Part shown: positions 1 through 64,000 of the stretch, piece by piece | Position numbering within the stretch: the first letter of the stretch is position 1 | Layout of the letters: the number at the start of each line of letters is the position of its first letter | Origin: Candidatus Spongiisociaceae bacterium | GTDB lineage: Bacteria; Actinomycetota; Acidimicrobiia; Spongiisociales; Spongiisociaceae | NCBI GenBank assembly: GCA_965202665.1 | Contig: OZ241841.1 | Location: 1,888,001-1,952,000, forward strand | Reading direction: 5' to 3' | Length of the DNA stretch: 64,000 bases | The notes under the pieces: generated by a model | Database searches by the model: none | What the model saw: the letters and a program-made list of their open reading frames with translations, nothing else | What the model was told of the DNA's origin: nothing | Made by a program: the position numbers and the translations under genes

Positions 1-1
1 G

Positions 2-88
2 CGGACGGATCGGCCCCGGGGGGAGTTCCACCACACTGACTGGACCGGGAGCGGGGGCGACACCCCGGCCGGTTCCTACCAAGCCTGA
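2..88 (+). CDS. gnd: 3' end of NADP-dependent 6-phosphogluconate dehydrogenase (partial, runs off window)
   Basis: Frame 2 reads RTDRPRGEFHHTDWTGSGGDTPAGSYQA*, resembling the C-terminal tail of long-form Gnd; only 28 aa visible. Confidence 0.65.
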   Translation, partial: RTDRPRGEFHHTDWTGSGGDTPAGSYQA

Positions 89-129
89 CCCGTCGGGCTT
101 GGGTTTCTGACCGTTTTGGCCGCAACCGC

Positions 130-166
130 GCCCGCCGGGAGGCGGGTCTGCCCCTTCCCGGCGGGC
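130..166. terminator. GC-rich hairpin between convergent genes, possible bidirectional terminator
   Basis: gcccgccggga (130-140) is the exact reverse complement of tcccggcgggc (156-166); no clear U tract. Confidence 0.45.
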
Positions 167-193
167 GGCTGTGCGGGCCGTCCTCCTGTCGAT

Positions 194-1009
194 TCAGGAG
201 AGGGAGGCTTCCGTTGCCTTCCTTTCTTGACGGGGGCTTCCCAGTCCCAAGTCCAGGTTGCCTTCCACGTAGGAGATGCGTTGCTCGTAGTGACCCACCT
301 GTTTGTCCAAGATTTCCACCTTGTCCCCTACCGCTTGGATTTCACCGCGCAGTCGGGTTTCGGCGCCCCCGACCGCGCTCTGGACCTCGCCGCGCAACCG
401 GTCTTCCGTGGTTTGGATTTGGCCGCGGACGGTTTCGATTTCGCCGCGGAGTCGGTCCTCGGAGGTTCCGATTTCGCCGCGCAACTGGCCTTCCGTGGTT
501 TGGATTTGGCCGCGGACGGTTTCGATTTCGCCGCGGAGTCGGTCCTCGGAGGTTCCGATTTCGCCGCGCAACTGGCCTTCCGCGGTTTGGATTTCGCCGC
601 GTAACCGGTCTTCCGTGGTTTGGATTTGGCCGCGGACGGTTTCGATTTCGCCGCGGAGTCCGTCTTCGGAGGTTCCGATTTCGCCGCGTAACCGACCTTC
701 CGCGGTTTGGATTTCGCCGCGTAACCGACCTTCCGCGGTTTGGATTTCGCCGCGTAACCGGTCTTCCGTGGTTTGGATTTGGCCGCGGACGGCTTCGATC
801 TGGTCGCGGACGTTTTCGACCTCGCTGCGCAACCGGCCTTCCGAGGCTTCGATCCCGCCGCGCAACCGGCCTTCCATTGCGGCCAAGTCGGCCTTCTGGT
901 TGGCGCTGTGATCGGCGAACAGCTTGTCCATCCTGTGGTTAAGCTGCCAGACCATGCCCAAGGCGATCACGAACAGCGAGACCACCGTGGGGAGGGCGCT
1001 GCTGTCCAT
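194..1009 (-). CDS. Membrane-anchored coiled-coil repeat protein (DUF1640/CCDC90-like)
   Basis: Probable start MDSSALPTVVSLFVIALGMVWQL (hydrophobic anchor) followed by repeated EGRLRGEIQTA/EDRLRGEIETV units; ORF is open upstream to 1114. Confidence 0.7.
   Translation of the reverse strand: MDSSALPTVVSLFVIALGMVWQLNHRMDKLFADHSANQKADLAAMEGRLRGGIEASEGRLRSEVENVRDQIEAVRGQIQTTEDRLRGEIQTAEGRLRGEIQTAEGRLRGEIGTSEDGLRGEIETVRGQIQTTEDRLRGEIQTAEGQLRGEIGTSEDRLRGEIETVRGQIQTTEGQLRGEIGTSEDRLRGEIETVRGQIQTTEDRLRGEVQSAVGGAETRLRGEIQAVGDKVEILDKQVGHYEQRISYVEGNLDLGLGSPRQERKATEASLS
340..880. repeat. Intragenic tandem repeats of 33-bp and 21-bp units
   Basis: Recurrent ttccgtggtttggatttggccgcggacggtttcgatttcgccgcg and related variants. 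Confidence 0.9.
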
Positions 1010-1156
1010 GTCGTTTATTCTACCTTTCTCGTCAGGCCTTTGAATGTCAGATCGGCGACGGGCCTGTTTTCGTCCGCCACTTAACCAATGTATGAATTTT
1101 CCAGGACTTTTCAAGGGGGTTGTTTCGAAAAATTTCGAGGAGCGCGAAGTGCCTGG

Positions 1157-2152
1157 TCAGGCCGGGTTTTGAGGGGTGGGGATCACTTCCAACAGGATGG
1201 TTTCCCCCACGGCGGCGACATGTGTTTCGCCGACGGCGGCCGCTGGGATGAGGGCCGTCCCCCCGGCGGACAGGAACCGGGGAGGGTCGTCCCCGTGCTC
1301 TAGGCGCGCCCGGCCCCGCACGACGGCCAGGATGCGCAGCTCCCCTTCCTCCCCCAACCGGAAAGGTTCATCCCGGCGGCGGCGCTCCCAAACGCGATAG
1401 TCTGGGCAGTCGGCCAGCAGGCGCTCCCCGGCCCCTTCCATCGGTTCCAAGAAAACGCCCCCCGGCGGATCGATTTCCAAAGCCAGGAGGGCCTGTTCGG
1501 TGTGCAGGGGACGGCGGGGGCGGTCGTATTCTTCGGTCCAATCGTAGAGGCGCAGTGTGACGTCGCCCGGGGTTTGCGGTTCGGCCGCCATCACCCCCGC
1601 TCCCAAAGCGTGCACAGTCCCCCCCGGCAGGTGGTGGAAATCCCCGGGCCGGGCCGGGTAGGCCCGCAACAGTTCCACCATGCGCCGGGTTCCGGCGGCG
1701 GCCCGCACTTCCGCAACGGAGACCCCTTCCCGCAACCCCCGGTAGATGACCGCCCCCGGGGCGGCGTCCATTACGTACCAGGATTCGGTTTTACCGGCGA
1801 GGTGCGGATGACGGGCGGCGCAGGCCCGGCTGGGATGAACCTGCACCGACAGCGCCTCCCGGGCGTCCAGAAATTTGAACAGCAGGGGAAAATCGGGGAA
1901 CGAGCCGAGCAGCCGTTCCCCCAGCCGCCCGGCTATTTCAGGCAGGGAGAGCCCATGGTAGGGGCCGCCTTCGGCGACGCTCGGCCCCCTCCCCTCCCCG
2001 GACAGGGGGGATATCTCCCACGACTCGCCGTACCGCCCGTCGTCGGGCGGGGATTTGCCCCAGTCGTCGGCCAAGCGCCCGCCCCCCCAGGGTTTGGGAA
2101 CCAGGATGGGGGCGAAGACGAGCGGCGGGCAGGGGGCGGTCATGGGGTTCAT
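1157..2152 (-). CDS. manA: Class I mannose-6-phosphate isomerase
   Basis: KPWGG, GESWE, LSVQVHP, KTESWY and HALGAG motifs; only the last ~330 aa of the 1039-aa ORF are real. Confidence 0.85.
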   Translation of the reverse strand: MNPMTAPCPPLVFAPILVPKPWGGGRLADDWGKSPPDDGRYGESWEISPLSGEGRGPSVAEGGPYHGLSLPEIAGRLGERLLGSFPDFPLLFKFLDAREALSVQVHPSRACAARHPHLAGKTESWYVMDAAPGAVIYRGLREGVSVAEVRAAAGTRRMVELLRAYPARPGDFHHLPGGTVHALGAGVMAAEPQTPGDVTLRLYDWTEEYDRPRRPLHTEQALLALEIDPPGGVFLEPMEGAGERLLADCPDYRVWERRRRDEPFRLGEEGELRILAVVRGRARLEHGDDPPRFLSAGGTALIPAAAVGETHVAAVGETILLEVIPTPQNPA

Positions 2153-2242
2153 CGTACCGCCGCCTCCCCGAAAAGTTCGGAAAGAGCCCCGGTGCGGTAA
2201 GGTTTGGCGCGCCCCGCCCACCCGACCGGCAAGGAGACGCCC

Positions 2243-4843
2243 ATGACCGACGACCAATCCCACCGGCTTCCCCGCACCGTTGTTCCCCGCCATTACCGCC
2301 TTCGGTTGGAGCCGGATTTGGAACAGGCCGTTTTTGCCGGGTCGGCGGAGGTGACGGTGGAGGTGCGGGAGCGAACCGAACGGCTGCTCCTCAACGCCCT
2401 GGAGTTGGATATCGGCCAGGTCCGGTTGCATCCCTCCGGGGGAGGCGATCCGATTGCGGCGGAAGTGGAATACGATGAGGAGGCGCAACGGGCCGCCTTC
2501 CTCCTCGCCGAACCCGCCCAGCCCGGTCAGTGGCGGCTGACCTGCCGCTTCACCGGCGTCCTCAACGACCAGTTGCGCGGTTTCTACCGCTCCGTTTTCA
2601 CCGACGCCGACGGACGGGAGCAGGCGATCGCCACCACCCAGTTCGAAGCCACCGACGCCCGGCGGGCTTTCCCCTGCTGGGACGAACCGGATTTCAAGGC
2701 CTCGTTCGGGGTGACGCTGGTAGCGCCGGAGGGTTTGACGGCGGTTTCCAACGAGGCGGAGGTCGGGCGCCGTTCGCTGGGGGACGGACGGGTGGAAATT
2801 ACCTTCGCCGACACCATCCCCATGTCCACCTATCTGGCGGCCTTCGCGGTGGGGCCGTTCGCCGCCACCGAGCCGGTGGACGTGGACGGGGTTCCGTTGC
2901 GCGTCATCGCCCCGCAGGGCAAAGAGGGCCTGGCCGAATACGCGTTGCGATGCGGGGAGTTCTGCCTGCGTTACCTGACCGACTACTACGGAATACCCTA
3001 TCCGGGCGGAAAACTGGATTTGGTAGCCATACCCGATTTTGCGTTCGGGGCGATGGAAAACCTGGGGTGCGTGACCTTCCGGGAAACGGCCCTGCTGGCG
3101 GACGAAGGCTCCGCTACCACCGCCGAGCTGATGCGGGTGCTGGACGTGATCGGCCACGAGTTGGCCCACATGTGGTTCGGGGATTTGGTGACCATGGAAT
3201 GGTGGGACGGGATCTGGCTCAACGAGGCTTTCGCCACGTTCATGGAGATGAAAGCCACCGACGCCATGCGTCCCGACTGGAACCGGTGGCTGGAGTTCGC
3301 CGCCGCCGAACGGCCCTGGGCGCTGAAAGTGGACGATCTGGCCGGCTCCCGGCCGGTGGAGTTCGAGGTGCGGATGCCGGAGGAGGCGCACGCCATGTTC
3401 GACGCCATCACCTACGGGAAAGGTTCGGCGGTGCTGTGGATGATGGAACAGTTCATCGGCGAAGACGTCTTCCGGGAGGGAGTGGGGGAATATCTGCGGG
3501 CCCACGCCTACGGCAACACCCGCACCGCCCATTTGTGGGAGGCCCTGAACGGGGCCTACGCCCGGCGGGAGGGAACCTCCGGCCCGGCGGGGGAACATTC
3601 GGTGGGGGAAATTATGGACGATTGGATTCTGCAGGCGGGGCTCCCCCGGCTGGAGGCGGCGGCCGACGGGAGACGGCTGTCCATCACCGTCGACCGCCAT
3701 CTGCTGATCCCCGACGGCGAAGACCGAACCCGTTGGAAGGTTCCGGTGCAAGCGCGGGGACGGGCGGGGGGCGCCCCTTTTGCGATCAAGACGCTGATAG
3801 CGGGGGATTCGGCGGAGCTGGTTTTGGACGGGCCGGTGGAATGGGCCTGCCTGAACGCCGGGGGATGCGGCTTCTACCGGGTGCGTTACGACCGGGCTTT
3901 GGCGGAGGCCCTGGTGGACCGTTTGGACGAGCTGAGCCCGGTGGAACGTTTTACTTTGGCGGACGACGCTTGGGCGCTGGTCGAATCGGGTCATGCGGGG
4001 GCGGTCTCTTTTCTGGAGCTGGCCGGGGCTTTCCGGGAGGAGGCCGAACCGGCGGTGTGGGGGGCGGTGCTGGGCGGGGCGGGACTGGCGGGGCATCATC
4101 TGGCGGCCAGCCCGGTGCGGGGGGCGTTTGAAAGGTGGGCGGACGAGTTGCTGGAGCCCTTGGCGGAGCGGCTGGGGTGGGAGCCGTCCGCCGGGGAAAC
4201 CGACAACGTGCGCCGTCTGCGGGGGCGGGTGATCGGCGCCCGGGGGCGGCTGGCCAACCATCCCCCCACAGTGCAACGGGCCCGGGAAATATGCGAGCGG
4301 TGGACGGAACGCCCGGAGGAGACGGACCCGGAAACGGCGGCCGCCTGCCTAATGGTGACCGCCGCCCACGGCGGCCCCGCCGACTACGAGATTTTCCTGG
4401 AACGGCATTTGCAGGCGGCGGACCCGCAGTTGGAGCACAAATACCTGCGGGCTTTGACCGCCTTCGACGACCCGGAGGCGGTCGACCGCACCTACCAGCT
4501 GATAAGTGAGGGGACGGTGCGCAGCCAGGACGCCACCTGGGTGCTGGGGGCCCTGTTCGCCAACCTCCGTTCCGGGGCCCATGCCTGGGAGCGGTTCACC
4601 GCCGCCTGGCCGGGCATGGCCGATTCGGTTCCCCCGATGACCCATTCCCGTATGCTGTCCGGCCTGACCTACCTGTCCCAACCGGGGATGGCGGAGCGGG
4701 TGAACGACTTTTTCGCCGAGCATCCGTTGCCGCACGCCGTCGCCTCCCTGGCCCAGAATTTGGAGCGGCTGTCGGCCATGACGGCCATGCGGGAGCGGGA
4801 AACGGCGGCGGTGGCCGCATATCTGACCGGGGGGCCCGCTTAG
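2243..4843 (+). CDS. pepN: M1 family aminopeptidase N with ERAP1-like C-terminal domain
   Basis: GAMEN, HELAH-x18-E, ITYGKG; AAGGAG RBS before ATG 2243. Confidence 0.93.
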   Translation: MTDDQSHRLPRTVVPRHYRLRLEPDLEQAVFAGSAEVTVEVRERTERLLLNALELDIGQVRLHPSGGGDPIAAEVEYDEEAQRAAFLLAEPAQPGQWRLTCRFTGVLNDQLRGFYRSVFTDADGREQAIATTQFEATDARRAFPCWDEPDFKASFGVTLVAPEGLTAVSNEAEVGRRSLGDGRVEITFADTIPMSTYLAAFAVGPFAATEPVDVDGVPLRVIAPQGKEGLAEYALRCGEFCLRYLTDYYGIPYPGGKLDLVAIPDFAFGAMENLGCVTFRETALLADEGSATTAELMRVLDVIGHELAHMWFGDLVTMEWWDGIWLNEAFATFMEMKATDAMRPDWNRWLEFAAAERPWALKVDDLAGSRPVEFEVRMPEEAHAMFDAITYGKGSAVLWMMEQFIGEDVFREGVGEYLRAHAYGNTRTAHLWEALNGAYARREGTSGPAGEHSVGEIMDDWILQAGLPRLEAAADGRRLSITVDRHLLIPDGEDRTRWKVPVQARGRAGGAPFAIKTLIAGDSAELVLDGPVEWACLNAGGCGFYRVRYDRALAEALVDRLDELSPVERFTLADDAWALVESGHAGAVSFLELAGAFREEAEPAVWGAVLGGAGLAGHHLAASPVRGAFERWADELLEPLAERLGWEPSAGETDNVRRLRGRVIGARGRLANHPPTVQRAREICERWTERPEETDPETAAACLMVTAAHGGPADYEIFLERHLQAADPQLEHKYLRALTAFDDPEAVDRTYQLISEGTVRSQDATWVLGALFANLRSGAHAWERFTAAWPGMADSVPPMTHSRMLSGLTYLSQPGMAERVNDFFAEHPLPHAVASLAQNLERLSAMTAMRERETAAVAAYLTGGPA

Positions 4844-4902
4844 CCCGGCGGGGGTCGTACAATGGGTAGACCGGTCGTATTCGGTAATCAGGAGGTGACG
4901 GA

Positions 4903-5538
4903 TTGGATATTTCGTTTTGGGTAGATCCCCTGTGCCCGTGGTGCTGGGTGACCCACCGCTGGGTGGCGGACGACGTGGCCCGGCGGAGGGAACTGAACAT
5001 CAACTGGGAGCCGATCAGCCTGTTCTGGAAGAACAACCCGGAGCCGGGCAGCGACTATCACACGGACTCCTGGCGCACCCACCGCCTGTTGCGGGTGATG
5101 GAATCGGTGCGCTCCGAGGCCGGCAACCGGGGGTTTTTCCGCGCCTACCGGGCGTTGGGGACCAAAACCCAGCATGAACGGGACATGGAATTCGACCCGG
5201 CCCCGGTGTTGGAGGCGGCGGGGCTGGATCCGGCCCACGGCGCCGCCTACGAAGACGAAAAATGGGACGAGGGGATCCGCCGCCGGATGGACGCCGGAAT
5301 GGAACTGGTGGGGGAGGACGTGGGCACCCCCATCATCGCTTTGGACGACGCCGCCGGAAAACGGGTGGGTATTTTCGGTCCGGTGATCACCCGCATCCCG
5401 CAGGGGGAGGATTCGCTGCGGTTGTGGGATGCGGTGACCATGGCGGCGGCCGTCCCCGGCTTCTGGGAGTTGAAACGCACCCGCTTCGAACCGCCCGATT
5501 TGGGGGAGCCTCCGCCGCCGGCAGAGTTGCGGGAATGA
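4903..5538 (+). CDS. DsbA-like thioredoxin-fold protein (Rv2466c-like mycothiol-dependent reductase family)
   Basis: DPLCPWCW motif, VGTP, FGPVI, FWELKRTR; GGAGG RBS; next to pepN as in other actinobacteria. Confidence 0.85.
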   Translation: MDISFWVDPLCPWCWVTHRWVADDVARRRELNINWEPISLFWKNNPEPGSDYHTDSWRTHRLLRVMESVRSEAGNRGFFRAYRALGTKTQHERDMEFDPAPVLEAAGLDPAHGAAYEDEKWDEGIRRRMDAGMELVGEDVGTPIIALDDAAGKRVGIFGPVITRIPQGEDSLRLWDAVTMAAAVPGFWELKRTRFEPPDLGEPPPPAELRE

Positions 5539-6397
5539 CGGACGCGGGCGGGTCCGACGATCCCGTCTTGTACGAGGAGCGGGAGGGCGTTGCCTTCATA
5601 ACCCTGAACCGGCCCGCCCGCAAAAACGCTTTCACCGAGCAGATGGTGCGGGGGGGTGGCCGAGGCGGTGCGGGCGGCCACCGCCTCGCCGGAGGTGTCG
5701 GCGGCGGTGCTGCGCGGCGCGGGCGGCGTCCTGTCCTCCGGCTACGACCTGGGGGTTTTCGCCGGGGAGGGGGAGGGGGAATGGTCATCCCCGTACGGGG
5801 CGCAGTCCCCGCCGTTGCGGGAGGGGGCGTGGGATCCGGTGGCCGACTACCAGTTTATGAGTAGCAACGTGCGGCGGTTTATGACGATTTGGGAATGCCC
5901 CAAGCCGGTGCTGGGGGAAATCACCGGATGGGCGGTGGGGGCGGATTTTCGGCTTGCCCACCACCATGCTGTGGGCCTACCGGCTCGGTTTGGAGCACGC
6001 CAAACAGTTTTTGCTAACCGGGCGGGCCATCGACGCCGCCACCGCCCACAGGATCGGGCTGGTGTCGCAGGTGTTCCCCCCTGGGGAAATCTCGGCGGCG
6101 GTGGAAGAGGAGGCCCGGCGTTTCCGCCGCATCCCCGCCAACCAGCTGGCCCTCAACAAACTGCTCATCAACCAGGCGTTTGAAAATATGGGTTTGCGCA
6201 CTTCGCAGATGCTGGGAACCTTCTTCGACGGGATGGCCCGGCACACCGAAGAGGCCTATCGTTGGGTAGAGTCGATGGGGAGCAAAGGCTTCCGACAAGC
6301 CGTCCGGGACCGGGACCTGCCCTGGGGGGATTACGGGGCGGCGCCCGCCCCCACCGCCGGAGACGGGGGAGCCAAATTCCGAACAGAGGAGACCTAA
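5535..6397 (+). pseudogene. Crotonase/enoyl-CoA hydratase, split over three frames
   Basis: ITLNRPARKNA (frame 1), LRGAGGVLSSGYDL..PKPVLGEITGWAVG (frame 2), RIFGLPTTMLWAYRLG..AHRIGLVSQV (frame 3); frameshift at G7 5650-5656 and apparent deletion near 5940. Confidence 0.8.
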
Positions 6398-7183
6398 ATG
6401 CCCAAACCGGTTCGCATCGCCGTCCAACTGCAGCCTCAGCACGCCGACTTCCGGGACATCCGGGCGGCGGCGCTCCGGGCCGAAGAGCTGGGGGCGGACA
6501 TCCTCTACGTGTGGGATCACTTCTATCCGCTGTTCGGGGATGCGGACGGCAAGCATTTTGAGTGCTGGACGATGCTGTCCTCGTTGGCGGAGGCCACCCA
6601 ACGGATGGAGGTGGGGGTTTTGGTCACCTGCTTTTCCTACCGCAACCCGAACCTGCTGGCCGACATGGCCCGCACCGTGGACCACATTTCCGAGGGGAGG
6701 CTGATTCTCGGTTTGGGTTCGGGCTGGTTCGAGAGGGACTACGCGGAATACGGCTACGAGTTTGGAACCAGAGGGGGGCGGTTGCGGGCTTTGGACGCCG
6801 GACTGGACGTCATCAAGGCCCGGTGGGAGCGGCTCAACCCGCCCCCCACCCGGCGCATACCGATTCTCATCGGGGGCGGAGGGGAGAAAATGACTTTGCC
6901 CATCACCGCCCGCCACGCCGATATTTGGCACAGTTTCGGGGAGCCGGAGGTGTTTCAACACAAGAGCGGGGTGCTGGACCGGGCCTGCCGGGAGGCGGGC
7001 CGCGACCCGGCGGAAATTGAACGTTCCATTACGGTGGGGGAAGACGGGTTCGCCGCGGCTGAGCGGTTGCTGGAGTTGGGGGCTTCGCAGTTCGTGTTGC
7101 ATTTCAACGGCCCCGCATACGACATGGCCTGCCTGGGCGACTGGGCCGCCTGGCGGGACGACCGCAACGGGCGCCCCGCTTGA
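6398..7183 (+). CDS. LLM-class F420-dependent oxidoreductase
   Basis: WDHFYPL, YRNPNLLADMARTVDHIS, LGLGSGW, ILIGGGGEK. Confidence 0.9.
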   Translation: MPKPVRIAVQLQPQHADFRDIRAAALRAEELGADILYVWDHFYPLFGDADGKHFECWTMLSSLAEATQRMEVGVLVTCFSYRNPNLLADMARTVDHISEGRLILGLGSGWFERDYAEYGYEFGTRGGRLRALDAGLDVIKARWERLNPPPTRRIPILIGGGGEKMTLPITARHADIWHSFGEPEVFQHKSGVLDRACREAGRDPAEIERSITVGEDGFAAAERLLELGASQFVLHFNGPAYDMACLGDWAAWRDDRNGRPA

Positions 7184-7213
7184 ACCCGTCCCGGGCGGGT
7201 TAGCCCTTTTATC

Positions 7214-8179
7214 GTGTCCTTTTTAAATTTGATGTTGATTGGGGCGGGCATCGCCCTGCTGTGGATGGCGGCGGATCATTTTGTGGTGGCGGCCACCCGT
7301 CTGGCCCGCATCTGGCGGGCCTCGCCGGTGCTGATCGGGGCGCTGGTGGTCGGTTTCGGGACTTCCGCCCCCGAGTTGACGGTGAGCGCGGTGGCGGCTT
7401 TGCGGGGGGAGTTGGCCGAGTCGGTGGGAAACGTGGTGGGCTCCAACGCCGCCAACCTGTCGCTGGTACTGGGGATGAGCGCCGTGCTGGCCCCGGTGGT
7501 CAGCCAGGCCCGGCTGATCCGCCGGGAAGGTTTGGCGACGCTGTTGGCGATGGCCGTTTTGACCTGGGCGGTGTGGGACGATTTTTTGGGACGGACGGAG
7601 GGATGGCTGTTGCTGGCGGGGATGGCGGCGGCCATTATTTTGCTGTTCTTGTGGTCGGGCCGCGACTTCCGGGCCGGGATCACCCCGTCCGCCGCGGAAG
7701 GCCCGGGCGAAGACGAGGCGGGGGGCCGGCTGGGCGGGGAACTGTTTCGGGCGGTCTGGTCGCTGGGGGGGATAGTCGCCGGTTCCTGGTTGCTGGTGGA
7801 AGGCGGGGATCGCACCGCGCAGGCCCTGGGTTTGACCGGCGGGTTCGTGGGGGCCACCATTTTCGCCCTGGGCACCAGCCTGCCCGAGTTGGCCACCACT
7901 TTGGCCGCCGCCCGCCGCCGGGCCAACGCGCTGGTGCTGGGGAACCTGCTGGGTTCCAACCTGTTCAACTCCTTGCTGGTGATGGGAGCGGCGGGGGTGA
8001 TCGGCCCGGGGGCGATCGGCGAACGCCGCTTGGGGGAGTATGCGGTGATGATGGCCATCGGCGGGCTGGTGATAGGTTTGGGCGTCCTCCGCCCCCGCCT
8101 GGGCCGACCCGAAGGCGCCGCCCTGCTGGCCTCCTTCGCAATTTTCATAGCAGTAGTAGCCCAAAACGCCACCGTCTAA
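7214..8179 (+). CDS. Calcium/sodium antiporter (YrbG/CaCA family)
   Basis: Two alpha repeats GTSAPE..GNVVGSN and GTSLPE..GNLLGSN; hydrophobic throughout. Confidence 0.9.
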   Translation: MSFLNLMLIGAGIALLWMAADHFVVAATRLARIWRASPVLIGALVVGFGTSAPELTVSAVAALRGELAESVGNVVGSNAANLSLVLGMSAVLAPVVSQARLIRREGLATLLAMAVLTWAVWDDFLGRTEGWLLLAGMAAAIILLFLWSGRDFRAGITPSAAEGPGEDEAGGRLGGELFRAVWSLGGIVAGSWLLVEGGDRTAQALGLTGGFVGATIFALGTSLPELATTLAAARRRANALVLGNLLGSNLFNSLLVMGAAGVIGPGAIGERRLGEYAVMMAIGGLVIGLGVLRPRLGRPEGAALLASFAIFIAVVAQNATV

Positions 8180-8284
8180 AGCGCACCAAAGACCCTAAAG
8201 CTCGAACAAGCCGGGGATAGATGGTATATTTCTCGGTATGTTTTCTAAAGATTTTTCCATAAATTAGGAGGAAGGGGAGCGGAT

Positions 8285-9346
8285 TTGAGGGAAACCGCCA
8301 CTTTGGGCGAGGCTTTGTCGACCGCCCGGACGGCTGCCGGGTTGACGCAGGAGCAGTTGGCGAAGCAGGCGGAGGTTACGCAGGCGGCTTTGTCGCGTTA
8401 TGAGAATGACCAACGCCAGCCGGATACTGAAACTTTGGAAAGATTGGCGGGGGCGTTGGGGGTGACCGGCGGGTTGTTGGAGCGGGCGGCTCGGGTGAGG
8501 GGCGGGTTGGCTTTGGACGCCCATGCGCGGCGGCGGGCCTCGGCCCCGGTGCGGGCGTGGAAAAGCGCGGAGGCGCGGCTTAACATCTTGCGCATTCAGA
8601 TGCACCGATTGCTGGCCATGATCGACTTGGAAATACCCAACGCGCTCTTGGGGCTGGATCCGCTGGACCACGCGCCGGACGCGGCCGCCCGGCTGACGCG
8701 GGCGCAGTGGGGGATGGCGATGGGGCCGGTGCGGGGGGTAACCGGTTGGATGGAGTCGGCGGGATGCGTTGTTTTGGAATGGGATTTCCGCACTCCCCGC
8801 ATAGACGCCGTATCCCAATGGGTGGACGAGTATCCGGTGGTGATGATCAACTCGCTTCTGCCCACCGACCGCAAGCGGCTCACCCTGGCCCACGAGTTGG
8901 GTCACTTGGTGATTCATGGGGATCCGGTTCATTTGTCTTCCGAAGTGGAACAGGAGGCGATGGATTACGCGGCCGAGTTTCTGATGCCCGCCCATGTGAT
9001 ACGCCCCGACCTGCGCAATCTGTCGCTGGGGAAGATCAGCGATTTGAAACGTTATTGGATGGTTTCCATGGCCGCCCTGGTGGAACGGGCCCATAGCCTG
9101 CGGACCATTACCGACGCTAGACGCATCTCCCTCTACAAGGCGTTGAGCGCCCGGGGGTGGCGCAAGCGGGAACCGCTCAGCGAGCAACTTCCCCCCGAGC
9201 AATCCTCCATCCCCGCCCTGATCGTCCAAGAGTTGTACAAGCTCCGTTACACCGCCGAGGAGATCGCCGACTTCGGCGGGTTCGCCGATGCGGAACGGGC
9301 GGCGCGGGTTCTGCCCCTGCAACGGGGGTTGCGGGTAATCCGGTAA
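8285..9346 (+). CDS. XRE HTH plus ImmA/IrrE-family metallopeptidase fusion
   Basis: N-terminal LTQEQLAKQAEVTQAALSRYEN HTH; RLTLAHELGHL and EQEAMDYAAEFLMP. Confidence 0.9.
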   Translation: MRETATLGEALSTARTAAGLTQEQLAKQAEVTQAALSRYENDQRQPDTETLERLAGALGVTGGLLERAARVRGGLALDAHARRRASAPVRAWKSAEARLNILRIQMHRLLAMIDLEIPNALLGLDPLDHAPDAAARLTRAQWGMAMGPVRGVTGWMESAGCVVLEWDFRTPRIDAVSQWVDEYPVVMINSLLPTDRKRLTLAHELGHLVIHGDPVHLSSEVEQEAMDYAAEFLMPAHVIRPDLRNLSLGKISDLKRYWMVSMAALVERAHSLRTITDARRISLYKALSARGWRKREPLSEQLPPEQSSIPALIVQELYKLRYTAEEIADFGGFADAERAARVLPLQRGLRVIR

Positions 9347-9379
9347 ATCCGGCGCGGCGCCGGTTATGATACGGGGGCT

Positions 9380-10210
9380 ATGTTGCGCAGCCTTCTGTAC
9401 GTCCCCGCCGACCAACCGCAGATGCTGGCCAAAGCCGGCGAGCGGGGGGCCGACCTGGTGTTGATCGATTTGGAGGGTCCGGCGGCGGACAAGCAGGAAG
9501 CCCGCCGTCAGGCGGTGGCCGCCATCATCAAGTTGAAAGGGCAGGGGGCGGCGGTGGGCGTGCGGGTCAACAGCCAGCCCGGCGAGCTGGAGGACGACCT
9601 GTCCGCCTTGGCCACCTTGGAGTATTTGGAGGGGGCGGGGGTGGGGCTGGACATCGCCTGCGTACCCCAAGCCAACCTGGCGGCCATCGAGCATATGGGA
9701 GGGGCCCTGGCGGAGACGGGTTTGGCGGCCCTCATCGAAACCGGCCGGGGGTTGCTGGACGCCCCCATCCTGGCCGCCCATCCGCGGGTGGTCAGGCTGG
9801 CCATCGGGGAAGCCCACTTGACGGCCGATCTGGGAATGTCCGACCCGGAGGAGAACGACTGGTCCCCGGCCCGTTCCCAGTTGGTTTGGGCGTCGGCGGC
9901 GGCGGGCCTCCCCGGGCCGATCGGCCCCGCCTACCCCGACATCGCCGATCTGGAAGGGCTGGCCCGCTCCACCGCCCGGCTGGCCGCCCAGGGTTTTACG
10001 GGCCGGGCCGCCGTTCATCCCTCCCAGGTGCCGGTCATCAACCGGGTTTTCACCCCCACCGCCGACCAACTGGCGGCCGCCCGCCGCTTGGTGGAGGATT
10101 ACGATTCGGCGGCGGAGGACGGCCGGGGGGTGGTCACCGATGAACAGGGGAGAATCGTAAACCTGGCGGTGGTGCGCCGCTGGCGCCGCCTGCTCTCCGG
10201 GTCCGAATAA
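9380..10210 (+). CDS. CitE-like CoA-ester lyase (HpcH/HpaI aldolase/citrate lyase family)
   Basis: RSLLYVPA, IDLE, VRVN, ALIETGRG, AVHPSQVPVINRVFTP. Confidence 0.85.
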   Translation: MLRSLLYVPADQPQMLAKAGERGADLVLIDLEGPAADKQEARRQAVAAIIKLKGQGAAVGVRVNSQPGELEDDLSALATLEYLEGAGVGLDIACVPQANLAAIEHMGGALAETGLAALIETGRGLLDAPILAAHPRVVRLAIGEAHLTADLGMSDPEENDWSPARSQLVWASAAAGLPGPIGPAYPDIADLEGLARSTARLAAQGFTGRAAVHPSQVPVINRVFTPTADQLAAARRLVEDYDSAAEDGRGVVTDEQGRIVNLAVVRRWRRLLSGSE

Positions 10211-10233
10211 ACGTAAGCGAAACCGGAGGGGGG

Positions 10234-10992
10234 TCAGGGGGTGCGGCGGCGGAGGCGGACGCGGTAGGTGTAGCGCTGGGGATGGAAGTGGCTGATGGCC
10301 AGTTCGATGGGGATTTGGTCTTCGTCCAGGTAGAGGCGGTCCACATGCAGGACCGGCTGGCCGGGTTCGATGTTGATGTGGCCGGCGATTGCGTCCGGGG
10401 CGGGGGCGGCGGTCAGGCTCATGTCGGCCTGGGCGGCCCGGCGGCCCGCCGCCCGCTCGATGGCGCCGATGACCGTGATTTCGCTGGCCGCCCCTCGTTT
10501 TGCCAACTCCGGCATCTCCGACAGGACGGCGCCGATTTCCATCGGCACGTGGATGGTGGTGACGCAGAACGGAACCCCCTCGTGCAGGCGCCTGATCACC
10601 CCGGTGGACACCAGGTCGGTGTCCTGTTGCAGGCACCGGGCCACCCCGATGTCCACCGTGCGGCGGAAGGGGTACAGCACCTCCATCGTGGTGTCGATGG
10701 ACAAGGCCAGGATTTCCTCCACCGACCCGAAATGGCGCATGTAGCGCCGGTGGTAGGGAGTGGCGAAAGTCCCTTTGCCGGGCACCCGGTACACCAGTCC
10801 CTCCGACACCAGATCCTGGTAGGCGCGGCGCACCGTCTGCCGGCTCACCCGGTATTGGACGGCCAGTTCCGCTTCGGTGGGGAGCCGTTCGCCTTCCGGG
10901 AACTCCCCGGACAGGATGGAGTCGGCCAAGGCCCGGGCCAGCTGGGTGTAGGCGCTGTCCGGTTTGGGGTCGGCGACCGCGGCGGAGGGCAT
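10234..10992 (-). CDS. GntR family regulator, HutC subfamily (UTRA domain)
   Basis: LPTEAELAVQYRVSRQTVRRA..GKGTF winged HTH plus C-terminal UTRA-like domain. Confidence 0.9.
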   Translation of the reverse strand: MPSAAVADPKPDSAYTQLARALADSILSGEFPEGERLPTEAELAVQYRVSRQTVRRAYQDLVSEGLVYRVPGKGTFATPYHRRYMRHFGSVEEILALSIDTTMEVLYPFRRTVDIGVARCLQQDTDLVSTGVIRRLHEGVPFCVTTIHVPMEIGAVLSEMPELAKRGAASEITVIGAIERAAGRRAAQADMSLTAAPAPDAIAGHINIEPGQPVLHVDRLYLDEDQIPIELAISHFHPQRYTYRVRLRRRTP

Positions 10993-10999
10993 TTCCCGC

Positions 11000-11299
11000 T
11001 TACCCCCCGGCCGGTTCCAAAAGTTCCATCAACATCACCGTCCGCTCGGCCAGCAAGGGCCGGATATGTTGCACGCCCAAGCCGTTGAAATGATCGGAGG
11101 CGACATGGGCGTCGAAGGCGGCTTGGTCCTCGTACTGTTCGTAGAGGACGAAGACGGCCGGGTCGTCGTTGGAGCGGTGGGCGTTGAAAGTGACGCACCC
11201 CGGCTCGGCCCGGGTCAACCCGATGTATTCCCGGAGCAACTCCGCCGCTTTTTCTTCGTTGCCCTCCGCCACATGGTAGGTGGCCAGCACGTTGATCAT
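11000..11299 (-). CDS. Putative quinol monooxygenase (ABM domain)
   Basis: TRAEPGC..FVLYEQYEDQAAFDAHVASDHF. Confidence 0.88.
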   Translation of the reverse strand: MINVLATYHVAEGNEEKAAELLREYIGLTRAEPGCVTFNAHRSNDDPAVFVLYEQYEDQAAFDAHVASDHFNGLGVQHIRPLLAERTVMLMELLEPAGG

Positions 11300-11339
11300 C
11301 GTTATTCCTTTCCGTTGGTTGGTTCCGGTTCTGCCCGGT

Positions 11340-11747
11340 TCACATTCCGGCGAAGCCGATTTCCCGCAGTTGGCGGCGGGCTTCGTCGGACACTTCGTCC
11401 GGCGTCCACGGCGGTTCGAACACCCATTCCACCGCGATGTCGTCCAGCACCCCGCCCCCCACCAGGGCGGTGCGCATCTGATCTTCGAACACCCGGTTGA
11501 GCGGGCAGAACCGGTTGGTCAAAGTCATCTGCAACTCCGCCCGCCGCCCCCGCACCCGGATGCCGCGGATGAAACCCAGGTCCACGATGTTGATTCCCAG
11601 GTCGGGGTCGATCACCACCCGCAACGACTCCCGGATCCGTTCCGCGGTCTCCGCCGCCCGCGGGTCGTCCGCGGCGGGGGGCGGGGACTCCTCCGGCGGG
11701 CGGGCGGCGCCGATCGCAACCGGCTGGGCGGGGAGGGGCGGTTTCAC
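11340..11747 (-). CDS. Metal-sulfur cluster assembly factor (DUF59/SufT/PaaD-like)
   Basis: VIDPDLGINIVDLGFI, MTLTNRFCPL, VFEPPWTPD; GTG start overlaps the upstream TGA. Confidence 0.88.
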   Translation of the reverse strand: MKPPLPAQPVAIGAARPPEESPPPAADDPRAAETAERIRESLRVVIDPDLGINIVDLGFIRGIRVRGRRAELQMTLTNRFCPLNRVFEDQMRTALVGGGVLDDIAVEWVFEPPWTPDEVSDEARRQLREIGFAGM

Positions 11748-12187
11748 AGCGGGTTCCCTTTTGACGCAACCCGTCCGTTGCCCGCCGGGCTGGAAAGAAA
11801 GGCGTCGGCGGCGGGGGGCGGGGCGGCGACCGTAAAATCTATGGCGACGCCGGTGGTGCGGGTGGTGATCCAGTCGGCTATCCTGTGCGCCATCCGCCGC
11901 AGGCGGGTGATGACTTCCCCGTCCCCCACTTCCCAACCGGCCACCGTCAGATGATGGGGGCCGATCCCCAGCCGCCGGGCTTCGGCCAACCCCTGCTCGA
12001 ACACCCGGGCCAGCTGGGCGCAGGCCGTCCCCGGCCGGAACTTCACCGCCCGGTAGGCTTCGGCGGCGGTCATGCCGACCAGGCGGGCCAGGATGCGCCG
12101 GGCCTTCTCCTGCTCCACCCGCACGTTGTCTTTGCGGGCGGTCACCGTCTCCGGCAACGGAAACTCGGGCCGGGCGGGGGAGGTCAC
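11744..12187 (-). CDS. Divergent ribosomal protein uL22-like protein (147 aa)
   Basis: TARKDNVRVEQEKARRILARLVGMTAAEAYRAVKFRP..LTVAGWEVGDGEVITRLRRMAHRIADWITTRTTGVAI aligns by eye with the uL22 pattern; GTGA overlaps on both sides. Confidence 0.7.
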   Translation of the reverse strand: MTSPARPEFPLPETVTARKDNVRVEQEKARRILARLVGMTAAEAYRAVKFRPGTACAQLARVFEQGLAEARRLGIGPHHLTVAGWEVGDGEVITRLRRMAHRIADWITTRTTGVAIDFTVAAPPPAADAFLSSPAGNGRVASKGNPL

Positions 12188-13422
12188 GCCCCCGCCCCCG
12201 CCAGGGCCGCCCGGCGCAGATCCAGGTCGGCGTCCTCCACCATCTCCCGGGTGACCGGCGCCCCGGCCGCCATCAGCTTGCGGGCGGCCAGAATGTCCCG
12301 GGGCCGGTCCACGGTCAGGGCGGCCCGGATGCGCCCCTCCTGCAACTGGAAGGCGGTGAACCGGCGTTCCTCCAGCGACCCCCGGATGAGGTACGGGGCC
12401 TGCGGGTCGAACAGGCCCTGCGACTGGATGGTGTGGTTGTACTGGTCCGACCAGAACCAGTGCGGGATGGGCTCCGGGTTGTCCAAGCCCAGCATTCCCC
12501 GGGCGGCGGCCGCTCCCTGGCGGGCGGCAGTGTCGTGATGCTCCACCCTCCGGTATTCCCCGGTTTCCGGCTGGTATTGGGCGGCGACGTCCCCGGCCGC
12601 AAAAATGTTGCGGACGACGGTGCGGCAGTCCCCGTCCACTTGGATCCCCCCGGCGGCGGGAATGGGGGAGCCGGCTGCCGCCTCCGTGTTGGGAATCATC
12701 CCGGCCGCCGCCACCAGCAGGCCGCATTCCACCGTTCCCCGGTCGGTTTCCACCAGCAGGCCGTCCGATGTTTCGGCCAGGCCGGTGACCCGCTCCCGCA
12801 GGCGCAGTTCCACACCCCGTTCCCGGTGGATGTCGGACACCACCCGCCCCAAACGGGGGCCGAGCGGGATCCGCAGGCAGGAGTCCAGCATTTCGATGAT
12901 GGTCGCCTCCCTCCCCAAAGCGCGGGCGGAGGCGGCTGTTTCGCATCCGATGAAACCGCCGCCCAGCACCGCCATCCGCCCCCCGCCCAAAGCGGCCAGC
13001 CGCTCCCGCAGGGCGGCGGAGTCCTCCAAGGTGCGCAGGTAAAACACCCGTTCCCCTTCCAAACCGGGGAGGCGGCGGGCCCGGCCCCCGGTAGCGATGA
13101 GCAGGGCGTCGTAGGACAGCCGCCCCCCGTCCTCCAAGACCGTTTGGCTAGCCGCGGCGTCAACGGAGGCGGCCCGGGTTTCCAACAGCAACTCCACCTC
13201 GTTTTCCCCGTACCAGGCGGCGGGCCGCAACCGGCAGTCGGGGGCCCGCCCGGGGGCGGTCAGGGCTTCTTTGGACAGGGGAGGCCGCTCATAGGGCGGC
13301 TCCGACTCGTCGGAAACCAAAATGATCCGCCCCTCGTACCCTTCGCTCCGCAAGGCGGAGGCGGCCGAGACGGAAGCTATTCCGCCCCCCAGCAATATTA
13401 TGGTTTGGGGGAAGCCGGGCAC
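12184..13422 (-). CDS. Ferredoxin reductase (glutathione-reductase-type FAD/NADH oxidoreductase)
   Basis: GGGIA, PYERPPLSK, ATG, GGGFIGCE, FAAGD, WFWSDQY. Confidence 0.92.
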   Translation of the reverse strand: MPGFPQTIILLGGGIASVSAASALRSEGYEGRIILVSDESEPPYERPPLSKEALTAPGRAPDCRLRPAAWYGENEVELLLETRAASVDAAASQTVLEDGGRLSYDALLIATGGRARRLPGLEGERVFYLRTLEDSAALRERLAALGGGRMAVLGGGFIGCETAASARALGREATIIEMLDSCLRIPLGPRLGRVVSDIHRERGVELRLRERVTGLAETSDGLLVETDRGTVECGLLVAAAGMIPNTEAAAGSPIPAAGGIQVDGDCRTVVRNIFAAGDVAAQYQPETGEYRRVEHHDTAARQGAAAARGMLGLDNPEPIPHWFWSDQYNHTIQSQGLFDPQAPYLIRGSLEERRFTAFQLQEGRIRAALTVDRPRDILAARKLMAAGAPVTREMVEDADLDLRRAALAGAGA

Positions 13423-13423
13423 C

Positions 13424-13750
13424 TCAGCCGGGCGGGGCCACGCAGATGGCGCCCTCCTCCACCCGGCAGGGAACCGGGCTCAGGGAGCTGTCGGCCGGGT
13501 TAATGCCCTCCCCGCTCAGGGCGTTGAACTCCCACATATGGTTGACGCAGGTCAGGACGTCGCCCTCCAAGTCGCCGTCCGACAGGGGCCATTCCTGATG
13601 CGGGCAACGGTCCTTGTAGGCCCGCACCTCCCCGTCCACGTTGACCAGCACCACTTTGACCGGGCCCGCCTCCACGCCCACCATGTCGCCCTCCCACAGG
13701 TCGTCCAGGTCGTAAACCTTCCGCCACGGCCCCCCGCCGTCGCCGGTCAT
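13424..13750 (-). CDS. Rieske [2Fe-2S] ferredoxin (TmoC-like)
   Basis: CPHQ..LTCVNHMWEF..GEGINP. Confidence 0.92.
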   Translation of the reverse strand: MTGDGGGPWRKVYDLDDLWEGDMVGVEAGPVKVVLVNVDGEVRAYKDRCPHQEWPLSDGDLEGDVLTCVNHMWEFNALSGEGINPADSSLSPVPCRVEEGAICVAPPG

Positions 13751-13764
13751 CGCCGTCCGCCCGG

Positions 13765-14802
13765 TCAGTTGGAGGCGGTTGCCGGTTCGCCCAAACCGGC
13801 CGCTTCCAAGCCGGCGTTGCGGGCGGCGGCCGCCTCGGCGGCCACCCCCTCCGGGCTGATCCCGCCCGCCGGGGCCCCGGCCAACAGCCCTCCCAGGGCC
13901 AAAGCGGCCGCGTCGGCCCGCGGGGCCCATTTGCCTATCCACCGGCGGTAGGCGTCGGCGTTGTCCGGCCGTTGCTCCACCGTCAGGCGGGCCAGGGCGC
14001 CGCACCAGCGGGCCCGGCGTTCCACGTCTTCATGCAGGTTTTCGCACAGGAGCCAGGTCAGGTCGTCGCCGTTGGCCCGGGCCGCCTCCCCCAAAGCGCG
14101 GATCAGCACATCGTCCAAAGTTGGGGCGATCACCAGGTTGGCGGCGGTGAACGACTCCCCCCAGTCGTAGGCGATCAGGGCCAGTTCCAAGGCTTCCCGG
14201 GCCGGTTGCCATGCGGGATGGTTTTCCCAAATATCCCGTTCCCCGACGGCGAAGCCTTTCTCCGGGAAGGCGATCTGCAACTCGCGGGTTCGGTAGGAGA
14301 CGTTGGTCACCCGCCGCAACTGGTCGGCGGCGGACAGGGCGGCCGCGTTGCTGATGTACGCGGAATGCCCCAGATGGCAGATGTAGGCCTGCAGCATCTG
14401 CAGGGCGTGGGCCGGGAACCGGGTAGGGGTGAAAACGGTGCGCAAAATTTCCCGCCATCCCCCGGACAGGTTTTGGTCGTGGTTGACGCCGGCGTAGGAG
14501 TCGAACAGCCCGGCCATGGCTTTCTCCCGGGCCGACTGTTGCGCCACGTAAGCCCGGTAGGTGAGCTGGTCGGGATCCCGGAAGTCCTCCCAGTCGTCGA
14601 TCTGCACCGGGGAGTTGTCCCGGTAGGCCAGAAACCACAGGTTGCCCGGCGAGGACGGGTTCTGCTCCAAAGCCGCCTTGCGATCCTTGCGGATGGTGTA
14701 GTTGGCGGCGTGGGCGCCGATCTCGTACTCGGTGGGGCGGCGCCGGGTTTCTCCGAACTCGCTCCAAGTGCGGAGTTTGCGGGGTTGCGGTTGGTCGGTC
14801 AT
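13765..14802 (-). CDS. Soluble di-iron monooxygenase hydroxylase beta subunit (TmoE-like)
   Basis: LRTWS..RRRPTEYE, DWEDFRDPDQLTYRAY, WQPAREALE..YDWGESF. Confidence 0.92.
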   Translation of the reverse strand: MTDQPQPRKLRTWSEFGETRRRPTEYEIGAHAANYTIRKDRKAALEQNPSSPGNLWFLAYRDNSPVQIDDWEDFRDPDQLTYRAYVAQQSAREKAMAGLFDSYAGVNHDQNLSGGWREILRTVFTPTRFPAHALQMLQAYICHLGHSAYISNAAALSAADQLRRVTNVSYRTRELQIAFPEKGFAVGERDIWENHPAWQPAREALELALIAYDWGESFTAANLVIAPTLDDVLIRALGEAARANGDDLTWLLCENLHEDVERRARWCGALARLTVEQRPDNADAYRRWIGKWAPRADAAALALGGLLAGAPAGGISPEGVAAEAAAARNAGLEAAGLGEPATASN

Positions 14803-14834
14803 AAGGCCTGCCTTTCTCCCGGATTCCCCCGGGC

Positions 14835-15137
14835 TCAGCCGCTTTCGGTGGCTCCGCCCAGCGACCAGGTGATCTGCTCGGCGCTGGAAGTGTCGATTCG
14901 CCCCGCGTTGGCGGACAGGTGGTTTTCCAGCGAAGGCAACTCGAATTCGGGTCCCAGGTGCCGCCGCAGGGAAGCGACGGTCACTTTCATGAATGAGGGG
15001 GCCTGGATGCGGACGTAGGCCCCCCGGTCGATCACCTCGATGTCCACGCCCGGGTTGTCGTCTTCGATGGCGCTCACCACCCGCTCCACCGGGGCGCCCA
15101 TGCGCAGAATCGGGCCAACGGGGTTTTCCATCGCCAT
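14835..15137 (-). CDS. Monooxygenase effector protein (MmoB/DmpM, TmoD-like)
   Basis: VGPILRMG, IEDDNPG, DRGAYVRI, LGPEFEL..AGRI. Confidence 0.9.
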   Translation of the reverse strand: MAMENPVGPILRMGAPVERVVSAIEDDNPGVDIEVIDRGAYVRIQAPSFMKVTVASLRRHLGPEFELPSLENHLSANAGRIDTSSAEQITWSLGGATESG

Positions 15138-15142
15138 CCTCC

Positions 15143-15451
15143 TCAGTCTTCGTCCGCGTAGTCCACCCGCACATGGTCCAGGGGGGCGATCCCCGCCTCG
15201 GCCACGGTCAGGTCGTCGTCCAGCAACCGGTTGTTGTGGTACACCACTTTGCGGGCGTCGCGGGCCCGCACCCGGGAGGTGGCGTGATGCTCCACCGCCC
15301 CCGCCAACTCGGCGATGGTCTGGTTGGACATCACCGGGATCAGCAACTCCACGAAGTCATCGTGGAAGATGGCGTTCAACGGAACCAGTTGCGGCTCCGG
15401 GGCGTCCCCGGGCTCCGGGGCCGCTTCCGGGGCGGCGCCGTTGTCGCTCAT
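15143..15451 (-). CDS. Monooxygenase gamma subunit (TmoB-like)
   Basis: PLNAIFHDDFVELLIPV..TIAELA..TVAEAGIAPLDHVRV; ATGA overlap with the alpha-subunit stop. Confidence 0.85.
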   Translation of the reverse strand: MSDNGAAPEAAPEPGDAPEPQLVPLNAIFHDDFVELLIPVMSNQTIAELAGAVEHHATSRVRARDARKVVYHNNRLLDDDLTVAEAGIAPLDHVRVDYADED

Positions 15452-16956
15452 ACCGCCGCCCCCGCCATCGCCGGTTCGGCCATCGGATAGGTTTTGGTCC
15501 ATTCGTAGCCGCCGGCGTCGTCCCCGAAGACATCGGGGGTGAGGCCCATGTAGCCCAAAATTCCCGGTACGTCCATCGGCTGGATCTCCCCGGCCAGGAA
15601 CCGTTCCACCACCGTCTTGTTGTTGAGGGCGTCCCGGTCCTCCCACCAAATCTGCCGGCATCCTTTGGTGCAGAAATGGTAGGTCACCCCGTTGTGCTTG
15701 AGCGAGAAGTTGCGCACCCGCCATTTGCCGTCCCTCCCGTAGGTGGCGTTGCAGGTGGGGAGCATGCAGTAGTTGCACAGCCAGGGCAGGGTTTCGGGCA
15801 GGGCCCGCTCCATTTTGCCGTTGTTGACGTTTTCGGCGATCACCCGCCACTTGTCGCCGTAGAGGGTGTCCCAGTTGGGATACTTTTCCATCAGCCACTC
15901 GCGGGATTCGGCGTCCACCCCCACCGGTTTCCACCACAAAGTGGGCCGCCAGAACCATTCGCCCATCTGCAGGGAATGGTGCCACACGTCCAGTCCCTCC
16001 ATGAACTCATCCCAGTACCAGGGTTTTTTCAGCCCGTAGTCCTGAATGGTGCGCACGAACTGGTCGATGATCCACTCTTCCATGAACTCCCGGTAGCTCT
16101 GCTTGCGGTGCTCCACCGGGGTGTTGTAGTCCATGGAGGGGCCGGTCAGGGCGGAGAAAGCGCGGGCGGACAGCCAGAAGAACTTGTCCACCGTCCACTG
16201 CGCCCGCACCGGGTCGTGCTCCACCAGGATCTCCAGAGTGGGCCCGCCCTGCTGGGAGTGGCGGGCCTCGTCGGTCTGGATGGAGGAGATCATGTTGGCG
16301 AAGTTGACGTCCCCCACCTCCAAGGCGTCGGCCGCCAACGCCACGAACTGGATGTTGGTGAAGCCGGTTTCGAAGGTGAACGGGAGCTGGATGGCGATGT
16401 CCACCACGCTGCCCCCGATCATCATGTTGTCGATCAGGGCCCGCAGGGCGATGCTCACCCAGTCGTTGGTGAGCAGGGCCCGGTGCGCCCAGTCGAACTG
16501 CGGATCGTCGGCCACCATTTCGTGTCCCACCGACAGGCTGAGCTGCCCGTGCCGGATTTCATCCAAGATGCCCATGACGGCCATGTTGCGCCAGGCGGGG
16601 CTGAGGCCGAAGCGGGCCATGCGGCTTTCCCCGTACACGGCCGCGTATTCCACCAAGGCGATGCCCCCCAGGTGCATTTTCACCGAGGACTTCCACGCTT
16701 CGGACAGGCCGTCGAACTGGTTGGAGCGCCGCAGGGCGTTTTTCACCGCGTAGGCGGACACCTCTTTTTCGTTCTGGGTGGCCACGTATTCGGGGTAGGC
16801 GACCTTGTAGCTCTCCTCCCACTTGGACCAAGCCTCGCGGGGGACTTTGCCGCTGCCGCTCAGCCAGTCCGGGTAGACGGCCTCATCGTCCACGTAGCGC
16901 AACGTCCAGTCGACATCACGGACGATGCCCTGCCATTCGTCTCGTTTCAACGTCAC
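15448..16956 (-). CDS. Soluble di-iron monooxygenase hydroxylase alpha subunit (TmoA/TouA/IsoA group)
   Basis: Iron ligands EYAA, DEIRH, FETGFTN, DEARH; C-terminal YHS-like YHFCTKGC. Confidence 0.95.
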   Translation of the reverse strand: MTLKRDEWQGIVRDVDWTLRYVDDEAVYPDWLSGSGKVPREAWSKWEESYKVAYPEYVATQNEKEVSAYAVKNALRRSNQFDGLSEAWKSSVKMHLGGIALVEYAAVYGESRMARFGLSPAWRNMAVMGILDEIRHGQLSLSVGHEMVADDPQFDWAHRALLTNDWVSIALRALIDNMMIGGSVVDIAIQLPFTFETGFTNIQFVALAADALEVGDVNFANMISSIQTDEARHSQQGGPTLEILVEHDPVRAQWTVDKFFWLSARAFSALTGPSMDYNTPVEHRKQSYREFMEEWIIDQFVRTIQDYGLKKPWYWDEFMEGLDVWHHSLQMGEWFWRPTLWWKPVGVDAESREWLMEKYPNWDTLYGDKWRVIAENVNNGKMERALPETLPWLCNYCMLPTCNATYGRDGKWRVRNFSLKHNGVTYHFCTKGCRQIWWEDRDALNNKTVVERFLAGEIQPMDVPGILGYMGLTPDVFGDDAGGYEWTKTYPMAEPAMAGAAV

Positions 16957-16969
16957 AGTCGGACTCCTT

Positions 16970-17434
16970 TCAGTCGACTTCCATATGGCCCAGTTGACGA
17001 TAGATCCCGGCGTTGTCCCAGTAGGCGGTGATGCTTTCGATCTTGTCGTCCCCGTTCACATCGAAGATGAAAACGTGCGGCTCCCAGTATTTGCAACCGG
17101 TGGGCGCGATCGGCCCCCAGGCTTTCTCCTGGGTGCCCCCCACGCTGACCACCGCCGCCACCTGTCCTTCTTCGGAGGCGGTGATGGAATGCACTTCGTT
17201 GGACAGGTCGGGGAAAGAGTTGATCAGCCCCTCCCACATCGGCCGGCCCAAAGTGGCTACTTTGCCGTCCCCCCGGATCACCCGCTGCTTGCCCCAGATC
17301 TCCACCGGGACGTAGGAGAAGTCGGCGGTGTCGGTGCACAACTCCACCATCCCGAGGGTGTCGTGGCTGCGGTAGGCGTCGAAGAAGTCCTCCACCACTC
17401 CCGCCGCTCCGGTTCTTTCCATGGTTGCGGTCAT
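16970..17434 (-). CDS. NTF2/SnoaL-like protein
   Basis: VVEDFFDAYRSHD, SFPDLSNEVHSI, FDVNGDDKIESITAYWD. Confidence 0.82.
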   Translation of the reverse strand: MTATMERTGAAGVVEDFFDAYRSHDTLGMVELCTDTADFSYVPVEIWGKQRVIRGDGKVATLGRPMWEGLINSFPDLSNEVHSITASEEGQVAAVVSVGGTQEKAWGPIAPTGCKYWEPHVFIFDVNGDDKIESITAYWDNAGIYRQLGHMEVD

Positions 17435-17481
17435 CGTCTTTCGCCTTTCCCTCGCCTTACGTACTTTCCGATATCGGGTTT

Positions 17482-17901
17482 TCAAACTATGGATACGCTG
17501 TCCAGCCGTTTTACGGCCAGCCGCCGATAGAGGATGTTCTGATCCCAGAACCCTTTGATGGAGGTGATGCGGCCGTCGCCGGTGCCCAGCAGCCACGCCT
17601 GGTCCAAGTCCAAGTGTTTCTCCTGGTTGACCACCCCCAAATAGTCGGCGGCCTGCGTGCCTTCCATTTTCAGCTGGGTGACCACCGTGCCGTCGGAGCC
17701 CGTGAAACTGGATTTCTCGGTGAGGAGCAGGTCGGGGAAGGCAGTCGTCGTTTCGTCGAAGAAGGCCCGGGCTTCCGCCTTGCCCCCGCTCACCCCCGCC
17801 GGGGCTATGTCCGCAACGGCCCCCTCGTCTACTTCGGCGAAGGCCCGCTCCACATCGCGGTCGCGGATGGCGTTCCAGAATCTTGCGACTGTCTCCGACA
17901 A
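17482..17901 (-). CDS. SnoaL-like ester cyclase family protein
   Basis: FWNAIRDRD, AFPDL, MEGTQ, DGRITSIKGFWD; GGAGG RBS. Confidence 0.82.
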   Translation of the reverse strand: MSETVARFWNAIRDRDVERAFAEVDEGAVADIAPAGVSGGKAEARAFFDETTTAFPDLLLTEKSSFTGSDGTVVTQLKMEGTQAADYLGVVNQEKHLDLDQAWLLGTGDGRITSIKGFWDQNILYRRLAVKRLDSVSIV

Positions 17902-17943
17902 CTTGTCAACCTCCTCCCGGGTCGGGAACCCTCCAATTTCTCC

Positions 17944-18963
17944 TCAGAGAGCCTCCATGTACTTAAGCACCGCGTCGGCCACCGCGTCCGCCGAACCCGG
18001 ATTTTGGGCGGTGATCAGGTTGCGGTCCACCACCACGTGCGAAGCCCAGGCGGCCCGCCCGTCGTCGAACACCGCCCCGTTGTTGCGCAGGGTGCTCTCC
18101 AAGTACCAGGGCATTCCCTGTTTGCCGGGGCGGGTCTGATCCTCCTCTTCGTCGGTGAAGGAGGTCATCCGGTACCCGTCGAACAGCCACTGGCCTTCGG
18201 TGTTGGCGGGGGCGGACAGCAGAACCGCCGGGCCGTGGCACATTGAGGAAATGGCGGCCTGCTTCTCGTGCAGGATGCCCAGCAACCGGGTCACGTCCGA
18301 GTTGTCGGACAGATCCACCATCGGGCCGTGCCCGCCGGGGACGAACACCGCGTCGAAGGTGGCCATGGTTTCATCGCTCATCTCAGCCAGGTTCGCCGGG
18401 TTGACGAAGTCGGGCAGGGTGTCCAGCAGGTGCTTGATGCGGGAGGCTTCGCTGCGGGCGTCTTCGTTCACCGTCGCCAAATCCGCTTCCATATCGGCCC
18501 GCGTCACCGAGGCGGGAAGGTCCTGGTCCTGCAGGGAGTCCAAGAACTCCCGGTCGTTCCGCCACGTGTCGAGGGCGGCGACGTTGATCAGCTCCCGGGC
18601 TTCCACCGGGGTCATGCCCGCTTCTTTGAGCCGGTTGAAAACCCGCCGGGAGGCGATCATTCCCAGCTCGGTGAGGTGGCGGAGGGTGAGGCGGATGTCG
18701 TCCACATCGTGGGCGAAGGTGCGGGTGATGGTGCCCAGAAAGTCTTCGTCTTCGTCCGGGTAGTGGAAGATTTCCTCCAAGCCGTAGGGGTCGGGGTAGG
18801 GGGAGCGTCCGTCCGGGGTGGCCACCACCACGTCCAACCCGGCTTCCGTGAACCGCTCGTAGGGGGTAATGGCCTCGTCGGCGAAGAAGCCGGTTTCGTA
18901 CATCGTCCCGTTGGACATCTCGATCTCCCGGGCGCTCGACACCAGGAACAACAGTTTCGGCAT
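17944..18963 (-). CDS. DJ-1/PfpI (Hsp31-like) type 1 glutamine amidotransferase-fold protein with an internal insertion
   Basis: TGFFADE, ATPDG, FVPGGHGPMVDL, SMCHGPAVL, ITAQNPGS. Confidence 0.88.
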   Translation of the reverse strand: MPKLLFLVSSAREIEMSNGTMYETGFFADEAITPYERFTEAGLDVVVATPDGRSPYPDPYGLEEIFHYPDEDEDFLGTITRTFAHDVDDIRLTLRHLTELGMIASRRVFNRLKEAGMTPVEARELINVAALDTWRNDREFLDSLQDQDLPASVTRADMEADLATVNEDARSEASRIKHLLDTLPDFVNPANLAEMSDETMATFDAVFVPGGHGPMVDLSDNSDVTRLLGILHEKQAAISSMCHGPAVLLSAPANTEGQWLFDGYRMTSFTDEEEDQTRPGKQGMPWYLESTLRNNGAVFDDGRAAWASHVVVDRNLITAQNPGSADAVADAVLKYMEAL

Positions 18964-19065
18964 ATCAAATCCCTTTCCTTAGCGTGCTTTCAAATGTAGC
19001 CGTTCGGCGGGACAAACGATAGCGCCTCGGCCCCGCCGCATGCGCCCGCCTGACAATATTTTCTT

Positions 19066-19080
19066 ATTGTACAGACAAAT
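19066..19080. promoter_or_regulatory. Candidate GntR/HutC operator upstream of the monooxygenase operon
   Basis: TTGT-ACAG-ACAA palindrome in an AT-rich patch; matches the TGT-N-ACA pattern of HutC-subfamily boxes. Confidence 0.6.
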
Positions 19081-19120
19081 CCGGCAAATGCGCGGCCAAA
19101 TCCGAATTTTTTTGGAGGTC

Positions 19121-20017
19121 TCAGCCGCGGATTTGGGCCAGGCGGCGGGCGGCTTGGGTGAAGTAAGCCCCGTACTCCAACGGGGCCAGCCAGCGGCCGG
19201 GGATGCCGTCCACCCCGGCGATTATTCCGAGCAACCCCCCGGCGATGGCCCCGGTGGTGTCGGCGTCGTCGCCCCGGTTGACCAGTTTGACCAGCGTTTC
19301 CTCAAAATCGGGCGGTTGTTGGATGGCCCACACCGCGCACCCCAGGCTGTGGACGACGTAGCCGCCGGTGCGCAGGCCGGTCACCGGCAGGTCGGCGGGC
19401 AGGTCCAGGGTTTCCCGCACCGCCGGGTGCAGGCCCAGGGCGCGGGCGGCGGCGACCGCTTGGGCGGGGGAGGCCCCGTCCAACAGGGCGGCCGCTATTT
19501 CGTTGTAGGCGATGCAACTGTCCACGCATTTGGGATGGGCGTGGGTGACGGCGGAGATCTCGGCCGTTTCCCGTCGGCGCCGTTCCGGGTCGGGGCGGGT
19601 CAAAGCGGTGGGCAGGGCCCGCATCAGCGACCCGTTGCCGCAGGAGTTTTCGGAACGGAGGCCGCTGGCGGTCGGATCTCCATGTTCGGCCAAGTTTTCC
19701 AGGGCGCGGCGGGTGGCGCCCCCGATGTCAGGGGGGCCGGTGTAATACCAAGCCAGGAATTCGTCCGCCACTTTGCTCAGGCGGTATTCGCCGTCCAGAT
19801 AGGCGGCGGTCACCGCTTTGGTGAGAGCGGTGTCGTCGGTGCCCTGCCCCGGTTCCCAGCCGAAGGCCCCTCCGCCCGTCATTTCCCGATGGGTTCCGTG
19901 CCGGAGCTTTATTTCTTCGGCGCTCATGAATTCGACGGTGGATCCCAAGGCATCGCCCGCCGCTGCGCCGAGCAGTCCGCCGGCGATGGCCCGTTCCAGG
20001 GAAGGCCGGTCGCTCAT
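19121..20017 (-). CDS. ADP-ribosylglycohydrolase (DraG/ARH family)
   Basis: GDALG, GTDDT, GNGSLMR, THAHP, GDDADTTGAIAG. Confidence 0.92.
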   Translation of the reverse strand: MSDRPSLERAIAGGLLGAAAGDALGSTVEFMSAEEIKLRHGTHREMTGGGAFGWEPGQGTDDTALTKAVTAAYLDGEYRLSKVADEFLAWYYTGPPDIGGATRRALENLAEHGDPTASGLRSENSCGNGSLMRALPTALTRPDPERRRRETAEISAVTHAHPKCVDSCIAYNEIAAALLDGASPAQAVAAARALGLHPAVRETLDLPADLPVTGLRTGGYVVHSLGCAVWAIQQPPDFEETLVKLVNRGDDADTTGAIAGGLLGIIAGVDGIPGRWLAPLEYGAYFTQAARRLAQIRG

Positions 20018-21096
20018 TCCCCCGGGCCTCCGGGGGGCGGAGATTGGGTTTCCCGGTCCCGGAGCTGGGCTTGGCGGGACTGCTCCAGGATGAGGTGGAA
20101 GATTTCTTCCACTCCGTCCGCGTCCAGCCCGGCCCGTTCCGCCTCTTCCCGGATGATTTCCAGCAGTTCCGTTTCCCGTTCCGGGATCTGCACCGGCATG
20201 TTCCGCTCCGCTTTGATGCGCCCGATGCGCATGGCCTGCTCGTGCCGGTTGGCCAGCAACCGCACCAGGTCGCGGTCGATCAGGTCGATGTTGTTGCGGA
20301 TGCGGTGCACACCCAGGGCGGTCATCAGCCGGGCGAAAGCGGGGGGGTCGATCTGATGGGAGACCCTGGTGCGGGCGGCGGGCGGGTCGGGATGCACTTC
20401 GATCATCACCCCGTCCGCCCCCACGCCCTGGGCGGCCAGGGCCAGCGGCTGGATTTGCCCGGCGGCCCCGCTGGCCGCCGACGGGGCGGCGATCACCGGC
20501 AGATGGCTGGCTTCCCGCAACACCGGAATGGAACTCAGGTCCAGAGTGGTGCGGGTGGAATGCTCGAAGGTGCGGATGCCGGCTTCGCACAGCACCACCT
20601 GATCGTTGTCTTCGGCCAGGATGTATTCGGCCGCCCACAGCCATTCGTCCACCGTGGCCGACCCGCCCCGGGCCAGCAAAACCGGCTTCCCGGTTCGTCC
20701 GATGACCCGCAACAGTTCAAAGTTCTGCATGGCGTCGGGGTCCACGTAGATCATGTCGGCGTATTCGGCCACCATTCCCACATCTTGCGGCTCCAGCACT
20801 TTGGTGAGGGTGGGCAACCCGGTTTCCTCCCCGGCCCGGCGCAGGATTTCCAAGCCCGGTTTGCCCAGCCCGGGAAAGTCGTAGGGGGAGCTGGCCGCCT
20901 CGTAGGCCCCGCCCCGCAACACGGAGGCCCCGGCTTCCGCCACCGCCAAGGCGGCGGTCATCATCTGCTCTTCGGTCTCCACCGCCCGGGGGCCGGCTAT
21001 CACCGGGAACGGGTCGCGGCCGAACCGCACTGGCCCCACCGCCACCACCGTATTCTCGGCGGAGCCGTTTCTGAGTGCTCTGCGTTCCATTTCCAC
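20014..21096 (-). CDS. Type I-beta DAHP-synthase-like domain (degenerate active site) fused to C-terminal AroQ chorismate mutase
   Basis: IAGP, MQNFELL, GIRTFE, EVHPDP scaffold; C-terminal RNNIDLID..R..K..ERE..S..Q. Confidence 0.88.
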   Translation of the reverse strand: MEMERRALRNGSAENTVVAVGPVRFGRDPFPVIAGPRAVETEEQMMTAALAVAEAGASVLRGGAYEAASSPYDFPGLGKPGLEILRRAGEETGLPTLTKVLEPQDVGMVAEYADMIYVDPDAMQNFELLRVIGRTGKPVLLARGGSATVDEWLWAAEYILAEDNDQVVLCEAGIRTFEHSTRTTLDLSSIPVLREASHLPVIAAPSAASGAAGQIQPLALAAQGVGADGVMIEVHPDPPAARTRVSHQIDPPAFARLMTALGVHRIRNNIDLIDRDLVRLLANRHEQAMRIGRIKAERNMPVQIPERETELLEIIREEAERAGLDADGVEEIFHLILEQSRQAQLRDRETQSPPPGGPGE

Positions 21097-21141
21097 TCCT
21101 TAATTTAAATGCCCTGCTGGAGGGCGGCGCCGCCTCCGGTC

Positions 21142-21171
21142 AAAAAAGAACCCGGAGCGGACGCTCCGGGT
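21142..21171 (-). terminator. Intrinsic terminator of an attenuator
   Basis: Minus strand reads cccggagcg-tc-cgctccggg-ttctttttt, about 45 nt before the 21096 start. Confidence 0.85.
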
Positions 21172-21195
21172 CTGGCTTTTGCGATGGGTTGGTTG

Positions 21196-21264
21196 TTACG
21201 CGCCGCGCCAAACCCGGGCCCCCGGCCCGGTAAAGCAATAGGCGTAATAAAACGAACCCGTCAC
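21196..21264 (-). CDS. Aromatic-amino-acid leader peptide (22 aa, MTGSFYYAYCFTGPGARVWRGA)
   Basis: GTG start, clustered Phe/Tyr codons, TAA just upstream of the terminator hairpin. Confidence 0.75.
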   Translation of the reverse strand: MTGSFYYAYCFTGPGARVWRGA

Positions 21265-21353
21265 AACGTAAATAATAACCCGCCCGCTCCGCCCGCGCAA
21301 TTCCAGAACGCCGGGCGGCGCGGCCAGCGGCGAAAAATACGGAAAAATCCGTC

Positions 21354-21486
21354 CAGCGAAACTGTCACTAGACCGATAGCGAAATTCACACTAGACTGGT
21401 AGCGAAACAATTACTAGACCGATAGCGAAATTCACACTAGACTGGTAGCGAAAATATCACTAGGCTGATAGCAAAACTAACAGTAG
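21354..21486. repeat. 23-bp tandem repeat array (about 6 units)
   Basis: CTAG at 21368, 21391, 21414, 21437, 21460 and GTAG at 21483; consensus ctagacYgRtagcgaaa-N6. Confidence 0.92.
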
Positions 21487-21495
21487 GAGGCCCGG

Positions 21496-22758
21496 ATGGG
21501 GGCAAATTCCCTGATAGAACGTAATATTATTCCCAATTTGCAGCAGGCGTTGCAAACCTTTCGGGTGGCGGTCCTGAACGGTCCCCGACAGTCCGGGAAA
21601 ACTACGGTCGTTCGACAAGTGGCCGGCGAAGGAACTTTTCTTACGTTGGATGACCCGCAAGGTTTGCAGGCCTTGTCCGAATATCCGCTGGAGATTCTGA
21701 GCTCGGCGTCCCGCCCGGTGGTGGTTGACGAAATTCAGCGGGGCGGGGAGCAGTTGGTGCGGGTGATCAAACTGATTGTGGACGAGGTTTGGGATCCCGG
21801 TCAGTTCCTGTTAACCGGCTCGGCCAATTTCCTGACGGCGCCCACTATCAGCGAATCTTTGGCCGGCCGGGCCGTTCTGCTCACTTTGCATCCTTTATCG
21901 CAAGGCGAGTTGGAGGGCCGCCGAGCAGTTTTTCTGAACGGTTTGACGGCCGATCCCGACTCGCCTCCTCCCGGCGAAGATTCCCAACTTCAGATTGGGG
22001 ACTATGTGGAGCGGATGTGCGCGGGCGGCTACCCGGAGGTGGTGAATCTGTCGCCGCCGCAACGGAAAGCCTGGTTCACCTCCCACGTTTCCACCGTAAC
22101 CCTGCGGGACGTGGTCGATTTAACCGGGGCCCGCCGGGCGTCGAACCTGCCCCGCCTGCTCCGGCTGATTGCGGCGGGCACCGCCCAGGAACTGGTGGCG
22201 TCCAAAATTCACAACCGGCTCGATTTCGGCAACGTTCAGACCACGCTTGATTATCTGGCGCATCTGGAGATGACGTATTTGGTTCATCAGTTGGGGCCCT
22301 GGTCGCGCAATCTCACTTCCCGGGCCAAACGACGCTCCAAAATCTATGTGACCGACACGGGCCTGGCCGCCGGCCTGTTGAACCTGACCGTCGATTCGCT
22401 GTCCGAGCCGACGCATCCGGCGCGCGGGCAGATGGTGGAGACTTTCGTGGTCAACGAAATTAGGAAGCAGGCCTCCTGGCTGGATTGGTCGCTGGGCCCG
22501 ATAGAGTTATTCCACTATCGGGACCGCAACGGCCTGGAAGCCGACCTGATAATGGAGTTGCCGGACGGCCGGGTGGCGGCGGTAGAGGTCAAAGCGTCGC
22601 TGACGGTAGGTTCCGATGATTGGGCCAATCTCAAAAAGCTAAGGGATCTGATGGGAGACCAGTTCGCCCAAGGCATAGTCTTCTACGCCGGTTCCCAAGC
22701 CCTGCCGGTAGGCGATCGCCTACACATCCGACCCATAGAGGCCCTCTGGCAGTCCTAG
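21496..22758 (+). CDS. AAA_14 ATPase with DUF4143 (PD-(D/E)xK-like C-terminus)
   Basis: GPRQSGKT, VVDEIQR, LTGS, ESLAGR, KIYVTDTGL, EADL..AVEVKAS. Confidence 0.92.
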   Translation: MGANSLIERNIIPNLQQALQTFRVAVLNGPRQSGKTTVVRQVAGEGTFLTLDDPQGLQALSEYPLEILSSASRPVVVDEIQRGGEQLVRVIKLIVDEVWDPGQFLLTGSANFLTAPTISESLAGRAVLLTLHPLSQGELEGRRAVFLNGLTADPDSPPPGEDSQLQIGDYVERMCAGGYPEVVNLSPPQRKAWFTSHVSTVTLRDVVDLTGARRASNLPRLLRLIAAGTAQELVASKIHNRLDFGNVQTTLDYLAHLEMTYLVHQLGPWSRNLTSRAKRRSKIYVTDTGLAAGLLNLTVDSLSEPTHPARGQMVETFVVNEIRKQASWLDWSLGPIELFHYRDRNGLEADLIMELPDGRVAAVEVKASLTVGSDDWANLKKLRDLMGDQFAQGIVFYAGSQALPVGDRLHIRPIEALWQS

Positions 22759-25335
22759 CCGGGTCCGCTCCAAAAAATGTCACAGGCCCTTGTTACCTTG
22801 AGGGATGGGTTGCCGCTTGAAAGAAGCGGCGGCGCTGGAAACGAAAAATTGGGGTTCTGAGATAAGCGTATGATGGCCAGATGACATGCAAGGAGGTTCG
22901 GTGAACCGGTTTAGAGGCGGGACGAGGCGGAGAAAGTTGGCGGGCGGCTTGGCGGCGATGGCGGCCCTGGCAACGGCGGGAACGGTTTTGGCCGTCACCG
23001 GTTTCCGGGATTTGGGCACTGCCCACCCCAACTACGACGATATCCAGTTCGCGGTCGACAAGGGATGGTTCCAAGGATACGACGATGGAACGTTCCGCCC
23101 GGACCGGGTAGTTTCCGACGCCCATTTAGCAAGGGTTATGAGGCGGGCCTTTCCGCAGGGGGCGACGAGAGCCGAGTTGGCGACCTTCTTACGAGGCGGC
23201 TACGAACGCTTGAACCGCGCCGCGCGGTTACCCGGTGAAGGGGTGAGTTTGACGATGGCTCAGGCTAACTGGTCCACCGGTTATTTCCAGGCGGCTTTGT
23301 ACCGAGCCCTATTGCAGGAGTTGGGATACGAGGTGAGCGATCCGGCTGATTTGGAGTTGGGTCCCAGCTTGGCGTATCTGGCCATGGCCGAAGGGGACGC
23401 TGACTTTTGGGTGAACAGCTGGTATCCGGGTCATAACAGATGGTTGGAAAACGAGTTGCCGGACGGTTCCAAAGTGGGCGATCATCTTACGGTGGTAGGC
23501 GAGCAGATGCCCGCTGGCGGTTTGCAAGGTTTTCTGATTACCAAGAGCTTCGCCGAGAGGTACGACATAGCTACGCTTGATGATTTGAACGACAATCCGG
23601 CCGCAATTCGCCGCTACGACGCCCAGGATGCGAATCCGGGTAACGGGGTGGCGGAGATTTACGGTTGTCCGGAGTCGTGGACCTGTGATGACATTATCCA
23701 GAGCCAGATCGCATTTTCGGGGTGGGAGAACATCGATCAGGTGTTGGCCGGGTACGACGCTATGTTCGCCGAAGCGGTGGCCAAGGCCAATAAGGGTGCT
23801 CCGATGGTGGCCTACACCTGGACGCCCAGCTCTTATATCACCCAGTTGCGGCCGGGGGACAACGTGGTATGGGTGGGGGTGGAGGATGTGCTTGATGATT
23901 CCAATCCGTTGGGTCGGGAAGGAGGCGAGGGATGGGATCAGCGGCCGGGTACGGCGGCTTTGAGCCCTGATTCCTGTCCGGACGCGGCGGAGCGGGGCAT
24001 CTGTCAGTTGGGGTGGGCGGCGGCGGATATTTTGGTGACCGCCCGCAATGACTTGATTCGGAACCATCCGGCGGCGGCTAGTCTGCTGGCCAATGTGGCG
24101 TTGAACGTGGTGGATGTGTCGTTGCAGGTGGTGGCCCAGGAGGGCGGGGAGAGTCCGGTGGATCTGGCCGAGCAGTGGATCGCCAACAACCAGGACAAGG
24201 TGAATGCGTGGCTGGAGAAGGCCACCGCCGCTCATAACCGCACCGGGGAGCCGGGCGAGGGGGTGAGTTTGACGATGGCTCAGGCTAACTGGTCCACCGG
24301 TTATTTCCAGGCGGCTTTGTACCGGGACCTGTTGCAACGGTTGGGGTATGAGGTGAGCGATCCGGCTGATTTGGAGTTGGGTCCCAGCTTGGCGTATCTG
24401 GCTATGGCTGAGGGGGACGCCGACTTTTGGGTGAACAGCTGGTATCCGATTCACAACAGTTGGTTGGAAAACGAGTTGCTGGACGGTTCCAAAGTGGGCG
24501 ATCATCTTACGGTGGTGGGCGAGCAGATGCCCGCTGGCGGTTTGCAAGGTTTTCTGATCACCAAGAGCTTTGCCGAGAGGTACGACATAGCTACGCTTGA
24601 TGATTTGAACGACAATCCGGCCGCAATTCGCCGCTACGACGCCCAGGATGCGAATCCGGGTAACGGGGTGGCGGAGATTTACGGTTGTCCGGAGTCGTGG
24701 ACCTGCGATGACATCATTGAAAGCCAGATCGTGTTTTCGGGCTGGGATAACATCGATCAGGTGACGGCCGGGTACGACGCCATGTTCGCCGAAGCGGTGA
24801 CCAGGGCTAATCTGGGCGTTCCGATGGTGGCCTACACCTGGACGCCCAGCTCTTATATCACCCAGTTGCGGCCGGGGGACAACGTGGTATGGGTGGGGGT
24901 GGAGGATGTGCTCGATGATTCCAACCCGTTGGATCGGGAAGGGGGCGAGGAATGGGATCAGCGGCCGGGTACAGCGGCTTTAAGGCCTGGTTCCTGCCCG
25001 GACGCGGCGGAGCGGGGTGTTTGCCAGTTGGGGTGGCTGGCGGCTGATATTTTGGTGACCGCCCGCAATGACCTGTTGGAGAACCATCCGGCGGCGGCCA
25101 AGCTGTTGGAGCTGGTCGAGCTGAACGTGGTGGACGTGTCGTTGCAGGTGGTGGCTCAGAACGGCGGAGAAACTCCGCAGGATCTGGCTACGCAGTGGAT
25201 CGCCAACAACCAGAGCAAGGTTGACTCCTGGTTGGCCGTGGCCCGCGTTGCGGCCTCCACATCCGACCCATAGAGGCCCTCTGGCAGTCCTAGGCGGGGC
25301 CGCTCTGGAAAAATGTCACAGGCCCTTGTTACCTT
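22723..25335. repeat. Pair of ~78-bp direct repeats (22723-22799 and 25258-25335) bracketing the SLH-ProX gene
   Basis: cacatccgacccatagaggccctctggcagtcctag...aaaaatgtcacaggcccttgttacctt occurs twice. Confidence 0.9.
22886..25273 (+). CDS. SLH-domain protein with two tandem glycine-betaine ABC substrate-binding (ProX/OpuAC) domains
   Basis: Signal-like N-terminus, FQGYDDGTFRPD SLH motif, duplicated ANWSTGYFQA..GCPESWTC..YTWTPS domains. Confidence 0.88.
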   Translation: MQGGSVNRFRGGTRRRKLAGGLAAMAALATAGTVLAVTGFRDLGTAHPNYDDIQFAVDKGWFQGYDDGTFRPDRVVSDAHLARVMRRAFPQGATRAELATFLRGGYERLNRAARLPGEGVSLTMAQANWSTGYFQAALYRALLQELGYEVSDPADLELGPSLAYLAMAEGDADFWVNSWYPGHNRWLENELPDGSKVGDHLTVVGEQMPAGGLQGFLITKSFAERYDIATLDDLNDNPAAIRRYDAQDANPGNGVAEIYGCPESWTCDDIIQSQIAFSGWENIDQVLAGYDAMFAEAVAKANKGAPMVAYTWTPSSYITQLRPGDNVVWVGVEDVLDDSNPLGREGGEGWDQRPGTAALSPDSCPDAAERGICQLGWAAADILVTARNDLIRNHPAAASLLANVALNVVDVSLQVVAQEGGESPVDLAEQWIANNQDKVNAWLEKATAAHNRTGEPGEGVSLTMAQANWSTGYFQAALYRDLLQRLGYEVSDPADLELGPSLAYLAMAEGDADFWVNSWYPIHNSWLENELLDGSKVGDHLTVVGEQMPAGGLQGFLITKSFAERYDIATLDDLNDNPAAIRRYDAQDANPGNGVAEIYGCPESWTCDDIIESQIVFSGWDNIDQVTAGYDAMFAEAVTRANLGVPMVAYTWTPSSYITQLRPGDNVVWVGVEDVLDDSNPLDREGGEEWDQRPGTAALRPGSCPDAAERGVCQLGWLAADILVTARNDLLENHPAAAKLLELVELNVVDVSLQVVAQNGGETPQDLATQWIANNQSKVDSWLAVARVAASTSDP

Positions 25336-25403
25336 AAGGGTGGTTGGCGCAGGTTCTTGCCTGGCGCCTCTACACTGACCGGCGACGACGGAAAGGCGAT
25401 AGC

Positions 25404-25715
25404 ATGGATGTACATACTCTTCCGATGGCGGTGATGCCCTTTTACAAGGAGCTGGCCGAGGAGCAACAGATGTGGTTCCTGAGCGAGTACCGCCGGCGGA
25501 GCCGGTCGGTGGGGGCGATGATGGCGCTGGCCATTCTGTTCCCGATCCAGCTCTTCTTTTTAGGCAAGGTCGGGTTAGGCGTCGCCTTCTTGCTGACCGG
25601 GGGCGGGTTTGGCATCTGGTACCTGGTGGAATGGTTTCTCACCCCGGGGCGGGTGCGGGAATACAACGAGGTGATAGCCCTCGGCCTCGTCCACTATTTG
25701 AAAGCGACCAGTTGA
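25404..25715 (+). CDS. TM2 domain membrane protein
   Basis: FFLGKVGLGVAFLLTGGGFGIWYLVEWF. Confidence 0.8.
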   Translation: MDVHTLPMAVMPFYKELAEEQQMWFLSEYRRRSRSVGAMMALAILFPIQLFFLGKVGLGVAFLLTGGGFGIWYLVEWFLTPGRVREYNEVIALGLVHYLKATS

Positions 25716-25724
25716 ACATCCCCC

Positions 25725-26426
25725 ATGCCTAATCCTGAGGCGGGCCTTCCGGGGCCGGATATTTCGGTGGTGTTGCCCATCTTTTCCAAAGACGGCCACC
25801 ATCCCGGCCCTTTGGAACCGTTGCGGGAGGAGGCCGGACGCCGGGGGATCGACTTGGAGGCGGTGGTGGTGGACGACGGATCGCCTGCGCCGGTGTCCGC
25901 CCCGGAGTGGGCGCGGGTGATCCGGTTCGACGCCAACCGGGGCAAAGCGGCCGCGGTGTGGGCCGGGGTGTCCGCCGCCCGGGGGGAAGTGATCGTCGTC
26001 TACGACGCCGACCTCCCGTTCGGCATTAAACCGGTGTTCGCCATCGCCGAACTGTGCTCCGGGGACGCTCCGGTGGCGGTCGGCCAGCGCACCGCCCCAT
26101 CCGGCAAACGATGGCGCAACCTGTTGCACTGGGCGGCGCAACGATGGGTGTACCCGGCCGGGGTGGACTCCCAATGCGGCCTGAAGGCCTACCACCGCAC
26201 CGTGGCCAAAGAAATAGCGGACCGCATCGTGTGGGCGGGCGGGTTCGGACACGACCTGTTGCTGTTCGAAGTGCTGCGCAACCGCCGCCTGCCCTACCGC
26301 ACCCTGCAGGTAACCCCCGACCCGGCGGTCGGCGAACGGTCCAGCACTTTCAAACCCGCCCACCTGCGGGAGCTGTGGAAGCTGATACGCTGGTTGCGCC
26401 GCCGTCGCTTGGCCGCAGGCGGCTAA
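25725..26426 (+). CDS. Glycosyltransferase family 2 (polyprenol-phosphate glycosyltransferase-like)
   Basis: SVVLP, VVVDDGS, NRGKAAAV, YDADL, DSQCGLKAY. Confidence 0.85.
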   Translation: MPNPEAGLPGPDISVVLPIFSKDGHHPGPLEPLREEAGRRGIDLEAVVVDDGSPAPVSAPEWARVIRFDANRGKAAAVWAGVSAARGEVIVVYDADLPFGIKPVFAIAELCSGDAPVAVGQRTAPSGKRWRNLLHWAAQRWVYPAGVDSQCGLKAYHRTVAKEIADRIVWAGGFGHDLLLFEVLRNRRLPYRTLQVTPDPAVGERSSTFKPAHLRELWKLIRWLRRRRLAAGG

Positions 26427-26445
26427 ACCGGGCAGGTATACCGCT

Positions 26446-27486
26446 TCAGTCGCGTTCCGTTGCGGGGAGACCTGGGGGCGGTTCCCCGCCGGGGTCGGTT
26501 TCCCCGGGGTCGGGCAATTCGGATTGGCCGGGATCAAAGTCGGTTGATACCGGGGCGGGTTCCTCCTCGCCGGGGTCGGATGCGACGGGGGCGGGGGCCA
26601 TTCCGAGGGCGATGTCGTTTTCGGGATTGGCGGGAAGGTTGCGTTTGCTCACCCAGGCCAGCAAGGCCAAACCCCCTATCCCGGCCGCCAGGGCGCTCCA
26701 TTGGCTCCAAGTCAGGGGCCCCAGCGTTCTGTCCCCGCCTTCCTCCAAGGCCAAGCGGGTGAAATCGATCAGGAAACGCTGCAACCCGTACCAGACCGCC
26801 CAAATCGCGAACAGCTGCCCGTAGCGCAACCGCACCCTCGCCGATCGGTACAGCCAAATCAGGACGCCCAGCAACACCGCCGCCCCCAGCATGTCGTAGA
26901 GGGCGGCGTGATGGTAGACCCCGCAGTATTCCCCGGCGGCGACGGCGCATTCCAGCACGTCGTGCTGGGGGGCCACGTCGTATCCGGGGCGGATCCCGTA
27001 GCCGAGGAAGAAACTGGTCGGCCCGCCCAGGTGCTCCACGATGGCCAAGTCGCCGATGCGCCCCACCACCGTCCCCAGCGCCAAACCGAAGGCCGCCATA
27101 TCCAAAGTGGGCCAGATGCGCAACCCGGCCCTCCGCGCCCGCCACACGCCCACTCCCACTCCGCCCACGAATCCGCCCAGGATGGAATAGTTGCCCCCCA
27201 CGTTCGCCAACTCGCCCAGATCGAAGCCGTTTTCCGCCCAGTAGGCGGGGATGGTCAGCCAGCGGGCCCCCACCAACGCCCCCAGCAGGGCCCAGGTGAG
27301 AACCGACTGCAGTTTCACCGCGTCGAACCCCCGGGCCTGGAATTTGCGGGTGGTGTACCAAGCCCCGGCCAGGAACCCGACCGCCGCGAAAATGCCGTGC
27401 AGGGACAGGCGGAACGGACCCAAGTCGAACAGCGGGATGGGCGGGTAGGAGATGGCCGCCGCCAGGGTGGAAACCGCGGAAGTCAA
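26446..27486 (-). CDS. lgt: Prolipoprotein diacylglyceryl transferase
   Basis: ALVGARW, SILGG, VGRIGD, ALYD, RFLIDFTR, TWSQW. Confidence 0.8.
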   Translation of the reverse strand: MTSAVSTLAAAISYPPIPLFDLGPFRLSLHGIFAAVGFLAGAWYTTRKFQARGFDAVKLQSVLTWALLGALVGARWLTIPAYWAENGFDLGELANVGGNYSILGGFVGGVGVGVWRARRAGLRIWPTLDMAAFGLALGTVVGRIGDLAIVEHLGGPTSFFLGYGIRPGYDVAPQHDVLECAVAAGEYCGVYHHAALYDMLGAAVLLGVLIWLYRSARVRLRYGQLFAIWAVWYGLQRFLIDFTRLALEEGGDRTLGPLTWSQWSALAAGIGGLALLAWVSKRNLPANPENDIALGMAPAPVASDPGEEEPAPVSTDFDPGQSELPDPGETDPGGEPPPGLPATERD

Positions 27487-27495
27487 AGCCGCAAC

Positions 27496-28119
27496 CTATC
27501 CGGCTGGGGCGGGCAGGCGGGGAAGGCGGGCGGGTCGGGCCGCTTCGAAAGAGTCGATGGCCTCCGCGTGGCGCATCGTCAAACCGATGTCGTCCAAGCC
27601 TTCCATCAGCCGATGTTTGATGAACGGGTCGATTTCAAAAAAAACGGCGAACCCGTCGTCACCGGCCCGCACCGTCTGATCCGGCAGGTGGATGAAGGCT
27701 TCCGTCTCCGGGTCTTTCTCCGCCATTTTCACCAGTTCCCGCACCTCCTCCGCCGGCAAAGCCACCGGCAACAACCCTATTTTGGTGCAGTTGTTGTAGA
27801 AAATGTCGGCGAAGGATTCGGCCACCACCGCTTCGAACCCCCAGTCCTGTATCCCCCATGGGGCGTGTTCCCGGGAGGAGCCCGACCCGAAGTTGGCCCC
27901 CGCCACCAGCACCCTCGCCCACTGGTATTCGGGCTTGTTCAAAACGAAGTCCGGGTCCGGTTCCTCGTCCGGCCCCCGCGCCCAGTCGTGGAACAGGAAG
28001 CGCCCGTAGCCGGTGCGTTCCACCCGCTTCAGGAACTGCTTGGGCATTATCTGGTCGGTGTCCACGTTGTTGAGCGGCAACGGGGCCATCGTCCCCGACA
28101 CGATTTTTACCGGCCGCAT
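27496..28119 (-). CDS. leuD: 3-isopropylmalate dehydratase small subunit
   Basis: NVDTDQIMPKQFLK, NFGSGSSREHAPW, SFADIFYNN, GLDDIGLT. Confidence 0.96.
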   Translation of the reverse strand: MRPVKIVSGTMAPLPLNNVDTDQIMPKQFLKRVERTGYGRFLFHDWARGPDEEPDPDFVLNKPEYQWARVLVAGANFGSGSSREHAPWGIQDWGFEAVVAESFADIFYNNCTKIGLLPVALPAEEVRELVKMAEKDPETEAFIHLPDQTVRAGDDGFAVFFEIDPFIKHRLMEGLDDIGLTMRHAEAIDSFEAARPARLPRLPAPAG

Positions 28120-29531
28120 CACGCCCCCCAGTCCCGCACATCCGCGAAATGCCCGGCCACCGCCGCCGCCGCCGCCATCTCCGGGCTGACCAGATGGGTG
28201 CGCCCGCCCCGCCCCTGGCGCCCTTCGAAGTTGCGGTTGGAGGTGGAGGCGCACCTCTCCCCGGGGGCCAGGATGTCGTCGTTCATCCCCAGGCACATGG
28301 AGCACCCGGCGTCCCGCCATTCGAACCCGGCTTCTTTGAAAACCCGGTCCAGCCCTTCGTCTTCGGCCTGCATTTTGACCAGGCCCGACCCGGGCACCAC
28401 CATGGCCGACACCCGGTTCGCCACCCGCCGCCCGGCGACCACCGCCGCCGCCGCCCGCAGGTCTTCGATGCGGGCGTTGGTGCACGAACCGATGAAAACC
28501 CGGTCCAAAAAGACGTCGGTGATGGGGGTTCCGGCGGCCAGGTCCATGTATTCCAGGGCCCGCCGGCATCCGTCCCGGTCCGCCGGGTCGTCGTACTGGT
28601 CGGGGTGGGGCACGCGGGCGGTGACCGGAACCGTCTGCGCCGGGTTGACGCCCCACGAAACGTGCGGTTCCAGGGCGGCGGCGTCGAATTCCGCGGTCTT
28701 GTCAAAAGAGGCCCCCGGGTCGGAGGGGAGTTTCCGCCAGGCGTCCAACGCCTCCTCCCAGGCCGCCCCGGCAGGGGCATGGGGACGGCCCTCCAGGTAG
28801 GCGAAGGTAGCGTCGTCGGGGGCGATCATCCCCGCCCGGGCCCCGCCTTCGATGGACATGTTGGAAATGGTCATCCGCCCGGCCATGCCCAGCGAACGGA
28901 TGGCGGAGCCCCGGTATTCGATGACGTGCCCGGTCCCGCCCCCCACTCCGATGCGGGCGATGACGGCCAGGATTATGTCTTTGGCGGTCACCCCCCGGGG
29001 CAGGTCGCCTTCCACTTCGACGGCCATGGTGGCCGGTTTGCCCTGGGGGAGGGTCTGGGTGGCCAGCACATGCTCCACCTCCGAGGTGCCGATGCCGAAA
29101 GCCAGCGCCCCGAACGCCCCGTGGGTGGCGGTGTGCGAGTCGCCGCACACGATGGTCATCCCCGGCTGGGTCAGTCCCTGTTCGGGGCCGATGATGTGCA
29201 CGATGCCCTGGCGGGGGTCGTCCAGCCCGTAGAGGGTGATCCCGAATTCCCGGCAGTTGTCCACCAGGGCGTCGATCTGCTTTTTGGACAGGGGGTCTTT
29301 GATGCCCAGGTTGCGGTTAGCGGTGGGCACCCCGTGGTCGATGGTGGACACGGTCAGGTCGGGGCGGCGCACCCCCCGCCCGGCCAGGCGCAGGGCGTCG
29401 AAAGCCTGCGGGCTGGTCACTTCGTGCACCAGATGCAGGTCGATGTAGAGCAGGGACGGCTCGCCTTCCGCCTCCCGCACCACGTGCGTCTCCCACACTT
29501 TCTCAAACAATGTTTTGGGCGAGGGGGTCAT
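28119..29531 (-). CDS. leuC: 3-isopropylmalate dehydratase large subunit
   Basis: [42 protein letters not shown]. Confidence 0.97.
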
Positions 29532-29655
29532 AGATTCTCGGATGGGTCGCTTGCCTGGCCGGTTTCCCGCGGCCGGCCGCCGGGGATTCTCCGGGGGGCC
29601 GATGATACCAGCTTGGCAGGGACTGCGCTCCTACGGCCGCTACCCTGGGCGGGTT

Positions 29656-31068
29656 ATGGAAGCGCAATACCGGATGTCCCCCGATGAGTTCCGCCGCCAC
29701 GGGCATGCGATGGTGGATTGGGTGGCCGACTACATGGCCGCGGCGGGCGACCTTCCCATCGTCCCCGCCGTGAAACCGGGGGAGATACGGGCGATGATCC
29801 CCGACGCCGCCCCCGAACAGCCGGAGGACTTCGCCGACATAGCCGCCGACATGGACCGGATCGTGGTTCCCGGCGCAACCGGTTGGGCCTCCCCCGGCTG
29901 GTTCGCTTATTACCCGTGCAGCGTGTCCGGGCCGGGAATTTTGGGGGAGTTGGCGGCGGCGGGCCTGGGGCAGCAGGGGATGGTGTGGGCCACCAGCCCG
30001 GTCAGCTCCGAATTGGAGGGGGCGGTGCTGGACTGGATGGCCGACCTGCTGGGGTTGCCCGCCGGTTGGAAGATGGACGGGCCGGGGGGCGGGGTGATTC
30101 AGCAGACCGCCTCCGACGCCGCCCACCTGGCCCTGGTGGCCGCCCGGCAGCGGGCCGCGGACGGCGGGGCGGAAATCGGGGATTGCGTCGCCTACCTGTC
30201 CGACCAGGCCAACCTGTCGTTGGAGAAGGGGGCCCGCATCGCCGGATACCGGCGCATCCGCGTCTTGGAAGCCGACGACCGGTTCGCCCTGCCGGCGGAG
30301 GCCCTGCGCCGGGCGGCGGGGGAGGATCGCCGCCGGGGGCTGCGCCCCGCCTTCGTTTGCTCCACGGTGGGAACCACCGCTACCGCCGCCGTGGATCCGG
30401 TGCGGGAGATAGGGGAGGCGTCCCGGGAGGAGGGGATGTGGCACCATGTGGACGCCGCCTACGCCGGTTCGGCCATGCTGTGCGAAGAGTTCCGCCGTCA
30501 CCAGGACGGTTTGGAGGCGGCGGACAGTTATTCGGTCAACCCGTACAAGTGGCTGCCGGTCAACTTCGACGGGTCGCTGTTCTACGTGGCGGATCGCTCC
30601 CAGCTGACCGGCGCCCTTTCCATCGACCCGCCCTACCTGCGGGACTCCGGGGAGGGGGACCGGCGGGCGGTCAACTACCGGGACTGGCAGCTTCCCCTGG
30701 GACGCCGTTTCCGGTCGCTGAAGTTGTGGTTCGCCCTCCGTTTCTACGGGGCGGAGGCGCTGCGGGCCAAAATCCGGGAGGATGTGCGCCTGGCCCGGAT
30801 GATCGCCGAACGGGTGGAGGCCGACCGGCGGTTTGAGCTGGTGGCCCCGGTTCTGTTTTCCCTGGTGTGCTTCCGGCACCGGGTTGGGGACGAAGCCACC
30901 GCCGCCATCGCCGAGGCGGTGAACCGCTCCGGCCATTCTTTCTGGTCCACTTCCCGCTACCAAGACCGGACGTTTCTGCGCATAGCCATCGGGCAGGTGA
31001 ACACCGAGGCCGAACATGTGGAAAGGCTGTGGTCACTGATAGACGAAGTCTCGCCTCCTCCCGGGTAA
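29656..31068 (+). CDS. Group II PLP-dependent decarboxylase (aromatic-L-amino-acid decarboxylase-like)
   Basis: EFRRHGHAMVDWVADY, HVDAAYAG, NPYKW, DWQLPLGRRFRSLKLWF. Confidence 0.92.
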   Translation: MEAQYRMSPDEFRRHGHAMVDWVADYMAAAGDLPIVPAVKPGEIRAMIPDAAPEQPEDFADIAADMDRIVVPGATGWASPGWFAYYPCSVSGPGILGELAAAGLGQQGMVWATSPVSSELEGAVLDWMADLLGLPAGWKMDGPGGGVIQQTASDAAHLALVAARQRAADGGAEIGDCVAYLSDQANLSLEKGARIAGYRRIRVLEADDRFALPAEALRRAAGEDRRRGLRPAFVCSTVGTTATAAVDPVREIGEASREEGMWHHVDAAYAGSAMLCEEFRRHQDGLEAADSYSVNPYKWLPVNFDGSLFYVADRSQLTGALSIDPPYLRDSGEGDRRAVNYRDWQLPLGRRFRSLKLWFALRFYGAEALRAKIREDVRLARMIAERVEADRRFELVAPVLFSLVCFRHRVGDEATAAIAEAVNRSGHSFWSTSRYQDRTFLRIAIGQVNTEAEHVERLWSLIDEVSPPPG

Positions 31069-31121
31069 CTGAGGCGGAGTATGGTTAGGGGAGTGGGGGG
31101 CTGTCTAACGGGAGGTAAAAA

Positions 31122-31862
31122 ATGGATCACAGGCGGGCGGATAAGGTGGAGTGGGAGGACGCTCCCGCTGAGAATTTCACCGGCCTGGTGCGATTCGGCC
31201 CGTTAAGCGACCATGGGCCGCTCAACGCCTTGGCGGTGCGTTTCGAGGCAACGGCCCGCACCGACTGGCATTCCCACCCGGAGGGGCAGGTGCTGTACGT
31301 GGTGGCGGGCCGGGGACGTATCCAAGACGACGACGGAACCACCGTAGAGTTCGGAGCGGGGGATACGCTGTATACGCCGCCCGGGCAGATACATTGGCAT
31401 GGGGCGGGCCCGGACGGCCCGATGACACACCTTTCCCTAACCACCGGCGGAGCCACCATCTGGGAACCCCGCAAAGTAACCGAAGAAGAATACAACCGCA
31501 CCACCCCCATTCACATACCGCGTAAGAGAGATTTTATGGTCCCCGTTCTCCAGGCCTTGAGTGCCATGGGCGGTTCGGGACGAGCTAAAGATGCTGTTGA
31601 AATGGTTTGCCGTTTGCTTGGCGTAACGGACGAACAGAGGATGATAAAAACCAAGAAAGGAAACCGTAAGGTATATTTGAGAATTAGTTGGGCTTCTACT
31701 GAACTTAAGAATATTGGATTTTTAGTAAAAGAGAGCAGGATTTGGTCATTGACTGACAAAGGGAAAGAATTTGTTCGCCGTTCACAGAAGGAAACTTCAG
31801 GAAGCCTGAATGACGAATTATTGCAATTGTGGATGGATTACCAAAAGCAAAAAGATAGATAG
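31122..31862 (+). CDS. Cupin domain fused to an Mrr N-terminal-like winged helix
   Basis: ARTDWHSHPEGQVL..HWHGA cupin; then PVLQAL..GGS..RISWA..L...G..WSLTDKG. Confidence 0.75.
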   Translation: MDHRRADKVEWEDAPAENFTGLVRFGPLSDHGPLNALAVRFEATARTDWHSHPEGQVLYVVAGRGRIQDDDGTTVEFGAGDTLYTPPGQIHWHGAGPDGPMTHLSLTTGGATIWEPRKVTEEEYNRTTPIHIPRKRDFMVPVLQALSAMGGSGRAKDAVEMVCRLLGVTDEQRMIKTKKGNRKVYLRISWASTELKNIGFLVKESRIWSLTDKGKEFVRRSQKETSGSLNDELLQLWMDYQKQKDR

Positions 31863-31867
31863 GGCCT

Positions 31868-32698
31868 ATGTTGGGGCATAGCCGCAAGGCCGCTGAACGG
31901 CTGGTGGCCGTGTTGGCGGTGATAGGACTTGTGGCCGCTCCCGTAGCGGCGGTACCTTCGGATGTTGAGGGGCACCCGCAGGAGGCGGTGATCCGCACCG
32001 CGTTGGCGGACGGCTACTTTCAGGGCTACCGGGATGGGCTTTTCCGGCCGGATGTAGCGATAGCGGACGGGCATATAGCCACCGTGTTCCGCCGGGCGTT
32101 CCCCTCGGGGGTTACGAGGGCGGAGATGGCGGCGGTGATGGTTGCCGGCCGTGCGGCGTTGGCCCCGACGGACCGGGCCGACCGTCCGCCGCCCAGTCGC
32201 CAGCGTGAGGAAGGCCGCATATTTCCCTCCCCGGATTTGCCGATTATCCGGTTGAATAATCGGATGTCTTCCTGGTGGCAGGAGATTTGTCATATTACCC
32301 ACGACTACGAGAGGGCCGGTGAGCGGAATATCGGCCACCTGCGGGACAAGTGCGAGGAGTTAGCGGCGACCTGGGAGGCGCAGGTGCGGTTCGACCCGCA
32401 TGGATCGGACATCGAGTGGGACGGCGTGTTCGTGTGGTTGGACGACTCGGACGGCGGCCCCTCAAAGTTGTATTTCCGCCAGTCATGCCACTCCCGGGAC
32501 ACGACCCGTTGCAGAGCGGAAGGGGTGGAAACGATCCGGTTGCGAACTCCGACGGTTCGGAATGTGCTGGGGGATGTGCGGTTGGATGTGATGTTGGAAT
32601 GCGTCAAATACGAGGCCTGGTCTGACTCGCCGCCGCTGGCCCGGGTGGAGGACATCCCGGTGTCGGACTGCTATCCTACCCTCACCGACACCGAATAG
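31868..32698 (+). CDS. Secreted SLH-domain protein with uncharacterised Cys-containing C-terminus
   Basis: Signal peptide, SDVEGHP, FQGYRDGLFRPD, VTRAEMA. Confidence 0.75.
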   Translation: MLGHSRKAAERLVAVLAVIGLVAAPVAAVPSDVEGHPQEAVIRTALADGYFQGYRDGLFRPDVAIADGHIATVFRRAFPSGVTRAEMAAVMVAGRAALAPTDRADRPPPSRQREEGRIFPSPDLPIIRLNNRMSSWWQEICHITHDYERAGERNIGHLRDKCEELAATWEAQVRFDPHGSDIEWDGVFVWLDDSDGGPSKLYFRQSCHSRDTTRCRAEGVETIRLRTPTVRNVLGDVRLDVMLECVKYEAWSDSPPLARVEDIPVSDCYPTLTDTE

Positions 32699-32717
32699 CC
32701 GGGCGGGAGGTTGGGAA

Positions 32718-33938
32718 ATGGAGCAAAAAGCAACCCCCGCTATGGCAGAAACCCCGATGCTGGCAGCCGCGCAGGCGTTTCAAGCCGCCAACCCCGACCT
32801 CCAACTGGTCGTCATTCCCCTGTTCGGCCCGGACGGGAAGTTGCCCTACCCGCACGGCGGAGCCCATCCCGAAATCGCCACCGGATGGCAGAAACGGGTC
32901 CTCTCCGTTCCGGGCGATCATCCGGCCTGGAAGGAGGCTACCGGCTGGGGCATCGTCCTCACCAACAACCCCCATCTTCTTATCGTGGATGTGGACAAAC
33001 CGGAGGAACTCACAGCCGAGCAACGGGCCGCTCTTAACGAGTCCCCCGGCCTCACCTACCCCACCCGCCGAGGTCGCCACCATTGGTACCGGGTCCAACC
33101 TGGCGACCATCTTCCCATTACCGGCAAGCAAGGCGAATGGCCGGGAGGGGAAATTTGGTATCACACGGCCCGCCTAGTCGCTGGTCCCGGAAGCCAAGAC
33201 AAGCCCGCCCCCACCGGCCTCACCGTCCCCGACTACGCACCCCCTTTGAAAGTCCTACTACCCCCCACTGACAGCAACGGAAGCGGGAACGCTCGGCGGG
33301 AGCGAGACCCTAACTGGAACCCCACCGACTGGATAGGCAAATGGAAAATCGGAACCACCATCGAACACCCCGGACAATACGCCGTCATCTCTTCCGTAGC
33401 CGCCGTCCTCCTTCGCCGAATGACACCCACCGAAGTCACCAACTGGATAGTCGACAACATCTGGCAGGCCGGACTGTTGCCAGACGACAATCCCGAACGC
33501 CCCTGGACGCGTCGCGACATCGCCGACCGGGTCCGCCGCGCCTACCGTTACCTCCAACAGCAACACCAGAAACAGGGGTCCCCGATCCAGGTCCCTCGGG
33601 AGCGGGATATTATGCTCAGCGTGTTGCAAGCGTTGGGAGCCATCGGCGGTTCGGGTAAGCCCAAAGAAATCATTGCAGGAGTTGGCGGGTTGCTTGGCGT
33701 AACAGGGGAGCAGTGGTCGTCGAAGGTGAAAAGCGGAATGCCTAGAATTGAAGATCGGACGAGATGGGCTTCTCATAAACTCAGAAACATCGGCTGTTTG
33801 GATAAAGACCAAGGTATGTTGTCATTGACAGATAAGGGGAAGGAGTTCCTGTATCGCTCGCAACAGGAGTCACCGCGAGCCCTTAACGATGAACTCTGGG
33901 ACAAGGCTATGGAGTATCGCCAAAACTCACCTTCCTAA
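32718..33938 (+). CDS. Bifunctional primase/polymerase-like (Prim-Pol) domain fused to an Mrr_N-like winged helix
   Basis: GWGI..LLIVDVD, TRRGRHHWY, VAGPGS; C-terminus SVLQAL..GGSG..RTRWA..L..IG..LSLTDKG. Confidence 0.65.
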   Translation: MEQKATPAMAETPMLAAAQAFQAANPDLQLVVIPLFGPDGKLPYPHGGAHPEIATGWQKRVLSVPGDHPAWKEATGWGIVLTNNPHLLIVDVDKPEELTAEQRAALNESPGLTYPTRRGRHHWYRVQPGDHLPITGKQGEWPGGEIWYHTARLVAGPGSQDKPAPTGLTVPDYAPPLKVLLPPTDSNGSGNARRERDPNWNPTDWIGKWKIGTTIEHPGQYAVISSVAAVLLRRMTPTEVTNWIVDNIWQAGLLPDDNPERPWTRRDIADRVRRAYRYLQQQHQKQGSPIQVPRERDIMLSVLQALGAIGGSGKPKEIIAGVGGLLGVTGEQWSSKVKSGMPRIEDRTRWASHKLRNIGCLDKDQGMLSLTDKGKEFLYRSQQESPRALNDELWDKAMEYRQNSPS

Positions 33939-33948
33939 GATATCCAGT

Positions 33949-36375
33949 TTATTGGTTAAATCGGTGTTTGATGTAATCTTGGATTTCGCTGGTACGTAGT
34001 TTGTCAGTGGAAGGTCCCATGCGGACATAAAAGTGTTCCTCGTTTCCGTCTTTGACATAGATGGGGGAGGGAGAGGGGTCGCAAACCACTCTCATTATAC
34101 GGTGATCCTTATAAGTTCCGTAGTCTATGTGTATCATGGTCACGGCTGTGTGTCCCATACGGGACTTGACAAGTTCAACCAGATGAAGGGTCATCTTGTC
34201 TTCTGACTTAAATTTATCGGTCTTAACGCCGAGTGGTGTCCCATCATCTGCCACGCCTATGAGCAACGTACCTCCTTCGTGATTTAAGAAACCGGCCAGG
34301 GTTTTGATTACAGAATGCTCCAGACGAGGATCATTCTTATTTATGTGTAGGTTCATTCTTAGGGAGGATTTGAATTCAACGGTTTCGCTTTCCCCTTTTT
34401 GAATGATTTCTTGTAGCCCATTTTCATTAAAGGACATCAGTATTTCTTCGTTTATGTATTGCTTGAACCCGTTGGGGCTAGTGAAAAAACGGTATCCATA
34501 TTTTCCGGCGGCGGCTAACACCTCCACATCCTCGTCAATAAGAACAGCTACCCGATCGCTAAGCTCGGATTGCACGCCTTCCGGCCAGGCCAAATCAAAC
34601 ATGGCGACTTCCTCGCCCGTGTCGGGATCAGCGATCTCATACCCTAAAATACCAGTGGGAAGGTTTTGGTTTTTCATCCACTGGTTGATTTCGAGGAGAA
34701 TAGCCTCTTCTTCATCGTCGGCGATGCTGGCAGGTCGCGATGGAGCAGAAGTAATCGGTCGATCCCAACCTTTCTCTTTTTGTACCTTGGTGTGGTCGGT
34801 AAGCAAGTTATTCAAAATTTGGTTGGCGCCTTCTGCGAGTAGGCGCTTACGAGCGTTGAGAAAGTTTTCGTATTTATGGATTTCCCAAAGATTGCGTTTC
34901 ATTGGTATCCATTGGGATTCAAGTACGCCTGGGTATTTTTCGGCGATTTCTTCCAAATATTCGATAGGAGGCCGACGACGGATTTTTTGAGTACTGTCTT
35001 TGGTAAGAAAGCAGAAGTTTGCCAATGCATTTCTTGATTTGGTATCGTAATCTGCTCTATGCAGTAGGAACTTGGGGAAAAGGTGGTGTAACTCCAATTG
35101 CGGTTTTTCCCCAGACTGATTATTGAGCGGTTGACCATCGTATAGGTCGCGCGCTTCTCCCATACGAGTCATCATATACAGCACTGGGTAAAACCTATTT
35201 CCTCGGGTGGCACCATGAAAATTTCTGGCTTCTATCTTAAGTCCACCGCGCCAGCGACGCAGATTCTCCAATAGTCCGTCGATGGTATCATCTGCAGAGG
35301 TGTTTTGTAATACCATTAGGTCAGTTTCCATTGTAGACACCGATGCTCCGGAATACCTTCCCCACATACCAGCATGGGCATACCAGTGCAATAGTTTATC
35401 TCTTTGCTCAGGAGATATATTACCATCTTCTTTATCTAAGAAGGCGATAATGATAGGGAACGCCTGTTTAGCAAACAAAACCTGGTTATGATCCAGTCCA
35501 AGCCTATTGCTTATCATAGTCAGGGCTTGGTCTATATATTTTTCGGCTCGTTGTAGACCATCCTGCACTTGTGATGTAGTGGCCTTGTGCATATGTGTGA
35601 ACAGCCCTCGTCCGGAGATTATTACATTGGTAATTCGGAGAAGCCAATCCAAACTAAAATCATACCCAATTTTTCTCCATTTGAGTAATTGTGCCTGCAT
35701 AGTTTCACGGGCTTCTGCCCACTCCGAACATATTTTGGCCAGAGCTAAATCACCTTGAGTGAGCTTAGTTCCGCCACTGTTGACTCGATCAAATATATTT
35801 ACAACTTCTTCTATGGTTTTGTCTTCACTGGTGACAGAATCAATATGCATGTCGCGTTCAGTTATATTCAAAAGTTTCATTAGTCGTCCTAAATAATTGC
35901 TAGTATCTATGCCGTTGGCTTGCAGTTTTTCTATAATAGGTTCTACTCCCAGAGTTCCTTTACTGTATAGTTCGGTTACATCAATCCATAGAGGATTATT
36001 TTGCATTTTGACAGGTTGAAAGAATTCGAACACCTCATCCTCTAGATTAAATCGTAAGTTTTGGAAGGCGTGGGCATTGCCGTTGAAGAAGGCTGGTTCC
36101 CGACCCCTAATCACGCCGTAGAGGGAGGTAATTCGTTGCTGGCCGTCCAACAGGATTTGGCGGTGGGTGGCGGGAGCGGAGGTTTCTCCGCGGGTTCGAA
36201 CATCAGGCGATGATGTTTCCCAGATCAGGAGCGACCCAACCGGATAATCTCTATAGAGCGAGTTGAAAAACTCGCTGACCTGCTTGCGGGCCCACACATA
36301 GCCGCGTTGGAAAACGGGAAGGGTTATGGACCCGTTGTCGATTCTGTCTAGGATGGTGGAGATTTTGGTGGCCAT
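33949..36375 (-). CDS. GmrSD-like protein (DUF262 plus HNH-like DUF1524) with C-terminal AlbA_2/Schlafen domain
   Basis: LPVFQRGYVW, LLDGQQR, FDRVNSGG, LELHHLFPK..LANF; ESETVEFKSS..FLNHEGGTLLIGVADDG; low GC. Confidence 0.85.
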   Translation of the reverse strand: MATKISTILDRIDNGSITLPVFQRGYVWARKQVSEFFNSLYRDYPVGSLLIWETSSPDVRTRGETSAPATHRQILLDGQQRITSLYGVIRGREPAFFNGNAHAFQNLRFNLEDEVFEFFQPVKMQNNPLWIDVTELYSKGTLGVEPIIEKLQANGIDTSNYLGRLMKLLNITERDMHIDSVTSEDKTIEEVVNIFDRVNSGGTKLTQGDLALAKICSEWAEARETMQAQLLKWRKIGYDFSLDWLLRITNVIISGRGLFTHMHKATTSQVQDGLQRAEKYIDQALTMISNRLGLDHNQVLFAKQAFPIIIAFLDKEDGNISPEQRDKLLHWYAHAGMWGRYSGASVSTMETDLMVLQNTSADDTIDGLLENLRRWRGGLKIEARNFHGATRGNRFYPVLYMMTRMGEARDLYDGQPLNNQSGEKPQLELHHLFPKFLLHRADYDTKSRNALANFCFLTKDSTQKIRRRPPIEYLEEIAEKYPGVLESQWIPMKRNLWEIHKYENFLNARKRLLAEGANQILNNLLTDHTKVQKEKGWDRPITSAPSRPASIADDEEEAILLEINQWMKNQNLPTGILGYEIADPDTGEEVAMFDLAWPEGVQSELSDRVAVLIDEDVEVLAAAGKYGYRFFTSPNGFKQYINEEILMSFNENGLQEIIQKGESETVEFKSSLRMNLHINKNDPRLEHSVIKTLAGFLNHEGGTLLIGVADDGTPLGVKTDKFKSEDKMTLHLVELVKSRMGHTAVTMIHIDYGTYKDHRIMRVVCDPSPSPIYVKDGNEEHFYVRMGPSTDKLRTSEIQDYIKHRFNQ

Positions 36376-36382
36376 GATTTCC

Positions 36383-37390
36383 TTACCTGTTGATTGTTGG
36401 GATTATTTGGTTTCCGTAGGCGGCTAGGGTGGCTTCTTGGTCATCGTGCATCAGGTAGACGCCGAAGTGGTCCGCGCCCAGGTCGCGTAGTTGTTCCAGT
36501 TTAGCGATGTGGTCGGCGGGGGAGCCTAAGAGGCAGAAACGGTCCACGATTTCGTCGGGGACGAAATCGGTGGAAGGGTTGCCCGCTTTGCCGTGGTGGG
36601 AATAGTCGTAGCCTTCCCGGGCGGCTATGTAGTCTGCCAATGCGGTCGGCACCATATCGGGGTTGTCCGACCCGTACCTTTTCACCAGGTCGTGTACGTG
36701 GTTGCCGACCATTCCTCCGAACCACCGGAGTTGTTCCCGCTGGTGGGCTAGGTCGTCGCCCACGTAGGCGGGGGCCGCCACGCAGACGGCCACCTGATCC
36801 GGGTCCCGCCCGGCCGCCTCCGCCGCCGTGCGCACCGCTCCGGCCGTCCATTCCAGGATTTGCGGGTCGGCCAACTGCAGGATGAAACCGTCGGCGTGCC
36901 GCCCGATGGTGTCCAAGGCGCGGGGGCCGTAACCGGCGGCCCACATCGGCAGATCCCATCCTTCCCCCGCCCAGGGGATGCGCACCGTCCCCTCCCCGTA
37001 ACGCACCTCCCGGCCCGCCACCAAGCCTTTCACCACCGCCATGCATTCCGCCATCTCCGCCAAGGTGCGGGGCTTTTTGCCGATGACGCGCAGGGCCGAA
37101 TCTCCCCGGCCCATCCCGCAGATGGTGCGCTCCCCGAACATTTCATTCAGGGTGGCAAAGAGGGAAGCCAGCACCGTCCAGTCCCGGGTGCCCGGATTGG
37201 TGACCATCGGCCCCACCGTCATCCGCTCGGTGGCGGCCAGCATCAGGGAGTAGATGACGAACGGCTCCTGCCACAACACATGCGAGTCAAAAGTCCAGCC
37301 GTGGGAGAACCCGTTGTCCTCCGCCAGCTTGGTTAATTCCAGCAGACGCGAGGCGGGCGGGTCGGTCTGCAAAACCACCCCGAAGTCCAT
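36383..37390 (-). CDS. LLM-class F420-dependent oxidoreductase, TIGR03842-like (pyrimidine-cluster associated)
   Basis: MDFGVVLQTDPPA, TFDSHVLWQEP, WFGGMVGNHV, YDYSHHGKAGN. Confidence 0.88.
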   Translation of the reverse strand: MDFGVVLQTDPPASRLLELTKLAEDNGFSHGWTFDSHVLWQEPFVIYSLMLAATERMTVGPMVTNPGTRDWTVLASLFATLNEMFGERTICGMGRGDSALRVIGKKPRTLAEMAECMAVVKGLVAGREVRYGEGTVRIPWAGEGWDLPMWAAGYGPRALDTIGRHADGFILQLADPQILEWTAGAVRTAAEAAGRDPDQVAVCVAAPAYVGDDLAHQREQLRWFGGMVGNHVHDLVKRYGSDNPDMVPTALADYIAAREGYDYSHHGKAGNPSTDFVPDEIVDRFCLLGSPADHIAKLEQLRDLGADHFGVYLMHDDQEATLAAYGNQIIPTINR

Positions 37391-37485
37391 GGACCCTCCT
37401 GCTTGGTTGTGTTCTGCCGCCCTTTCGTTTTGGCGACGTTAGGCCTCATTACTATGCTAGCGACAGCGACTAGGAGACGGCAAAC

Positions 37486-40400
37486 CTGAAACTGGCTGAA
37501 GGGCAATACATCCGCCTGCCTGACGCAGATGAGTTCGTGGTTATCGAAGACGTGATCTCTAAAGACGGTGGTTATAAAATATATGTTAACGATAGTTATG
37601 GCGTGCGTCCGGTTTATATTTCCGCGGAGGATTTAGCGCGGGTGGAAGTGTTGGAAGAGGACGGCGGAGCCGACTCCCGAAAGGTGCTGGCCGCGTTGTG
37701 GTGCGAGTGGATGCGGCAGGTGATGTCGAGGTCCAAGGCGACAGCGCGGGACGTCAGCCCGTTGCGGCCCTATCCCCATCAGAGCCAAGCCGTGTACGGG
37801 TCCATGTTGCCTCAGCCCCTGTTGCGGTTTTTGCTGGCCGACGAGCCGGGCACGGGGAAGACGGTCATGGGCGGCCTTTGGTTGCGCGAGTCGCAACGGC
37901 GCGGCTTCGTCAAACGGGCGCTGGTGGTCGCCCCGGCGCATTTGGTTTCCAAATGGCAGGCGGACATCGCTCGGTTCCTCAACGGCGACCTGCGGCGGAT
38001 CACTATGAGCACGATACGCGAAGGGGGTTTGGCCGGTCCGCACGACTGGTGGATAGTGTCCCTGGATCTGGCGTCCGTCAACCCGGCGGTGTACGAGGCG
38101 ATACATCCGGAGCGGGCGGGATGGGATGCGGTGGTGTTCGACGAAGCCCACCGCCTCACGCCCAACGCGGAACAGTACTACCGGGTGGGTAGCATGCTTT
38201 CCAAAAGCACCTCCCGGACCCTGTTGATGACCGCCACCCCGCACCGGGGGAACGAAGTGCTGTTCCGGTCATTGATGCATTTGGTGGATCCGCAGGTGTT
38301 TCCGGAACCGATGAATCTCAACGCCAAGCATTCCGGGCATCTGAAGCCGGGCCCGCTCCATTTTTTGCGCCGTATGAAAGAAGAACTGTATGACTATGAC
38401 GGTGAAACTCGCCTGTTCAAAGCCCGCGAGGCCCGCAACGTCAATGTGCCGCTCAATGTGAACGAGCGCGCTTTCTACAACGAGGCGTTGGATTTGGTTG
38501 ATGAATACTTTCCGCCCGACGCGGTGGTTTTGGCGAAAATGGTGTACGGCAAACGAGCCGCCTCATCCCTCTTTGCGTTGCGGCGGACGCTGGAAAGGCG
38601 TCGCGACGGCATGGGTCGGGAAAACCCGACGGATGCCGCCATATCCGCTGATCCCTACGATCAAGATAAAACGGAACAGGACGAAGCCAGGGTGGTGACC
38701 GAAGTTTCGAAGGCGAGTCGGGAAGAGAAGCAAGCGATTGATGATATTTTGGAAAGGCTGGCCGGGGTTGTAGAAGACGCCGACTTGCAAGTTTCGAAAT
38801 GGCCGCAAATGGTTGAAAAATGTTTGGCCCCTCACCATATTAGCCCCGGTTCGGACAAGCAAGCCGTCGTTTTTACCGAGTTTGCCGACACGGCCAACTG
38901 GCTGGTAGACCGGTTTGAGAGCAACGGCTACACCGCCCGTCGCTACTCAGGCGCAGACACCTATCGCGAGCGGGACGAGATACGGGCCAGGTTTGCCGCT
39001 GGGGAATTCCAGGTGATTGTTTCCACCGATGCCGGAAACGAAGGCATCGACTTGCAGACGGCGCAGGTGCTGGTGAACTGGGATATGCCCTGGTCACTAG
39101 TGCGGCTGGAGCAACGGATGGGACGCATTCACCGTATAGGCCAAAAGGACAAAGTGTGGCTTTACAACCTGGTAGCCACCGACACCCGTGAAGGAGATGC
39201 TTATTTCAAACTGCTGGAAAATCTTGTAGCGGCCGCCAACGAGTTGGACGGCAAAATGTTCGACAGCCTGAGTATGGTATGCGAGGCGGCTTTGGAAAAA
39301 GCGACGGGTGTTAAGAGCTTGGAGAAATATTTGAGAAAAATGTACAAGGAAAATCGCTACCCCCCCCCCCATCTACAGAACAGTTGCAACAAATACACAA
39401 AGAACAATGGGAAGGTGACAGTTATTTAGCATCGCAGCTTGATATAGACGAGTCGGTAAGGCAACTATATGCGGAACAGTTAGCGAGAATTAATCCTCAT
39501 ATTGTTGAACGTTTTTTGCACAGGGCGTCGGGTGCCGGTTTATTCGCTATCAATAAAGCGGCTCTAGCAGACAGAGGTTTTTGGTATCTCGCTCCTGGTG
39601 AGCTCAACTTCCCCAAGGGGTTGTCTGTTGAGGCGGAAACGGGTAAGGCGTTAGTTTCGACCAGCGGTCAAGTAAAACAGGAGGCTGTCGATTCGGGCGT
39701 AAGCAGAGCCGCGGATGCGGTGACGCTAGGTCCCGGGGAACCTGTTTTCCAGGATTTGGTTTCTACGGCGGGCGATCATCTCCGTCCGTACCTTTACCAG
39801 GGTGCGCTCCTAACGGATCCGACCACGGTCACCGACTATGAAATACACCTTTTTGAGGCTGAGGTTTCAGAAGGTGGAGGCAGACGGAAAGAAATCTGGT
39901 CTTATCTGGTTCGGGTTGACGAGACGGGTGCCCGTTTTTCTGCTTGGGAGACGCTTTCCAACCTTGAGCCGGGAGATTCGGCGGCGGACAGACCCCATCC
40001 GGCGTTAATAACCGAAGCGGAGCAGGTAGCCCAGGGTGTTCTTTGGGATCAACGGGACAATCACAGGATCGCAATGGAGAAATGGGTAGCCGACGCCCGC
40101 AACAATCTCCGCCGGTTGCCAAATCAACTAACCGACGACATCACCGACCGCGAGCGACGCCTTTCTGAGCGGTCGCGCATCGAACAGGCCATTGAAAACC
40201 GCATTGAGGAACTAGATAAAGCGGTGCAGATAGAGGTAGGGGGACTTTCCCGCATCGGTTGGGCGCGGGTAAAAGGTGCGGGGTCGGTGGATATAGATGA
40301 AAAAAACAGCGAGCAGATCGCGATGCGCCTCGTGGCCGATTCGTTGGAGGCAGAAGGATGGAAGGTAGCGGATGTCCACACCGAGGGGCTCGGCTATGAC

Positions 40401-40682
40401 CTACATGCCCGTCAAGGCCACCGCCAACGATGCGTAGAAGTAAAAGGTATTTGGGACAAGGCATCCAGCCGAGGAGTAACCCTAACCGGAAATGAGATGG
40501 TCCATGCTGGCCTGTTGGGCGAGGATTACTGGCTCTACATAGTAGATAGATGCTCAGAGGGCGGAACTCTCTACTTCGCCTTCCCAAACCCGTCGGCGTT
40601 GTTCGCAGACGTTACCCGTGACATCACCTCGCTCCACATAAAAGGTTCCGACCTTGAAACAGCAAGGGGCCAGGCACAATGA
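37486..40682 (+). pseudogene. SNF2-family helicase with C-terminal DUF3883 (NOV-C) nuclease-like domain, frameshifted at a C11 tract
   Basis: LADEPGTGKT, DEAH, TATP, QRMGRIHR (37537-39429) and GYDL..CVEVKG..LTGNE..YWLYIV (39384-40682); C11 at 39360-39370; possible CTG start at 37486 after AGGAG. Confidence 0.85.
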
Positions 40683-43381
40683 CGCGCCTAATAGAACGCT
40701 GGTTCCCTTGCAAAGAGGTGTCGGAAAACTCACGTTCCGGCTGGGGAAGCGGTAACGCCGAAAAAGAGTTATTCCCCTGGTTTGCAGCTCGGCCCTTGGT
40801 ACAGGCAAAGGCGGCCGTGATCTGCTCGCTGTTGCCTTGGCCTGACGATCTTGCCGAACAAAAGAGGTTGCAGGATTTGGTACGTCGTGCGATGGAAGGA
40901 TACGATGCGGCGCACGATGAGATAGTTGCTGAGATCAACAAATATTATCCTGATGGGGTGTCGTTACTTGATTCGTTTTCCGGTAGGGCGATGATTCCTC
41001 TCGAAGCGGCCCGGTTGGGAATAAGAGCTTGGGGTATAGAATATTCGCCCGTAGCGGCTCTTGCCGGAACTTTACTAGCTGATTATCCGTTGCGGGATTG
41101 GTCGCAAGAACTTCCGCTACCATTTGATGATTACGAGACCAATGATATAGACCGTGCTACTACTCCACGCCTTTTATATGATGTCCAGTATATTCTCGGT
41201 TTGATTGGTCGGCGATACGAAATAGAAATGGGGCCCTTCTATCCTATGGTAAATGGAAAACGGCCTTGGGGTTACCTATGGGCTATTACATTGCCTTGTT
41301 CGAATTGCGGTAGAAGGTTCCCATTTACCGCTAGTTTGGAGTTGCGTCGTCCTAGACTACAAAAAAAGGATCGGGGTCAGTCGTATTATATTGAGGTAGA
41401 TCGCTCACAAAACAATTTTAGGGCAGTAGTTCATGAGGGTAAACCCCTCCGTAACCCCACTCTAATTAAGAAAGCGGGATCTAAAGGGAAGGTAGCAATA
41501 TGCCCATTCTGTGATCATGTACATCCGTTCGATAATTATACTCGTCTTATGGGTGATGGTTATGCGGAGGATAATTTGCTTCTCGTAGCAGATGTACATG
41601 CCCGGGGGCGTAAAACATATCGGGAGGTAACTCAGATAGAGTTGGATGTGATTAATGATGCTATATACGCCATAAAGTTGGAAACACCTTTTGCTCCTGG
41701 ACTGCCTGCAATACCTCACGAGAAGGCATTAGGTTCCACCGGCCCGCGCGATTTTGTTCGTTATGGATACCATACATATGGTGATTTTTGGAATAATCGA
41801 CAGACTCTTGGTTTAATACGGTTATCTCGTATCATCAGTGACCTGGGAAGGGAGCTGGTAAATTCTGAAATCAGTTCCGATTACACTGCCACATTAATTG
41901 GCTATGCTGTTTCGGTTTTAGCTCGTACTATTCGCACAACTACGCGCGGGTGTACACTTCAAATAACCAGTCAAAGCAGTGGTCACATTTTTAGTGCGGG
42001 TCCACCCGTTCCGTTTGGTTATGACTATTTCGAGACAGGTTGTGGAGAAGGATCAGGAACTTGGTTGTCGGTATCAAAGAGTACTATAAGAACACTTAAG
42101 AAACAGCTAGATAGAATTTCGGGATGCCCAGCACATATATTACAAGGTACTGCTACAGACCTGCCAATAACTAGTGCAACCTTGGATGCCGTTGTAACTG
42201 ATCCGCCATATGCTGAGATGGTAGAATACAGTGATGCATCTGACCTTTTTTATGTGTGGTTAAAGAGGGCTTTGAGTACTTCAAACCCAGAATTTGGTAT
42301 TACTGCTAATCCTGAAGACGTTCAAGATAAAACGGAAGAAGCAGTTGTCAAAATGACTTGGAATAGGAGTGGAGATCATAGAACACCCGACCACTATGAT
42401 GTTCAAATTGTGAAGGCTTTGACGGAAGCACGACGTGTTATCAAGTCCGATGGGGTGGTTTCTATTATGTTTGGTCATGATAACCCAGATGTTTGGAAGC
42501 GATTTCTTACCTCTATAGACAAAGCAGGTTTGATGTTGACCGGATCGTGGCCAGCGCGTACTGAAAGAGGAAAGCAATTAAATAAAGCCCAAATTGAGAC
42601 TACCCTCACACTTGCTTGTCGTCCTACACCTGACGATCGACCTAAAGGGGCCTTGCTGGATGTGGAGGCACAAGTAAAGAAGGAGATATTGTCTCGTATT
42701 CCGCTATGGCAGGCGGCTGGTCTTGCTTTACAAGATCAACGCATGGCTTCTTATGGTCCAGCGATGGAAGTAGTTGGTCGTTATAGTGAGGTTCGTAATA
42801 AAGCTGGTAAATCTGTAAGTCTTGAAAAATATTTAGCAAAAGCTCGTCGGTATGTTGAGGAGGCAGCGGAGGTTAAAATAGGCGAATATTCAATTGGGGA
42901 CTTTGATATACGTACTCAATTTGGATTATTTTGGGCCACTTTATATGGGCGGAGCATTGTACCGGGCGCAGAAGTTCGTTGGTTGAGACTAGGGTGGGAT
43001 TTGACTGATGATAGCACCGCTAGATTGTTGATTAAAGACAAACAGGGGCTACGGCTGATATATGCTGAAGAGGCTAAGATAAAACCAGAACCTGAAAGTA
43101 CTGTCATTGATATCGCTTTTGCAATAGCGGCTACAGGTAAATCCATTACAGATATAGCAAATATTTTGAATGTGGCTGAGAGAATAGGGGACGATTTCCT
43201 CTGGGAGACGATGGGCTATCTTGTCAAACATGTCTCAGAACAAGATCGCGATGGGGATATTTGGACTTGGGTGGTCCGTAATCGTAATATTATCACAGGT
43301 ATTTCCCAGGACATTGAAGAGAACATACTCCATGAGCAACAAATTAAGAAAGATGCTGGTATCCAGCAAGGAATGTTATAG
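40679..43381 (+). CDS. DUF1156-family adenine-specific DNA methyltransferase
   Basis: WFAARPL, DSFSGRAMIPLEAARLG, two CxxC pairs, VTDPPY; ATGA overlap with the helicase; low GC. Confidence 0.9.
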   Translation: MTRLIERWFPCKEVSENSRSGWGSGNAEKELFPWFAARPLVQAKAAVICSLLPWPDDLAEQKRLQDLVRRAMEGYDAAHDEIVAEINKYYPDGVSLLDSFSGRAMIPLEAARLGIRAWGIEYSPVAALAGTLLADYPLRDWSQELPLPFDDYETNDIDRATTPRLLYDVQYILGLIGRRYEIEMGPFYPMVNGKRPWGYLWAITLPCSNCGRRFPFTASLELRRPRLQKKDRGQSYYIEVDRSQNNFRAVVHEGKPLRNPTLIKKAGSKGKVAICPFCDHVHPFDNYTRLMGDGYAEDNLLLVADVHARGRKTYREVTQIELDVINDAIYAIKLETPFAPGLPAIPHEKALGSTGPRDFVRYGYHTYGDFWNNRQTLGLIRLSRIISDLGRELVNSEISSDYTATLIGYAVSVLARTIRTTTRGCTLQITSQSSGHIFSAGPPVPFGYDYFETGCGEGSGTWLSVSKSTIRTLKKQLDRISGCPAHILQGTATDLPITSATLDAVVTDPPYAEMVEYSDASDLFYVWLKRALSTSNPEFGITANPEDVQDKTEEAVVKMTWNRSGDHRTPDHYDVQIVKALTEARRVIKSDGVVSIMFGHDNPDVWKRFLTSIDKAGLMLTGSWPARTERGKQLNKAQIETTLTLACRPTPDDRPKGALLDVEAQVKKEILSRIPLWQAAGLALQDQRMASYGPAMEVVGRYSEVRNKAGKSVSLEKYLAKARRYVEEAAEVKIGEYSIGDFDIRTQFGLFWATLYGRSIVPGAEVRWLRLGWDLTDDSTARLLIKDKQGLRLIYAEEAKIKPEPESTVIDIAFAIAATGKSITDIANILNVAERIGDDFLWETMGYLVKHVSEQDRDGDIWTWVVRNRNIITGISQDIEENILHEQQIKKDAGIQQGML

Positions 43382-43394
43382 GAGGTAGTAGGCG

Positions 43395-46235
43395 GTGGCT
43401 AATACAATTACTCCGTGGTGGGAGACGACGGTTCTGAGGGATGAAATTGAGCGGGGCCAAGGTAGGATTGACGATGTACAGGCATCATTGCATGACGCTG
43501 TATTTGGTCGTCCTGGTGGGGGTGACGTTCCTTATAAAAGAGCGACTTACTATGGGGAAATAACTCATCCCACCGTTAGTTTGATTGAATTGATGGTTAA
43601 GATAGCAATACGTCTGGGCGTTAAAGGTCGTCAGGCTCGAGGAGTGTGGAGATTGGATCAGGGGATGGGGGGAGGTAAATCACACGGAATGATAGGACTG
43701 TGGCATTTAGCTACTAATCCAGATTCTTTGGCGGAAACAGAATTGGGGCGACTGGTATTTGAGCAGGCATATTCTATCGCGGGACGAGAATCTCTAGCAG
43801 AGACCTTGGATAACCCTGCTTGTGTGGTTCTCGACTGTGATAATCCTGAGCCGAACGAAGAGACGGATGGTCCTGCCAAGACATTGGGGGAGCGGTTTCT
43901 GTGGCGTCTGTTCGATGGTGCCTATAAGAAATGGGAGGCTTATAAGCCCCGTGTCGCATCCAAAAAGGGATTGGCGGAAGCGTTGGTTGATGTTGGTAGA
44001 CCGGTGCTGATACTGGTGGATGAAGTAATGGACTATATCCGGTGGGCTTCCAATCACGACGAACAACTGGCCATAGCTGACATGGCCTTCCTGCGCTCAT
44101 TATTGGAGACTGTTAATAAGGTCGATAATTGCGCGTTGGTGGTGGTAATGATTGCTTCTGATAAAGACCGTATCGCCCTCAATAAGATAGGAACACAATG
44201 TCAAGCAGAATTAGAAGATTTACTTACCCGCAACGGCCAGTCTACCACCGTCTCAAGCGGTGGAGATTTTGCTGACATTATTCGCCGTCGGCTGTTTCAA
44301 ACTCCACCACCCATAGAGGTTACCAATGCCACTGCCAACCTGTTTCTTGAGCAAATGGTTGGAACTTGGCGTGATTCCTTTAGCAAAGTAGGGGAAAGTG
44401 GCACCAGATTTCAGGATAAAGTGGCACGGTCCTATCCTTTTCATCCTTCGCTTATTGAATTGGTGGAGAAAGAATGGTCCCTCAATACCGGTTTTCAACG
44501 GGTTCGTTCCACTATCCAAGTATTCGCCGCTACGGTGTTTGCTCTACGAGAGCAGGCCACTCAAGGTGAGTGGGCTCCTATGTTGATCGGGAACGGTGAT
44601 CTCCCTCTATCCTCGCGACCAGTTAGAGATGCTTTGTTGGATTCTGGTTTGGTAGCGGATCAACGCACACAGGCTAGTCTCCGCGGGGTGGCGGCTTCTG
44701 AAATTGTGGACCCGGATCATCCCGAGCGCAGTACTGCTCGGCGGTTGGATTTAAAACGTGAGCAGGGTTGGAATGAAGCAAATCCCCGGGCGGCGGAGCG
44801 GGCGGCTACGGCACTGTTTGTTTACTCCATCGCTCCTCGGCCCGATGCTCGGCGCGGTGCCACCGAAGCGGAAATCATCACCGCTACCTTCGTTCCCGTT
44901 AATTCTTATGGGTGCGGGGATGCGGAGGTTGTCTTTTCGGAGCTAAGGCAAGAGCTTGTTGCTTATGACTATACCGAGGGCCGCGGTCCCAATCCTCGTC
45001 GTTGGTATTTTGAAACTCGTAAAACCCTGTGGATGTATTTTCGCGCCGAGAGGGATGCCATCTCCGATGAGGAACGTAACGAGATCGTTACCACAGTGGC
45101 TTTTGATTTGGCAACCAGCGGACCGTTCTCCTCCATTATAAAAGTTGAAGGAGAGGGTTCACCTGACGGTAAACCATCGTTCGAACAGTTGAAAGGACTC
45201 TTCGAAGGTGCAGGTATTGATGATCGGCATAAGAATAGACTGGTTGTCCTTGATAGCAGATGGTTTAGTCTACTTGGTGATGAAAGTGATAATGAGATTA
45301 GAGAGTCAATCCGTGCGGCCATGGGAATAGGCAAAAATAAGTTAGCTATGGCGTGGGCCTCCTCCGCTGTATTTTCTTGTATAGACTATCAGAGGCGACG
45401 CCAAACAAGGACTATAACTACCGATTATTTAGCGTGGAAGCGGGTAGCAAATCTAGATGCTGTATTAGGTGATAAAGAACAATCTACTAAGGCTCGCGAG
45501 GAACGCGAGCAAGCGAAGAGGAGACTGGAGAGGGCGGTCAAGGAATCTTATCAGCATATTCTATATTTATCTGATGATGGCTCCGGTGGTCGTATAGACA
45601 GGTCGTTTCGCTTGTCGCAAAAGAACCAATCGGCTTTGGATGGGGGTATTGTCTGGTCTACTTTGGTTGATGCTGATAAGGCGGTAGGACAGTTTGATTC
45701 CACAGCCCTCTTGCACAATCTCCGAGACTCTGACTGGGGCAGGCCGTTATCCGAAATTCGCGATGAGTTTTGGAACGCTCCGCGGTTGCCGCTACTACCC
45801 GGAGGAGAGGCCGACCTTCGGCAAGCCTTTTATACTTTGATTCAGTCCGGGGAGGTTGTTTTGGTGGACTCCGATGATCAACCTCGCACCGTTACAGGGC
45901 CCGCCGACATCAATTTTGGTTCGTCCGATATCCGTATTCAACGTCCGGAGAAAAAACCACCTGATGGTCCACCACCGCCCGTACCGCCTCCGCCGCCTCC
46001 CCCACCGCCCGGCGTGAAAGAGTATCAAGTTTCATTCTCTCTCACCAAATCCCTACGCGAGGGTTCTGACCGCGATCTGGTGCGCAATCTGCTTAACCAG
46101 GTTGTCAATGCGGTGGATGGCGATGCCTCCCATATCCAAGTCTCTTTGCGGGTAGTGGTTCCGCCGGAAATTAAGGACAAGATCGTCGGCCGGGCTGAAG
46201 AAGCCGGTGTCCCCTCGTCTATTACCGACCTGTAG
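43395..46235 (+). CDS. DUF499-family AAA+ ATPase
   Basis: GMGGGKSH Walker A, LILVDEVMDY Walker B, IIRRRLF, SYPFHP, FQRVR. Confidence 0.9.
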   Translation: MANTITPWWETTVLRDEIERGQGRIDDVQASLHDAVFGRPGGGDVPYKRATYYGEITHPTVSLIELMVKIAIRLGVKGRQARGVWRLDQGMGGGKSHGMIGLWHLATNPDSLAETELGRLVFEQAYSIAGRESLAETLDNPACVVLDCDNPEPNEETDGPAKTLGERFLWRLFDGAYKKWEAYKPRVASKKGLAEALVDVGRPVLILVDEVMDYIRWASNHDEQLAIADMAFLRSLLETVNKVDNCALVVVMIASDKDRIALNKIGTQCQAELEDLLTRNGQSTTVSSGGDFADIIRRRLFQTPPPIEVTNATANLFLEQMVGTWRDSFSKVGESGTRFQDKVARSYPFHPSLIELVEKEWSLNTGFQRVRSTIQVFAATVFALREQATQGEWAPMLIGNGDLPLSSRPVRDALLDSGLVADQRTQASLRGVAASEIVDPDHPERSTARRLDLKREQGWNEANPRAAERAATALFVYSIAPRPDARRGATEAEIITATFVPVNSYGCGDAEVVFSELRQELVAYDYTEGRGPNPRRWYFETRKTLWMYFRAERDAISDEERNEIVTTVAFDLATSGPFSSIIKVEGEGSPDGKPSFEQLKGLFEGAGIDDRHKNRLVVLDSRWFSLLGDESDNEIRESIRAAMGIGKNKLAMAWASSAVFSCIDYQRRRQTRTITTDYLAWKRVANLDAVLGDKEQSTKAREEREQAKRRLERAVKESYQHILYLSDDGSGGRIDRSFRLSQKNQSALDGGIVWSTLVDADKAVGQFDSTALLHNLRDSDWGRPLSEIRDEFWNAPRLPLLPGGEADLRQAFYTLIQSGEVVLVDSDDQPRTVTGPADINFGSSDIRIQRPEKKPPDGPPPPVPPPPPPPPPGVKEYQVSFSLTKSLREGSDRDLVRNLLNQVVNAVDGDASHIQVSLRVVVPPEIKDKIVGRAEEAGVPSSITDL

Positions 46236-46246
46236 GCCCCGGAGAC

Positions 46247-47740
46247 TTAGCCGTGTTGGGGGAAGCCTAGGTCTACGCCTCGGTGGATGGGGTCGGGCCA
46301 GCGGCTTATCACCACCTTGGGGCGGGTGTAGAAGCGGACTCCGTCCGGGCCGTAGATGGCGTGGTCGCCGAAAATGGAGTCCTTCCAGCCTCCGAAAGAG
46401 TAGAAGGACAGCGGCACCGGGATGGGGACGTTTATGCCCACCATCCCCGCCCCCACTTCGGCCTGGAATTTGCGGGCCGCCCCGCCGTCGTTGGTGAACA
46501 CGGCCGTGCCGTTTCCGTACGGGTTGTCGTTTATCAGCCCGATCGCTTCATCGTAGGAGCCGCAACGCACCACCGACAGCACCGGTCCGAAAATCTCGTC
46601 CCGGTAGATGGACATGGCGGGCGTCACCCGGTCGAACAGGGTCGGTCCCAGGAAAAACCCTTCTTCGTGCCCTTCCACCGTCAAACCCCGCCCGTCTTCC
46701 AGCAACTCGGCCCCCTCCGACTCCCCGGCGTCGATGTAGCCCGCCACCCGGTCGCGGTGGACGGCGGTGATCAGCGGGCCCATCTGCGAACCTTCCGCCT
46801 CCCCCGGCCCCACCACCAGGTCGGCCAGCCGTTCCCGCACCCGGGGCAGCAGCCGGTCGGCGGCGTCCCCCACCGTCACCACCACCGAAATGGCCATGCA
46901 CCGTTCGCCCGCCGACCCGTAGCCGGCGGACACGGCCGCGTCCGCCGCCAAATCCATGTCGGCGTCGGGGAGCACGATCATGTGGTTTTTGGCCCCGCCC
47001 AGGGCCTGCACCCGCTTGCCGTGCCTGGTTCCCGTCTCATACACGTAGCGGGCGATGGGGGTGGAGCCCACGAACGACACCGCCGCGATGTCCGGGTGGG
47101 CGAGGATGGCGTCCACCGCCTGCTTGTCCCCCTGCACAATGTTGAACACCCCTTCCGGCAACCCGGCTTCGGCCAGCAGTTTGGCGTTCAGGCGGGACAC
47201 CGACGGGTCCCGCTCCGACGGCTTCAACACGAAAGTGTTGCCGCAGGCTATGGCGATGGGGAACATCCACATCGGCACCATCGCCGGAAAATTGAAGGGG
47301 GTGATGCCCGCCGCCACCCCCAGCGGCTGGCGGATGGTGAACGTGTCCACCTCCCGGCTGACCTGCTCGGAGAAATCCCCTTTCAGCAGATGGGCGATGT
47401 TGCACGCGAACTCCACCACTTCCAGCCCCCGCTGCACCTCCCCCAGGGCGTCGTCCAAAGTTTTGCCGTGTTCGGCGGTGAGGAGGCGGGCCATGTCCAA
47501 CCGGCGGCGGACGATCAGCTCCCGGTAGGCGAACATGATGTTCTGGCGGCGGGTGAGCGGGGCCTCCCGCCAGTCGGCGAACGCCTGCTTGGCGGAAGCG
47601 ACCGCCGCCTCCACTTCCGCCGACCCCGCCAACGCCACCCGCCCGGTCTGGGCGCCGGTGGCCGGGTTGAAAACCGGGCCGGTGCGTTCCGCCGCCCCGT
47701 CCCAAGTTTTGCCGCTGATCCAATGGGTTATGGTCCGCAT
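46247..47740 (-). CDS. mmsA: CoA-acylating (methyl)malonate-semialdehyde dehydrogenase
   Basis: ITPFNFPAMVP, KPSE, FVGSTP, GGAKNH, GERCMA, EIFGP. Confidence 0.95.
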   Translation of the reverse strand: MRTITHWISGKTWDGAAERTGPVFNPATGAQTGRVALAGSAEVEAAVASAKQAFADWREAPLTRRQNIMFAYRELIVRRRLDMARLLTAEHGKTLDDALGEVQRGLEVVEFACNIAHLLKGDFSEQVSREVDTFTIRQPLGVAAGITPFNFPAMVPMWMFPIAIACGNTFVLKPSERDPSVSRLNAKLLAEAGLPEGVFNIVQGDKQAVDAILAHPDIAAVSFVGSTPIARYVYETGTRHGKRVQALGGAKNHMIVLPDADMDLAADAAVSAGYGSAGERCMAISVVVTVGDAADRLLPRVRERLADLVVGPGEAEGSQMGPLITAVHRDRVAGYIDAGESEGAELLEDGRGLTVEGHEEGFFLGPTLFDRVTPAMSIYRDEIFGPVLSVVRCGSYDEAIGLINDNPYGNGTAVFTNDGGAARKFQAEVGAGMVGINVPIPVPLSFYSFGGWKDSIFGDHAIYGPDGVRFYTRPKVVISRWPDPIHRGVDLGFPQHG

Positions 47741-47774
47741 TTGCCCTCCTGTGCGGGCCGCCGCCCGCCGTCTC

Positions 47775-49190
47775 CTAAATGTAGTAGCTGGTTCCCCGGC
47801 GCAGGTACCGGCCGTCCCCTTTGGAGCCCAGGTATCGGCCGTCGGCTATCAGAACTTTGCCTTTGGAAACGACCGTTTCCACTTTGCCGGTAATCTCCCG
47901 CCCCTCGTAGGCCGAATAGTCCACGTCCATGTGATGGGTTTCCACCGACAGGGTGTGGGCGCGGTTCGGGTCGATGATGACGATGTCGGCGTCGGAGCCG
48001 ACCGCGATGGCTCCCTTCTTCGGGTGGAGGCCGAACATTTTGGCCGGGGCGGACGAGGTGATTTCCACGAACCGGTTCAGGTTGATGCGCCCCTCCGACA
48101 CCCCGCCGTCGAAAATCAGCTCCATCCGGTTTTCCACTCCCGGCAGGCCGTTGGGGATGGCGGTGAAATTGTCCCGCCCCAACTGCTTCTGCTCGCCGAA
48201 AGTGTGATGGTCGCCCATGCAGAACGGGCAATGGTCGGTGGACACCACCTGCAGGTCGTTGGTCGCCAGCCCCCGCCACAGGCGTTCCTGATGCCCCTCC
48301 GCCCGTTCCCGCAGGGGAGGGGAGCACACGTATTTGGCTCCTTCGAACCCGTTCCCCAAGTCGGCCATCTCCAAAAACAGGTACTGCGGGCAGGTTTCGG
48401 CGAACACTTTCTGCCCCCGGTCGCGGGCCAGCGTCACCTCCTCCAAGGCTTCCTGGGCCGACAGGTGAACGATGTAGAGGGGGGCTCCGGTGACCTGCGC
48501 CAGGCGGATGGCCCGGTGGGTGGCCTCCCCTTCCAGCGCCGACTTGCGCACCAGGCCGTGGAAAATGGGGTCGGTTTCCCCCCGTTGCAGGGCCTGCTGC
48601 ACGAACACGTCGATGGCGATTCCGTTTTCGGCGTGCATGGCGATCATCGCCCCGTTTTCGGCCGCTTTCTGCATGGCCATCACGATTTCCCCGTCGTCGG
48701 AGTAGAACACGCCCGGATAGGCCATGAACATTTTGAACGAAGTCACCCCCTCGTCCATCAGCATGTCCATTTCTTTCAGGGTCTGCTCGTTGATGTCGCC
48801 GGTGATCATGTGGAAGCCGTAGTCGATGGCGCATTCGCCTTCCGCTTTCGCCATCCACTTTTCGAACCCTTCCATCGCCGACTCGCCTTTGGTCTGCACC
48901 GCGAAATCCACGATGGTGGTGGTGCCCCCCCAGGCGGCGGCCCGGGTGCCGGTTTCGAAGGTGTCGGCCGCGTAGGTGCCCCCGAACGGCAACTCCATGT
49001 GGGTGTGGACGTCGATCCCGCCCGGGACCACCACCCGCCCGGCGGCGTCGATGGTTTGGTCGGCGGAGATCCCCCGCGCCGCGGCCGAATCCAGGAGGGC
49101 CGCCACCTGCGAGCCTTCGATCAGCACATCGGCCCGCGTGCTTTCGGCGGCGTTCGCCACCAGGCCGTTGGTTATCAGCATGGTGCTCAT
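47775..49190 (-). CDS. hydA: Dihydropyrimidinase
   Basis: PGGIDVHTH, SFKMFMAY, HAENG, ETCPQYL, STDHCPF. Confidence 0.95.
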   Translation of the reverse strand: MSTMLITNGLVANAAESTRADVLIEGSQVAALLDSAAARGISADQTIDAAGRVVVPGGIDVHTHMELPFGGTYAADTFETGTRAAAWGGTTTIVDFAVQTKGESAMEGFEKWMAKAEGECAIDYGFHMITGDINEQTLKEMDMLMDEGVTSFKMFMAYPGVFYSDDGEIVMAMQKAAENGAMIAMHAENGIAIDVFVQQALQRGETDPIFHGLVRKSALEGEATHRAIRLAQVTGAPLYIVHLSAQEALEEVTLARDRGQKVFAETCPQYLFLEMADLGNGFEGAKYVCSPPLRERAEGHQERLWRGLATNDLQVVSTDHCPFCMGDHHTFGEQKQLGRDNFTAIPNGLPGVENRMELIFDGGVSEGRINLNRFVEITSSAPAKMFGLHPKKGAIAVGSDADIVIIDPNRAHTLSVETHHMDVDYSAYEGREITGKVETVVSKGKVLIADGRYLGSKGDGRYLRRGTSYYI

Positions 49191-49236
49191 CGGTCACCTC
49201 CCTTGCGTTGTCTTCTCAGTCGTTGGGGCGGGCGGG

Positions 49237-50532
49237 TCAGCGGCCCGTAGCCTGGCGGATGGCGCCTTCCAGCATGTCGCCGCCCTGGTCGCATTCCTCC
49301 TCGGTCAAAGACAGGGGCGGGGCGATGCGCAGCACGTTGCCGAACACGCCGCCTTTGCCGATCAGCAACCCCCGTTCCCGGGCCTGCTCCATCACCTCCC
49401 CGGCCAGTTCCGGGCGGGGGGCGCCGGTGTCCGGGTCGGCCAATTCCACGCCCAGCATCAAACCTTTGCCCCGCACTTCGAAAATTTCCGGCACCTGGTC
49501 GGACAGGCCGTCCAGCTGGTTTTTGAGGCGGGTTCCCACCTTGTAGGCGTTGGTTTGCAGGTCGTCTTCCACCAGCGCGTCCAAAGTGGCCAGCCCGGCG
49601 GCGGTGGCCATCGGGTTGCCCCCGAAAGTGTTGATGCCCAAAGCCGGGTAGGAGTCGATGAGGTCGCCCCGGCCCACCACGCCCCCGATGGCCATCCCGT
49701 TGCCCAGGCCTTTGGCGAAAGTGAGCAGGTCGGGGGTGACGCCGTGCGCCTGGTAGCCCCAGAAGTTTTCCCCGGTGCGGCCCCATCCGGTTTGCACCTC
49801 GTCGCTGATGAACAGGGCCCCGTGTTCGTCCAGGATTTCTTTGAAGGCTTGGAACAGGCCGTCGGGGGGGGTGACGAACCCGGAAACCCCCTGGATCGGT
49901 TCGGCGATCATCGCCGCCGGATGGCCGGATACGGCCACCCGCAGCATTTCCCGCAGGTCGTCGGCGCACCGGGCGATGAACTGGTCGTCGGGCAGATGGC
50001 CGAAAGGGGAGCGGCGTTTGTAGCCGCCGTGGATGTAGGTGGTTTGGAAGGGGCTGTAGGAGGTGGCCGACCAGGTGGAGGTGCCGGTCACCGCGGCAGC
50101 GCTGTGCGACTTGCCGTGGTAGCTGTGGCGGAGGGCCAGCATCTGGTTGGATTTGCGGTTCTGGCTGGCGATCATCAGGGCGGTGTCGTTGGCTTCGGTG
50201 CCGGAGTTGGTGAAAAACACTTTGGCGTCGGGGATGCCGGACATCTCGCACACCCGCTCCGCCAGCTGGATCTGGTTTTCCATCAGGTAACAGGTGGAGG
50301 TGTGCAACACCCGTTCGGCCTGGGCTTTCACCGCCGCCGTCACCTTCGGATGGCGGTAGCCGAGCATGTTGACCAAGATGCCGCAGAAAAAGTCCAGGTA
50401 GCGGCGGCCTTCGGCGTCGGTCGCCCAGTGGCCTTCCCCATCCACCAGGGCGATGGGTTCCTCGTAGTACAAGGCTACCCAGTCGGGCAACACCCGCCGG
50501 TGCCGTTCCAGCAGTTCAGAATGAATTCCCAA
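49237..50532 (-). CDS. Class III aminotransferase (probable beta-alanine:2-oxoacid aminotransferase)
   Basis: FTNSGTEAN, SYHG, AEPIQG, DEVQTGWGRTG, FAKGLGNG, NTFGGNP; TTG start inferred. Confidence 0.9.
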   Translation of the reverse strand: MGIHSELLERHRRVLPDWVALYYEEPIALVDGEGHWATDAEGRRYLDFFCGILVNMLGYRHPKVTAAVKAQAERVLHTSTCYLMENQIQLAERVCEMSGIPDAKVFFTNSGTEANDTALMIASQNRKSNQMLALRHSYHGKSHSAAAVTGTSTWSATSYSPFQTTYIHGGYKRRSPFGHLPDDQFIARCADDLREMLRVAVSGHPAAMIAEPIQGVSGFVTPPDGLFQAFKEILDEHGALFISDEVQTGWGRTGENFWGYQAHGVTPDLLTFAKGLGNGMAIGGVVGRGDLIDSYPALGINTFGGNPMATAAGLATLDALVEDDLQTNAYKVGTRLKNQLDGLSDQVPEIFEVRGKGLMLGVELADPDTGAPRPELAGEVMEQARERGLLIGKGGVFGNVLRIAPPLSLTEEECDQGGDMLEGAIRQATGR

Positions 50533-50704
50533 GTCTCGCCTCCACGGTCGCGTACGCCCCCAAGAATACCCCACCCGCCAAGGCGCCGCGCCCGCCCCCG
50601 GAAAATTCCCGCCCACGACCGAGTCCCACAGATGTTTGGCTGGCTGGACGCTGAACCGGCTCTTCTCAGAGTCGAGCCCTAGCGCGCTCTGCATCAATGA
50701 GTTG

Positions 50705-51172
50705 CTATTCCTCTTCATCTTTGTCGCGATAGAGGCGTCCGATGATATAAGAACCGGACAAAGCGACAATTTGCACTATGGCTATGACAGCCGCCCAACC
50801 CTCATAGCCCACCAAGGCCATCGTCAGAGCCACGCCCAGCCCGCCGACGCCAAGCATAAAAGCCATCCACTGTCCCCTCGTGGTTGCCTTGGTGCCTGTT
50901 TCCACAACTCTTTGCTCAGTATTCATGCGGTGTCGCGCTTGGGTTATCGATGATTCCAACAGTTCCTGAACGAATCCAGGGGCGAGGGCGTCATATTCTC
51001 TTAGATCCTGCGGGTGTGGAAGCGGAGCCATCCAATGTTCTGCGTAAACCTTCGCTATTCCCCGTTGGTCACCCGGGTCAACCGGATCGACGATTTCAGG
51101 GTTCTGATCTGGATGCTCCCCTGAGGTGGGTTGCGGGACGACGGGAGGGGGCCCGCTAGGTCTTTCGCTCAT
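50705..51172 (-). CDS. DUF2335-like membrane protein
   Basis: APLPHPQDLREYDALAPG..QARHRM..RGQWMAF plus two TM helices. Confidence 0.8.
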   Translation of the reverse strand: MSERPSGPPPVVPQPTSGEHPDQNPEIVDPVDPGDQRGIAKVYAEHWMAPLPHPQDLREYDALAPGFVQELLESSITQARHRMNTEQRVVETGTKATTRGQWMAFMLGVGGLGVALTMALVGYEGWAAVIAIVQIVALSGSYIIGRLYRDKDEEE

Positions 51173-51374
51173 CGGATATGTTGGCTTGGACTAGCTTGCC
51201 GTCGAGGGTCTTGCGGAAATCCCTTCCCAAGGCCTCCCAGTCGGACTTCCAAGCGTTGGCGGTTTCTAAGGCCGACAGGTTGTAATGATCGTAGTGGCCG
51301 AACAGGTCAAAGGTTCTCGCCACCCCGCTCCAAAAGGAGGGTTTGGCCTTGATCAGTTTAGTGCTGAGTCGCAT
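51156..51374 (-). CDS. Small hypothetical protein, copy 1
   Basis: SFWSGVARTFDLFGHY..WKSDWEALGRDFRK; near-identical paralog at 54272-54508. Confidence 0.7.
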   Translation of the reverse strand: MRLSTKLIKAKPSFWSGVARTFDLFGHYDHYNLSALETANAWKSDWEALGRDFRKTLDGKLVQANISDERKT

Positions 51375-51441
51375 GGCATTCCCTACCTTTCACGTCGCTT
51401 GCTCTAATGAGTATAGGCATGCGCTGTGTCTTATGTTGAAT

Positions 51442-51660
51442 AGTCCAGGTAGCGGCCGGCCTTCGGTGTCGGTCGCCCAGTGGCCCTCCCCGTCCACCAG
51501 GGCGATGGGTTCCTCGTAGTACAGGGCTACCCAGTCGGGCAACACCCGCCTGTGCCGTTCCAGCCGTTCAGAATGAATTCCCAAAGTAGCCTCCACGGTC
51601 GCGTACGCCCCCAAGAATACCCCGCCCGCCAAGCGCCTGCCCCCGGGAAATTCCGCCCCA
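51442..51660 (-). pseudogene. Duplicated 5' fragment and upstream region of the class III aminotransferase
   Basis: Near-identical to 50391-50614; encodes GIHSERLERHRRVLPDWVALYYEEPIALVDGEGHWATD then breaks. Confidence 0.88.
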
Positions 51661-51704
51661 GGGGGTGCTATCCGCCTCCGGAGACGATGTTGGCCCTGCC
51701 TAGC

Positions 51705-52780
51705 TGTACATGGCCAGTAGGTTGGTTACAGTCTGGAGGTTGGTGGTTTGCCTCCGAGGCTGTAGCGGGGTCGGTGGTTATTGTAGTAGTGGAGCCAGTG
51801 GCGGAGGGCTTGGTTTCGGGTTTGGTTGTCGGGCCAGGGTTGGGAGTTGGCCCATTCGCGTTTGAGGGTTTGGTTGTATCGCTCCACTTTGCCGTTCTGC
51901 TGGGGATGATACGGTCTGATCGTGATATGACGGATGTCGTGTTGGGAGAGCAGGGAAGCGAATAGGCGGCTGCGGGTGTAGCTCCAGTGGTTGTCGGTCA
52001 TGATCTCCGCGATGTGGGTTATGCCTAGTTGGTGGAAGTGGTGGAGGGCGCGGGCGGTGAACGCGGCGACGGTGGTTCCTTTCTCGTCTGATAGCGTTTC
52101 GGAGTAGGCGAGGCGGGTGTAGTCGTCCACGATGGAGTGCACAAAGGTCCATCCCGCTCCGCTGGCGGGGGCGTTGCCCCGGCCGTGTACCTTCCATCCC
52201 CCGCCGGGGGGTATGGAAGAAAGCTTCTTAACGTCCATATGCAGCAACTCACCAGGCCGTTCCCGTTCATACCGCACCACCGGCCCGGGAGGGGTTTTGA
52301 GCGGTTCGCCGGTCAGCTGGTCGCATTCCCACAGACGCAACATCCCGTGGCGGCGGAGGATGCGGCTGATCGTCCGCTCCGGCACCCCCGTAAACGCCGA
52401 CAATCGAGCGGGCCCCGCCCGCAACCGCCGCCGCGCCCGCAGCACCAGCTCTTCCACCTCCGGGCTGGTACGCATAGGGGAGCAGCGCGGCCGAGACGAC
52501 CGGTCTTCCAAACCGGCCTCGCCTTCCTCCCGGTAGCGGCGCACCCACTTGGACACGCACTGCCGAGACAGGCCCATTCCCCGAGCCACCCGCGCTACTG
52601 GTTCCCCTTCTTCTATTACCCGCAACACCATCCCCAAACGTCCCAAAGGCGACGACCTCGCGTTACCATGCATCCCTGAAGACCTCCTCCCGTGCTATAG
52701 GGTGCTTTCACTCCCCATAACACCAGGAGGTCTTCACTTATGCAACAACCAAACCGTCACCAACGTCCTGGCCAAGTACA
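51705..52780 (-). mobile_element. IS481-family insertion sequence (1076 bp) with 6-bp target duplication CCTAGC
   Basis: TGT..ACA ends; imperfect 25-bp inverted repeats tgtacatggccagtaggttggttac / tgtacttggccaggacgttggtgac; cctagc at 51699-51704 and 52781-52786. Confidence 0.95.
51726..52673 (-). CDS. IS481-family DDE transposase
   Basis: MHGNAR, DRSSRP, PGELLHMDVKKL, IVDDYTR, MTDN, PQQNGKVERYN. Confidence 0.95.
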   Translation of the reverse strand: MHGNARSSPLGRLGMVLRVIEEGEPVARVARGMGLSRQCVSKWVRRYREEGEAGLEDRSSRPRCSPMRTSPEVEELVLRARRRLRAGPARLSAFTGVPERTISRILRRHGMLRLWECDQLTGEPLKTPPGPVVRYERERPGELLHMDVKKLSSIPPGGGWKVHGRGNAPASGAGWTFVHSIVDDYTRLAYSETLSDEKGTTVAAFTARALHHFHQLGITHIAEIMTDNHWSYTRSRLFASLLSQHDIRHITIRPYHPQQNGKVERYNQTLKREWANSQPWPDNQTRNQALRHWLHYYNNHRPRYSLGGKPPTSRL

Positions 52781-54249
52781 CCTAGCACCAGGGTGCTCAA
52801 TTCCCGCAAGGCCGTCGCCAACGATTGGTCCAGCCAGTCGCAGAGGTCCTGGGTCCGGTTCTCGACCTCCTTGTCGTGTGAGAAGGAAAAGGCGTCCCAT
52901 GAGGTTTCTACAAAATCCTTTGCGACGCCATAGTCAGTTCCCTGGGTTCGATATTGGATGCGCCCGAATGAGGTAACGGCCATCACGCCTGTTCGGGGGT
53001 TGCCCACATGGTGGATGGAAACCACGAACTGCAATCGGAATCCGTTGATTTCCACCTGTAGCGTTTGCCACCATTTGTCAGAGGACAGATCGGCGTAGTG
53101 CCCCGATTGTTTGGCGGTTTTGATTATTTGCCTACGCCACAGATACGCATTATCGCTGTCCGGTTCGGCCGCACGAGCGTCGATTTTGATTTCACGTCCT
53201 TGTTCTTTGAAACTCGCTTCCAGGTCGTCGCTTGCTTCTTTTATCCATGCTTGGATACGGGCATGCATTTCTTGCGCGCGTATGCGTACTCCGAGTTTTC
53301 TCTGCTCGGTTTTTGCTTTTTCTTTCTGATGCCAGGCTAGGGCGAAAGCGCGTATTGCTTCTTTGGCGGTTTGCGGCGCAGGAGCGGGTATGGGTTTCTC
53401 CAGCTCGCCGCGTATCGAACGAATAGCAAATTTGGCGAACAACCGGCTGAAAGGGGCTAAATCCCCACTGTTGGCGGTATCCAGGGCATTTAGATATCGA
53501 TCCCTATCCAAGCGGCCCACTACTATCGGCGGGTAGTGCTCTCTTTCTAGAGGGAGAAGTGCCAATGCCCGCGCCACTCGGCCGTTTCCGTCCTGAAAAG
53601 GGTGTATTTGCACGAATCGGTGGTGAAGCCATGATGCGGAGACGATGGGGTGCGCCTTGTTAGCCATTTCTCCATATAGTTGAATCAGGCTATCTATTTC
53701 TCCCGTGACCTGTTCCGGGGGCGCGAACTCCAATATTGAGCCATCGGCCAGTTTCACATTGTTTGGCCAGTTTTTGAAGGAACCGTGGTTGAGCTTGCTT
53801 TTGACATTACGACCCAACGAATCGGTGGCGTCATACGCATCTTGAGTGCTTGTGATTAAGGCGTGCAGTTCCTTGATGAAAGAGGAGGACAGCAACCGGT
53901 CATCTCGCACGAACTCGATTACTAACTTCAGTCCATCCAGTTGGGCTTGGATGGTCGCCAAAACTCCGTCTGAAATATCTTGTCCGGAACGGAAAACCAC
54001 CTCTTTGGTGAGGCCTTCCGCCACCAAGTTCTCTGTGAGTCCCCAGTCAAGGTCGTACAGCCTTTCCAGGATGCCGGTTTCGATGGCCTGTTTGCGGAGA
54101 GTACGTTGGCGCAGGGTCGTTTTGTCGGCTTCGTCCAAGCTGGCGGTGAACTCCCTCCACCGGCTGTGCAGGATATCCACCGCCGTCAGGTCGCGGCGCA
54201 ACCTCTCTTCCACGGCGGGGTCGAGAGGCTGTATCGGGCTCCAGGTCAT
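52738..54249 (-). CDS. Fic-domain protein with C-terminal extension
   Basis: Canonical HPFQDGNGRVAR motif; last codons supplied by the IS481 end. Confidence 0.9.
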   Translation of the reverse strand: MTWSPIQPLDPAVEERLRRDLTAVDILHSRWREFTASLDEADKTTLRQRTLRKQAIETGILERLYDLDWGLTENLVAEGLTKEVVFRSGQDISDGVLATIQAQLDGLKLVIEFVRDDRLLSSSFIKELHALITSTQDAYDATDSLGRNVKSKLNHGSFKNWPNNVKLADGSILEFAPPEQVTGEIDSLIQLYGEMANKAHPIVSASWLHHRFVQIHPFQDGNGRVARALALLPLEREHYPPIVVGRLDRDRYLNALDTANSGDLAPFSRLFAKFAIRSIRGELEKPIPAPAPQTAKEAIRAFALAWHQKEKAKTEQRKLGVRIRAQEMHARIQAWIKEASDDLEASFKEQGREIKIDARAAEPDSDNAYLWRRQIIKTAKQSGHYADLSSDKWWQTLQVEINGFRLQFVVSIHHVGNPRTGVMAVTSFGRIQYRTQGTDYGVAKDFVETSWDAFSFSHDKEVENRTQDLCDWLDQSLATALRELSTLVLGVLGQDVGDGLVVA

Positions 54250-54271
54250 GATCCCGCCGGAGGCGATCTGG

Positions 54272-54508
54272 TCAGGGGGCGGTGGGACCTGTTTGGTCTT
54301 GGCTCGTCGGGTTCTTGACGGGGACGGGCTGGCCGCCGAGGGCCTTGCGGAAATCCTCTCCCAGGGCCTCCCAGTCGGACTTCCAAGCGTTGGCGGTTTC
54401 CAAGGCCGAAAGGTTGTAATGGTCGTAGTGGCCGAACAGGTCAAAGGTTCTCGCTACCCCGTCCCAAAAGGAGGGTATGTCCTTGATCAGTTTAGTGCTG
54501 AGTCGCAT
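54272..54508 (-). CDS. Small hypothetical protein, copy 2
   Basis: MRLSTKLIKDIPSFWDGVARTFDLFGHYDHYNLSALETANAWKSDWEALGEDFRK. Confidence 0.7.
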   Translation of the reverse strand: MRLSTKLIKDIPSFWDGVARTFDLFGHYDHYNLSALETANAWKSDWEALGEDFRKALGGQPVPVKNPTSQDQTGPTAP

Positions 54509-54604
54509 CGTCTCCCTTTCCATTCGCGGCCGCTTGCTCTATCAGTTTAGGCATGCGTTGCGTCCTGTGATGAACAGTGAGCGCCGGCGCCCGTTCCCGT
54601 CGGG

Positions 54605-55447
54605 TCAGGGGGCGGTTAGGCTTTCGTAGGCGTCGGGGCGGCGGTCTCGGTAGAAGGCCCACACTTTGCGCACCTCGTCGATCATGTCCATGTCCAGGTC
54701 ACGCACCACCAACTCCTCTTCGGTGTCGGAGGCGGGGTCGCCCACCAGTTGCCCGCGGGGATTCACGAAATAGGAGGAGCCGTAGAAATCGTTTTCCCCG
54801 TAGGGCTCGGTTCCCACCCGGTTGATGGCCCCGATGAAAAACTCGTTGGCCACCGCCGAGGCGGGTTGCTCCAGGTTCCACAGGTACATGGACAGGCCCC
54901 GGCTGGTGGCCGACGGGTTGAACACCAGTTTGGCCCCCGCCAAGCCCAGGGCCCGCCACCCTTCCGGGAAATGGCGGTCGTAGCAGATGTAGACACCGAT
55001 GCGCCCCGCCGCGGTGTCGAACACCGGATAGCCCAGGTTGCCGGGGCGGAAATAAAACTTCTCCCAGAAGCCGGGCAGGTGCGGGATGTGGGTTTTGCGG
55101 TACTTGCCCAGATAGGCGCCGTCGGCGTCGATCACCGCCGCCGTGTTGTATAAGAACCCGTCGTCCTCTTTTTCGTAGACGGGGACCACCAGCACCATCT
55201 CCGTCTCCTTGGCGGCTTGGATCATCCGCTGCACGGTGGGGCCGTCCGGCACTCGCTCGGCGGTGTCCTTATGATCGTCGTCCTGCACCTGGCAGAAGTA
55301 GGGGCCGTTGAACAGCTCCTGGAAGCACATCACCCGGGCCCCCTGCTCGGCCGCCCGGCGGGCGAAGCCGACGCTCTTGTCCACCATCGTTTCCAAGTCG
55401 CCGGTCCACGCCGTTTGGACGATGGCCGCCCGGATGATGTTCGCCAT
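54605..55447 (-). CDS. Nitrilase-family carbon-nitrogen hydrolase (probable beta-ureidopropionase)
   Basis: CFQELF, KYRKTHIP, ICYDRHFPE catalytic triad; pyrimidine-cluster context. Confidence 0.9.
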   Translation of the reverse strand: MANIIRAAIVQTAWTGDLETMVDKSVGFARRAAEQGARVMCFQELFNGPYFCQVQDDDHKDTAERVPDGPTVQRMIQAAKETEMVLVVPVYEKEDDGFLYNTAAVIDADGAYLGKYRKTHIPHLPGFWEKFYFRPGNLGYPVFDTAAGRIGVYICYDRHFPEGWRALGLAGAKLVFNPSATSRGLSMYLWNLEQPASAVANEFFIGAINRVGTEPYGENDFYGSSYFVNPRGQLVGDPASDTEEELVVRDLDMDMIDEVRKVWAFYRDRRPDAYESLTAP

Positions 55448-55528
55448 AGGTTCTCCTCTCGGTCCGCGGCCCGCGCCCGAGCCGCTTGCCTCCGTCTTGC
55501 GTCCGCCGCGCCCCCGCGGCCCGGCGGT

Positions 55529-56632
55529 TTATTCGCCGCCGGGGTTGAGGGCGACGGTGGTGCGTTGCCAGCCGGAGCCGACCGTGTCCAAGCCGTCGTC
55601 GTTGAGGGCGTTGACCGCGTTTTGGGCGAAGTCGGTGCGGTAGGCGCCTGCGCCGGGATCGGCCGAGATCACGTTTTGGCCGGTGGCCACTTCGATGGTC
55701 TGCCTCCACAGGTTGGCGTCCATCACGCCGATCCCGTTCGGGGAGGGCCAGATCAGGCCGTTGATTTCGTTCATCTGCCAGGTCTGATGGCTGCGTCCCA
55801 AAGTGGGGCCGGCCGCCAACACGATGTCCACGCACGAATCCGGGTTGTCCCGGCAGTGGATCCAGCCGCGGAAACTGGCCCGCAGGAAAGCCTCTACGGT
55901 GTCGGAGTTGTTCGCCGCGTACTCCTCGGTCACCCAGATGGCGTCCTGCAACATGGCGGTGGCGATGGACGGATCGTTGAAGTCGATCACGTTCAGGTCG
56001 CTCGGCTGGTACAACTCGCCGGTGTCCGGGTTGGTGGCTTCCAGCACCTGGGCGTACTCGTTGTAGATCATCGCCTCGGCGGCGTCGATATCCCGGTTGA
56101 GCAGGGCCTCCATGTCGAAGCTCTGGGCGACCAGTTCCACATCCGGCACGTTGAACTTCTCGATGGCGGCCGTCAACTCGAACTCGTTGCCGAAGCCCCA
56201 GTTGCCGACCGTGCGGCCCGCCCAGTCGGCGGGGGAGGTGATGCCCGAGTCGGCCCAGGACACCATCAGCGTCCCCGACCGTTGGAACACCTGGCCCACG
56301 TTGACCAGCCCCGCCCCCTCCTGGTTGGAAACCAAAGCTTTGGGAACCCAGGCCAGGCCGAACTGGGCCCCGCCGGTGGCCACCACCTGCTGGGGAACGA
56401 TCTCCACCGCCCCCTCCAGGATGGTTACGTCCAAGCCCTCGTCGGCGTAGAAGCCCTGGTCGACGGCGGCGTAATACCCGGCGAACTGGGCCTGCGCCAC
56501 CCACTGCAACTGCAGGTTGATGGGGGTCAGCTCGACGGGGGCCGGCTCATCGTCTCCTCCGCAGGCCGCGGCCAGCAAAGCCAGGGCCGCCGCCACCGCC
56601 GCCAACTTAGTGAACATTTTTCCGCGCAACAT
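55529..56632 (-). CDS. ABC transporter substrate-binding lipoprotein (NMT1/THI5-like)
   Basis: LAAAC lipobox, LQLQWVAQAQFAGYYAA, AMIYNE. Confidence 0.9.
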   Translation of the reverse strand: MLRGKMFTKLAAVAAALALLAAACGGDDEPAPVELTPINLQLQWVAQAQFAGYYAAVDQGFYADEGLDVTILEGAVEIVPQQVVATGGAQFGLAWVPKALVSNQEGAGLVNVGQVFQRSGTLMVSWADSGITSPADWAGRTVGNWGFGNEFELTAAIEKFNVPDVELVAQSFDMEALLNRDIDAAEAMIYNEYAQVLEATNPDTGELYQPSDLNVIDFNDPSIATAMLQDAIWVTEEYAANNSDTVEAFLRASFRGWIHCRDNPDSCVDIVLAAGPTLGRSHQTWQMNEINGLIWPSPNGIGVMDANLWRQTIEVATGQNVISADPGAGAYRTDFAQNAVNALNDDGLDTVGSGWQRTTVALNPGGE

Positions 56633-56715
56633 TTCTTCCTCCTTGCGTTCGCCCCTATGCAATTGGGTGAATAATACCCCCCGTTTCCGGCCGGGGAGGC
56701 CGAAAACCGGAATTT

Positions 56716-57486
56716 TTAGGCTTTGCGCACCGAAACGTGCCAAGGGATGGCCCGGCGCTCCGCCCAGGAGGCCAGCAGGTAAAGCAGAATGCCGAAGGCG
56801 GAAGCCAGCACGATGGCCGCCCAGGCCTCCTCGAACTGGAGCAAGCCGGCTTTGGTGGTGATGTACTGGCCGAGACGGGCCTGGGGCCCGCCGAAAAATT
56901 CTTTGACGATGGCCCCGATCAGGCTGAGGGCGGTGGCCACTTTCAACGCCGAAAACAGGTAGGGGCCGGAGTTGGGGACCTGCAGTTTCCACAGCACCGC
57001 CCCCCGCCGGGCGGCGTAGGAGTCCATCAACTCCAACTCGGAAGCCCCGGCGGACAGCAGCCCCCGCACCATGTTGATCATCACCGGGAAAAACACCAGG
57101 ACGGCCACCACGAAAATGCCCCCCGCCGGGCTGAGTATCCCGAACCAGGAGTTGGCGATGGGGGCCAGCACGATGATGGGGGTGGAGTTGGCGGCGATGG
57201 CGAACGGCACCGCCCCCTCCCGTACGAAACGCCAGCGGGCGGCGGCCAGGGACACCAGGGCGGCGGCGGCGGCTCCGACCGCCAACCCGGCCACGGCCGT
57301 GAAAAAAGTGCCCCACCCGGCCGACAGCAGGTCGCTTCTTTCCGTTCCGAAAGCGGCGGCGATGGCGGTGGGGGCGGGGAGGATGAAGCCTTTGATGTTG
57401 AAAATGCGCACCAGCGACTCCCAGGCGGCCAAGCCCCCGGCGAACAGGGCGATGGCCGGACCCCACCGGCGCAGTCGCCCGTTCAC
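56716..57486 (-). CDS. ABC transporter permease (TauC/SsuC-like)
   Basis: ILPAP, PIIVLAP, FFPVMIN, LIGAIVKEF. Confidence 0.9.
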   Translation of the reverse strand: MNGRLRRWGPAIALFAGGLAAWESLVRIFNIKGFILPAPTAIAAAFGTERSDLLSAGWGTFFTAVAGLAVGAAAAALVSLAAARWRFVREGAVPFAIAANSTPIIVLAPIANSWFGILSPAGGIFVVAVLVFFPVMINMVRGLLSAGASELELMDSYAARRGAVLWKLQVPNSGPYLFSALKVATALSLIGAIVKEFFGGPQARLGQYITTKAGLLQFEEAWAAIVLASAFGILLYLLASWAERRAIPWHVSVRKA

Positions 57487-58280
57487 ACCGCCTCCACCGC
57501 CCGCAACCCCTCCCGCACTTCGGTCAGCAACTCGAAGAAACGCTGTTCGGCGCGGGTGTCCGAAGTGCGGGGCTGGGGCAGGTCCATTTCCACCACCCGG
57601 GTGATGCGGCCCGGACGGGGGGACATGATCACCACGCGGTTGGACAGAAACACCGCCTCCGGGATGGAATGGGTGACGAAAAGGACCGTGGTGCCGGTAT
57701 CCGACCAGATGCGCAGCAACTCGGCTTGCATCCGCTCCCGGGTCATCTCGTCCAACGCCCCGAAAGGCTCGTCCATTAAAAGGAGCGACGGCTCAAAGGC
57801 CAAAGCCCGGGCGATGGACACCCGTTGCTGCATGCCGCCCGACAGTTGCCACGGATAATGGTCGGCGAACTCCTCCAAACCCACCAGTTGCAGCATATCC
57901 TCCGCCCGCGCCCGCCGCTCCGCCCGGCCCATTTCCATAATCTCCAGCGGCAGTTCCACGTTGGCCCTGACTTTCCGCCACTCCAGCAGGGTGGACGACT
58001 GGAACACCATCCCGTAGTCCCGGTCGGTGCGGGCCGCGGCGGGAGGTTTGCCGTTCACGGTCACCGTCCCGCCGGTGGGGGACAGCAGATCCCCCACCAG
58101 CCGCAACAGGGTGGATTTGCCGCACCCGGAGGGGCCGATCAGGGAAACGAACTCGCCCCCGGCGACCTGCAGGTCGATGTCGGCCAAAGCGGGCACTTCC
58201 CGGTCGGAGCCGGGATTGAAAACCATGTCCGCCCCCCGCAGTTGCACCATGTCCGCCCCCCGCAGTTGCTCAGCGCTCAC
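57483..58280 (-). CDS. ABC transporter ATP-binding protein
   Basis: GPSGCGKST, LSGGMQQR, LLMDEPFGALD, FVTHS. Confidence 0.95.
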   Translation of the reverse strand: MSAEQLRGADMVQLRGADMVFNPGSDREVPALADIDLQVAGGEFVSLIGPSGCGKSTLLRLVGDLLSPTGGTVTVNGKPPAAARTDRDYGMVFQSSTLLEWRKVRANVELPLEIMEMGRAERRARAEDMLQLVGLEEFADHYPWQLSGGMQQRVSIARALAFEPSLLLMDEPFGALDEMTRERMQAELLRIWSDTGTTVLFVTHSIPEAVFLSNRVVIMSPRPGRITRVVEMDLPQPRTSDTRAEQRFFELLTEVREGLRAVEAV

Positions 58281-59176
58281 AACGCCGCCTCTCCGGTCGG
58301 GGCGGACGGGCGGGCGCCGCCGGCTTCGTCCACCCGCAACGAGGCGGGCACCACCGACCGTTCAATCAGGGCCACTATCGCCACGAAAGTTATTCCCAGC
58401 AGGGAGGCGACCAAAATGGAGGCGAACAGTTTGGCGGGGGCGGCGGAGAAAGCGGAGGCGAAGTTGAGGATGGCCCGCCCCAGGCCGTCCGGCATGCTGG
58501 CCGGCAGCTCCCCGACGATGGCCCCGATGATGGCCGCGGTGGCCGCGATTTTCAAAGCGGGGAACAGGTAGGGGAGGGCGGCGGGGGCCTGCAGTTTCCA
58601 CAGCACCTGCCGGGGATGGGCGGCGTAGGAAAGCATAAGTTCGGAGGCGGCCGCCGGGGGGGAGCGCAGGCCGCGCAAAGTGTTGATGGCCACCGGGAAA
58701 AAGGCCAAGTAGGCGGAGATCACCGCCACCACCAGCCAGCGGGGGACGCTGATCCGTCCCGCCCACACCACCAGGATGGGGGCGATGGCCAGGATGGGGA
58801 TGGTCTGGGAGGCCACCACGTAGGGCATCAGGCCCCGCTCCGCCAAAGAGGAACGGACGAACAGCACCCCCAGGCCGAAGCCGATCGCCGACCCGAACAG
58901 GAACCCGACCAGGGCCGAGCGCCAAGTGAACAGGGCCGCCCGCAACAAAACCCACAGCAACATTTCCCCTCCCCGGCGGGCGGGGCGGAACAGTGCCCAT
59001 ACCACGTCCCAGATGTGGGGCATGGAACGTTCGTTGGTGCGCACCGGCAGGTCCACCGAGGTCCCCGGCCAAACCCCGCCGGTGGCCGTTCCCATCCACT
59101 TGTATCCCTCCCAGAGCAAAGCCAACGCCGCCAGGATGCCCAGAAAGGCCAGCGTCCGCCGCAGGGCCGGGGTCAC
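58277..59176 (-). CDS. ABC transporter permease (TauC/SsuC-like)
   Basis: SQTIPILAIAP, FFPVAIN, LPYLF, IIGAIVGE. Confidence 0.9.
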   Translation of the reverse strand: MTPALRRTLAFLGILAALALLWEGYKWMGTATGGVWPGTSVDLPVRTNERSMPHIWDVVWALFRPARRGGEMLLWVLLRAALFTWRSALVGFLFGSAIGFGLGVLFVRSSLAERGLMPYVVASQTIPILAIAPILVVWAGRISVPRWLVVAVISAYLAFFPVAINTLRGLRSPPAAASELMLSYAAHPRQVLWKLQAPAALPYLFPALKIAATAAIIGAIVGELPASMPDGLGRAILNFASAFSAAPAKLFASILVASLLGITFVAIVALIERSVVPASLRVDEAGGARPSAPTGEAAL

Positions 59177-59346
59177 CGCGTTCCGCTTTCACAGCCGGGG
59201 GAGCGCCCGCCCCGGGCCGGGCGGCGGCGGGCGGCGGGCGGGAGAGCGGGAAATTTCATAGAGGCCATCTTATCGCCCGCTCGCCCGGCGGGGCGGGGAA
59301 TCAGGCCCGTCCGCTTATCGCCCGCGGGGCGGTGGGGCGGATTGAC

Positions 59347-59374
59347 TTGACAAAACGGGGGGGGGGGGTAGCGT
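59347..59374 (+). promoter_or_regulatory. Sigma70-type promoter with G12 spacer
   Basis: TTGACA-aaac-G12-TAGCGT, 16-bp spacer. Confidence 0.8.
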
Positions 59375-59452
59375 TTTGGAGCGCAGTTGTCGGATTGCCC
59401 GTCGGCGGTTGCGAATTGGTAAAGATTTCGGGCGTAGGAGCAAGGAGGCGTC

Positions 59453-62400
59453 GTGGTGATAGCGCGGCTGTTGGATCGGGTTTGGTTGGTGGGTTTGTTG
59501 GTGCTGGGTTTGGTGGCCGCTTTGCTGGGGGTGGCTCCTCCGGAGGCGGCGGGGACGCATGGGGAGGAGGATATTGATTTCGCTCCCATGTATTCGGCGT
59601 GCGTGGGGGCGGCGACGGAGTCTGCGGGTTTTGAGGACACGGCGGACATCGGCGCGGAGGATGCTATTAATTGTTTGTTCCATTATGGGATCACCACCGG
59701 CCGGTCGGAGACCATGTACGCGCCGGGGGATTCGGTGTTGCGGTGGCAGATGGCCCTGTTTTTAGCGCGGGCGGCTGCGGCGGCGGGGATTGTGTTGGAG
59801 AACCCGGCGGAGGATCAGGGGTTTACGGATGTGGGGGCGGTGTCGGAGGAGGCCCGCAACGCGATCAACGGTTTAGCCAAGGCGGGGATCATGCCCGGCA
59901 CGTCGGCGACGACGTTCTCACCTAACTCGTCGGTGAACCGGGGGTCCATGGCCATGTTGCTGGACGCTTTCCTTTCTAAGGCCACGCCGGGGACGGGGGC
60001 GTTCGGAGAATCTGCGGAGAAGTATGCGGATGTGAAGGCCGACAATTTTAATGTGTTTACGGATGTGAGCACGGTGTCGTTGAACACATATAACGCGATT
60101 TACCGTATTTACGAGCTGGGGGTGACCAAGGGCGTGGGGGATCATCAGTTCAACCCGGCCGGGCTGGTGACGCGGGGGCAGATGGCGTCGTTCATCACTC
60201 GGGCGTTTGCGCATACCAGGGCCCGTCCGGCGGGGGTGTCCATTCAGAGCGAGTCGGATATGGTGCTTGGTGAATCGAGTGTTCCGTTGATTGTGTCGGT
60301 GCGGGATGTGAACTTCCAGCCCTTGTTGGACCAGTCGGTGGATGTGTTCCGTTCCACGGATCCGGATAACGCGTTCGGGGATGATGGGGCGTGTGTTTCG
60401 GCGAGTGTGGCTCGGGTGGGGCAGGTGGGGCAGACGGCGTGCGAGGTGGATTTGGGGGACAGCACCACCGACGCGGCGGGGGATTTGACCGATTTGTCCT
60501 TGCAGATCACGGATGCGGATGTGTCGGTGTGGGCGTGGACGGGCGACCGGGGCGACAAGTTCGACTCAGATGACACCACCGCCGCGCAGTTGACGGTGGG
60601 GTTCTCCAAGGCGGCCAGCCAGACTTTGGTGACCGACAACTTGGAGGAGGGACAGGAAAGATCCAAGTTTGGGGAAACCGTCACTGTCACCATCCAGATC
60701 GCGGATGAGGATGACAAGGCGGTGGCCAGCAAGGGTCAGCGGGTGACCGTAAGCCAGACGACGCGAGTCGGGGAGACCACCACCTCTTCCAGTAACTCCA
60801 TGGTGACGGATGCGGATGGGAAGATCGTTTTGGAGTTCACTCAGACTGATCCCAATACCAATACGGGGGATGCGGCGAGGGTGACGTTGGAGTTGAGTGT
60901 GCCGTCGGACGGGTTGCCGTTGCAGAATGAGGACGGAAGCGCTTTCGACATGGACGGCAAGACCTATGTCTGGTCGGATGAGGCGCCGGTGCCGAAAGTG
61001 TTGAAGTTGTCGGCTCGGACCAACTTCGGGGAGGCTTCCGATGAGGGTTCGGGGGCCGGTAACACGGTTACGGCCACTTTGACCGACCAGTTCGGGGACC
61101 CGGTGCGGGGCAAGAGGATCAGTTTCCTCTCCGACACCTTTTGCACGCCCAAACAGGGGGAAACCACTTGCTCTGTGACCGGGATCGGGGTTACGGAAAA
61201 CGGCGGCGTGTCAGTGAGGGAGGTTGACGGGGTGCGTGTTTTGACGGGGACCGCCCGGTTTATGCGCACCACCGGACGGGACGGCCGGGCCAACCTCAGT
61301 TATTCCTATGATTCCACCGACAGCACAATCGAAACCATCTGGGCCACCTTCAGCGAGGTGGTGGGAGTGGCGGACTCCGACCCTCTGGCCGAAGGCGACA
61401 CCGCCGATATTTCGCTCACCGCGGATCGTATCTATCACTATTGGGCGGAGGACCCCTCCGGGGCTCCGTTCACCGGGCGCATTCTGGTTAAGGAACCGGA
61501 CAACGATCAGATGGTGGTGTTCGCGGAAGAGAAGCTGATGTTGGTCAAATACGACGCCAACGACCAGTTCGTCGACTTCAACGGGCCCACGGTGATGGCC
61601 GAATTCGAGAAGCCTTTGGCGGAAAACGCCGACCCGGCGGCGGCTCATCTGAAAGTAACCGCCTATCAGGACGAGGCGGGCAAGGTCAGCACCTTCACCT
61701 TGCAACCGGAATGGCCCAGCCTGGATCACCCCGACGGCCAAGAGGCCGGAGGCCCCGCCCGGTTCGGGCAGGTGGTAGCGGCCGACAACGGAGTAGTTGT
61801 GGTCGGAGCCTCTTATGAAAGCGTTGTGGACGACATGGGCACCGCCAACGATCCATCAGATGATGAGACGCGGGCTAATGCGGGGATGGTGTACATCTAC
61901 CCGGGCGGCATCGGCACCGCCGCGGCGGACATCGTCGAAATCAAGCCCCCCACCATCACAGCCAACGGTTACTTCGGGTTTGATGTGGATATCAGCGGCG
62001 ACACCGTGGTGGTCGGAACCCGAGACGGGGCGCTGATGAAGGTCTATGTTTACGTCCGCGGGAGCAGTGGTTGGCCGACCATGCCCACCGCCACTTTTGA
62101 CTCGACCGCTTCCTCGCCCGCCCACCGAGGTTTTGGCGAAGGGGTTGCCATATCCTCCGACGGTTCCACCATCGCGGTGACGGCCCTCTTCCAGTTCAGC
62201 TCCGAAGTATTGATATATGAAAAACCCGGCAACGGCGTTTGGGCGAACGATACCGACAGCACGGACAACGCAAAACTGACACCCGAGTCCGCCGCGGCCG
62301 GTTACAACGACCAGCGGTCGGTGGCTCTTTCCAGGGACGGTTCGACGGTTGCTTGGGGCGGCTGCAACTGGGGAGGTACTCCTGCTTCGTGCCGGGGAGC

Positions 62401-62980
62401 GGTTATGGTGCACACCGAACCGGTCGGGGGCTGGACGGGGAGCGTGACGCACGCCGCGGTTTTGTACGCCAACGGCGGAGCCAAGGTACGGCAGAGTATG
62501 GGCAGATCCGTGGCTATTTCCGATGATGGGTCGACGGTGCTCGCGGGCGGGTCTTTCCAGGCCGGGGTCGGCGAAACCGGGGCCATGTACGTGTTCAGCA
62601 AACCCGACGCAGGTTGGGCGACGTTGGACGAGGACACCACTTCTTCGGCGATATTGACCGCTTCTCCGGGCAGGGCCCGGCCGGTCGAAGCATTGGGCCA
62701 ATACGTTGCGATGTCCAGCGATGGCATGGAGGCGGTGGGTGGACGTCATTTTCGGCAGGAAGGCGACTTCCGGGGCTCGGTGGTGGCGTACCAGCGGCCC
62801 TCCGGCGGGTGGGCCAGCGACAGCAGTCCCGATGGTGAATTCTTGGGTCCCTATGTGAACGCCCGTCTGGGGTGGGCGGTTACCTATGACAAGTCGAACG
62901 GCGATCTGTACTCCGCGATACGCAACGAAACCCTGGTGGACAGTGGCCGGTTGCTGACTGTTTACAAGATCAGCCGTTAA
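59453..62980 (+). CDS. Large secreted S-layer-homology protein with Ig-like middle region and FG-GAP-like propeller repeats
   Basis: Signal peptide; SLH repeats (GITTG..RWQMA, GIMPG..RGSMA, GVTKG..TRGQMA); FGFDVDISGDTVVVG, FGEGVAISSDG, MGRSVAISDDG. Confidence 0.88.
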   Translation: MVIARLLDRVWLVGLLVLGLVAALLGVAPPEAAGTHGEEDIDFAPMYSACVGAATESAGFEDTADIGAEDAINCLFHYGITTGRSETMYAPGDSVLRWQMALFLARAAAAAGIVLENPAEDQGFTDVGAVSEEARNAINGLAKAGIMPGTSATTFSPNSSVNRGSMAMLLDAFLSKATPGTGAFGESAEKYADVKADNFNVFTDVSTVSLNTYNAIYRIYELGVTKGVGDHQFNPAGLVTRGQMASFITRAFAHTRARPAGVSIQSESDMVLGESSVPLIVSVRDVNFQPLLDQSVDVFRSTDPDNAFGDDGACVSASVARVGQVGQTACEVDLGDSTTDAAGDLTDLSLQITDADVSVWAWTGDRGDKFDSDDTTAAQLTVGFSKAASQTLVTDNLEEGQERSKFGETVTVTIQIADEDDKAVASKGQRVTVSQTTRVGETTTSSSNSMVTDADGKIVLEFTQTDPNTNTGDAARVTLELSVPSDGLPLQNEDGSAFDMDGKTYVWSDEAPVPKVLKLSARTNFGEASDEGSGAGNTVTATLTDQFGDPVRGKRISFLSDTFCTPKQGETTCSVTGIGVTENGGVSVREVDGVRVLTGTARFMRTTGRDGRANLSYSYDSTDSTIETIWATFSEVVGVADSDPLAEGDTADISLTADRIYHYWAEDPSGAPFTGRILVKEPDNDQMVVFAEEKLMLVKYDANDQFVDFNGPTVMAEFEKPLAENADPAAAHLKVTAYQDEAGKVSTFTLQPEWPSLDHPDGQEAGGPARFGQVVAADNGVVVVGASYESVVDDMGTANDPSDDETRANAGMVYIYPGGIGTAAADIVEIKPPTITANGYFGFDVDISGDTVVVGTRDGALMKVYVYVRGSSGWPTMPTATFDSTASSPAHRGFGEGVAISSDGSTIAVTALFQFSSEVLIYEKPGNGVWANDTDSTDNAKLTPESAAAGYNDQRSVALSRDGSTVAWGGCNWGGTPASCRGAVMVHTEPVGGWTGSVTHAAVLYANGGAKVRQSMGRSVAISDDGSTVLAGGSFQAGVGETGAMYVFSKPDAGWATLDEDTTSSAILTASPGRARPVEALGQYVAMSSDGMEAVGGRHFRQEGDFRGSVVAYQRPSGGWASDSSPDGEFLGPYVNARLGWAVTYDKSNGDLYSAIRNETLVDSGRLLTVYKISR

Positions 62981-63026
62981 GTCGTTTCACCCAACCCAAC
63001 ACGCCAGGAGGCCTCCCCGCCAAAGT

Positions 63027-63133
63027 GGGGAGGCCCCTGGTTTAAGCCCCTTTGCCGCGACTACGCCTCCGAGATACGAGCCTCCATCGGCCGGAGCCGG
63101 GGAGGCCTTTGGTTTAAGCCCCTTTGCCGCGAC
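63027..63133. repeat. Two ~35-bp direct repeats with hairpin potential between the SLH paralogs
   Basis: ggggaggccYYtggtttaagcccctttgccgcgac at 63027-63061 and 63099-63133. Confidence 0.8.
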
Positions 63134-63198
63134 GGATGCCCAAAAGGACCGGGGTCGCCGCGTTCCACTTTCCCGGCGGGGCGGTGGTGTGGATTGAC

Positions 63199-63226
63199 TT
63201 GACAAATTGGGGGGGGGGGGTAGCGT
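63199..63226 (+). promoter_or_regulatory. Sigma70-type promoter with G12 spacer (second copy)
   Basis: TTGACA-aatt-G12-TAGCGT, 16-bp spacer. Confidence 0.8.
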
Positions 63227-63310
63227 TTTGGATTGTGGAGCCGCGTGCGGCGTTTGTCGTCGCTCGGCGGCCTGCGTGGTAAAAAAATCTGAGTTTAAGG
63301 AGGCTTAGTG

Positions 63311-64000
63311 ATGGCGCGTGTGTTGGGTCGGGTTTGGTTGGTGGGGTTGTTGGTGTTGGGTTTGGTGGTGAGTTTGTTGGGGGTGGCTCCTCCGGAGGGG
63401 GCGTTGGGTGCGCATGGGGAGGAGGACATTGATTTCGCTCCCATGTATTCGGCGTGCGTGGGGGCGGCGACGGAGTCGGCCGGTTTTGAGGACACGGCGG
63501 ACATCGGGGCGGAGGATGCTATTAATTGTTTGTTCCATTATGGGATCACCACGGGTCGGTCGGAGACGATGTACGCTCCGGGGGATTCGGTGTTGCGGTG
63601 GCAGATGGCCCTGTTTTTGGCTCGGGCGGCTGCGGCGGCGGGGATTGTGTTGGAGAACCCGGCGGAGGATCAGGGGTTTACGGATGTGGGCGCGGTGTCG
63701 GAGGAGGCCCGCAACGCGATCAATGGTTTAGCGAAGGCGGGGATCATGCCCGGCACGTCGGCGACGACGTTCTCACCGAATTCGTCGGTGAATCGGGGTT
63801 CCATGGCGATGTTGCTGGACGCGTTTTTGGCGCAGGCCACGCCGGGGGCGGGGGCGTTCGGTGAAGCGGCGGAGAAGTATGCGGATGTGAAGGCGGACAA
63901 TTTTAATGTGTTTACGGATGTGAGCACGGTGTCGTTGAACACCTATAACGCGATTTACCGTATTTATGAGTTGGGGGTGACGAAGGGGGTGGGGGAGCAT
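63311..64000 (+). CDS. Second SLH surface-protein paralog (5' part, runs off window)
   Basis: AAGGAGG RBS; open to the window end; near-identical to the first ~230 aa of the 59453 gene. Confidence 0.9.
   Translation, partial: MARVLGRVWLVGLLVLGLVVSLLGVAPPEGALGAHGEEDIDFAPMYSACVGAATESAGFEDTADIGAEDAINCLFHYGITTGRSETMYAPGDSVLRWQMALFLARAAAAAGIVLENPAEDQGFTDVGAVSEEARNAINGLAKAGIMPGTSATTFSPNSSVNRGSMAMLLDAFLAQATPGAGAFGEAAEKYADVKADNFNVFTDVSTVSLNTYNAIYRIYELGVTKGVGEH

Follow-up and report, generated by a model that had tools for sequence, protein, structure and literature searches.

Sections of the paper by Yang, Kertesz and Coleman (2025; PMC11825192) give the gene order of group 1 soluble di-iron monooxygenases (SDIMOs) as alpha-gamma-ferredoxin-coupling-beta-reductase and leave the majority of group 1 sequences without an assigned substrate. 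The other 10 reference clusters of group 1 that we compared all show the published order. The operon described here, from a sponge-associated member of the Acidimicrobiia, lies in a stretch of 64,000 nucleotides (the window) and holds the complete group 1 component set, with a TmoB-type gamma subunit, a separate Rieske ferredoxin, an effector, a beta subunit and a reductase. By default, members of its clade carry the annotation 'toluene monooxygenase'. We propose, with confidence that is evenly poised, that the product of the operon is a group 1 SDIMO of six components which converts a small volatile alkene (a C2-C5 compound or a vinyl derivative) to an epoxide, and that the coenzyme M (CoM) pathway of the host consumes this epoxide.

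Operon architecture and its conservation

The 13 open reading frames run in one direction on the minus strand, from 18963 to 10234 (Table 1), and family calls confirmed all of these co-oriented, tightly spaced genes of the initial annotation as real. The Pfam/NCBIfam order is DJ-1_PfpI, SnoaL, SnoaL_2, Phenol_Hydrox (alpha), TmoB, MmoB_DmpM, Phenol_Hydrox (beta) and Rieske, followed by a tail of Pyr_redox_2+Reductase_C, Ribosomal_L22, FeS_assembly_P (DUF59), ABM and GntR+UTRA. The spacing of the genes (gaps, 5' to 3', of 42, 47, 13, -4, 5, 32, 14, 1, -4, -4, 40 and 7 nt) suggests that all 13 are co-transcribed.

Table 1. Genes of the operon, in 5' to 3' order
Product	Coordinates	Strand	Remarks
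DJ-1/PfpI, Hsp31/glyoxalase III-like, 339 aa	17944..18963	-	core; 58/65 genome loci
SnoaL/NTF2-fold protein 1, 139 aa, TTG start with RBS	17482..17901	-	core; 59/65 genome loci
SnoaL/NTF2-fold protein 2, 154 aa	16970..17434	-	core; directly before alpha
Group 1 SDIMO hydroxylase alpha, 502 aa	15448..16956	-	Fe ligands intact
Hydroxylase gamma (TmoB), 102 aa	15143..15451	-	Pfam
Effector/coupling protein (MmoB/DmpM), 100 aa	14835..15137	-	Pfam
Hydroxylase beta, 345 aa	13765..14802	-	Pfam
Rieske ferredoxin, 108 aa, behind beta	13424..13750	-	C49, H51, C68, H71 conserved
Glutathione-reductase-type ferredoxin reductase (HcaD/AndAa-like), 412 aa	12184..13422	-	non-core; 24/65 loci
uL22 paralogue, 147 aa	11744..12187	-	uL22 fold; own conserved hairpin motif
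DUF59/PaaD-like Fe-cofactor assembly protein, 135 aa	11340..11747	-	C81 conserved
ABM-family protein, 99 aa	11000..11299	-	non-core; 17/65 genome loci
GntR/HutC regulator, 252 aa	10234..10992	-	sporadic

The 13 genes are not one conserved unit, as had been supposed. The cluster conservation check upheld the core, DJ-1(Hsp31-like)–SnoaL–SnoaL–alpha–gamma–effector–beta–ferredoxin, which is fixed in at least five phyla (its carriers are soil Actinomycetota, Chloroflexota, Myxococcota, Alpha- and Betaproteobacteria and sponge-associated Acidimicrobiia) and in which alpha follows the second SnoaL gene in all 70 SnoaL-2-seeded loci with downstream DNA. From reductase to GntR, conservation is patchy (reductase 24, uL22 19, DUF59 19, ABM 17 and GntR 8 among 65 genome loci). 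The reductase–uL22–DUF59–ABM tail is specific to a subclade, and GntR, which occupies the position seen here in just 4 of its 8 loci, is not conserved and is replaced in many relatives by an AraC_N regulator, of a family that senses aldehydes. The displacement of the ferredoxin behind beta, already noticed in the initial annotation, is constant. The order effector-beta-ferredoxin, which differs from the published one, was kept in 90 of 90 loci holding all three genes (59/59 genome or plasmid and 31/31 metagenome loci), in addition to the window.

The reductase is of the glutathione-reductase (GR) type of Rieske dioxygenases and not of the 2Fe-2S/FNR (TmoF) type, a feature that had been missed; an FNR-type reductase occurs in one clade locus (L024), and a GR-type reductase also in one canonical-order reference cluster. 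The 147-aa protein matches Ribosomal_L22 (E 1.7e-11) and is fused to DUF59 in some relatives. It was rejected as a genuine rplV, scoring 39.6 against a cut-off of 73.65 bits, and a second, strong uL22 is encoded at C1:2040083-2040412. DUF59 and the uL22 paralogue likely help in metallo-enzyme loading or assembly in one actinobacterial subclade. The accessory set is less unusual than first thought, given that parts of PMC4428276 describe DUF59 and ABM as companions of propane monooxygenase clusters.

The alpha subunit among group 1 enzymes

Alpha is a group 1 (TMO-like) subunit, 49.8% identical to a TouA-like Marinobacter protein, above the group 1 threshold of at least 35% identity to TouA (Table S1, PMC11825192). 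Among solved structures it comes nearest to TouA and TmoA (E ~1e-163 to 1e-154; TouA E 1.4e-163), and its Fe ligands E103, E133, H136, E196, E230 and H233 (E...ExxH...E...ExxH) are invariant in 56/56 alphas of its clade. This clade has 100/100 support and leaves outside all toluene-like, isoprene/isobutene, propene and dioxane references, with Tou-like proteins from plasmids used in place of TouA and TmoA themselves. Forced groupings of alpha within the Tou-like arene clade (p-AU 6e-5) and with XamoA/IsoA (p-AU 0.0003) were both rejected. Alpha thus nests in no characterised reference clade, and the separate clade together with the conserved non-canonical layout bears out the distinct, uncharacterised group 1 subgroup that had been postulated.

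Residues of the pocket are relevant to the database names, according to which this would be an ordinary toluene, benzene or phenol hydroxylase. Alpha shares W166, L191, F195, T200, N201, F204 and I223 with the arene enzymes, to which its nearest structures also belong. However, S140 occupies the position of TouA Q141, and hardly any clade member keeps this glutamine: most of the 56 have S/T/D/N at position 141, where 8/10 references have Q and IsoA and XamoA have D. At position 103, 50/56 clade members have V/I, and IsoA and XamoA have V. Alpha falls outside the Tou-like clade, and ring-cleavage genes were found neither near the clusters (no dmpB/E/G/H-like match in 146 loci) nor in the host genome, where searches for catechol 2,3-dioxygenase and intradiol dioxygenase gave no match and their controls did. 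We regard arene hydroxylation as distinctly improbable.

Coenzyme M genes and the DJ-1/SnoaL trio

The initial annotation saw no ring-cleavage, glutathione or CoM genes nearby and envisaged a self-contained pathway. None indeed adjoins the operon. Some 610 kb away in the genome (C1:2,516,459-2,530,754), however, lies a complete CoM epoxide pathway of the Xanthobacter Py2 type, and homologous clusters adjoin xec genes, so that the reading of a self-contained pathway independent of CoM is wrong at genome level. A thiol-dependent epoxide pathway is a trait of Xamo and Iso hosts, here present in its CoM form. The host XecA is 76% identical to its counterpart and keeps the Zn ligands H218/C220/C339; XecB is present; 2-KPCC (66%) keeps R59, C85, C90, H140, R368, F502 and H507; and XecD/E-like SDRs (49-51%), ComA (54%), XcbC (44%) and XcbD- and XcbE-like genes complete the set. 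The locus also holds a CoA transferase and a ligase, which in sections of Suzuki et al. (PMC6440738) are associated, beside CoM genes, with ethene pathways. PF02332 matches only this alpha and beta in the host genome, making the enzyme its sole SDIMO.

Among 29 genomes of the family (the host and 28 others), all 10 with the SDIMO also have XecA and 2-KPCC. Another 11 have both genes without the SDIMO; the CoM pathway must have another feeder there, and may have one here too. In four other loci xec genes lie beside or near the cluster. In an alphaproteobacterial MAG (L024) the series xecA (81%)-xecB-2-KPCC (E 7e-238)-SDR-SDR-CoA transferase runs divergently to the cluster; in a near-identical pair (L099, L105) DJ-1 is immediately preceded by xecA (75-76%), xecB, SDRs, ALDH, CoA transferase and a MEDS regulator of the Py2 Xaut_4864 type; and in a Chloroflexota genome (G084) xecA is ~15 kb from alpha on one contig. 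The clade SDIMO is the only full SDIMO found in G078, G084 and G109. A close XecA occurs in 14/50 cluster genomes (11/47 outside the sponge family) versus 4/350 phylum genomes, and in Pseudonocardiaceae in 4/13 genomes with the cluster versus 3/238 without it (Fisher p 1.4e-4, for kin that are not independent). This co-occurrence is inflated, because several XecA-positive soil genomes have other SDIMOs near xecA-like genes (G070:C21, G081:C116). Glutathione-synthesis-like genes lie near just 2 loci (L013, L021).

In the proposed alkene oxidation, electrons would pass from NADH through the GR-type reductase and the Rieske ferredoxin to an alpha2beta2gamma2 hydroxylase with its effector. EaCoMT would open the epoxide, two SDRs would oxidise the R- and S-hydroxyalkyl-CoM, and 2-KPCC would release a beta-keto acid to be activated by the CoA transferase/ligase. 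We count for this scheme the only SDIMO in the genome, XecA/2-KPCC in all 10 SDIMO-bearing family genomes, the xec linkage, the excess of close XecA among cluster genomes, the IsoA/XamoA-like positions 141 and 103, and the absence of catechol dioxygenase matches in the genome and of dmpB/E/G/H-like matches in the 146 loci. Against it we count the 36/50 cluster genomes without a close XecA (many of them incomplete MAGs), the 11 CoM-only relatives, the ~610 kb between the loci, the separation of alpha from IsoA/XamoA, the retention of DJ-1/SnoaL beside xec genes, and the view, in sections of PMC11825192, that aromatics are plausible for uncharacterised group 1 subgroups.

The weakest step is the part given to the Hsp31-type Cys-His-Glu enzyme and the two SnoaL proteins, which would form a dedicated module rearranging or hydrating the epoxide or its reactive carbonyl by-products, and would provide a route free of CoM such as most carriers would require. 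Since the three genes are kept even beside xec genes, epoxide disposal alone does not explain their role. The DJ-1 protein has a helical insertion of ~120 aa (~residues 63-185) with its own invariant residues (predicted structure, pLDDT 93). Among 39 sequences E30, C242 and E274 are invariant and H212 and H243 at least 90% conserved; alignment to 1u9c/4lru places Glu plus Cys-His-Glu in the DJ-1 fold. We take these five positions to be the catalytic ones of Hsp31/glyoxalase III, whose residues thus appear to be kept, and the best NCBIfam match is HchA (100.7 bits, under a 365-bit cut-off). The first SnoaL protein has a conserved C-terminal YRRLAVKRLD motif, and its invariant residues make a basic C-terminal patch. 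The initial annotation suggested that the NTF2-fold proteins could be epoxide hydrolases or cyclases and ABM a quinol oxidase. The SnoaL pair matches limonene epoxide hydrolase weakly (E 0.004, N-terminal third only) and another epoxide hydrolase weakly (E 0.002), its best matches being putative cyclases; the key Asp position of epoxide hydrolases, isomerases and cyclases presumably corresponds, in the numbering we assume, to A137 or G117.

The obligatory trio and the kept Hsp31 residues would be explained if the enzyme oxidised a heteroarene with a five-membered ring (furan or methylfuran, or perhaps an azole, pyrrole or thiophene). The epoxide would yield a butenedial or butenolide, the SnoaL pair would isomerise it, and the Hsp31-type enzyme, in the manner of a glyoxalase III whose substrate is a vinylogous glyoxal, would hydrate the product to succinic semialdehyde or a related oxo-acid. 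On this view the CoM genes would share volatile-compound islands with the cluster without being related to it. Near clusters, the AraC_N regulator recurs together with acyl-CoA synthetases and other ALDHs, as do SSADH-like genes (L018, L019, L055, L066, L131, L138; the two that were scanned match TIGR01780 best, at 555-559 bits under a 646 cut-off), although the latter are found in just 6/146 loci and none is in the window. Furthermore, this reading leaves unaccounted for the xec genes and the MEDS regulators of Py2 type that adjoin the cluster in an alphaproteobacterium and in Chloroflexota-type loci, and our literature search found no supporting paper for chemistry that we infer. Heteroarene oxidation, the chief rival of alkene epoxidation, seems to us unlikely.

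We hold in similarly low esteem a different substrate (a cyclic or vinyl ether, a sulfide or an N-heterocycle) with the trio as structural, assembly or damage-repair partners. The trio is better kept with alpha than the reductase is (SnoaL-1 59/65 and DJ-1 58/65 versus 24/65 loci), the basic patch would suit such partners, and group 1 takes in cyclic-ether oxidisers and has a fluid substrate range according to sections of PMC11825192. However, DJ-1 retains its full catalytic set, and the literature surveyed offered no precedent.

Returning to alkene epoxidation, we advance as a rather doubtful extension that the clade makes up a third lineage of alkene monooxygenases within group 1, spread over several phyla, with its own DJ-1/SnoaL/SnoaL epoxide module free of glutathione and CoM. 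In sponge-associated Acidimicrobiia it would be plugged into CoM carboxylation, giving unrecognised CO2-fixing marine alkene sinks, and in one subclade the uL22 paralogue would have been co-opted as a metallo-enzyme assembly factor. The CoM link narrows the substrates to a short list that can be tested, and some carriers are in culture. Were the enzyme an alkene epoxidase, biogenic alkenes would have a sink that has been overlooked, and epoxidation a new catalyst; epoxides might be handled by a new, thiol-free chemistry, and sponge symbionts would have a bacterial CoM metabolism of which our literature searches found no description.

Comparison with described systems

With TouABCDEF/TmoABCDEF the operon shares six component types, identical Fe ligands, T200/N201/Q227 and an alpha ~50% identical to a TouA-like reference. 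It differs in its separate clade, the ferredoxin behind beta, the GR-type reductase, the replacement of Q141 and of W266 (Ala in 55/56 clade members), the DJ-1/SnoaL/SnoaL prefix and the lack of ring-cleavage genes. The 2-hydroxypyridine 5-monooxygenase HpdABCDE is termed atypical in a passage of a citing paper. E. coli HchA and Candida Glx3 (Hsp31/glyoxalase III) resemble DJ-1 in fold (Foldseek E ~1e-15) and Glu...Cys-His-Glu residues, at less than 25% identity; the ~120 aa insertion and the fixed place in a monooxygenase operon set DJ-1 apart. In the prm clusters of Rhodococcus/Mycobacterium the SDIMO is likewise followed by ABM and by DUF59 ('metal-sulfur cluster biosynthetic enzyme'), but these clusters belong to another SDIMO group, and the parts of PMC4428276 cited above mention no uL22 paralogue, SnoaL or DJ-1.

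IsoABCDEF, a group 1 alkene epoxidase, has V at 103 and non-Q at 141 (alpha is 48% identical to ELW1 IsoA), with a different clade and order; no isoGHIJ was seen here. The XamoABCDEF and XecABCDE/XcbA-E systems of Py2 likewise combine a group 1 SDIMO with EaCoMT, two SDRs, 2-KPCC and CoM synthesis, and their MEDS/excisionase regulator type adjoins clade clusters in four loci (L099, L105, L146, L154). In contrast, the Py2 alpha is 46% identical and in another clade, with canonical order, an FNR-type reductase and no DJ-1/SnoaL annotation in the region compared, whereas the host SDIMO and CoM loci are unlinked and the latter adds the CoA transferase and ligase. Finally, the sections of PMC11825192 on subgroups A/B suggest aromatics and contain no gene context, DJ-1/SnoaL or CoM link. 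Their group 1 table rows list a protein of Bradyrhizobium ivorense CI-1B, whose only group 1 alpha in our search (L025/G079) falls in this clade, so that the clade has probably already been sampled there as 'uncharacterised'.

Conservation of the operon

The operon is real, has a conserved three-gene prefix (DJ-1, SnoaL-1 and SnoaL-2, preceding alpha) and offers a concrete lead on function. The 13 genes of the initial annotation were confirmed on the minus strand; the gaps between them span -4 to 47 nt, and each gene matches a family. The GC content of the stretch (62-72%) is similar to that of its flanks, and a scan for promoters and terminators returned nothing above chance. The nearest alpha (96%) comes from Ca. 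Spongiisociaceae (Acidimicrobiia), which makes a sponge-associated actinobacterium the probable host; its genome, 94% complete, is a single contig of 2.77 Mb.

Scanning GTDB genomes with alpha returned 65 loci, whose gene content was established by tblastn. The hydroxylase and effector genes (alpha in 65, gamma and effector in 63 each, beta in 62), the prefix (SnoaL-1 and SnoaL-2 in 59 each, DJ-1 in 58) and the ferredoxin (58) make up the part of the proposed 13-gene set that stood, at 58-65 of 65 loci. The rest did not, at 8-24 loci: reductase occurs in 24, uL22 and DUF59 in 19 each, ABM in 17 and GntR in 8, with GntR behind the reductase-uL22-DUF59-ABM tail in only 4 of the 65. The cluster is carried by Actinomycetota, Chloroflexota, Dormiibacterota, Myxococcota, and Alpha- and Betaproteobacteria, among others. 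In all six loci lacking SnoaL genes, alpha is truncated at its 5' end; five of them run into the edge of the contig, and the sixth (L064) lacks the prefix with 9 kb of upstream DNA present.

As a reciprocal test, metagenomes were scanned with SnoaL-2. Among the best 80 of 188 matches, which are partly redundant, alpha followed SnoaL-2 in all 70 loci extending 300 nt or more beyond it, at a distance of at most 200 nt in 69 and of about 220 nt in L095, and SnoaL-2 was preceded by SnoaL-1 (73/73) and DJ-1 (62/62). The order effector-beta-ferredoxin was kept in 59 of 59 genome or plasmid loci and in 31 of 31 metagenome loci that contain all three genes. The ferredoxin behind beta, part of the non-canonical layout noted at first, is constant across these loci.

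The clusters also vary in other ways. An AraC_N regulator, of which the window has none, lies in 22 genome loci, and a further 8 have it as a fusion with beta. Partial duplications, tandem or inverted, were seen in two loci (L116, L131) and one genome (G071), and Pseudonocardia endophytica carries three cluster copies.

Coordinates of the operon, of the coenzyme M locus and of further features observed
Feature	Sequence	Coordinates	Remarks
Monooxygenase operon	window	18963-10234	minus strand
uL22-like gene	window	11744-12187	
ADP-ribosylglycohydrolase gene and DAHP synthase-chorismate mutase fusion	window	19121-21096	operon's strand, upstream; besides the window, the former lies upstream of the cluster in L001 only
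XRE-HTH/IrrE-type metallopeptidase gene and HpcH/citrate-lyase-family gene	window	8285-10210	converging on operon end
Large secreted protein	window	22886-25273	internally duplicated domain, by eye substrate-binding-protein-like
Lower-GC region (42-61%)	window	34000-46000	ORFs score poorly; probably acquired DNA
Short duplicated gene fragments	window	49237-54523	around IS-like ORF 51726-52646
Repeat of part of 54272-54523	window	51156-51323	
Repeat of start of 49237-50532	window	51390-51632	
Coenzyme M synthesis and epoxide-carboxylase locus	own genome (G000), contig C1	2,516,459-2,530,754	L166:10460-20000 and L167:1-4755
Alpha-gamma fusion	L042	9001-10821	such fusions in several actinobacterial loci
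Beta-AraC fusion	L048	11120-13147	Paraburkholderia-type loci
Beta gene broken into two frames	L001 (G001, closest relative)	11166-12200	frameshift or assembly error
Stand-alone AMP-binding C-terminal domain protein (~115 aa)	L028	13899-14243	recurs behind the cluster in similar Chloroflexota-type loci; adjoins small HTH gene
uL22 paralogue	L066	16755-17516	DUF59 partner or fusion
Canonical-order cluster	L068 (Mycobacterium sp. THAF192 plasmid)	4834-15431	
Four hydantoinase/acetone-carboxylase-like genes	L178 (G084)	2794-12577	between monooxygenase cluster and xecA

Phylogeny of the alpha subunit

Alpha sequences were analyzed with 10 group 1 reference proteins from annotated plasmids and two phenol-hydroxylase outgroups, in a tree of 41 of 90 rows that omitted the long-branch P0105 and P0115 and many near-duplicates. 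The distinct subgroup of soluble di-iron monooxygenases (SDIMOs) that had been suggested was recovered as a group 1 clade apart from the references: the window's alpha and 28 relatives are united with 100/100 support, leaving outside the Tou-like, IsoA (ELW1), XamoA (Py2), ThmA (YN2) and Thermomicrobium proteins. A quick tree of all 90 rows, P0105 and P0115 included, gave the clade 91% support. Trees constrained to unite the window's subclade with IsoA/XamoA (p-AU 0.0003) or with the Tou-like proteins (p-AU 6e-5) were rejected. The window's alpha shares 39-50% identity with the references, and the iron ligands are invariant in the clade. Position 141 is S, T, D or N in 52 of 56 clade members; among the 10 references it is Q in 8 and D in IsoA and XamoA. 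Furthermore, W266 is replaced by Ala in 55 of the 56.

The accessible portion of Yang et al. 2025 (PMC11825192) defines uncharacterised group 1 subgroups A and B and lists Bradyrhizobium ivorense CI-1B in its sequence table. Since the sole group 1 alpha that our search found in this strain belongs to the window's clade, the clade has probably already been drawn in print, in that portion without gene context. No description of the cluster was found in the largely open-access literature searched.

Coenzyme M genes and the candidate substrate

A search with Xanthobacter Py2 proteins revealed, in the window's own genome, a complete coenzyme M (CoM) locus encoding XecA (76%), XecB (50%) and 2-KPCC (66%), together with two SDRs, ComA, XcbC, XcbD/E-like proteins, a CoA transferase and an acyl-CoA ligase; roles of XcbD/E follow the available text of PMC9457059. 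Catalytic residues are retained in the set. Other recurrent members of the CoM locus are a DUF7714 gene and an LLM oxidoreductase. No second SDIMO was found in this genome, and no catechol dioxygenase was detected.

The components, their linkage and their co-occurrence are matters of observation. In other loci, a Py2-type epoxide carboxylase set is divergent from the cluster (L024, by neighbour annotation), xecA/xecB/SDR sets with a Py2-type MEDS regulator adjoin it (L099 and L105, by search with Py2 proteins), or that regulator adjoins it (L146 and L154). An adenylosuccinate-lyase-like neighbour in L006, L018 and L019 was rejected as XcbD/CoM evidence, the PcaB-like score being better. Among 29 family genomes (the window's own and 28 relatives), 21 carry the CoM locus: all 10 with the SDIMO have XecA and 2-KPCC, 11 have CoM genes without the SDIMO, and 8 have neither. 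The CoM loci of two SDIMO-negative family genomes held no substitute oxygenase, and a search of 61 relatives for CuMMO (PF02461), which could also supply epoxide, gave no match, its control being equally silent. XecA was present at 44% identity or more in 14 of 50 cluster genomes (from 50 of the 65 loci), versus 4 of 350 phylum genomes, and within Pseudonocardiaceae in 4 of 13 cluster genomes versus 3 of 238 without the cluster. Some XecA-positive soil genomes have other SDIMOs near xecA-like genes; in three genomes (G078, G084 and G109) the SDIMO of the window's clade is the only full one found.

From these patterns we infer substrate and coupling: the SDIMO would epoxidise an alkene and the epoxide would enter the CoM pathway of the same genome, our preferred reading for the window's host, to which we give about even odds. 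Chiral C3-type epoxides are suggested by the two SDRs with 2-KPCC, and ethene-type chemistry by the CoA transferase and ligase (PMC6440738, as far as its available text goes). As context rather than support, removal of volatiles, isoprene among them, is reported for sponges and varies in extent, and nitrifiers are implicated for DMS and bromomethanes in sponges (PMC12756903, available portion). Oxidation of a furan-type substrate would account for the DJ-1/SnoaL prefix more neatly than an alkene does and is backed by SSADH-like neighbours in six cases; the window, however, has no such neighbour, and we consider a furan unlikely. With an alkene as substrate, the DJ-1/SnoaL module may provide a route free of thiol cofactor, because most carriers are without CoM genes, while ALDH and acyl-CoA synthetase genes are frequent beside the cluster.

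Accessory proteins and related clusters

The predicted fold of DJ-1 (pLDDT 93) is of the Hsp31/glyoxalase III kind, interrupted by a helical insertion; E30, H212, C242, H243 and E274 are retained. A DJ-1 search of five SDIMO-negative relatives, run without a positive control, gave no match. Both SnoaL proteins match putative cyclases and AclR/SnoaL2-type proteins and, weakly, epoxide hydrolases. A complex prediction for DJ-1 with the two (score 0.02) speaks neither for nor against a complex.

The uL22-like protein is a paralogue with the uL22 fold and its own conserved hairpin motif. The uL22-DUF59 pair is found in the actinobacterial subclade holding the window. DUF59 comes directly after uL22 in 24 of 25 loci; the two are fused in R. 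koreensis and in two database proteins. A profile search with an E limit of 1e-12 retrieved 124 proteins. Those with names are annotated as L22 or hypothetical, and several come from cluster-carrying organisms. The database label of the paralogue is ribosomal protein.

DUF59 and ABM genes are known to accompany prm clusters, according to the accessible text of PMC4428276. The Mycobacterium sp. THAF192 plasmid bears a long-branch group 1 SDIMO accompanied by an acetylene-hydratase-family gene, an isochorismatase and a permease, and this locus is a different, uncharacterised pathway. Its cluster, in canonical gene order, is likewise trailed by a GR-type reductase and ABM.

What the first reader, a model, noticed from the sequence alone, without database searches (positions are those of the whole stretch)
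11744..12187. Ribosomal protein uL22 paralog embedded in a di-iron monooxygenase operon
Seen: a 147-aa GTG-start ORF, hidden as the tail of a longer spurious ORF, overlaps the ferredoxin reductase stop and the DUF59 start by GTGA on both sides, implying translational coupling. By eye it follows uL22 along its length (A.....R....KAR....L.G.....A...KF.P, L.V....V.DG....R.R..AH..A..I...T....I), with a less basic tunnel hairpin. Knowledge: true rplV lies in the S10 operon, and uL22 lines the exit tunnel where it affects macrolide action and nascent-chain stalling. Inference: the fold was repurposed as an assembly or metal-loading factor with DUF59, as an RNA-binding regulator, or as a swap-in ribosomal subunit protecting against the pathway substrate or product. 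I know of no characterised SDIMO with such a gene.
Basis: partly seen in the sequence, partly recalled or inferred. Interest (0 to 1): 0.9.

Follow-up and report, generated by a model that had tools for sequence, protein, structure and literature searches.

The report
Ribosomal protein copy recruited to monooxygenase
A diverged extra copy of ribosomal protein uL22 sits next to, or fused with, a DUF59 metal-cofactor-assembly domain in an unstudied group of toluene-monooxygenase-like operons of actinobacteria, where it likely helps assemble the iron enzyme instead of working in the ribosome.

Summary
Confirmed. The 147-aa ORF (minus strand, 12187→11744) is a true uL22 homolog: Pfam 44.7 bits, and all 50 listed Foldseek matches are uL22-family chains of ribosomes. 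It fails the rplV equivalog cut-off (39.6 vs 73.65), and the genome keeps a canonical rplV.

It belongs to one long-branched clade tied to a DJ-1–SnoaL×2–α–γ–coupling–β–Rieske–(reductase) operon. DUF59 follows it directly in 17 of 17 genome loci and is fused to it in the 80 best metagenome loci. Among 41 genomes (own plus relatives), the same 9 carry both this gene and the in-clade α subunit.

The family lost most invariant basic and polar uL22 residues (core charge +2 vs +11). It holds a new near-invariant hairpin, R-x-R-R-x-A-H-G-x-A-D-W (dN/dS 0.04).

Best reading (inferred, 0.45): a protein-binding maturation partner that helps DUF59 assemble or iron-load the hydroxylase. Rivals: Rieske maturation, ribosome docking, RNA regulation. 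One intact sister operon lacks both genes.

I found no paper on it. This scan noted the same thing before in another genome (e1-6704774).

The parts
11744..12187 (-). uL22-derived accessory protein, 147 aa (core about residues 14-120; C-terminal ~25 aa low confidence)
11852..11905 (-). Family-defining beta-hairpin, residues R95-T112 (RLRRMAH[R/G]IADWITTRTT); codon 102 at 11884-11882 is the Arg allele where the family has Gly
11340..11747 (-). DUF59 / FeS_assembly_P protein (PaaD/SufT-like, keeps DPD...TLT..CP cysteine motif); fusion partner in relatives
12184..13422 (-). FAD-dependent ferredoxin reductase (Pyr_redox_2 + Reductase_C); absent from many related operons
13424..13750 (-). Rieske [2Fe-2S] ferredoxin
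13765..14802 (-). Hydroxylase beta subunit (TmoE-like)
14835..15137 (-). Coupling/effector protein (MmoB/DmpM, TmoD-like)
15143..15451 (-). Hydroxylase gamma subunit (TmoB)
15448..16956 (-). Di-iron hydroxylase alpha subunit, group 1 (ToMO/T4MO-like, E 1e-163 to ToMO alpha)
16970..17431 (-). SnoaL/NTF2-like protein 1
17482..17901 (-). SnoaL/NTF2-like protein 2
17944..18963 (-). DJ-1/PfpI (Hsp31-like) protein, first gene of the conserved operon
11000..11299 (-). ABM-family protein, often downstream of DUF59
10234..10992 (-). GntR/UTRA regulator, downstream in some loci

Best explanation
This is a uL22-derived accessory protein of a distinct clade of toluene-monooxygenase-like operons that likely works outside the ribosome, with the DUF59 protein beside it, as a maturation factor that would help assemble or iron-load the di-iron hydroxylase. 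Shown: uL22 fold, a separate canonical rplV, fixed position before or fusion to DUF59, loss of uL22-invariant basic residues, and strong purifying selection on a re-written beta-hairpin. Inferred: the hairpin (R-x-R-R-x-A-H-G-x-A-D-W) is now a protein-binding finger that recognises the apo-hydroxylase, most likely the alpha subunit. It would bring DUF59, with its conserved cysteine, to the client, as PaaD is proposed to do for the phenylacetyl-CoA epoxidase.
For: (1) DUF59 follows directly in 17 of 17 genome loci. All 17 also have Rieske and/or hydroxylase genes upstream; 15 show the DJ-1–SnoaL×2–hydroxylase order and 2 are cut by contig starts. (2) Fusion partner: the 80 best of 302 confirmed metagenome loci are all in-frame L22like-DUF59 fusions, though the query was a fusion alignment, which favours them. 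72 of 80 have an operon gene directly upstream; the other 8 have at most 360 nt upstream. Of 120 listed long homologs, 118 carry PF00237+PF01883 and none carries another Pfam partner. Fused forms fall in two groups and a single fused clade is rejected, AU p=0.023 (quick tree, 36 rows, groups seen first). (3) Co-occurrence with the alpha clade: the same 9 of 41 genomes. In 201 Pseudonocardiaceae genomes, 9 of 14 in-clade alpha places (>=68% identity) have it; 3 are cut by contig ends and 2 are frameshifted remnants; 0 of 7 places at 44-56% have it. On plasmids, 1 of 19 alpha homologs is in-clade and only that one has it. (4) Where an operon lacks it (G577, G541), DUF59 is missing too. (5) G436 (Pseudonocardia endophytica record) has three copies, one per operon, plus rplV. 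(6) Residues at or near invariant in 30 canonical uL22 (own rplV numbering K17, R26, S54, N58, P87, R95, R99, R102, K105, H109) are replaced in the 70 paralogs; core net charge is +2.3 against +10.6. That these residues bind 23S rRNA is recalled knowledge. (7) dN/dS is 0.043 in the hairpin and 0.168 in the body (21 pairs among 7 related loci). (8) In 4 metagenome loci alpha is followed directly by the fused gene with no other operon gene after it; in three of them the alpha pieces are under purifying selection, w 0.12-0.17. (9) Precedent: PaaD, a DUF59 protein, is needed in vivo but not in vitro for PaaABCE (PMC4498308, passage read); SDIMO clusters often carry dedicated chaperone or accessory genes (PMC11825192, passages).
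Against: G577 has an intact DJ-1–SnoaL×2–alpha(56%)–gamma–coupling–beta–Rieske–reductase operon with neither gene, and canonical group 1 operons have six genes only (PMC11825192 section 3.1), so the pair is not a universal requirement. The family keeps uL22's full hairpin length and several canonical invariants (R12, G27, A33, G86, R91, R93, A96, G98, A100, I103, T107) and is still net positive, which fits RNA binding too. A later E. coli PaaD review says PaaD is non-essential in some conditions and strains (PMC13186573, passage). The window's own allele has Arg at the near-invariant Gly102, and the window lineage shows higher dN/dS (0.36 against L013), so this copy may be drifting. The client assignment to alpha rests on 4 related short contigs, 3 of which begin inside alpha; the one with upstream DNA (L114) has an internal deletion in alpha.
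Confidence: 0.45

Rival explanations
1. Same L22like-DUF59 maturation pair, but the client is the Rieske [2Fe-2S] ferredoxin rather than the di-iron hydroxylase.
For: DUF59/SufT is an Fe-S maturation factor, and DUF59 fusions to Rieske domains exist (PMC4982691, passages). Rieske is the gene directly upstream in 39 of 80 metagenome loci.
Against: 4 loci place the fused gene directly behind alpha with no Rieske next to it. Pairwise identity of L22like tracks beta (rho 0.82), the coupling protein (0.74), DUF59 (0.71) and alpha (0.69) better than Rieske (0.36) (only 7 loci, non-independent pairs, weak). The host keeps other DUF59 copies: 3 in G000.
Confidence: 0.15
2. It still enters the 50S subunit in place of uL22, either as a swap-in subunit or as an anchor that holds DUF59 at the tunnel exit for co-translational metal loading.
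For: Fold and hairpin length are kept. A C-terminal fusion is compatible with a true ribosomal uL22: NCBIfam holds an L22/unknown-domain fusion model, PRK12279. The uL22 loop is dispensable for growth in E. coli (PMC4937340, abstract and section headings), so an altered hairpin need not block function.
Against: It scores below the rplV equivalog cut-off in all 5 paralogs tested (30.8-63.7 against 73.65). About ten canonical invariants are lost and the charge falls to +2. One genome keeps three diverged copies, one per operon. It was never seen in a ribosomal operon or away from monooxygenase genes wherever enough upstream DNA was held.
Confidence: 0.15
3. It is an RNA-binding regulator of the operon that reuses uL22's RNA-binding surface on its own mRNA.
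For: Eight arginines are still well conserved (R23, R31, R35, R61, R72, R95, R97, R98). Many bacterial ribosomal proteins are autogenous repressors (PMC10931766, passages).
Against: No Rfam match over 9000-21000. The only shared leader motif among 34 operon leaders (GGAATGGGCA in 14 of 34) is not seen in the last 170 nt of the window's leader and is present, less its first base, in L185, which lacks the gene. A regulator does not explain the exclusive fusion to DUF59. That review reports no extraribosomal role for uL22 (2 mentions, neither on this).
Confidence: 0.12
4. It is a stoichiometric extra subunit or activity modulator of the mature hydroxylase (MmoD-like), or a helper in the downstream DJ-1/SnoaL/ABM chemistry, and its link to DUF59 comes from gene order.
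For: Translational coupling is conserved: a 1- or 4-nt overlap with the upstream stop in 13 of 16 loci and with DUF59 in 9 of 15. This suggests equimolar synthesis.
Against: Coupling is common throughout the operon. Joint loss with DUF59 and repeated fusion to it point to DUF59 specifically.
Confidence: 0.1
5. It is a non-functional hitchhiker or a decaying rplV duplicate.
For: The window's allele breaks a near-invariant glycine.
Against: Hairpin dN/dS is 0.043. The family is conserved from sponge-associated Acidimicrobiia to soil Pseudonocardiaceae and Rhodococcus and forms one clade on a long stem.
Confidence: 0.03

Closest known systems
Ribosomal protein uL22 (RplV; Pfam PF00237, TIGR01044; e.g. 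PDB chains 5o60_T, 5v7q_S, 1bxe)
   Same: Same fold and length including the long beta-hairpin; best matches are actinobacterial uL22.
   Different: Below the equivalog cut-off; about 24-30% identity; outside the S10 operon; second (or up to fourth) copy in the genome; invariant basic residues replaced by H/D/W/T; often fused to DUF59.
PaaD of phenylacetyl-CoA epoxidase PaaABCDE (DUF59 accessory of a di-iron multicomponent monooxygenase)
   Same: A DUF59 protein encoded in a di-iron monooxygenase operon, proposed for iron incorporation (PMC4498308, passage). The window's DUF59 scores best, below cut-off, against a PaaD model (67.6 bits).
   Different: PaaD has no uL22 partner; the hydroxylase here is group 1 (ToMO/T4MO-like), not Paa.
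SufT/DUF59 modular architectures S1-S9 (Mashruwala et al. 2016, PMC4982691)
   Same: DUF59 with a conserved cysteine, fused to auxiliary N- or C-terminal modules.
   Different: None of the named architectures has a uL22 module; the words 'ribosomal' and 'L22' do not occur in the main text. S2 is an N-terminal motif without known homology, and I did not see the supplements.
Group 1 soluble di-iron monooxygenases (ToMO TouABCDEF, T4MO TmoABCDEF)
   Same: Alpha, gamma, coupling, beta, Rieske and reductase components; alpha E 1e-163 to ToMO.
   Different: Order here is alpha-gamma-coupling-beta-Rieske-reductase, against alpha-gamma-ferredoxin-coupling-beta-reductase; extra DJ-1, two SnoaL, uL22-like, DUF59 and ABM genes; substrate unknown.
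Alternative (Zn-free) ribosomal protein paralogs, e.g. bL31B
   Same: Diverged second copy of a ribosomal protein.
   Different: Those swap into ribosomes under Zur control. Yutin et al. 2012 found all highly diverged paralogs among Zn-motif proteins (PMC3353972, passage); uL22 is not such a protein (recalled), and this copy sits in a catabolic operon.

Membership tests
uL22 fold family (PF00237) | Profile match above the Pfam gathering score | tested here: met
   44.7 bits against 28
uL22 fold family (PF00237) | alpha/beta uL22 fold with extended beta-hairpin | tested here: met
   AF2 model of P0002, pLDDT 86.5; Foldseek top 50 all uL22-family, TM about 0.7 on target
Functional ribosomal uL22 (rplV equivalog TIGR01044) | Score above the equivalog cut-off of 73.65 | tested here: not met
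   39.6 bits; four other paralogs 30.8-63.7; own rplV 113.2
Functional ribosomal uL22 (rplV equivalog TIGR01044) | Location between rpsS and rpsC in the S10 operon | tested here: not met
   Lies between reductase and DUF59; the canonical copy is between S19- and S3-like genes
Functional ribosomal uL22 (rplV equivalog TIGR01044) | Invariant basic/polar residues and high positive charge | tested here: not met
   About ten invariants replaced; family core charge +2.3 against +10.6 (window copy +7, own rplV +13)
Functional ribosomal uL22 (rplV equivalog TIGR01044) | Incorporation into the 50S subunit | not testable with these tools
   Needs ribosome proteomics or complementation
SDIMO maturation/accessory factor (PaaD-, PhK/DmpK-, MmoD-, MimG-like role) | Encoded in, and co-inherited with, the monooxygenase operon | tested here: met
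SDIMO maturation/accessory factor (PaaD-, PhK/DmpK-, MmoD-, MimG-like role) | Sequence homology to a known accessory family | tested here: not met
   The only Pfam/NCBIfam hits of P0001 are uL22 models; only its neighbour DUF59 resembles PaaD/SufT
SDIMO maturation/accessory factor (PaaD-, PhK/DmpK-, MmoD-, MimG-like role) | Binds hydroxylase subunits | not tested
SDIMO maturation/accessory factor (PaaD-, PhK/DmpK-, MmoD-, MimG-like role) | Needed in vivo for active enzyme | not testable with these tools
   Needs deletion or heterologous expression; sister operon G577 lacks the pair
Group 1 SDIMO (operon) | Alpha subunit above 35% identity to group members, with gamma, coupling, beta, Rieske and reductase | tested here: met
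Group 1 SDIMO (operon) | Canonical six-gene order alpha-gamma-Fd-coupling-beta-reductase | tested here: not met
   Ferredoxin follows beta here

The most novel reading that the evidence does not exclude
A universal ribosomal protein has been fully re-purposed: its exit-tunnel hairpin became a recognition finger. In the boldest version it still docks on the 50S subunit and parks a DUF59 metal-delivery domain at the tunnel exit, to load iron into nascent monooxygenase chains. Either way it would be a previously undescribed uL22-derived family with a dedicated role in metalloenzyme biogenesis, widespread in soil and sponge actinobacteria and hidden under 'L22' or 'iron-sulfur cluster assembly protein' labels. 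The non-ribosomal maturation role (either client) has probability about 0.6; the ribosome-docked version about 0.1.
Probability: 0.6. Interest if true: 0.85.

Novelty: new variant of a known kind. Interest (0 to 1): 0.7.

Why it matters
uL22 is treated as a single-copy, ribosome-only protein, and a 2012 census found highly diverged ribosomal-protein paralogs only among Zn-motif proteins (PMC3353972, passage). This is a strongly diverged, strongly selected uL22 family with a fixed non-ribosomal gene context.

It gives a concrete handle on two open questions: what DUF59 does and how it finds its clients, and which accessory factors make actinobacterial di-iron monooxygenases hard to express in other hosts. 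Cultured carriers exist (Pseudonocardia endophytica, P. sulfidoxydans, Amycolatopsis sp. GM8, Dactylosporangium, Rhodococcus koreensis R85 plasmid), so it is testable now.

Practically, these copies pass the Pfam L22 cut-off and would contaminate single-copy-marker sets. One MAG (G440) shows only the paralog.

Tried and rejected

AlphaFold2 of fusion P0049: both domains confident, linker disordered, pTM 0.54. No verdict on L22like-DUF59 docking, since the paired depth was small.

Idea that the clade's 4-Cys (CxxC...CxxxC) site in alpha explains the pair: rejected as a discriminator. All 48 distinct L22like-linked alpha segments have it, but so do 6 of the 8 segments from operons without the gene.

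Conserved RNA element as a target: none found. Sigma-70 promoter scan: none.

Viral contigs: no relative.

Phylum sample: no paralog-level hit in 400 other Actinomycetota genomes; the 29 best non-self hits that came with loci all lie beside an S19-like gene (only 10 candidates scored per genome). The family is therefore rare in that sample. Seven genomes in that tally are marked unpublished. Two of them (G126, G157 = L051, L058) are among the 30 canonical sequences; no claim depends on them alone.

ESM Atlas: best scores 0.87-0.88, leads only. Expression: no RNA holder listed. The wide VIA-align fold search was not run. The careful tree did not finish; trees are quick trees. L017 and L029 were left out, L029 out.

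Literature: no paper on this gene. PMC11825192 has 0 mentions of L22, ribosomal, DUF59 or SnoaL, and the R. koreensis R85 paper mentions only 'toluene degradation' on plasmid p2. Subscription papers and supplements were not searched and may bear on novelty.

Full report
OBSERVATION. The coordinates hold a 147-aa ORF on the minus strand, the tail of a 400-aa ORF that runs out of frame over the reductase. Both GTGA overlaps are real. It matches Pfam Ribosomal_L22 at 44.7 bits (cut-off 28) and solved uL22 sequences (best E 2.5e-6). An AlphaFold2 model of its cluster representative P0002 (97% identical) has pLDDT 86.5, and Foldseek returns uL22-family chains in all 50 listed rows. The genome's canonical rplV is elsewhere, flanked by S19- and S3-like genes. 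The two copies are only 24% identical over 74 residues by BLASTP. Against the rplV equivalog TIGR01044 the ORF scores 39.6 and the canonical copy 113.2, with a cut-off of 73.65.

CONTEXT. On the minus strand the window carries DJ-1/PfpI, two SnoaL-like genes, alpha, gamma, coupling protein, beta, Rieske ferredoxin, reductase, the uL22-like gene, DUF59, ABM and GntR. Alpha is closest to ToMO/T4MO, so this is a group 1 di-iron monooxygenase with a non-canonical order (compare PMC11825192 section 3.1, read in full). The nearest related locus is titled Candidatus Spongiisociaceae (82% identity), and near-identical DNA occurs in sponge and marine metagenome runs, so the host is probably a sponge-associated Acidimicrobiia (inference).

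FAMILY. Sequence searches gave 23 and then 62 relatives. A profile search of 50%-clustered representatives gave a graded set of paralogs above canonical uL22. In a quick tree of 113 rows the 45 paralogs form one side of a long branch, SH-aLRT 99, against 68 canonical sequences, mostly actinobacterial by selection. The donor lineage is not resolved, though actinobacterial uL22 scores best. A scan of the genome collection found 17 loci in sponge-associated Acidimicrobiia, Pseudonocardia, Amycolatopsis, Dactylosporangium and soil MAGs. In 17 of 17, DUF59 follows directly and monooxygenase genes precede.

FUSION. With a fusion-based query, all 80 retained metagenome loci (of 302 confirmed) are in-frame L22like-DUF59 fusions. 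72 have Rieske (39), reductase (29) or alpha (4) directly upstream, and 8 are too short to tell. Of 120 listed long homologs, 118 carry both Pfams and none shows another partner; many bear the automatic JGI label 'metal-sulfur cluster biosynthetic enzyme/ribosomal protein L22'. Fused forms fall into two groups, and one fused clade is rejected at AU p=0.023, so fusion or fission happened more than once. A Rhodococcus koreensis plasmid carries the whole operon with the fused gene annotated only as an iron-sulfur cluster assembly protein.

INVERSE TEST. Among 41 genomes (own plus relatives), the same 9 have the in-clade alpha and the paralog; a tenth with a 48% alpha has none. In 201 Pseudonocardiaceae genomes there are 14 in-clade alpha places: 9 have the paralog, 3 are cut by contig ends and 2 are frameshifted remnants without it. 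None of 7 more distant alpha places has it. One of these, G577, has an intact DJ-1–SnoaL×2–hydroxylase operon lacking both the paralog and DUF59. This shows that the two go together and also that they are not needed by every such enzyme. G436 has three operons, each with its own copy. No paralog-level hit appeared in a 400-genome phylum sample.

RESIDUES AND SELECTION. Comparing 70 paralogs with 30 canonical proteins, positions at or near invariant in uL22 are replaced (own rplV numbering): K17, R26, S54, N58, P87, P94, R95, R99, R102, K105, H109; R106 is kept in only 36 of 70. Mean core charge falls from +10.6 to +2.3. The structural glycines and alanines and R12, R91, R93, T107 are kept. New near-invariants appear in the hairpin: R98, H101, D105, W106, T108-T109 (window numbering). 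In fused forms His can be Tyr (9 of 71, motif-selected), and a small subgroup has a further altered hairpin. dN/dS among seven sponge-type loci is 0.043 in the hairpin and 0.168 in the body, against 0.059 for alpha. That the lost residues contact 23S rRNA, and that the hairpin lines the exit tunnel, is recalled knowledge. The window's own copy has Arg at Gly102, an allele seen in two runs and absent from two.

MECHANISM. Shown: a selected, uL22-folded protein that is inherited, lost and fused with DUF59 inside one monooxygenase clade, and that has shed much of uL22's basic surface. Inferred: it binds a protein client through the re-written hairpin and works with DUF59 in maturation, as PaaD is proposed to for PaaABCE (PMC4498308, passages). 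The hydroxylase is the likelier client. Four loci keep only alpha directly before the fused gene (three begin inside alpha, one has a deletion in alpha), and sequence divergence tracks beta, the coupling protein and alpha better than Rieske (weak). I put this at 0.45, Rieske as client at 0.15, ribosome entry at 0.15, RNA regulator at 0.12, stoichiometric subunit at 0.10. Ribosome entry stays open because the hairpin length is kept, C-terminal fusions on true uL22 are modelled in NCBIfam, and the loop is dispensable in E. coli (PMC4937340, abstract and headings).

NOVELTY. No paper on this gene turned up. The 2025 SDIMO review does not mention L22 or DUF59. The DUF59 architecture survey names no L22 fusion in its main text (PMC4982691, passages; supplements not seen). 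A review of extraribosomal functions gives none for uL22 (PMC10931766, passages). A census found highly diverged paralogs only among Zn-motif ribosomal proteins (PMC3353972, passages). Two earlier notes of this scan describe the same gene and operon in another genome. They are unchecked AI notes, seen after my context and fusion results, and are not independent support. The role (monooxygenase accessory factor) is a known kind; the part used for it, a re-purposed uL22, is undescribed as far as I could search. Verdict: real, new variant of a known kind, interest 0.7.

Noticed in passing
L085, L092, L114, L119 (and probably L079): A group 1 alpha subunit directly followed (GTGA overlap seen in L092 and L119) by the fused L22like-DUF59 gene, with no gamma/coupling/beta/Rieske/reductase after it; the hairpin is altered (M-H-R-x-G-Y-G-L-A-D-W). 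L114 shows no operon gene in 455 nt upstream, and its alpha lacks the second iron-ligand segment.
   Followed up: partly
Leaders of L022, L073, L075, L077, L078, L084, L091, L096, L098, L115, L124, L131, L136, L150, L185, about 100-130 nt before the DJ-1 start: Shared motif GGAATGGGCA-N(6-7)-(T)CAGCAGGAA in 10-16 of 34 operon leaders, probably a regulator operator or promoter element; not seen in the last 170 nt of the window's leader.
   Followed up: no
L187 (G577:C33:660000-678000): Intact sister operon DJ-1–SnoaL×2–alpha(56%)–gamma–coupling–beta–Rieske–reductase with a second, divergent reductase upstream and no L22like or DUF59: a natural control.
   Followed up: partly
L021, L022, L151, L188 (G436): One Pseudonocardia genome holds five group 1-like alpha genes, three in this operon type, each with its own uL22 paralog (two separate, one fused by tblastn layout).
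   Followed up: partly
L026, L027 and 39 of 80 metagenome loci: Many operons of this clade have no reductase gene between Rieske and the uL22-like gene, so electrons must come from an unlinked reductase.
   Followed up: no
L017:8739-8975; L029; L184; L185; L186: Partial duplicate of the uL22-like gene in L017; frameshifted or decayed operons in L029, L184, L185 and L186.
   Followed up: partly
window 16970-18963: The DJ-1/Hsp31-like gene and two SnoaL/NTF2-like genes are as conserved as the hydroxylase (dN/dS 0.06-0.09) and lead the operon in every full-length locus; they may process the oxidised product. Substrate unknown.
   Followed up: no
G440 (locus L027): This MAG shows only the paralog and no canonical rplV, probably through incompleteness; such copies pass the Pfam L22 cut-off and could be mistaken for the marker gene.
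   Followed up: no
window 8285-9346 and 19121-20644: An HTH + IrrE/M78 peptidase regulator downstream and an ADP-ribosylglycohydrolase upstream of the operon; the latter is shared only with L013 among the 17 loci.
   Followed up: no

Follow-up and report, generated by a model that had tools for sequence, protein, structure and literature searches.

A degenerate type I-beta DAHP-synthase barrel fused to the sole chorismate mutase found in a Candidatus Spongiisociaceae genome: a possible dead subunit of a hetero-oligomeric DAHP synthase

The window analysed was a stretch of 64,000 nucleotides from a Candidatus Spongiisociaceae bacterium (assembly GCA_965202665.1, contig OZ241841.1, positions 1,888,001 to 1,952,000), and coordinates without a prefix refer to this whole stretch. 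An open frame extends over 20014-21096 of the minus strand. The fusion gene of a pseudo-DAHP synthase (DAHPS) and a chorismate mutase (CM) was assigned to 20014-21090, encoding 358 residues from the ATG at 21090. This start is likely to be the correct one, because the GTG at 21096 overlaps the AAGGAG ribosome-binding site (21096-21101, minus strand, 5 nt ahead of the ATG) and the database protein, P0003, also has 358 residues. Pfam matches on the 360-residue frame were DAHP_synth_1 (PF00793, residues 22-253, 178.5 bits) and CM_2 (PF01817, residues 266-344, 70.1 bits). The type I-beta DAHP-synthase barrel was placed at residues 11-259 (20314-21060, minus strand) and the AroQ chorismate mutase domain at residues 261-345 (20056-20310, minus strand). 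An AlphaFold2 model of the fusion (mean pLDDT 91.8) contained a confident barrel followed by three AroQ helices (261-295, 303-319 and 324-349). The structure nearest to the barrel was the A. pernix DAH7PS (PDB 1vs1), with a TM score of 0.94, an rmsd of 1.6 Å and 54% identity, and the domain is homologous to the (beta/alpha)8 barrels of I-beta enzymes. The protein passes the cut-offs of two NCBIfam DAHPS models, the TIGR01361 score being above that model's cut-off, so automatic annotation will name it an active or bifunctional enzyme and inflate the DAHPS isozyme counts of these Acidimicrobiia.

The motif KPRTS is kept by none of the best 120 of 7102 homologues (55-99% identity); the close orthologues are thus not a KPRT-bearing group from which this copy alone departs, a possibility that the sequence-only reading of this DNA had left standing. 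The closest homologues among the matches listed were from Acidimicrobiia, several of them Ca. Spongiisociaceae. The stretch was found at 0.98-1.00 of sampled words in six sequencing runs of three studies, one of which is possibly the source sample; no RNA run was among the listed runs that contain it. Since all 120 listed homologues lack KPRTS and the stretch was recovered in sequencing runs, the fusion is neither a chance product nor an assembly error.

Several neighbouring genes were recorded. An ADP-ribosylglycohydrolase gene (19121-20017, minus strand) begins with an ATG that overlaps the stop codon of the fusion (ATGA) and may be co-transcribed with it under the leader described below. 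Two SnoaL-like genes and a DJ-1/PfpI gene (16970-18963) precede a soluble di-iron monooxygenase cluster (12184-16956, minus strand) with two Phenol_Hydrox subunits, an MmoB/DmpM protein, a probable Rieske ferredoxin and a reductase. About five imperfect head-to-tail repeats of ∼21 nt lie at about 21365-21480, between the leader and an AAA_14/DUF4143 gene (21496-22758), and 22886-25273 (plus strand) encodes an S-layer homology domain protein with two near-duplicate glycine-betaine-binding (OpuAC) domains. A functional link between the fusion and its neighbours was considered and rejected, since, of 43 loci from relatives, only one has the downstream ADP-ribosylglycohydrolase and DJ-1 genes beside the fusion and four have the AAA gene there.

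Ahead of the fusion gene lies a leader ORF of 22 codons, (M)TGSFYYAYCFTGPGARVWRGA (21196-21264, minus strand), with five Phe/Tyr codons within codons 5-11. It is followed, before the fusion gene, by an intrinsic terminator-like hairpin of 10 bp with a U tract (21141-21172, minus strand). From the sequence and a folding model an antiterminator was predicted, the 5′ arm of which (21207-21217, minus strand) forms 11 bp, one of them G-U, with 21176-21166, a partner that overlaps the 5′ arm of the terminator. By equilibrium modelling, a ribosome at codons 4-11 left the terminator a probability of 0.01-0.13, which rose to 0.91-1.00 once the ribosome stood at codon 12 or beyond. The modelled switch held in only 6 of 15 modellable loci, the window's included; in four more loci no U tract was detected. 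Phe/Tyr-rich mini-ORFs were found ahead of 37 of 44 fusions compared with 2 of 65 other DAHPS genes. This arrangement, a short ORF rich in cognate codons ahead of a terminator, resembles that of an attenuator, and control by Phe and Tyr appears to act through the leader. Rfam gave no match in 20900-21600 at E ≤ 1, and the folding z-score of the whole leader was only −1.66.

Barrel residues were numbered as in the T. maritima enzyme by way of the intact paralogue in the same genome, which aligns to 1rzm without gaps. Thirteen active-site positions were compared; among these was counted E164, which we take to have an active-site role. Eleven of the thirteen are changed in the fusion (C102R, K131E, R133A, T134S, E164K, Q182Y, R186D, K207A, R237A, H272A and D309R), T134S being conservative, and only R126 and E298 are unchanged. 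With roles taken from the available text of PMC6362186 (its numbering plus 66), the losses include three of the four metal ligands (C102R, H272A and D309R, leaving E298) and the PEP- and E4P-binding residues K131, R133, Q182, R186, K207 and R237 (K131E, R133A, Q182Y, R186D, K207A and R237A), with R126 retained. The motif changes listed in the sequence-only reading (AGPRA, EAASS, VDPDA, LARG, CEAG, APSA and the rest) were all recovered on re-alignment. Judged by these residues, the barrel is predicted not to be an active type I-beta DAHPS. The motifs assigned to subunit contacts, SSPY, MQNFELL, EWLWAAEY, DN and GIRTFE, are retained.

The chorismate mutase domain aligns to the E. coli enzyme (1ecm) over 78 residues without gaps. 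Residues R265, R282, K293, R305, E306, S338 and Q342 correspond to E. coli Arg11, Arg28, Lys39, Arg51, Glu52, Ser84 and Gln88, and the Arg/Arg/Lys/Glu/Ser/Gln set that had been said to remain is therefore all present. Six of these residues (R265, R282, K293, R305, E306 and Q342) are invariant among 69 fusions, 63 of which also have S338; the position equivalent to Asp48 is Ile. The domain has the sequence features of an AroQ chorismate mutase, and its catalytic site looks intact.

The genome that contains the window (2.77 Mb, 94% complete) has two PF00793 matches. The second, at C1:1547040-1548053, retains all catalytic motifs, has an N-terminal ferredoxin-like domain (PF18152) and precedes a prephenate dehydrogenase gene; the other DAHPS for which a search had been suggested is thus present. 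The fusion is the sole AroQ match in this genome, no AroH and no class II DAHPS were found in it, and both a prephenate dehydratase (PDT) and TyrA are encoded, an indirect sign that the fused mutase may be active. Across the order, the intact DAHPS (L001:1240-2253, equal to C1:1547040-1548053) forms a clade in which G128D, Q182R, E298D and S308V are fixed (52/52). These changes adjoin the active site, the clade is an uncharacterised I-beta subgroup, and in some genomes its member is the only DAHPS found.

A fusion was present in 45 of 61 relatives, with an intact barrel in 4 and a degenerate one in 41; two additional intact fusions were fetched later, bringing the fetched relatives with intact barrels to six. 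Neither the Phe/Tyr leader nor the spread of the family through the order, intact fused members included, had featured in the sequence-only reading. By sequence, 44 of the 45 also have an intact paralogue. The fused mutase is the sole AroQ protein in 43 of the 45, and the other two, both home-family genomes, carry an extra, nearly identical CM-only copy (L118:2920-3270 and L119:2971-3354). Fusion barrels grouped apart from other I-beta enzymes with a support of 99. The tree of fusions requires three label changes, and a single clade of degenerate barrels was not rejected (p-AU 0.537, on a quick tree built without two partial rows and 19 of the 25 from the home family). Other fusions of chorismate mutase were seen in the same order, with middle domains read by eye: frames of ∼700 residues with an N-terminal mutase, a probable prephenate dehydratase and an intact C-terminal DAHPS (L007, L009, L011 and L078), and probable TyrA-CM and CM-TyrA fusions (L117:2825-4246 and L120:2158-3279).

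Selection was estimated by the Nei-Gojobori method from 66 home-family pairs, each within one genus and not independent of each other. The dead barrel had a dN/dS of 0.075, compared with 0.047 in the barrel of the active paralogue and 0.118 in the chorismate mutase. The value in the window's own genus was 0.23, from one pair only. No stop codon interrupts the barrel in the fetched fusions. The dead barrel is held by purifying selection and is not decaying, and on this point the estimates agree with the earlier proposal of selection without decay. With the fold kept, the catalytic residues gone and purifying selection in force, the fusion has, as far as its sequence can tell, the properties of a pseudoenzyme domain.

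The order was surveyed in 221 genomes, each at least 90% complete. A full-length fusion match at E ≤ 6e-93 was present in 124 genomes, and 123 of the 124 had a further match, a count taken from match tables beside which 294 weaker matches stand unlisted and for which sequences were checked in part. A class II DAHPS was found in 31 of the 221 genomes. Four of these also retain an intact I-beta enzyme together with a dead barrel whose contact motifs are intact. No intact I-beta enzyme was found in the remaining 27, of which 21 had only CM-level matches and 6, all of genus g19, had kept the barrel. The barrel-CM fusion is the only I-beta sequence in g19, and a class II DAHPS is present in 11 of 11 g19 genomes.

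Loss of the barrel left the mutase on its own in several genomes. A lone mutase of the fusion type is the only one found in G051, G076, G081, G091 and G032, and another occupies the fusion locus itself in G061. Those of G051, G076, G081, G091 and G061 cluster with the fused mutases of their own families, in a tree of 83 columns and low resolution, and share neighbours with the fusion loci. This grouping and the common neighbours show that two separate lineages with class II enzymes (f2 g26/g40/g44 and f11 G061) lost the barrel by deletion in place. Three genomes (G003, G010 and G082) carry a chorismate mutase unrelated to the fused ones. Other combinations were also seen: G032 has lost the barrel and retained an active I-beta DAHPS, and G100 (90% complete) has a barrel with intact contacts and no partner that was found. 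G032, G048 and G057 have no fusion, and the only DAHPS found in them is an active I-beta enzyme, which therefore does not need the barrel. The informative losses of a partner amount to about 3-5 lineages.

A barrel-barrel interface is described in the accessible text of PMC12202928 (AlphaFold3 model compared with PDB 4c1k) as formed by the beta2-alpha2, beta4-alpha4, beta5-alpha5, alpha5 and beta6-alpha6 elements. The contact segments used here correspond to its interface loops; they rest on that text rather than on coordinates, were picked after the alignment had been viewed, and in several cases also wall the active site. Seven positions kept in all other degenerate barrels are eroded in g19 (S135, P136, G141, Y223, N229, R240 and F242). 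Identity to the intact-enzyme consensus in contact segments minus that in the rest of the barrel was −0.04 in g19, compared with +0.06 to +0.25 in 19 groups accompanied by a partner. In g19, 7 of the 20 kept columns in contact segments were lost, compared with 3 of the 31 in the rest of the barrel (Fisher p 0.036), a result that comes from this one genus. An out-of-sample check was made in 28 further class II genomes and two others; one partial g54 fusion and one split g19 fusion were excluded from scoring, and partners were verified by motif, one being cut by a contig end. All eight further barrels accompanied by a partner (six from new genomes and two fetched earlier) retain all seven marker residues, and four further g19 barrels retain none or one of them.

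The g19 barrel is itself under purifying selection, with a dN/dS of 0.08 for the closest pair and of about 0.13 over five pairs, which points to some constraint independent of a partner. Its dN relative to that of the mutase is 1.3, as against 0.59-0.93 elsewhere. A Phe/Tyr leader was found ahead of 0 of 6 g19 fusions; general relaxation therefore confounds the erosion of contacts, and a broader rewiring is possible. The active enzyme shows no co-adapted change, its fixed residues being the same with or without a dead partner.

The reading that we consider somewhat better than even is that the dead barrel enters an assembly with the active DAHPS bearing the ferredoxin-like domain and so brings chorismate mutase into the complex. 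It was chosen because, of the readings considered, it is the only one to predict that the barrel is lost or eroded when the intact I-beta enzyme goes and not when a class II enzyme arrives. The barrel would have no DAHPS activity of its own and the fused mutase would be active. Joined to the active enzyme in a mixed oligomer through the usual I-beta barrel-barrel surfaces, the fusion would tie the mutase to the entry enzyme of the pathway. Besides being controlled by its own regulatory domain, DAHPS might then be tuned by chorismate or prephenate bound at the mutase site, or by the proportion of dead subunits, as fixed by the attenuator. This tuning step is the weakest, and overall it is offered tentatively; an outcome such as feedback by prephenate or an adjusted sensitivity to Tyr and Phe is suggested by analogy with the gating of the Geobacillus type. 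The full proposal, a hetero-oligomeric DAHPS in which a dead subunit docks the sole chorismate mutase on the active enzyme while a Phe/Tyr attenuator sets the number of such subunits, so that composition regulates both entry to the shikimate pathway and its branching, is likewise rated below an even chance. As to its history, an active DAHPS-CM fusion likely once stood beside the isozyme with the ferredoxin-like domain, and its catalytic residues then became dispensable; the mixed oligomer may be an entrenched leftover of two isozymes that co-assembled.

A private scaffold, in which the barrel homo-oligomerises or packs on the mutase and keeps it folded and active without contact with an active DAHPS, is rather unlikely, and of the alternatives it survives best. 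The available text on the Prevotella and Porphyromonas enzymes (PMC8408635, PMC12202928) reports that separation of the domains strongly attenuates both activities, the g19 barrel remains under selection without a partner, and a homo-oligomer would employ, and hence conserve, the same surfaces as a hetero-assembly. Nevertheless, the mutase stands alone in G051, G076, G081, G091 and G032 and at the fusion locus of G061, and scaffolding does not predict that contacts erode or barrels vanish where the active I-beta enzyme is missing, yet do neither where a class II enzyme merely co-occurs with it. The comparative data thus favour, at the level of sequence, a partner of an active DAHPS over the needs of a scaffolded mutase. 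Of the two roles inferred earlier, that of a regulatory or partner subunit is strengthened by co-occurrence and erosion, and that of a scaffold is weakened by the mutases that stand alone.

It is improbable that the barrel controls the fused mutase by sensing a ligand, whether PEP, some other phosphorylated metabolite or an aromatic amino acid, or that it has acquired a new catalytic activity. Such a role would suit the replacements fixed in the home family (R35 and K97, each in 25/25), the presence of R126 in all 62 of the degenerate barrels and the survival of Cys, His and Glu as metal ligands in several lineages, as well as the more than twofold activation of the mutase during DAHPS turnover reported in the available part of PMC8408635. 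The same text gives occupancy of the Prevotella enzyme without catalysis as leaving the mutase unactivated, however, and the active-site substitutions of the degenerate barrels vary from family to family, which argues against one common new ligand site. Control by Phe and Tyr apparently already acts through the leader, and the link to the active paralogue would be left unexplained. That the barrel retains useful DAHPS activity, or is a decaying remnant, is very improbable: its fold is intact and dN/dS is higher in its own genus, but nearly all PEP/E4P-binding residues and most metal ligands (roles as in the text of PMC6362186 cited above) are gone, the fetched barrels are uninterrupted with dN/dS far below 1, and a class II DAHPS is present in every g19 genome where the barrel is the only I-beta sequence.

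If co-assembly with the active DAHPS is correct, the entry to aromatic biosynthesis would be coupled to its branch point in a new manner, through a mixed complex that includes a dead subunit. The relatives show the barrel in intact, degenerate and eroded form as well as its deletion, and natural sequences can therefore be used to test how a bifunctional enzyme turned into a pseudoenzyme.

No published description of the fusion family was found in a literature search that covered few subscription papers, and no chain with the barrel-then-CM layout was among the matches in the PDB comparisons. A degenerate I-beta barrel joined to a protein containing chorismate mutase is known from Shewanella oneidensis, as aroQ-pheA with an 'aroA I-beta pseudogene' (PMC1173090); that case is a P-protein fusion of Proteobacteria, and the accessible text terms it a pseudogene and proposes no function. 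Prozyme heteromers, as described in the available text on trypanosomatid deoxyhypusine synthase (PMC3663545) and TbPRMT1 (bioRxiv 10.1101/776112), likewise pair a dead paralogue with an active one. They belong to unrelated families, however, and their dead subunit is a strong activator of its partner and has no second enzyme attached, whereas the active DAHPS occurs alone in some genomes. Chorismate mutase and DAHPS are also coupled in Mycobacterium tuberculosis and Corynebacterium glutamicum, by a non-covalent complex according to the accessible part of PMC8408635, but with a class II DAHPS, a free small mutase and no pseudoenzyme adaptor.

Among the I-beta enzymes, Thermotoga maritima DAH7PS (1rzm) aligns gaplessly over 336 residues to the genome's intact paralogue and has the same ferredoxin-like domain (PF18152); it differs in being a homotetramer without a dead subunit, and G128D, Q182R, E298D and S308V are fixed in the paralogue's clade. 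The N-terminal CM-DAH7PS of Bacillus, Listeria and Geobacillus (PDB 3nvt, 5j6f) combine an I-beta barrel, 41-44% identical to that of the fusion, with an AroQ domain, and prephenate at their mutase dimer gates the tetramer, as stated in the available text of PMC8408635; this gating is the model for the proposed regulatory step. In them an active barrel follows an N-terminal mutase with a chiefly regulatory role, and most prephenate is produced by AroH, whereas no AroH was found in the genome studied here. The C-terminal CM-linked I-beta DAH7PS of Prevotella nigrescens and Porphyromonas gingivalis (PMC8408635, PMC12202928) share the order of barrel then AroQ and likewise hold the organism's only chorismate mutase. 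As far as the accessible text of both sources describes them, these enzymes have active barrels and form homodimers held by the mutase, which has an extended alpha2-alpha3 loop; the loop is absent from the fusion, whose mutase matches 1ecm without a gap. The fusion has lost active-site residues, as read from its sequence, and stands beside an intact paralogue. Despite the same domain order, it would not be classed as a bifunctional DAH7PS-CM of the Prevotella type.

Follow-up and report, generated by a model that had tools for sequence, protein, structure and literature searches.

The two tandem genes at the end of the window, by which we mean the whole 64,000-nt stretch of DNA that was analysed, each carry a run of 12 guanines between the -35 and -10 hexamers of a putative promoter, and they belong to a genome-wide set of 24 such promoters rather than to the two-gene array that a sequence-only reading of the window had proposed. 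It is probable that slippage within the poly-G run resets the spacer and thereby tunes the transcription of each gene at random and independently, as in phase variation of the porA and vlp type. The window lies on a single 2.77-Mb contig with 64% G+C, from a genome (G000) that is 94% complete. Spongiisociaceae, to which it belongs, is a family within the Acidimicrobiia. The features of the window are as follows, the RBS, both -35 hexamers, both tracts and the second -10 hexamer being read directly from the letters.

59347 to 59352, + strand: -35 hexamer TTGACA of promoter 1, preceded by GGATTGAC; its role is assigned from the genome-wide spacer peak
59357 to 59368, + strand: G12 run between the hexamers of promoter 1 (G11 in sequencing run X3)
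59369 to 59374, + strand: likely -10 hexamer TAGCGT of promoter 1, of the TAnnnT form
59442 to 59448, + strand: ribosome-binding site (RBS) AAGGAGG of gene 1
59453 to 62980, + strand: gene 1, 1175 aa, with a signal-like hydrophobic N-terminus (by eye), SLH domain, Ig-like stalk and FG-GAP beta-propeller
59558 to 60217 (approximate), + strand: SLH anchoring domain of gene 1 (Pfam SLH, E 1.9e-22; helical in the structure model)
61730 to 62977 (approximate), + strand: variable head of gene 1, a predicted integrin-alpha-like beta-propeller (Pfam FG-GAP_2, Foldseek)
63003 to 63041, + strand: G+C-rich terminator-like hairpin 3′ of gene 1 (-36.6 kcal/mol, z -4.6, 0 of 200 shuffles)
63199 to 63204, + strand: -35 hexamer TTGACA of promoter 2
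63209 to 63220, + strand: G12 run between the hexamers of promoter 2
63221 to 63226, + strand: likely -10 hexamer TAGCGT of promoter 2
63308 to 64000, + strand: 5′ portion of gene 2, whose full length is 1222 aa (same architecture as gene 1, to which it is 72% identical)

Both genes are preceded by TTGACA-N4-G12-TAGCGT with a 16-bp spacer (59347-59374 and 63199-63226), exactly as the sequence-only reading had described, and this motif occurs twice in the window and not once in 100 shuffles. Its further statement that the promoter core is conserved while the 5′ UTRs diverge also stands, since the promoter block is 92% alike across 60 nt and the UTRs align poorly. A strict sigma-70 scan returned no promoters, and TAGCGT matches TATAAT at only three of six positions, which makes it weak by E. 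coli rules. Among the copies of the promoter, the -10 variants TAGGGT, TAAGAT, TATGAT, TAGGAT and TAAAGT keep the T, the A and the final T constant and differ in the middle bases. The upstream TTGACT was considered as an alternative -35 hexamer and rejected, as the spacer would be 21 bp.

Each window gene is likely to be its own transcription unit with promoter and hairpin, because a hairpin follows gene 1 and a related one also lies 3′ of gene 2 (z -2.8). A scan for T-tail terminators found three terminator-like sites, none of them at the 63003-63041 hairpin, and folding of the 5′ UTRs was unremarkable in gene 1 (z +1.2) and gave at most a slight signal in gene 2 (z -2.1). The array stops after gene 2 with no third copy.

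Across G000 there are 24 promoters of the form TTGACA-N4/5-G11-13-(T)-TAnnnT, and 22 of these precede large SLH-domain proteins: nine stand before the window's N-terminal-SLH family and 13 before proteins of 1840-4500 aa with a C-terminal SLH domain. The other two precede a C-terminal-SLH-type start at which no long ORF was picked and an unrelated 512-aa frame, respectively. Of the 14 members of this family that were aligned with the window's genes, five have no tract. When 40 relatives were searched, the promoter motif was found at 40 sites in the same-genus genome G001, at three in G004 and at two in G009, and in none of the other 37. A strict version of the motif gave 42 loci in 185,579 species genomes, 32 of them in one Candidatus Spongiisociaceae genome and 10 across nine others. 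The JGI metagenomes yielded no motif match and one weak protein relative, and thus no further orthologous loci.

The spacers of these promoters are short in comparison with those of ordinary promoters. Tract-less TTGACA..TAnnnT pairs outside genes in G000 are most often 17 bp (21 pairs) or 18 bp (20) apart, followed by 19 bp (nine) and 16 bp (six), with a single pair at 15 bp and one to seven at other distances. The hexamers that flank the homopolymer match this TTGACA-17/18-TAnnnT pattern, and the tract promoters have spacers of 15 bp (eight), 16 bp (11) and 17 bp (five). Spacers of 15-16 bp are therefore found in 19 of 24 tract promoters versus 7 of 48 tract-less ones (Fisher p 1e-7, which is overstated because the paralogues are kin). 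The counts in G001 are 19 at 15 bp, 15 at 16 bp, two at 17 bp, three at 18 bp and one at 19 bp. Two tract-less paralogues (C1:915815 and C1:1775999) have fixed 16-bp spacers, so the G12 state of the window may be intermediate or active and the switch graded. On the basis of these paralogues and the spacer counts, a 15-bp spacer is likely off and one of 17-18 bp likely high, and the 16 bp of the window may be low or medium. The earlier proposal that 17 bp is optimal thus agrees with the usual spacer of the genome, except that G12 may be an intermediate state.

The sister genus g4 (G004, G009 and G013) carries the tract in a promoter of another build, in front of the same gene family. In 20 of its 29 homologue starts, a TTGC/TTGAC hexamer marks the beginning of a G10-16 run, from whose end it is 6-10 nt to a TATAAT-like hexamer, while two of the remaining starts have a run elsewhere and seven have none. 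With loci selected by protein score and the -35 position set by an ad hoc rule, the spacers are 17 bp (two), 18 bp (one), 19 bp (five), 20 bp (eight), 21 bp (three) and 22 bp (one), so that 17 of 20 fall at 19-22 bp; those of the tract-less copies are 17-18 bp by eye. The g4 copies are thus also mostly off-optimum, on the long side, and those of the G000/G001 genus on the short side. TGn precedes the -10 hexamer in 18 of the 20 g4 promoters and could loosen their dependence on spacing. In G002, a single-contig genome from another genus of the family, no tract was found at three of three SLH homologue starts, nor any G12 run.

Long runs are a distinct class in G000, which has 96 G/C runs of length 8, one of 9, none of 10, 66 of 11-13 and nine longer, compared to an extrapolated expectation of 10.7 at 9, 1.2 at 10 and less than 0.2 at 11-13; the tracts in promoters span 11-13 only. 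Exact G12 runs number 28 in G000, 30 in G001, 13-19 in the g4 genomes and 0-6 in other family members, and are absent from all 16 genomes that represent other families, while exact G9 runs number one in G000 and none in G001. Tract length differs in 8 of 15 close paralogue pairs (at most eight flank differences in 70 nt), including one pair with no flank differences. A difference in tract length between samples was seen at promoter 1: run X3, from a study other than that of the best-matching run X1, contains a contig of 277 nt, spanning 59112-59389, whose tract is one G shorter, giving G11 instead of G12. Both X3 contigs at promoter 1 lack the same G, which concerns one locus in one of four runs compared. 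The contig extends only 21 nt past the tract, below the tool's 31-nt bridging rule, and has a depth of 30.9 compared to 61.9 for its neighbour; the first 14 nt 3′ of the tract are unique in G000. In runs X1, X5 and X11 the long contigs stop within the tract, and the shorter forms, which may be paralogues, were not counted as variation at the locus. Slips would persist because no match to MutS was found in the 94%-complete genome. NucS is present in G000 and is not known to mend slips.

These observations could also be read in other ways. The tract might be a neutral passenger, a G-rich spacer that was copied with a duplicated promoter and drifts around 11-13 in a cell without MutS, the polymerase tolerating spacers of 15-17 bp so that expression would barely respond. 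Such drift would fit the non-independence of the paralogues, the fixed 16-bp spacers in the family, the failure to find MutS and the narrow range of tract lengths. We nevertheless regard it as unlikely, since 15-bp spacers are almost missing from ordinary promoters (one site), the tract recurs in the second, g4 build of the promoter, and the SLH homologues of G002 do without it. Further tracts, moreover, lie in type ISP restriction-modification genes, a type I restriction-modification locus (beside hsdM), SNF2-type helicases and a DUF1156 gene. Restriction-modification genes are usual contingency genes, and in some of the tract-bearing genes the frame ends just 3′ of the run; since G+C-rich DNA contains long antisense frames, which confound the ±1 frame test, the analysis kept to Pfam-supported cases.

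That the differences between 11, 12 and 13 guanines, and the bias towards short spacers, are homopolymer errors of long-read assembly appears highly improbable. Every tract-rich genome is indeed a near-complete assembly, but G002, also one contig, has no tracts, the bias is short in the window's genus and long in g4, and contigs from four runs of four studies hold shorter as well as equal-length forms of the promoter core. It is distinctly unlikely, too, that the tract acts otherwise than as a ruler between the hexamers, whether as a regulator site, a G-quadruplex-type block, a determinant of the start site or of reiterative transcription, or with another sigma factor or -10 element. This possibility draws on the weakness of the -10 hexamer by E. 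coli rules, the conserved doubled TTGA(C/T)TTGACA upstream and the precedents in PMC7864442, where the opc tract most likely acts via regulator binding and the tpr tracts are placed immediately upstream of the start site. It sits poorly with the constancy of TA...T in copies and genera that differ in the middle bases, with spacers that flank the 17-18 bp norm from below in the window's genus and from above in g4, and with single-base additions adjoining the tract (an A before it, a T after it), which shift the spacer too.

The products of these genes look like wall-anchored, adhesin-like proteins with an SLH anchor, an Ig stalk and an integrin-like propeller. Besides the SLH domain, the gene 1 protein matches Pfam FG-GAP_2 (E 2.7e-9, and E 2.9e-12 for the head); a Big_1 match falls below the Pfam cut-off. 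Its structure model, built from 43 homologues (mean pLDDT 80.8, pTM 0.64), is ordered as a helical N-terminal domain, beta-sandwich domains and a repeat-strand C-terminal domain, and the best compact Foldseek match is the integrin head 4wk0_A (TM 0.63 on the target, 14% identity). Generic propellers and beta-sandwich chains of the complement type, with low TM, make up the other top-ranking Foldseek matches. The term S-layer paralogues used in the sequence-only reading is not borne out: when the family profile was compared with the PDB, it matched the SLH structures of B. anthracis Sap (E 3e-7) solely within positions 32-210 of 1156, and no homology to a known S-layer crystallisation domain, which would form a lattice, was found. 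The genome that encodes these SLH domains also has a gene for a polysaccharide pyruvyl-transferase of the CsaB family type. Pyruvyl-transferase is required for SLH anchoring. The proteins thus resemble Sap and EA1 of B. anthracis in their N-terminal SLH domain and the accompanying CsaB-type gene, and differ from them in that the similarity is confined to SLH, the remainder being a predicted Ig stalk and integrin-like propeller.

Along the two window genes, DNA identity is 82-96% over the first 430 codons and drops to 55-78% in the head. The SLH-coding parts had been called almost identical, which is accurate for the protein (97% alike) and less so for the DNA (94% alike; 196 codons inside the window), where dS is 0.24; in the head it is 0.88. 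These dS values led us to reject recent gene conversion between the two genes. Domain swapping has nevertheless happened in the family, because the N-terminus, the middle and the head yield trees that reject one another (AU p 0.018 or less), and in two of 14 members, the recombinant chimeras C1:1460564 and C1:2094072, the N-terminus groups with one clade and the middle with the window's clade at 100% bootstrap each. The idea that shared 5′ regions permit such exchange is therefore supported by the chimeras and not by the window pair, which has not been homogenised recently. There was no sign of positive selection on the head (dN/dS about 0.47 region-wide). The conserved 5′ anchors and recombining variable 3′ parts recall Campylobacter fetus sap, in which one promoter is moved by inversion. 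Unlike that system or a shufflon, with one promoter and silent cassettes, the two window genes each possess a complete promoter together with an RBS and a start.

In the mechanism that we consider probable, sigma-A would read the TTGACA and TAnnnT hexamers and replication slippage in G11-13 would yield spacers of 15, 16 or 17-18 bp. With output off at 15 bp, low or medium at 16 bp and high at 17-18 bp, and with slips persisting, few SLH-anchored proteins would be expressed per cell, most of their genes being low or silent. Lineages inside one sponge would then differ in outer coat, which might help the symbionts to adhere to sponge cells or to evade them, or might alter phage receptors, and slower recombination among paralogues would renew the heads. 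As a tentative extension, to which we give somewhat less than even credence, Candidatus Spongiisociaceae would possess combinatorial coat switching in the manner of pathogens: a library of 20-40 SLH-anchored proteins with integrin-like or other heads, most of them silent and each on a poly-G rheostat. The rheostat would have arisen in two mirror-image forms, one switched off by too short a spacer and the other, in the sister genus, by too long a one, with the usual tract length just beside the active one, so that few genes are on together, and with the heads shuffled.

In Campylobacter jejuni, G/C tracts are mostly frameshift switches in modifying enzymes. PMC4965091 and PMC4889913 count about 29 G/C tracts there, in surface and restriction-modification genes; in G000, unlike C. 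jejuni, about one third of the 75 long G/C tracts are promoter spacers of the surface-protein genes themselves. A closer parallel is the vlp system of M. hyorhinis, for which PMC10502178 and PMC2268961 describe one transcript per gene and ON/OFF switching via homopolymer indels in the -35/-10 spacer of every member. Here, too, a multigene surface family has a promoter for each gene, a shared N-terminus and a variable distal part, and promoter and hairpin suggest separate transcripts. The vlp genes differ in having poly-A and encoding small lipoproteins of a pathogen, compared to poly-G, SLH-anchored proteins of 1200-4500 aa and 24-40 promoters chromosome-wide in a sponge symbiont. Poly-G within the promoter spacer is shared with N. 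meningitidis porA and T. pallidum tp0126, whose output is best at 17 bp according to PMC7864442; those are single outer-membrane-protein genes of Gram-negative pathogens, whereas here several protein families share one build, and the majority of its copies lie off the optimum. Among Actinomycetota, PMC10334774 reports homopolymer phase variation in M. tuberculosis, one example being a poly-A upstream of espA that changes the transcription of this gene. The mechanism is thus already known; the host, the scale and the mirror-image designs were not found in the literature searched, which was mostly without subscription papers and supplements and contained no report of a poly-G phase-variation system in sponge symbionts. 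The available text of a 2025 review (PMC11868660) has no word beginning with "symbio".

Slippage-driven phase variation of the surface is textbook knowledge for pathogens facing antibodies. Its occurrence on this scale in an uncultured actinobacterial symbiont of sponges suggests that the surface is under strong fluctuating selection without adaptive immunity, be it from sponge phagocytes and receptors, phages or host switching, and, if the tentative coat-switching reading holds, stochastic surface variation would be a core trait of a mutualist whose host lacks adaptive immunity. The tract lengths of the 24 promoters, which can be read from sequence, would predict the surface proteins of a population. 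The system may have been missed because short-read assemblies break at poly-G sites. As for the host, the suggestion of a host-associated actinobacterium fits what was found: half or more of the window's sequence words are contained in 10 of the 20 listed sequencing runs (all assembled contigs, none listed as RNA; the small-share runs X17-X20 were left out), the labelled runs are sponge and marine metagenomes, and the same-genus genome is Candidatus Spongiisociaceae.

Runs of C12-13 were located immediately upstream of three giant SLH proteins in the genome that contains the window:

G000:C1:1172644, C12-13 run, before a protein of 10,398 aa
G000:C1:1652180, C12-13 run, before a protein of 8,080 aa
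G000:C1:2390131, C12-13 run, before a protein of 12,727 aa

Read by eye, two of the three look like poly-C promoter spacers, a third promoter build.

A complete copy of the poly-G promoter was also found upstream of a non-SLH frame (L022, G000:C1:846205 (-)); here a different gene may have acquired the module. This frame contains a DPPF motif, which we take to be methyltransferase-like. A search for this promoter motif across species genomes returned 10 single matches, spread over 9 unrelated genomes (L023, L029, L035, L045, L051-L053, L059, L061 and L064); several of these matches precede secreted-looking frames.

Type ISP restriction-modification genes lie in tandem at G000:C1:1215758-1232124 (L065/L066) and carry 11 runs of G11-13. 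These runs occupy corresponding places in the copies and some of them terminate the type ISP frame; the genes are candidates for phase-variable specificity or methylation. Within the window, a C11 run (39360-39370) lies at the 3′ end of the 630-aa frame of an SNF2-type helicase; the frame check showed that one additional base extends the open stretch to 1069 codons versus 651, and the run is thus likely to be a frameshift switch, at present in the short state.

Two members of the surface-protein family are inverted at L078 (G000:C1:1775999-1783931); they are identical over ~500 codons and diverge beyond, and one lacks a start and promoter. A back-to-back copy in the same-genus genome (G001 L080) resembles this arrangement. 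The tail of the terminator-like hairpin after gene 1 is present twice (35 nt, window 63027-63061 and 63099-63133; 94% alike). Domain matches identified the following neighbouring genes:

Window 54605-59176 (-), divergent operon of an ABC permease, an ATPase, more transporter parts and a CN-hydrolase, presumably for pyrimidine uptake and breakdown
Window 51726-54444 (-), IS481-family transposase and Fic-domain protein
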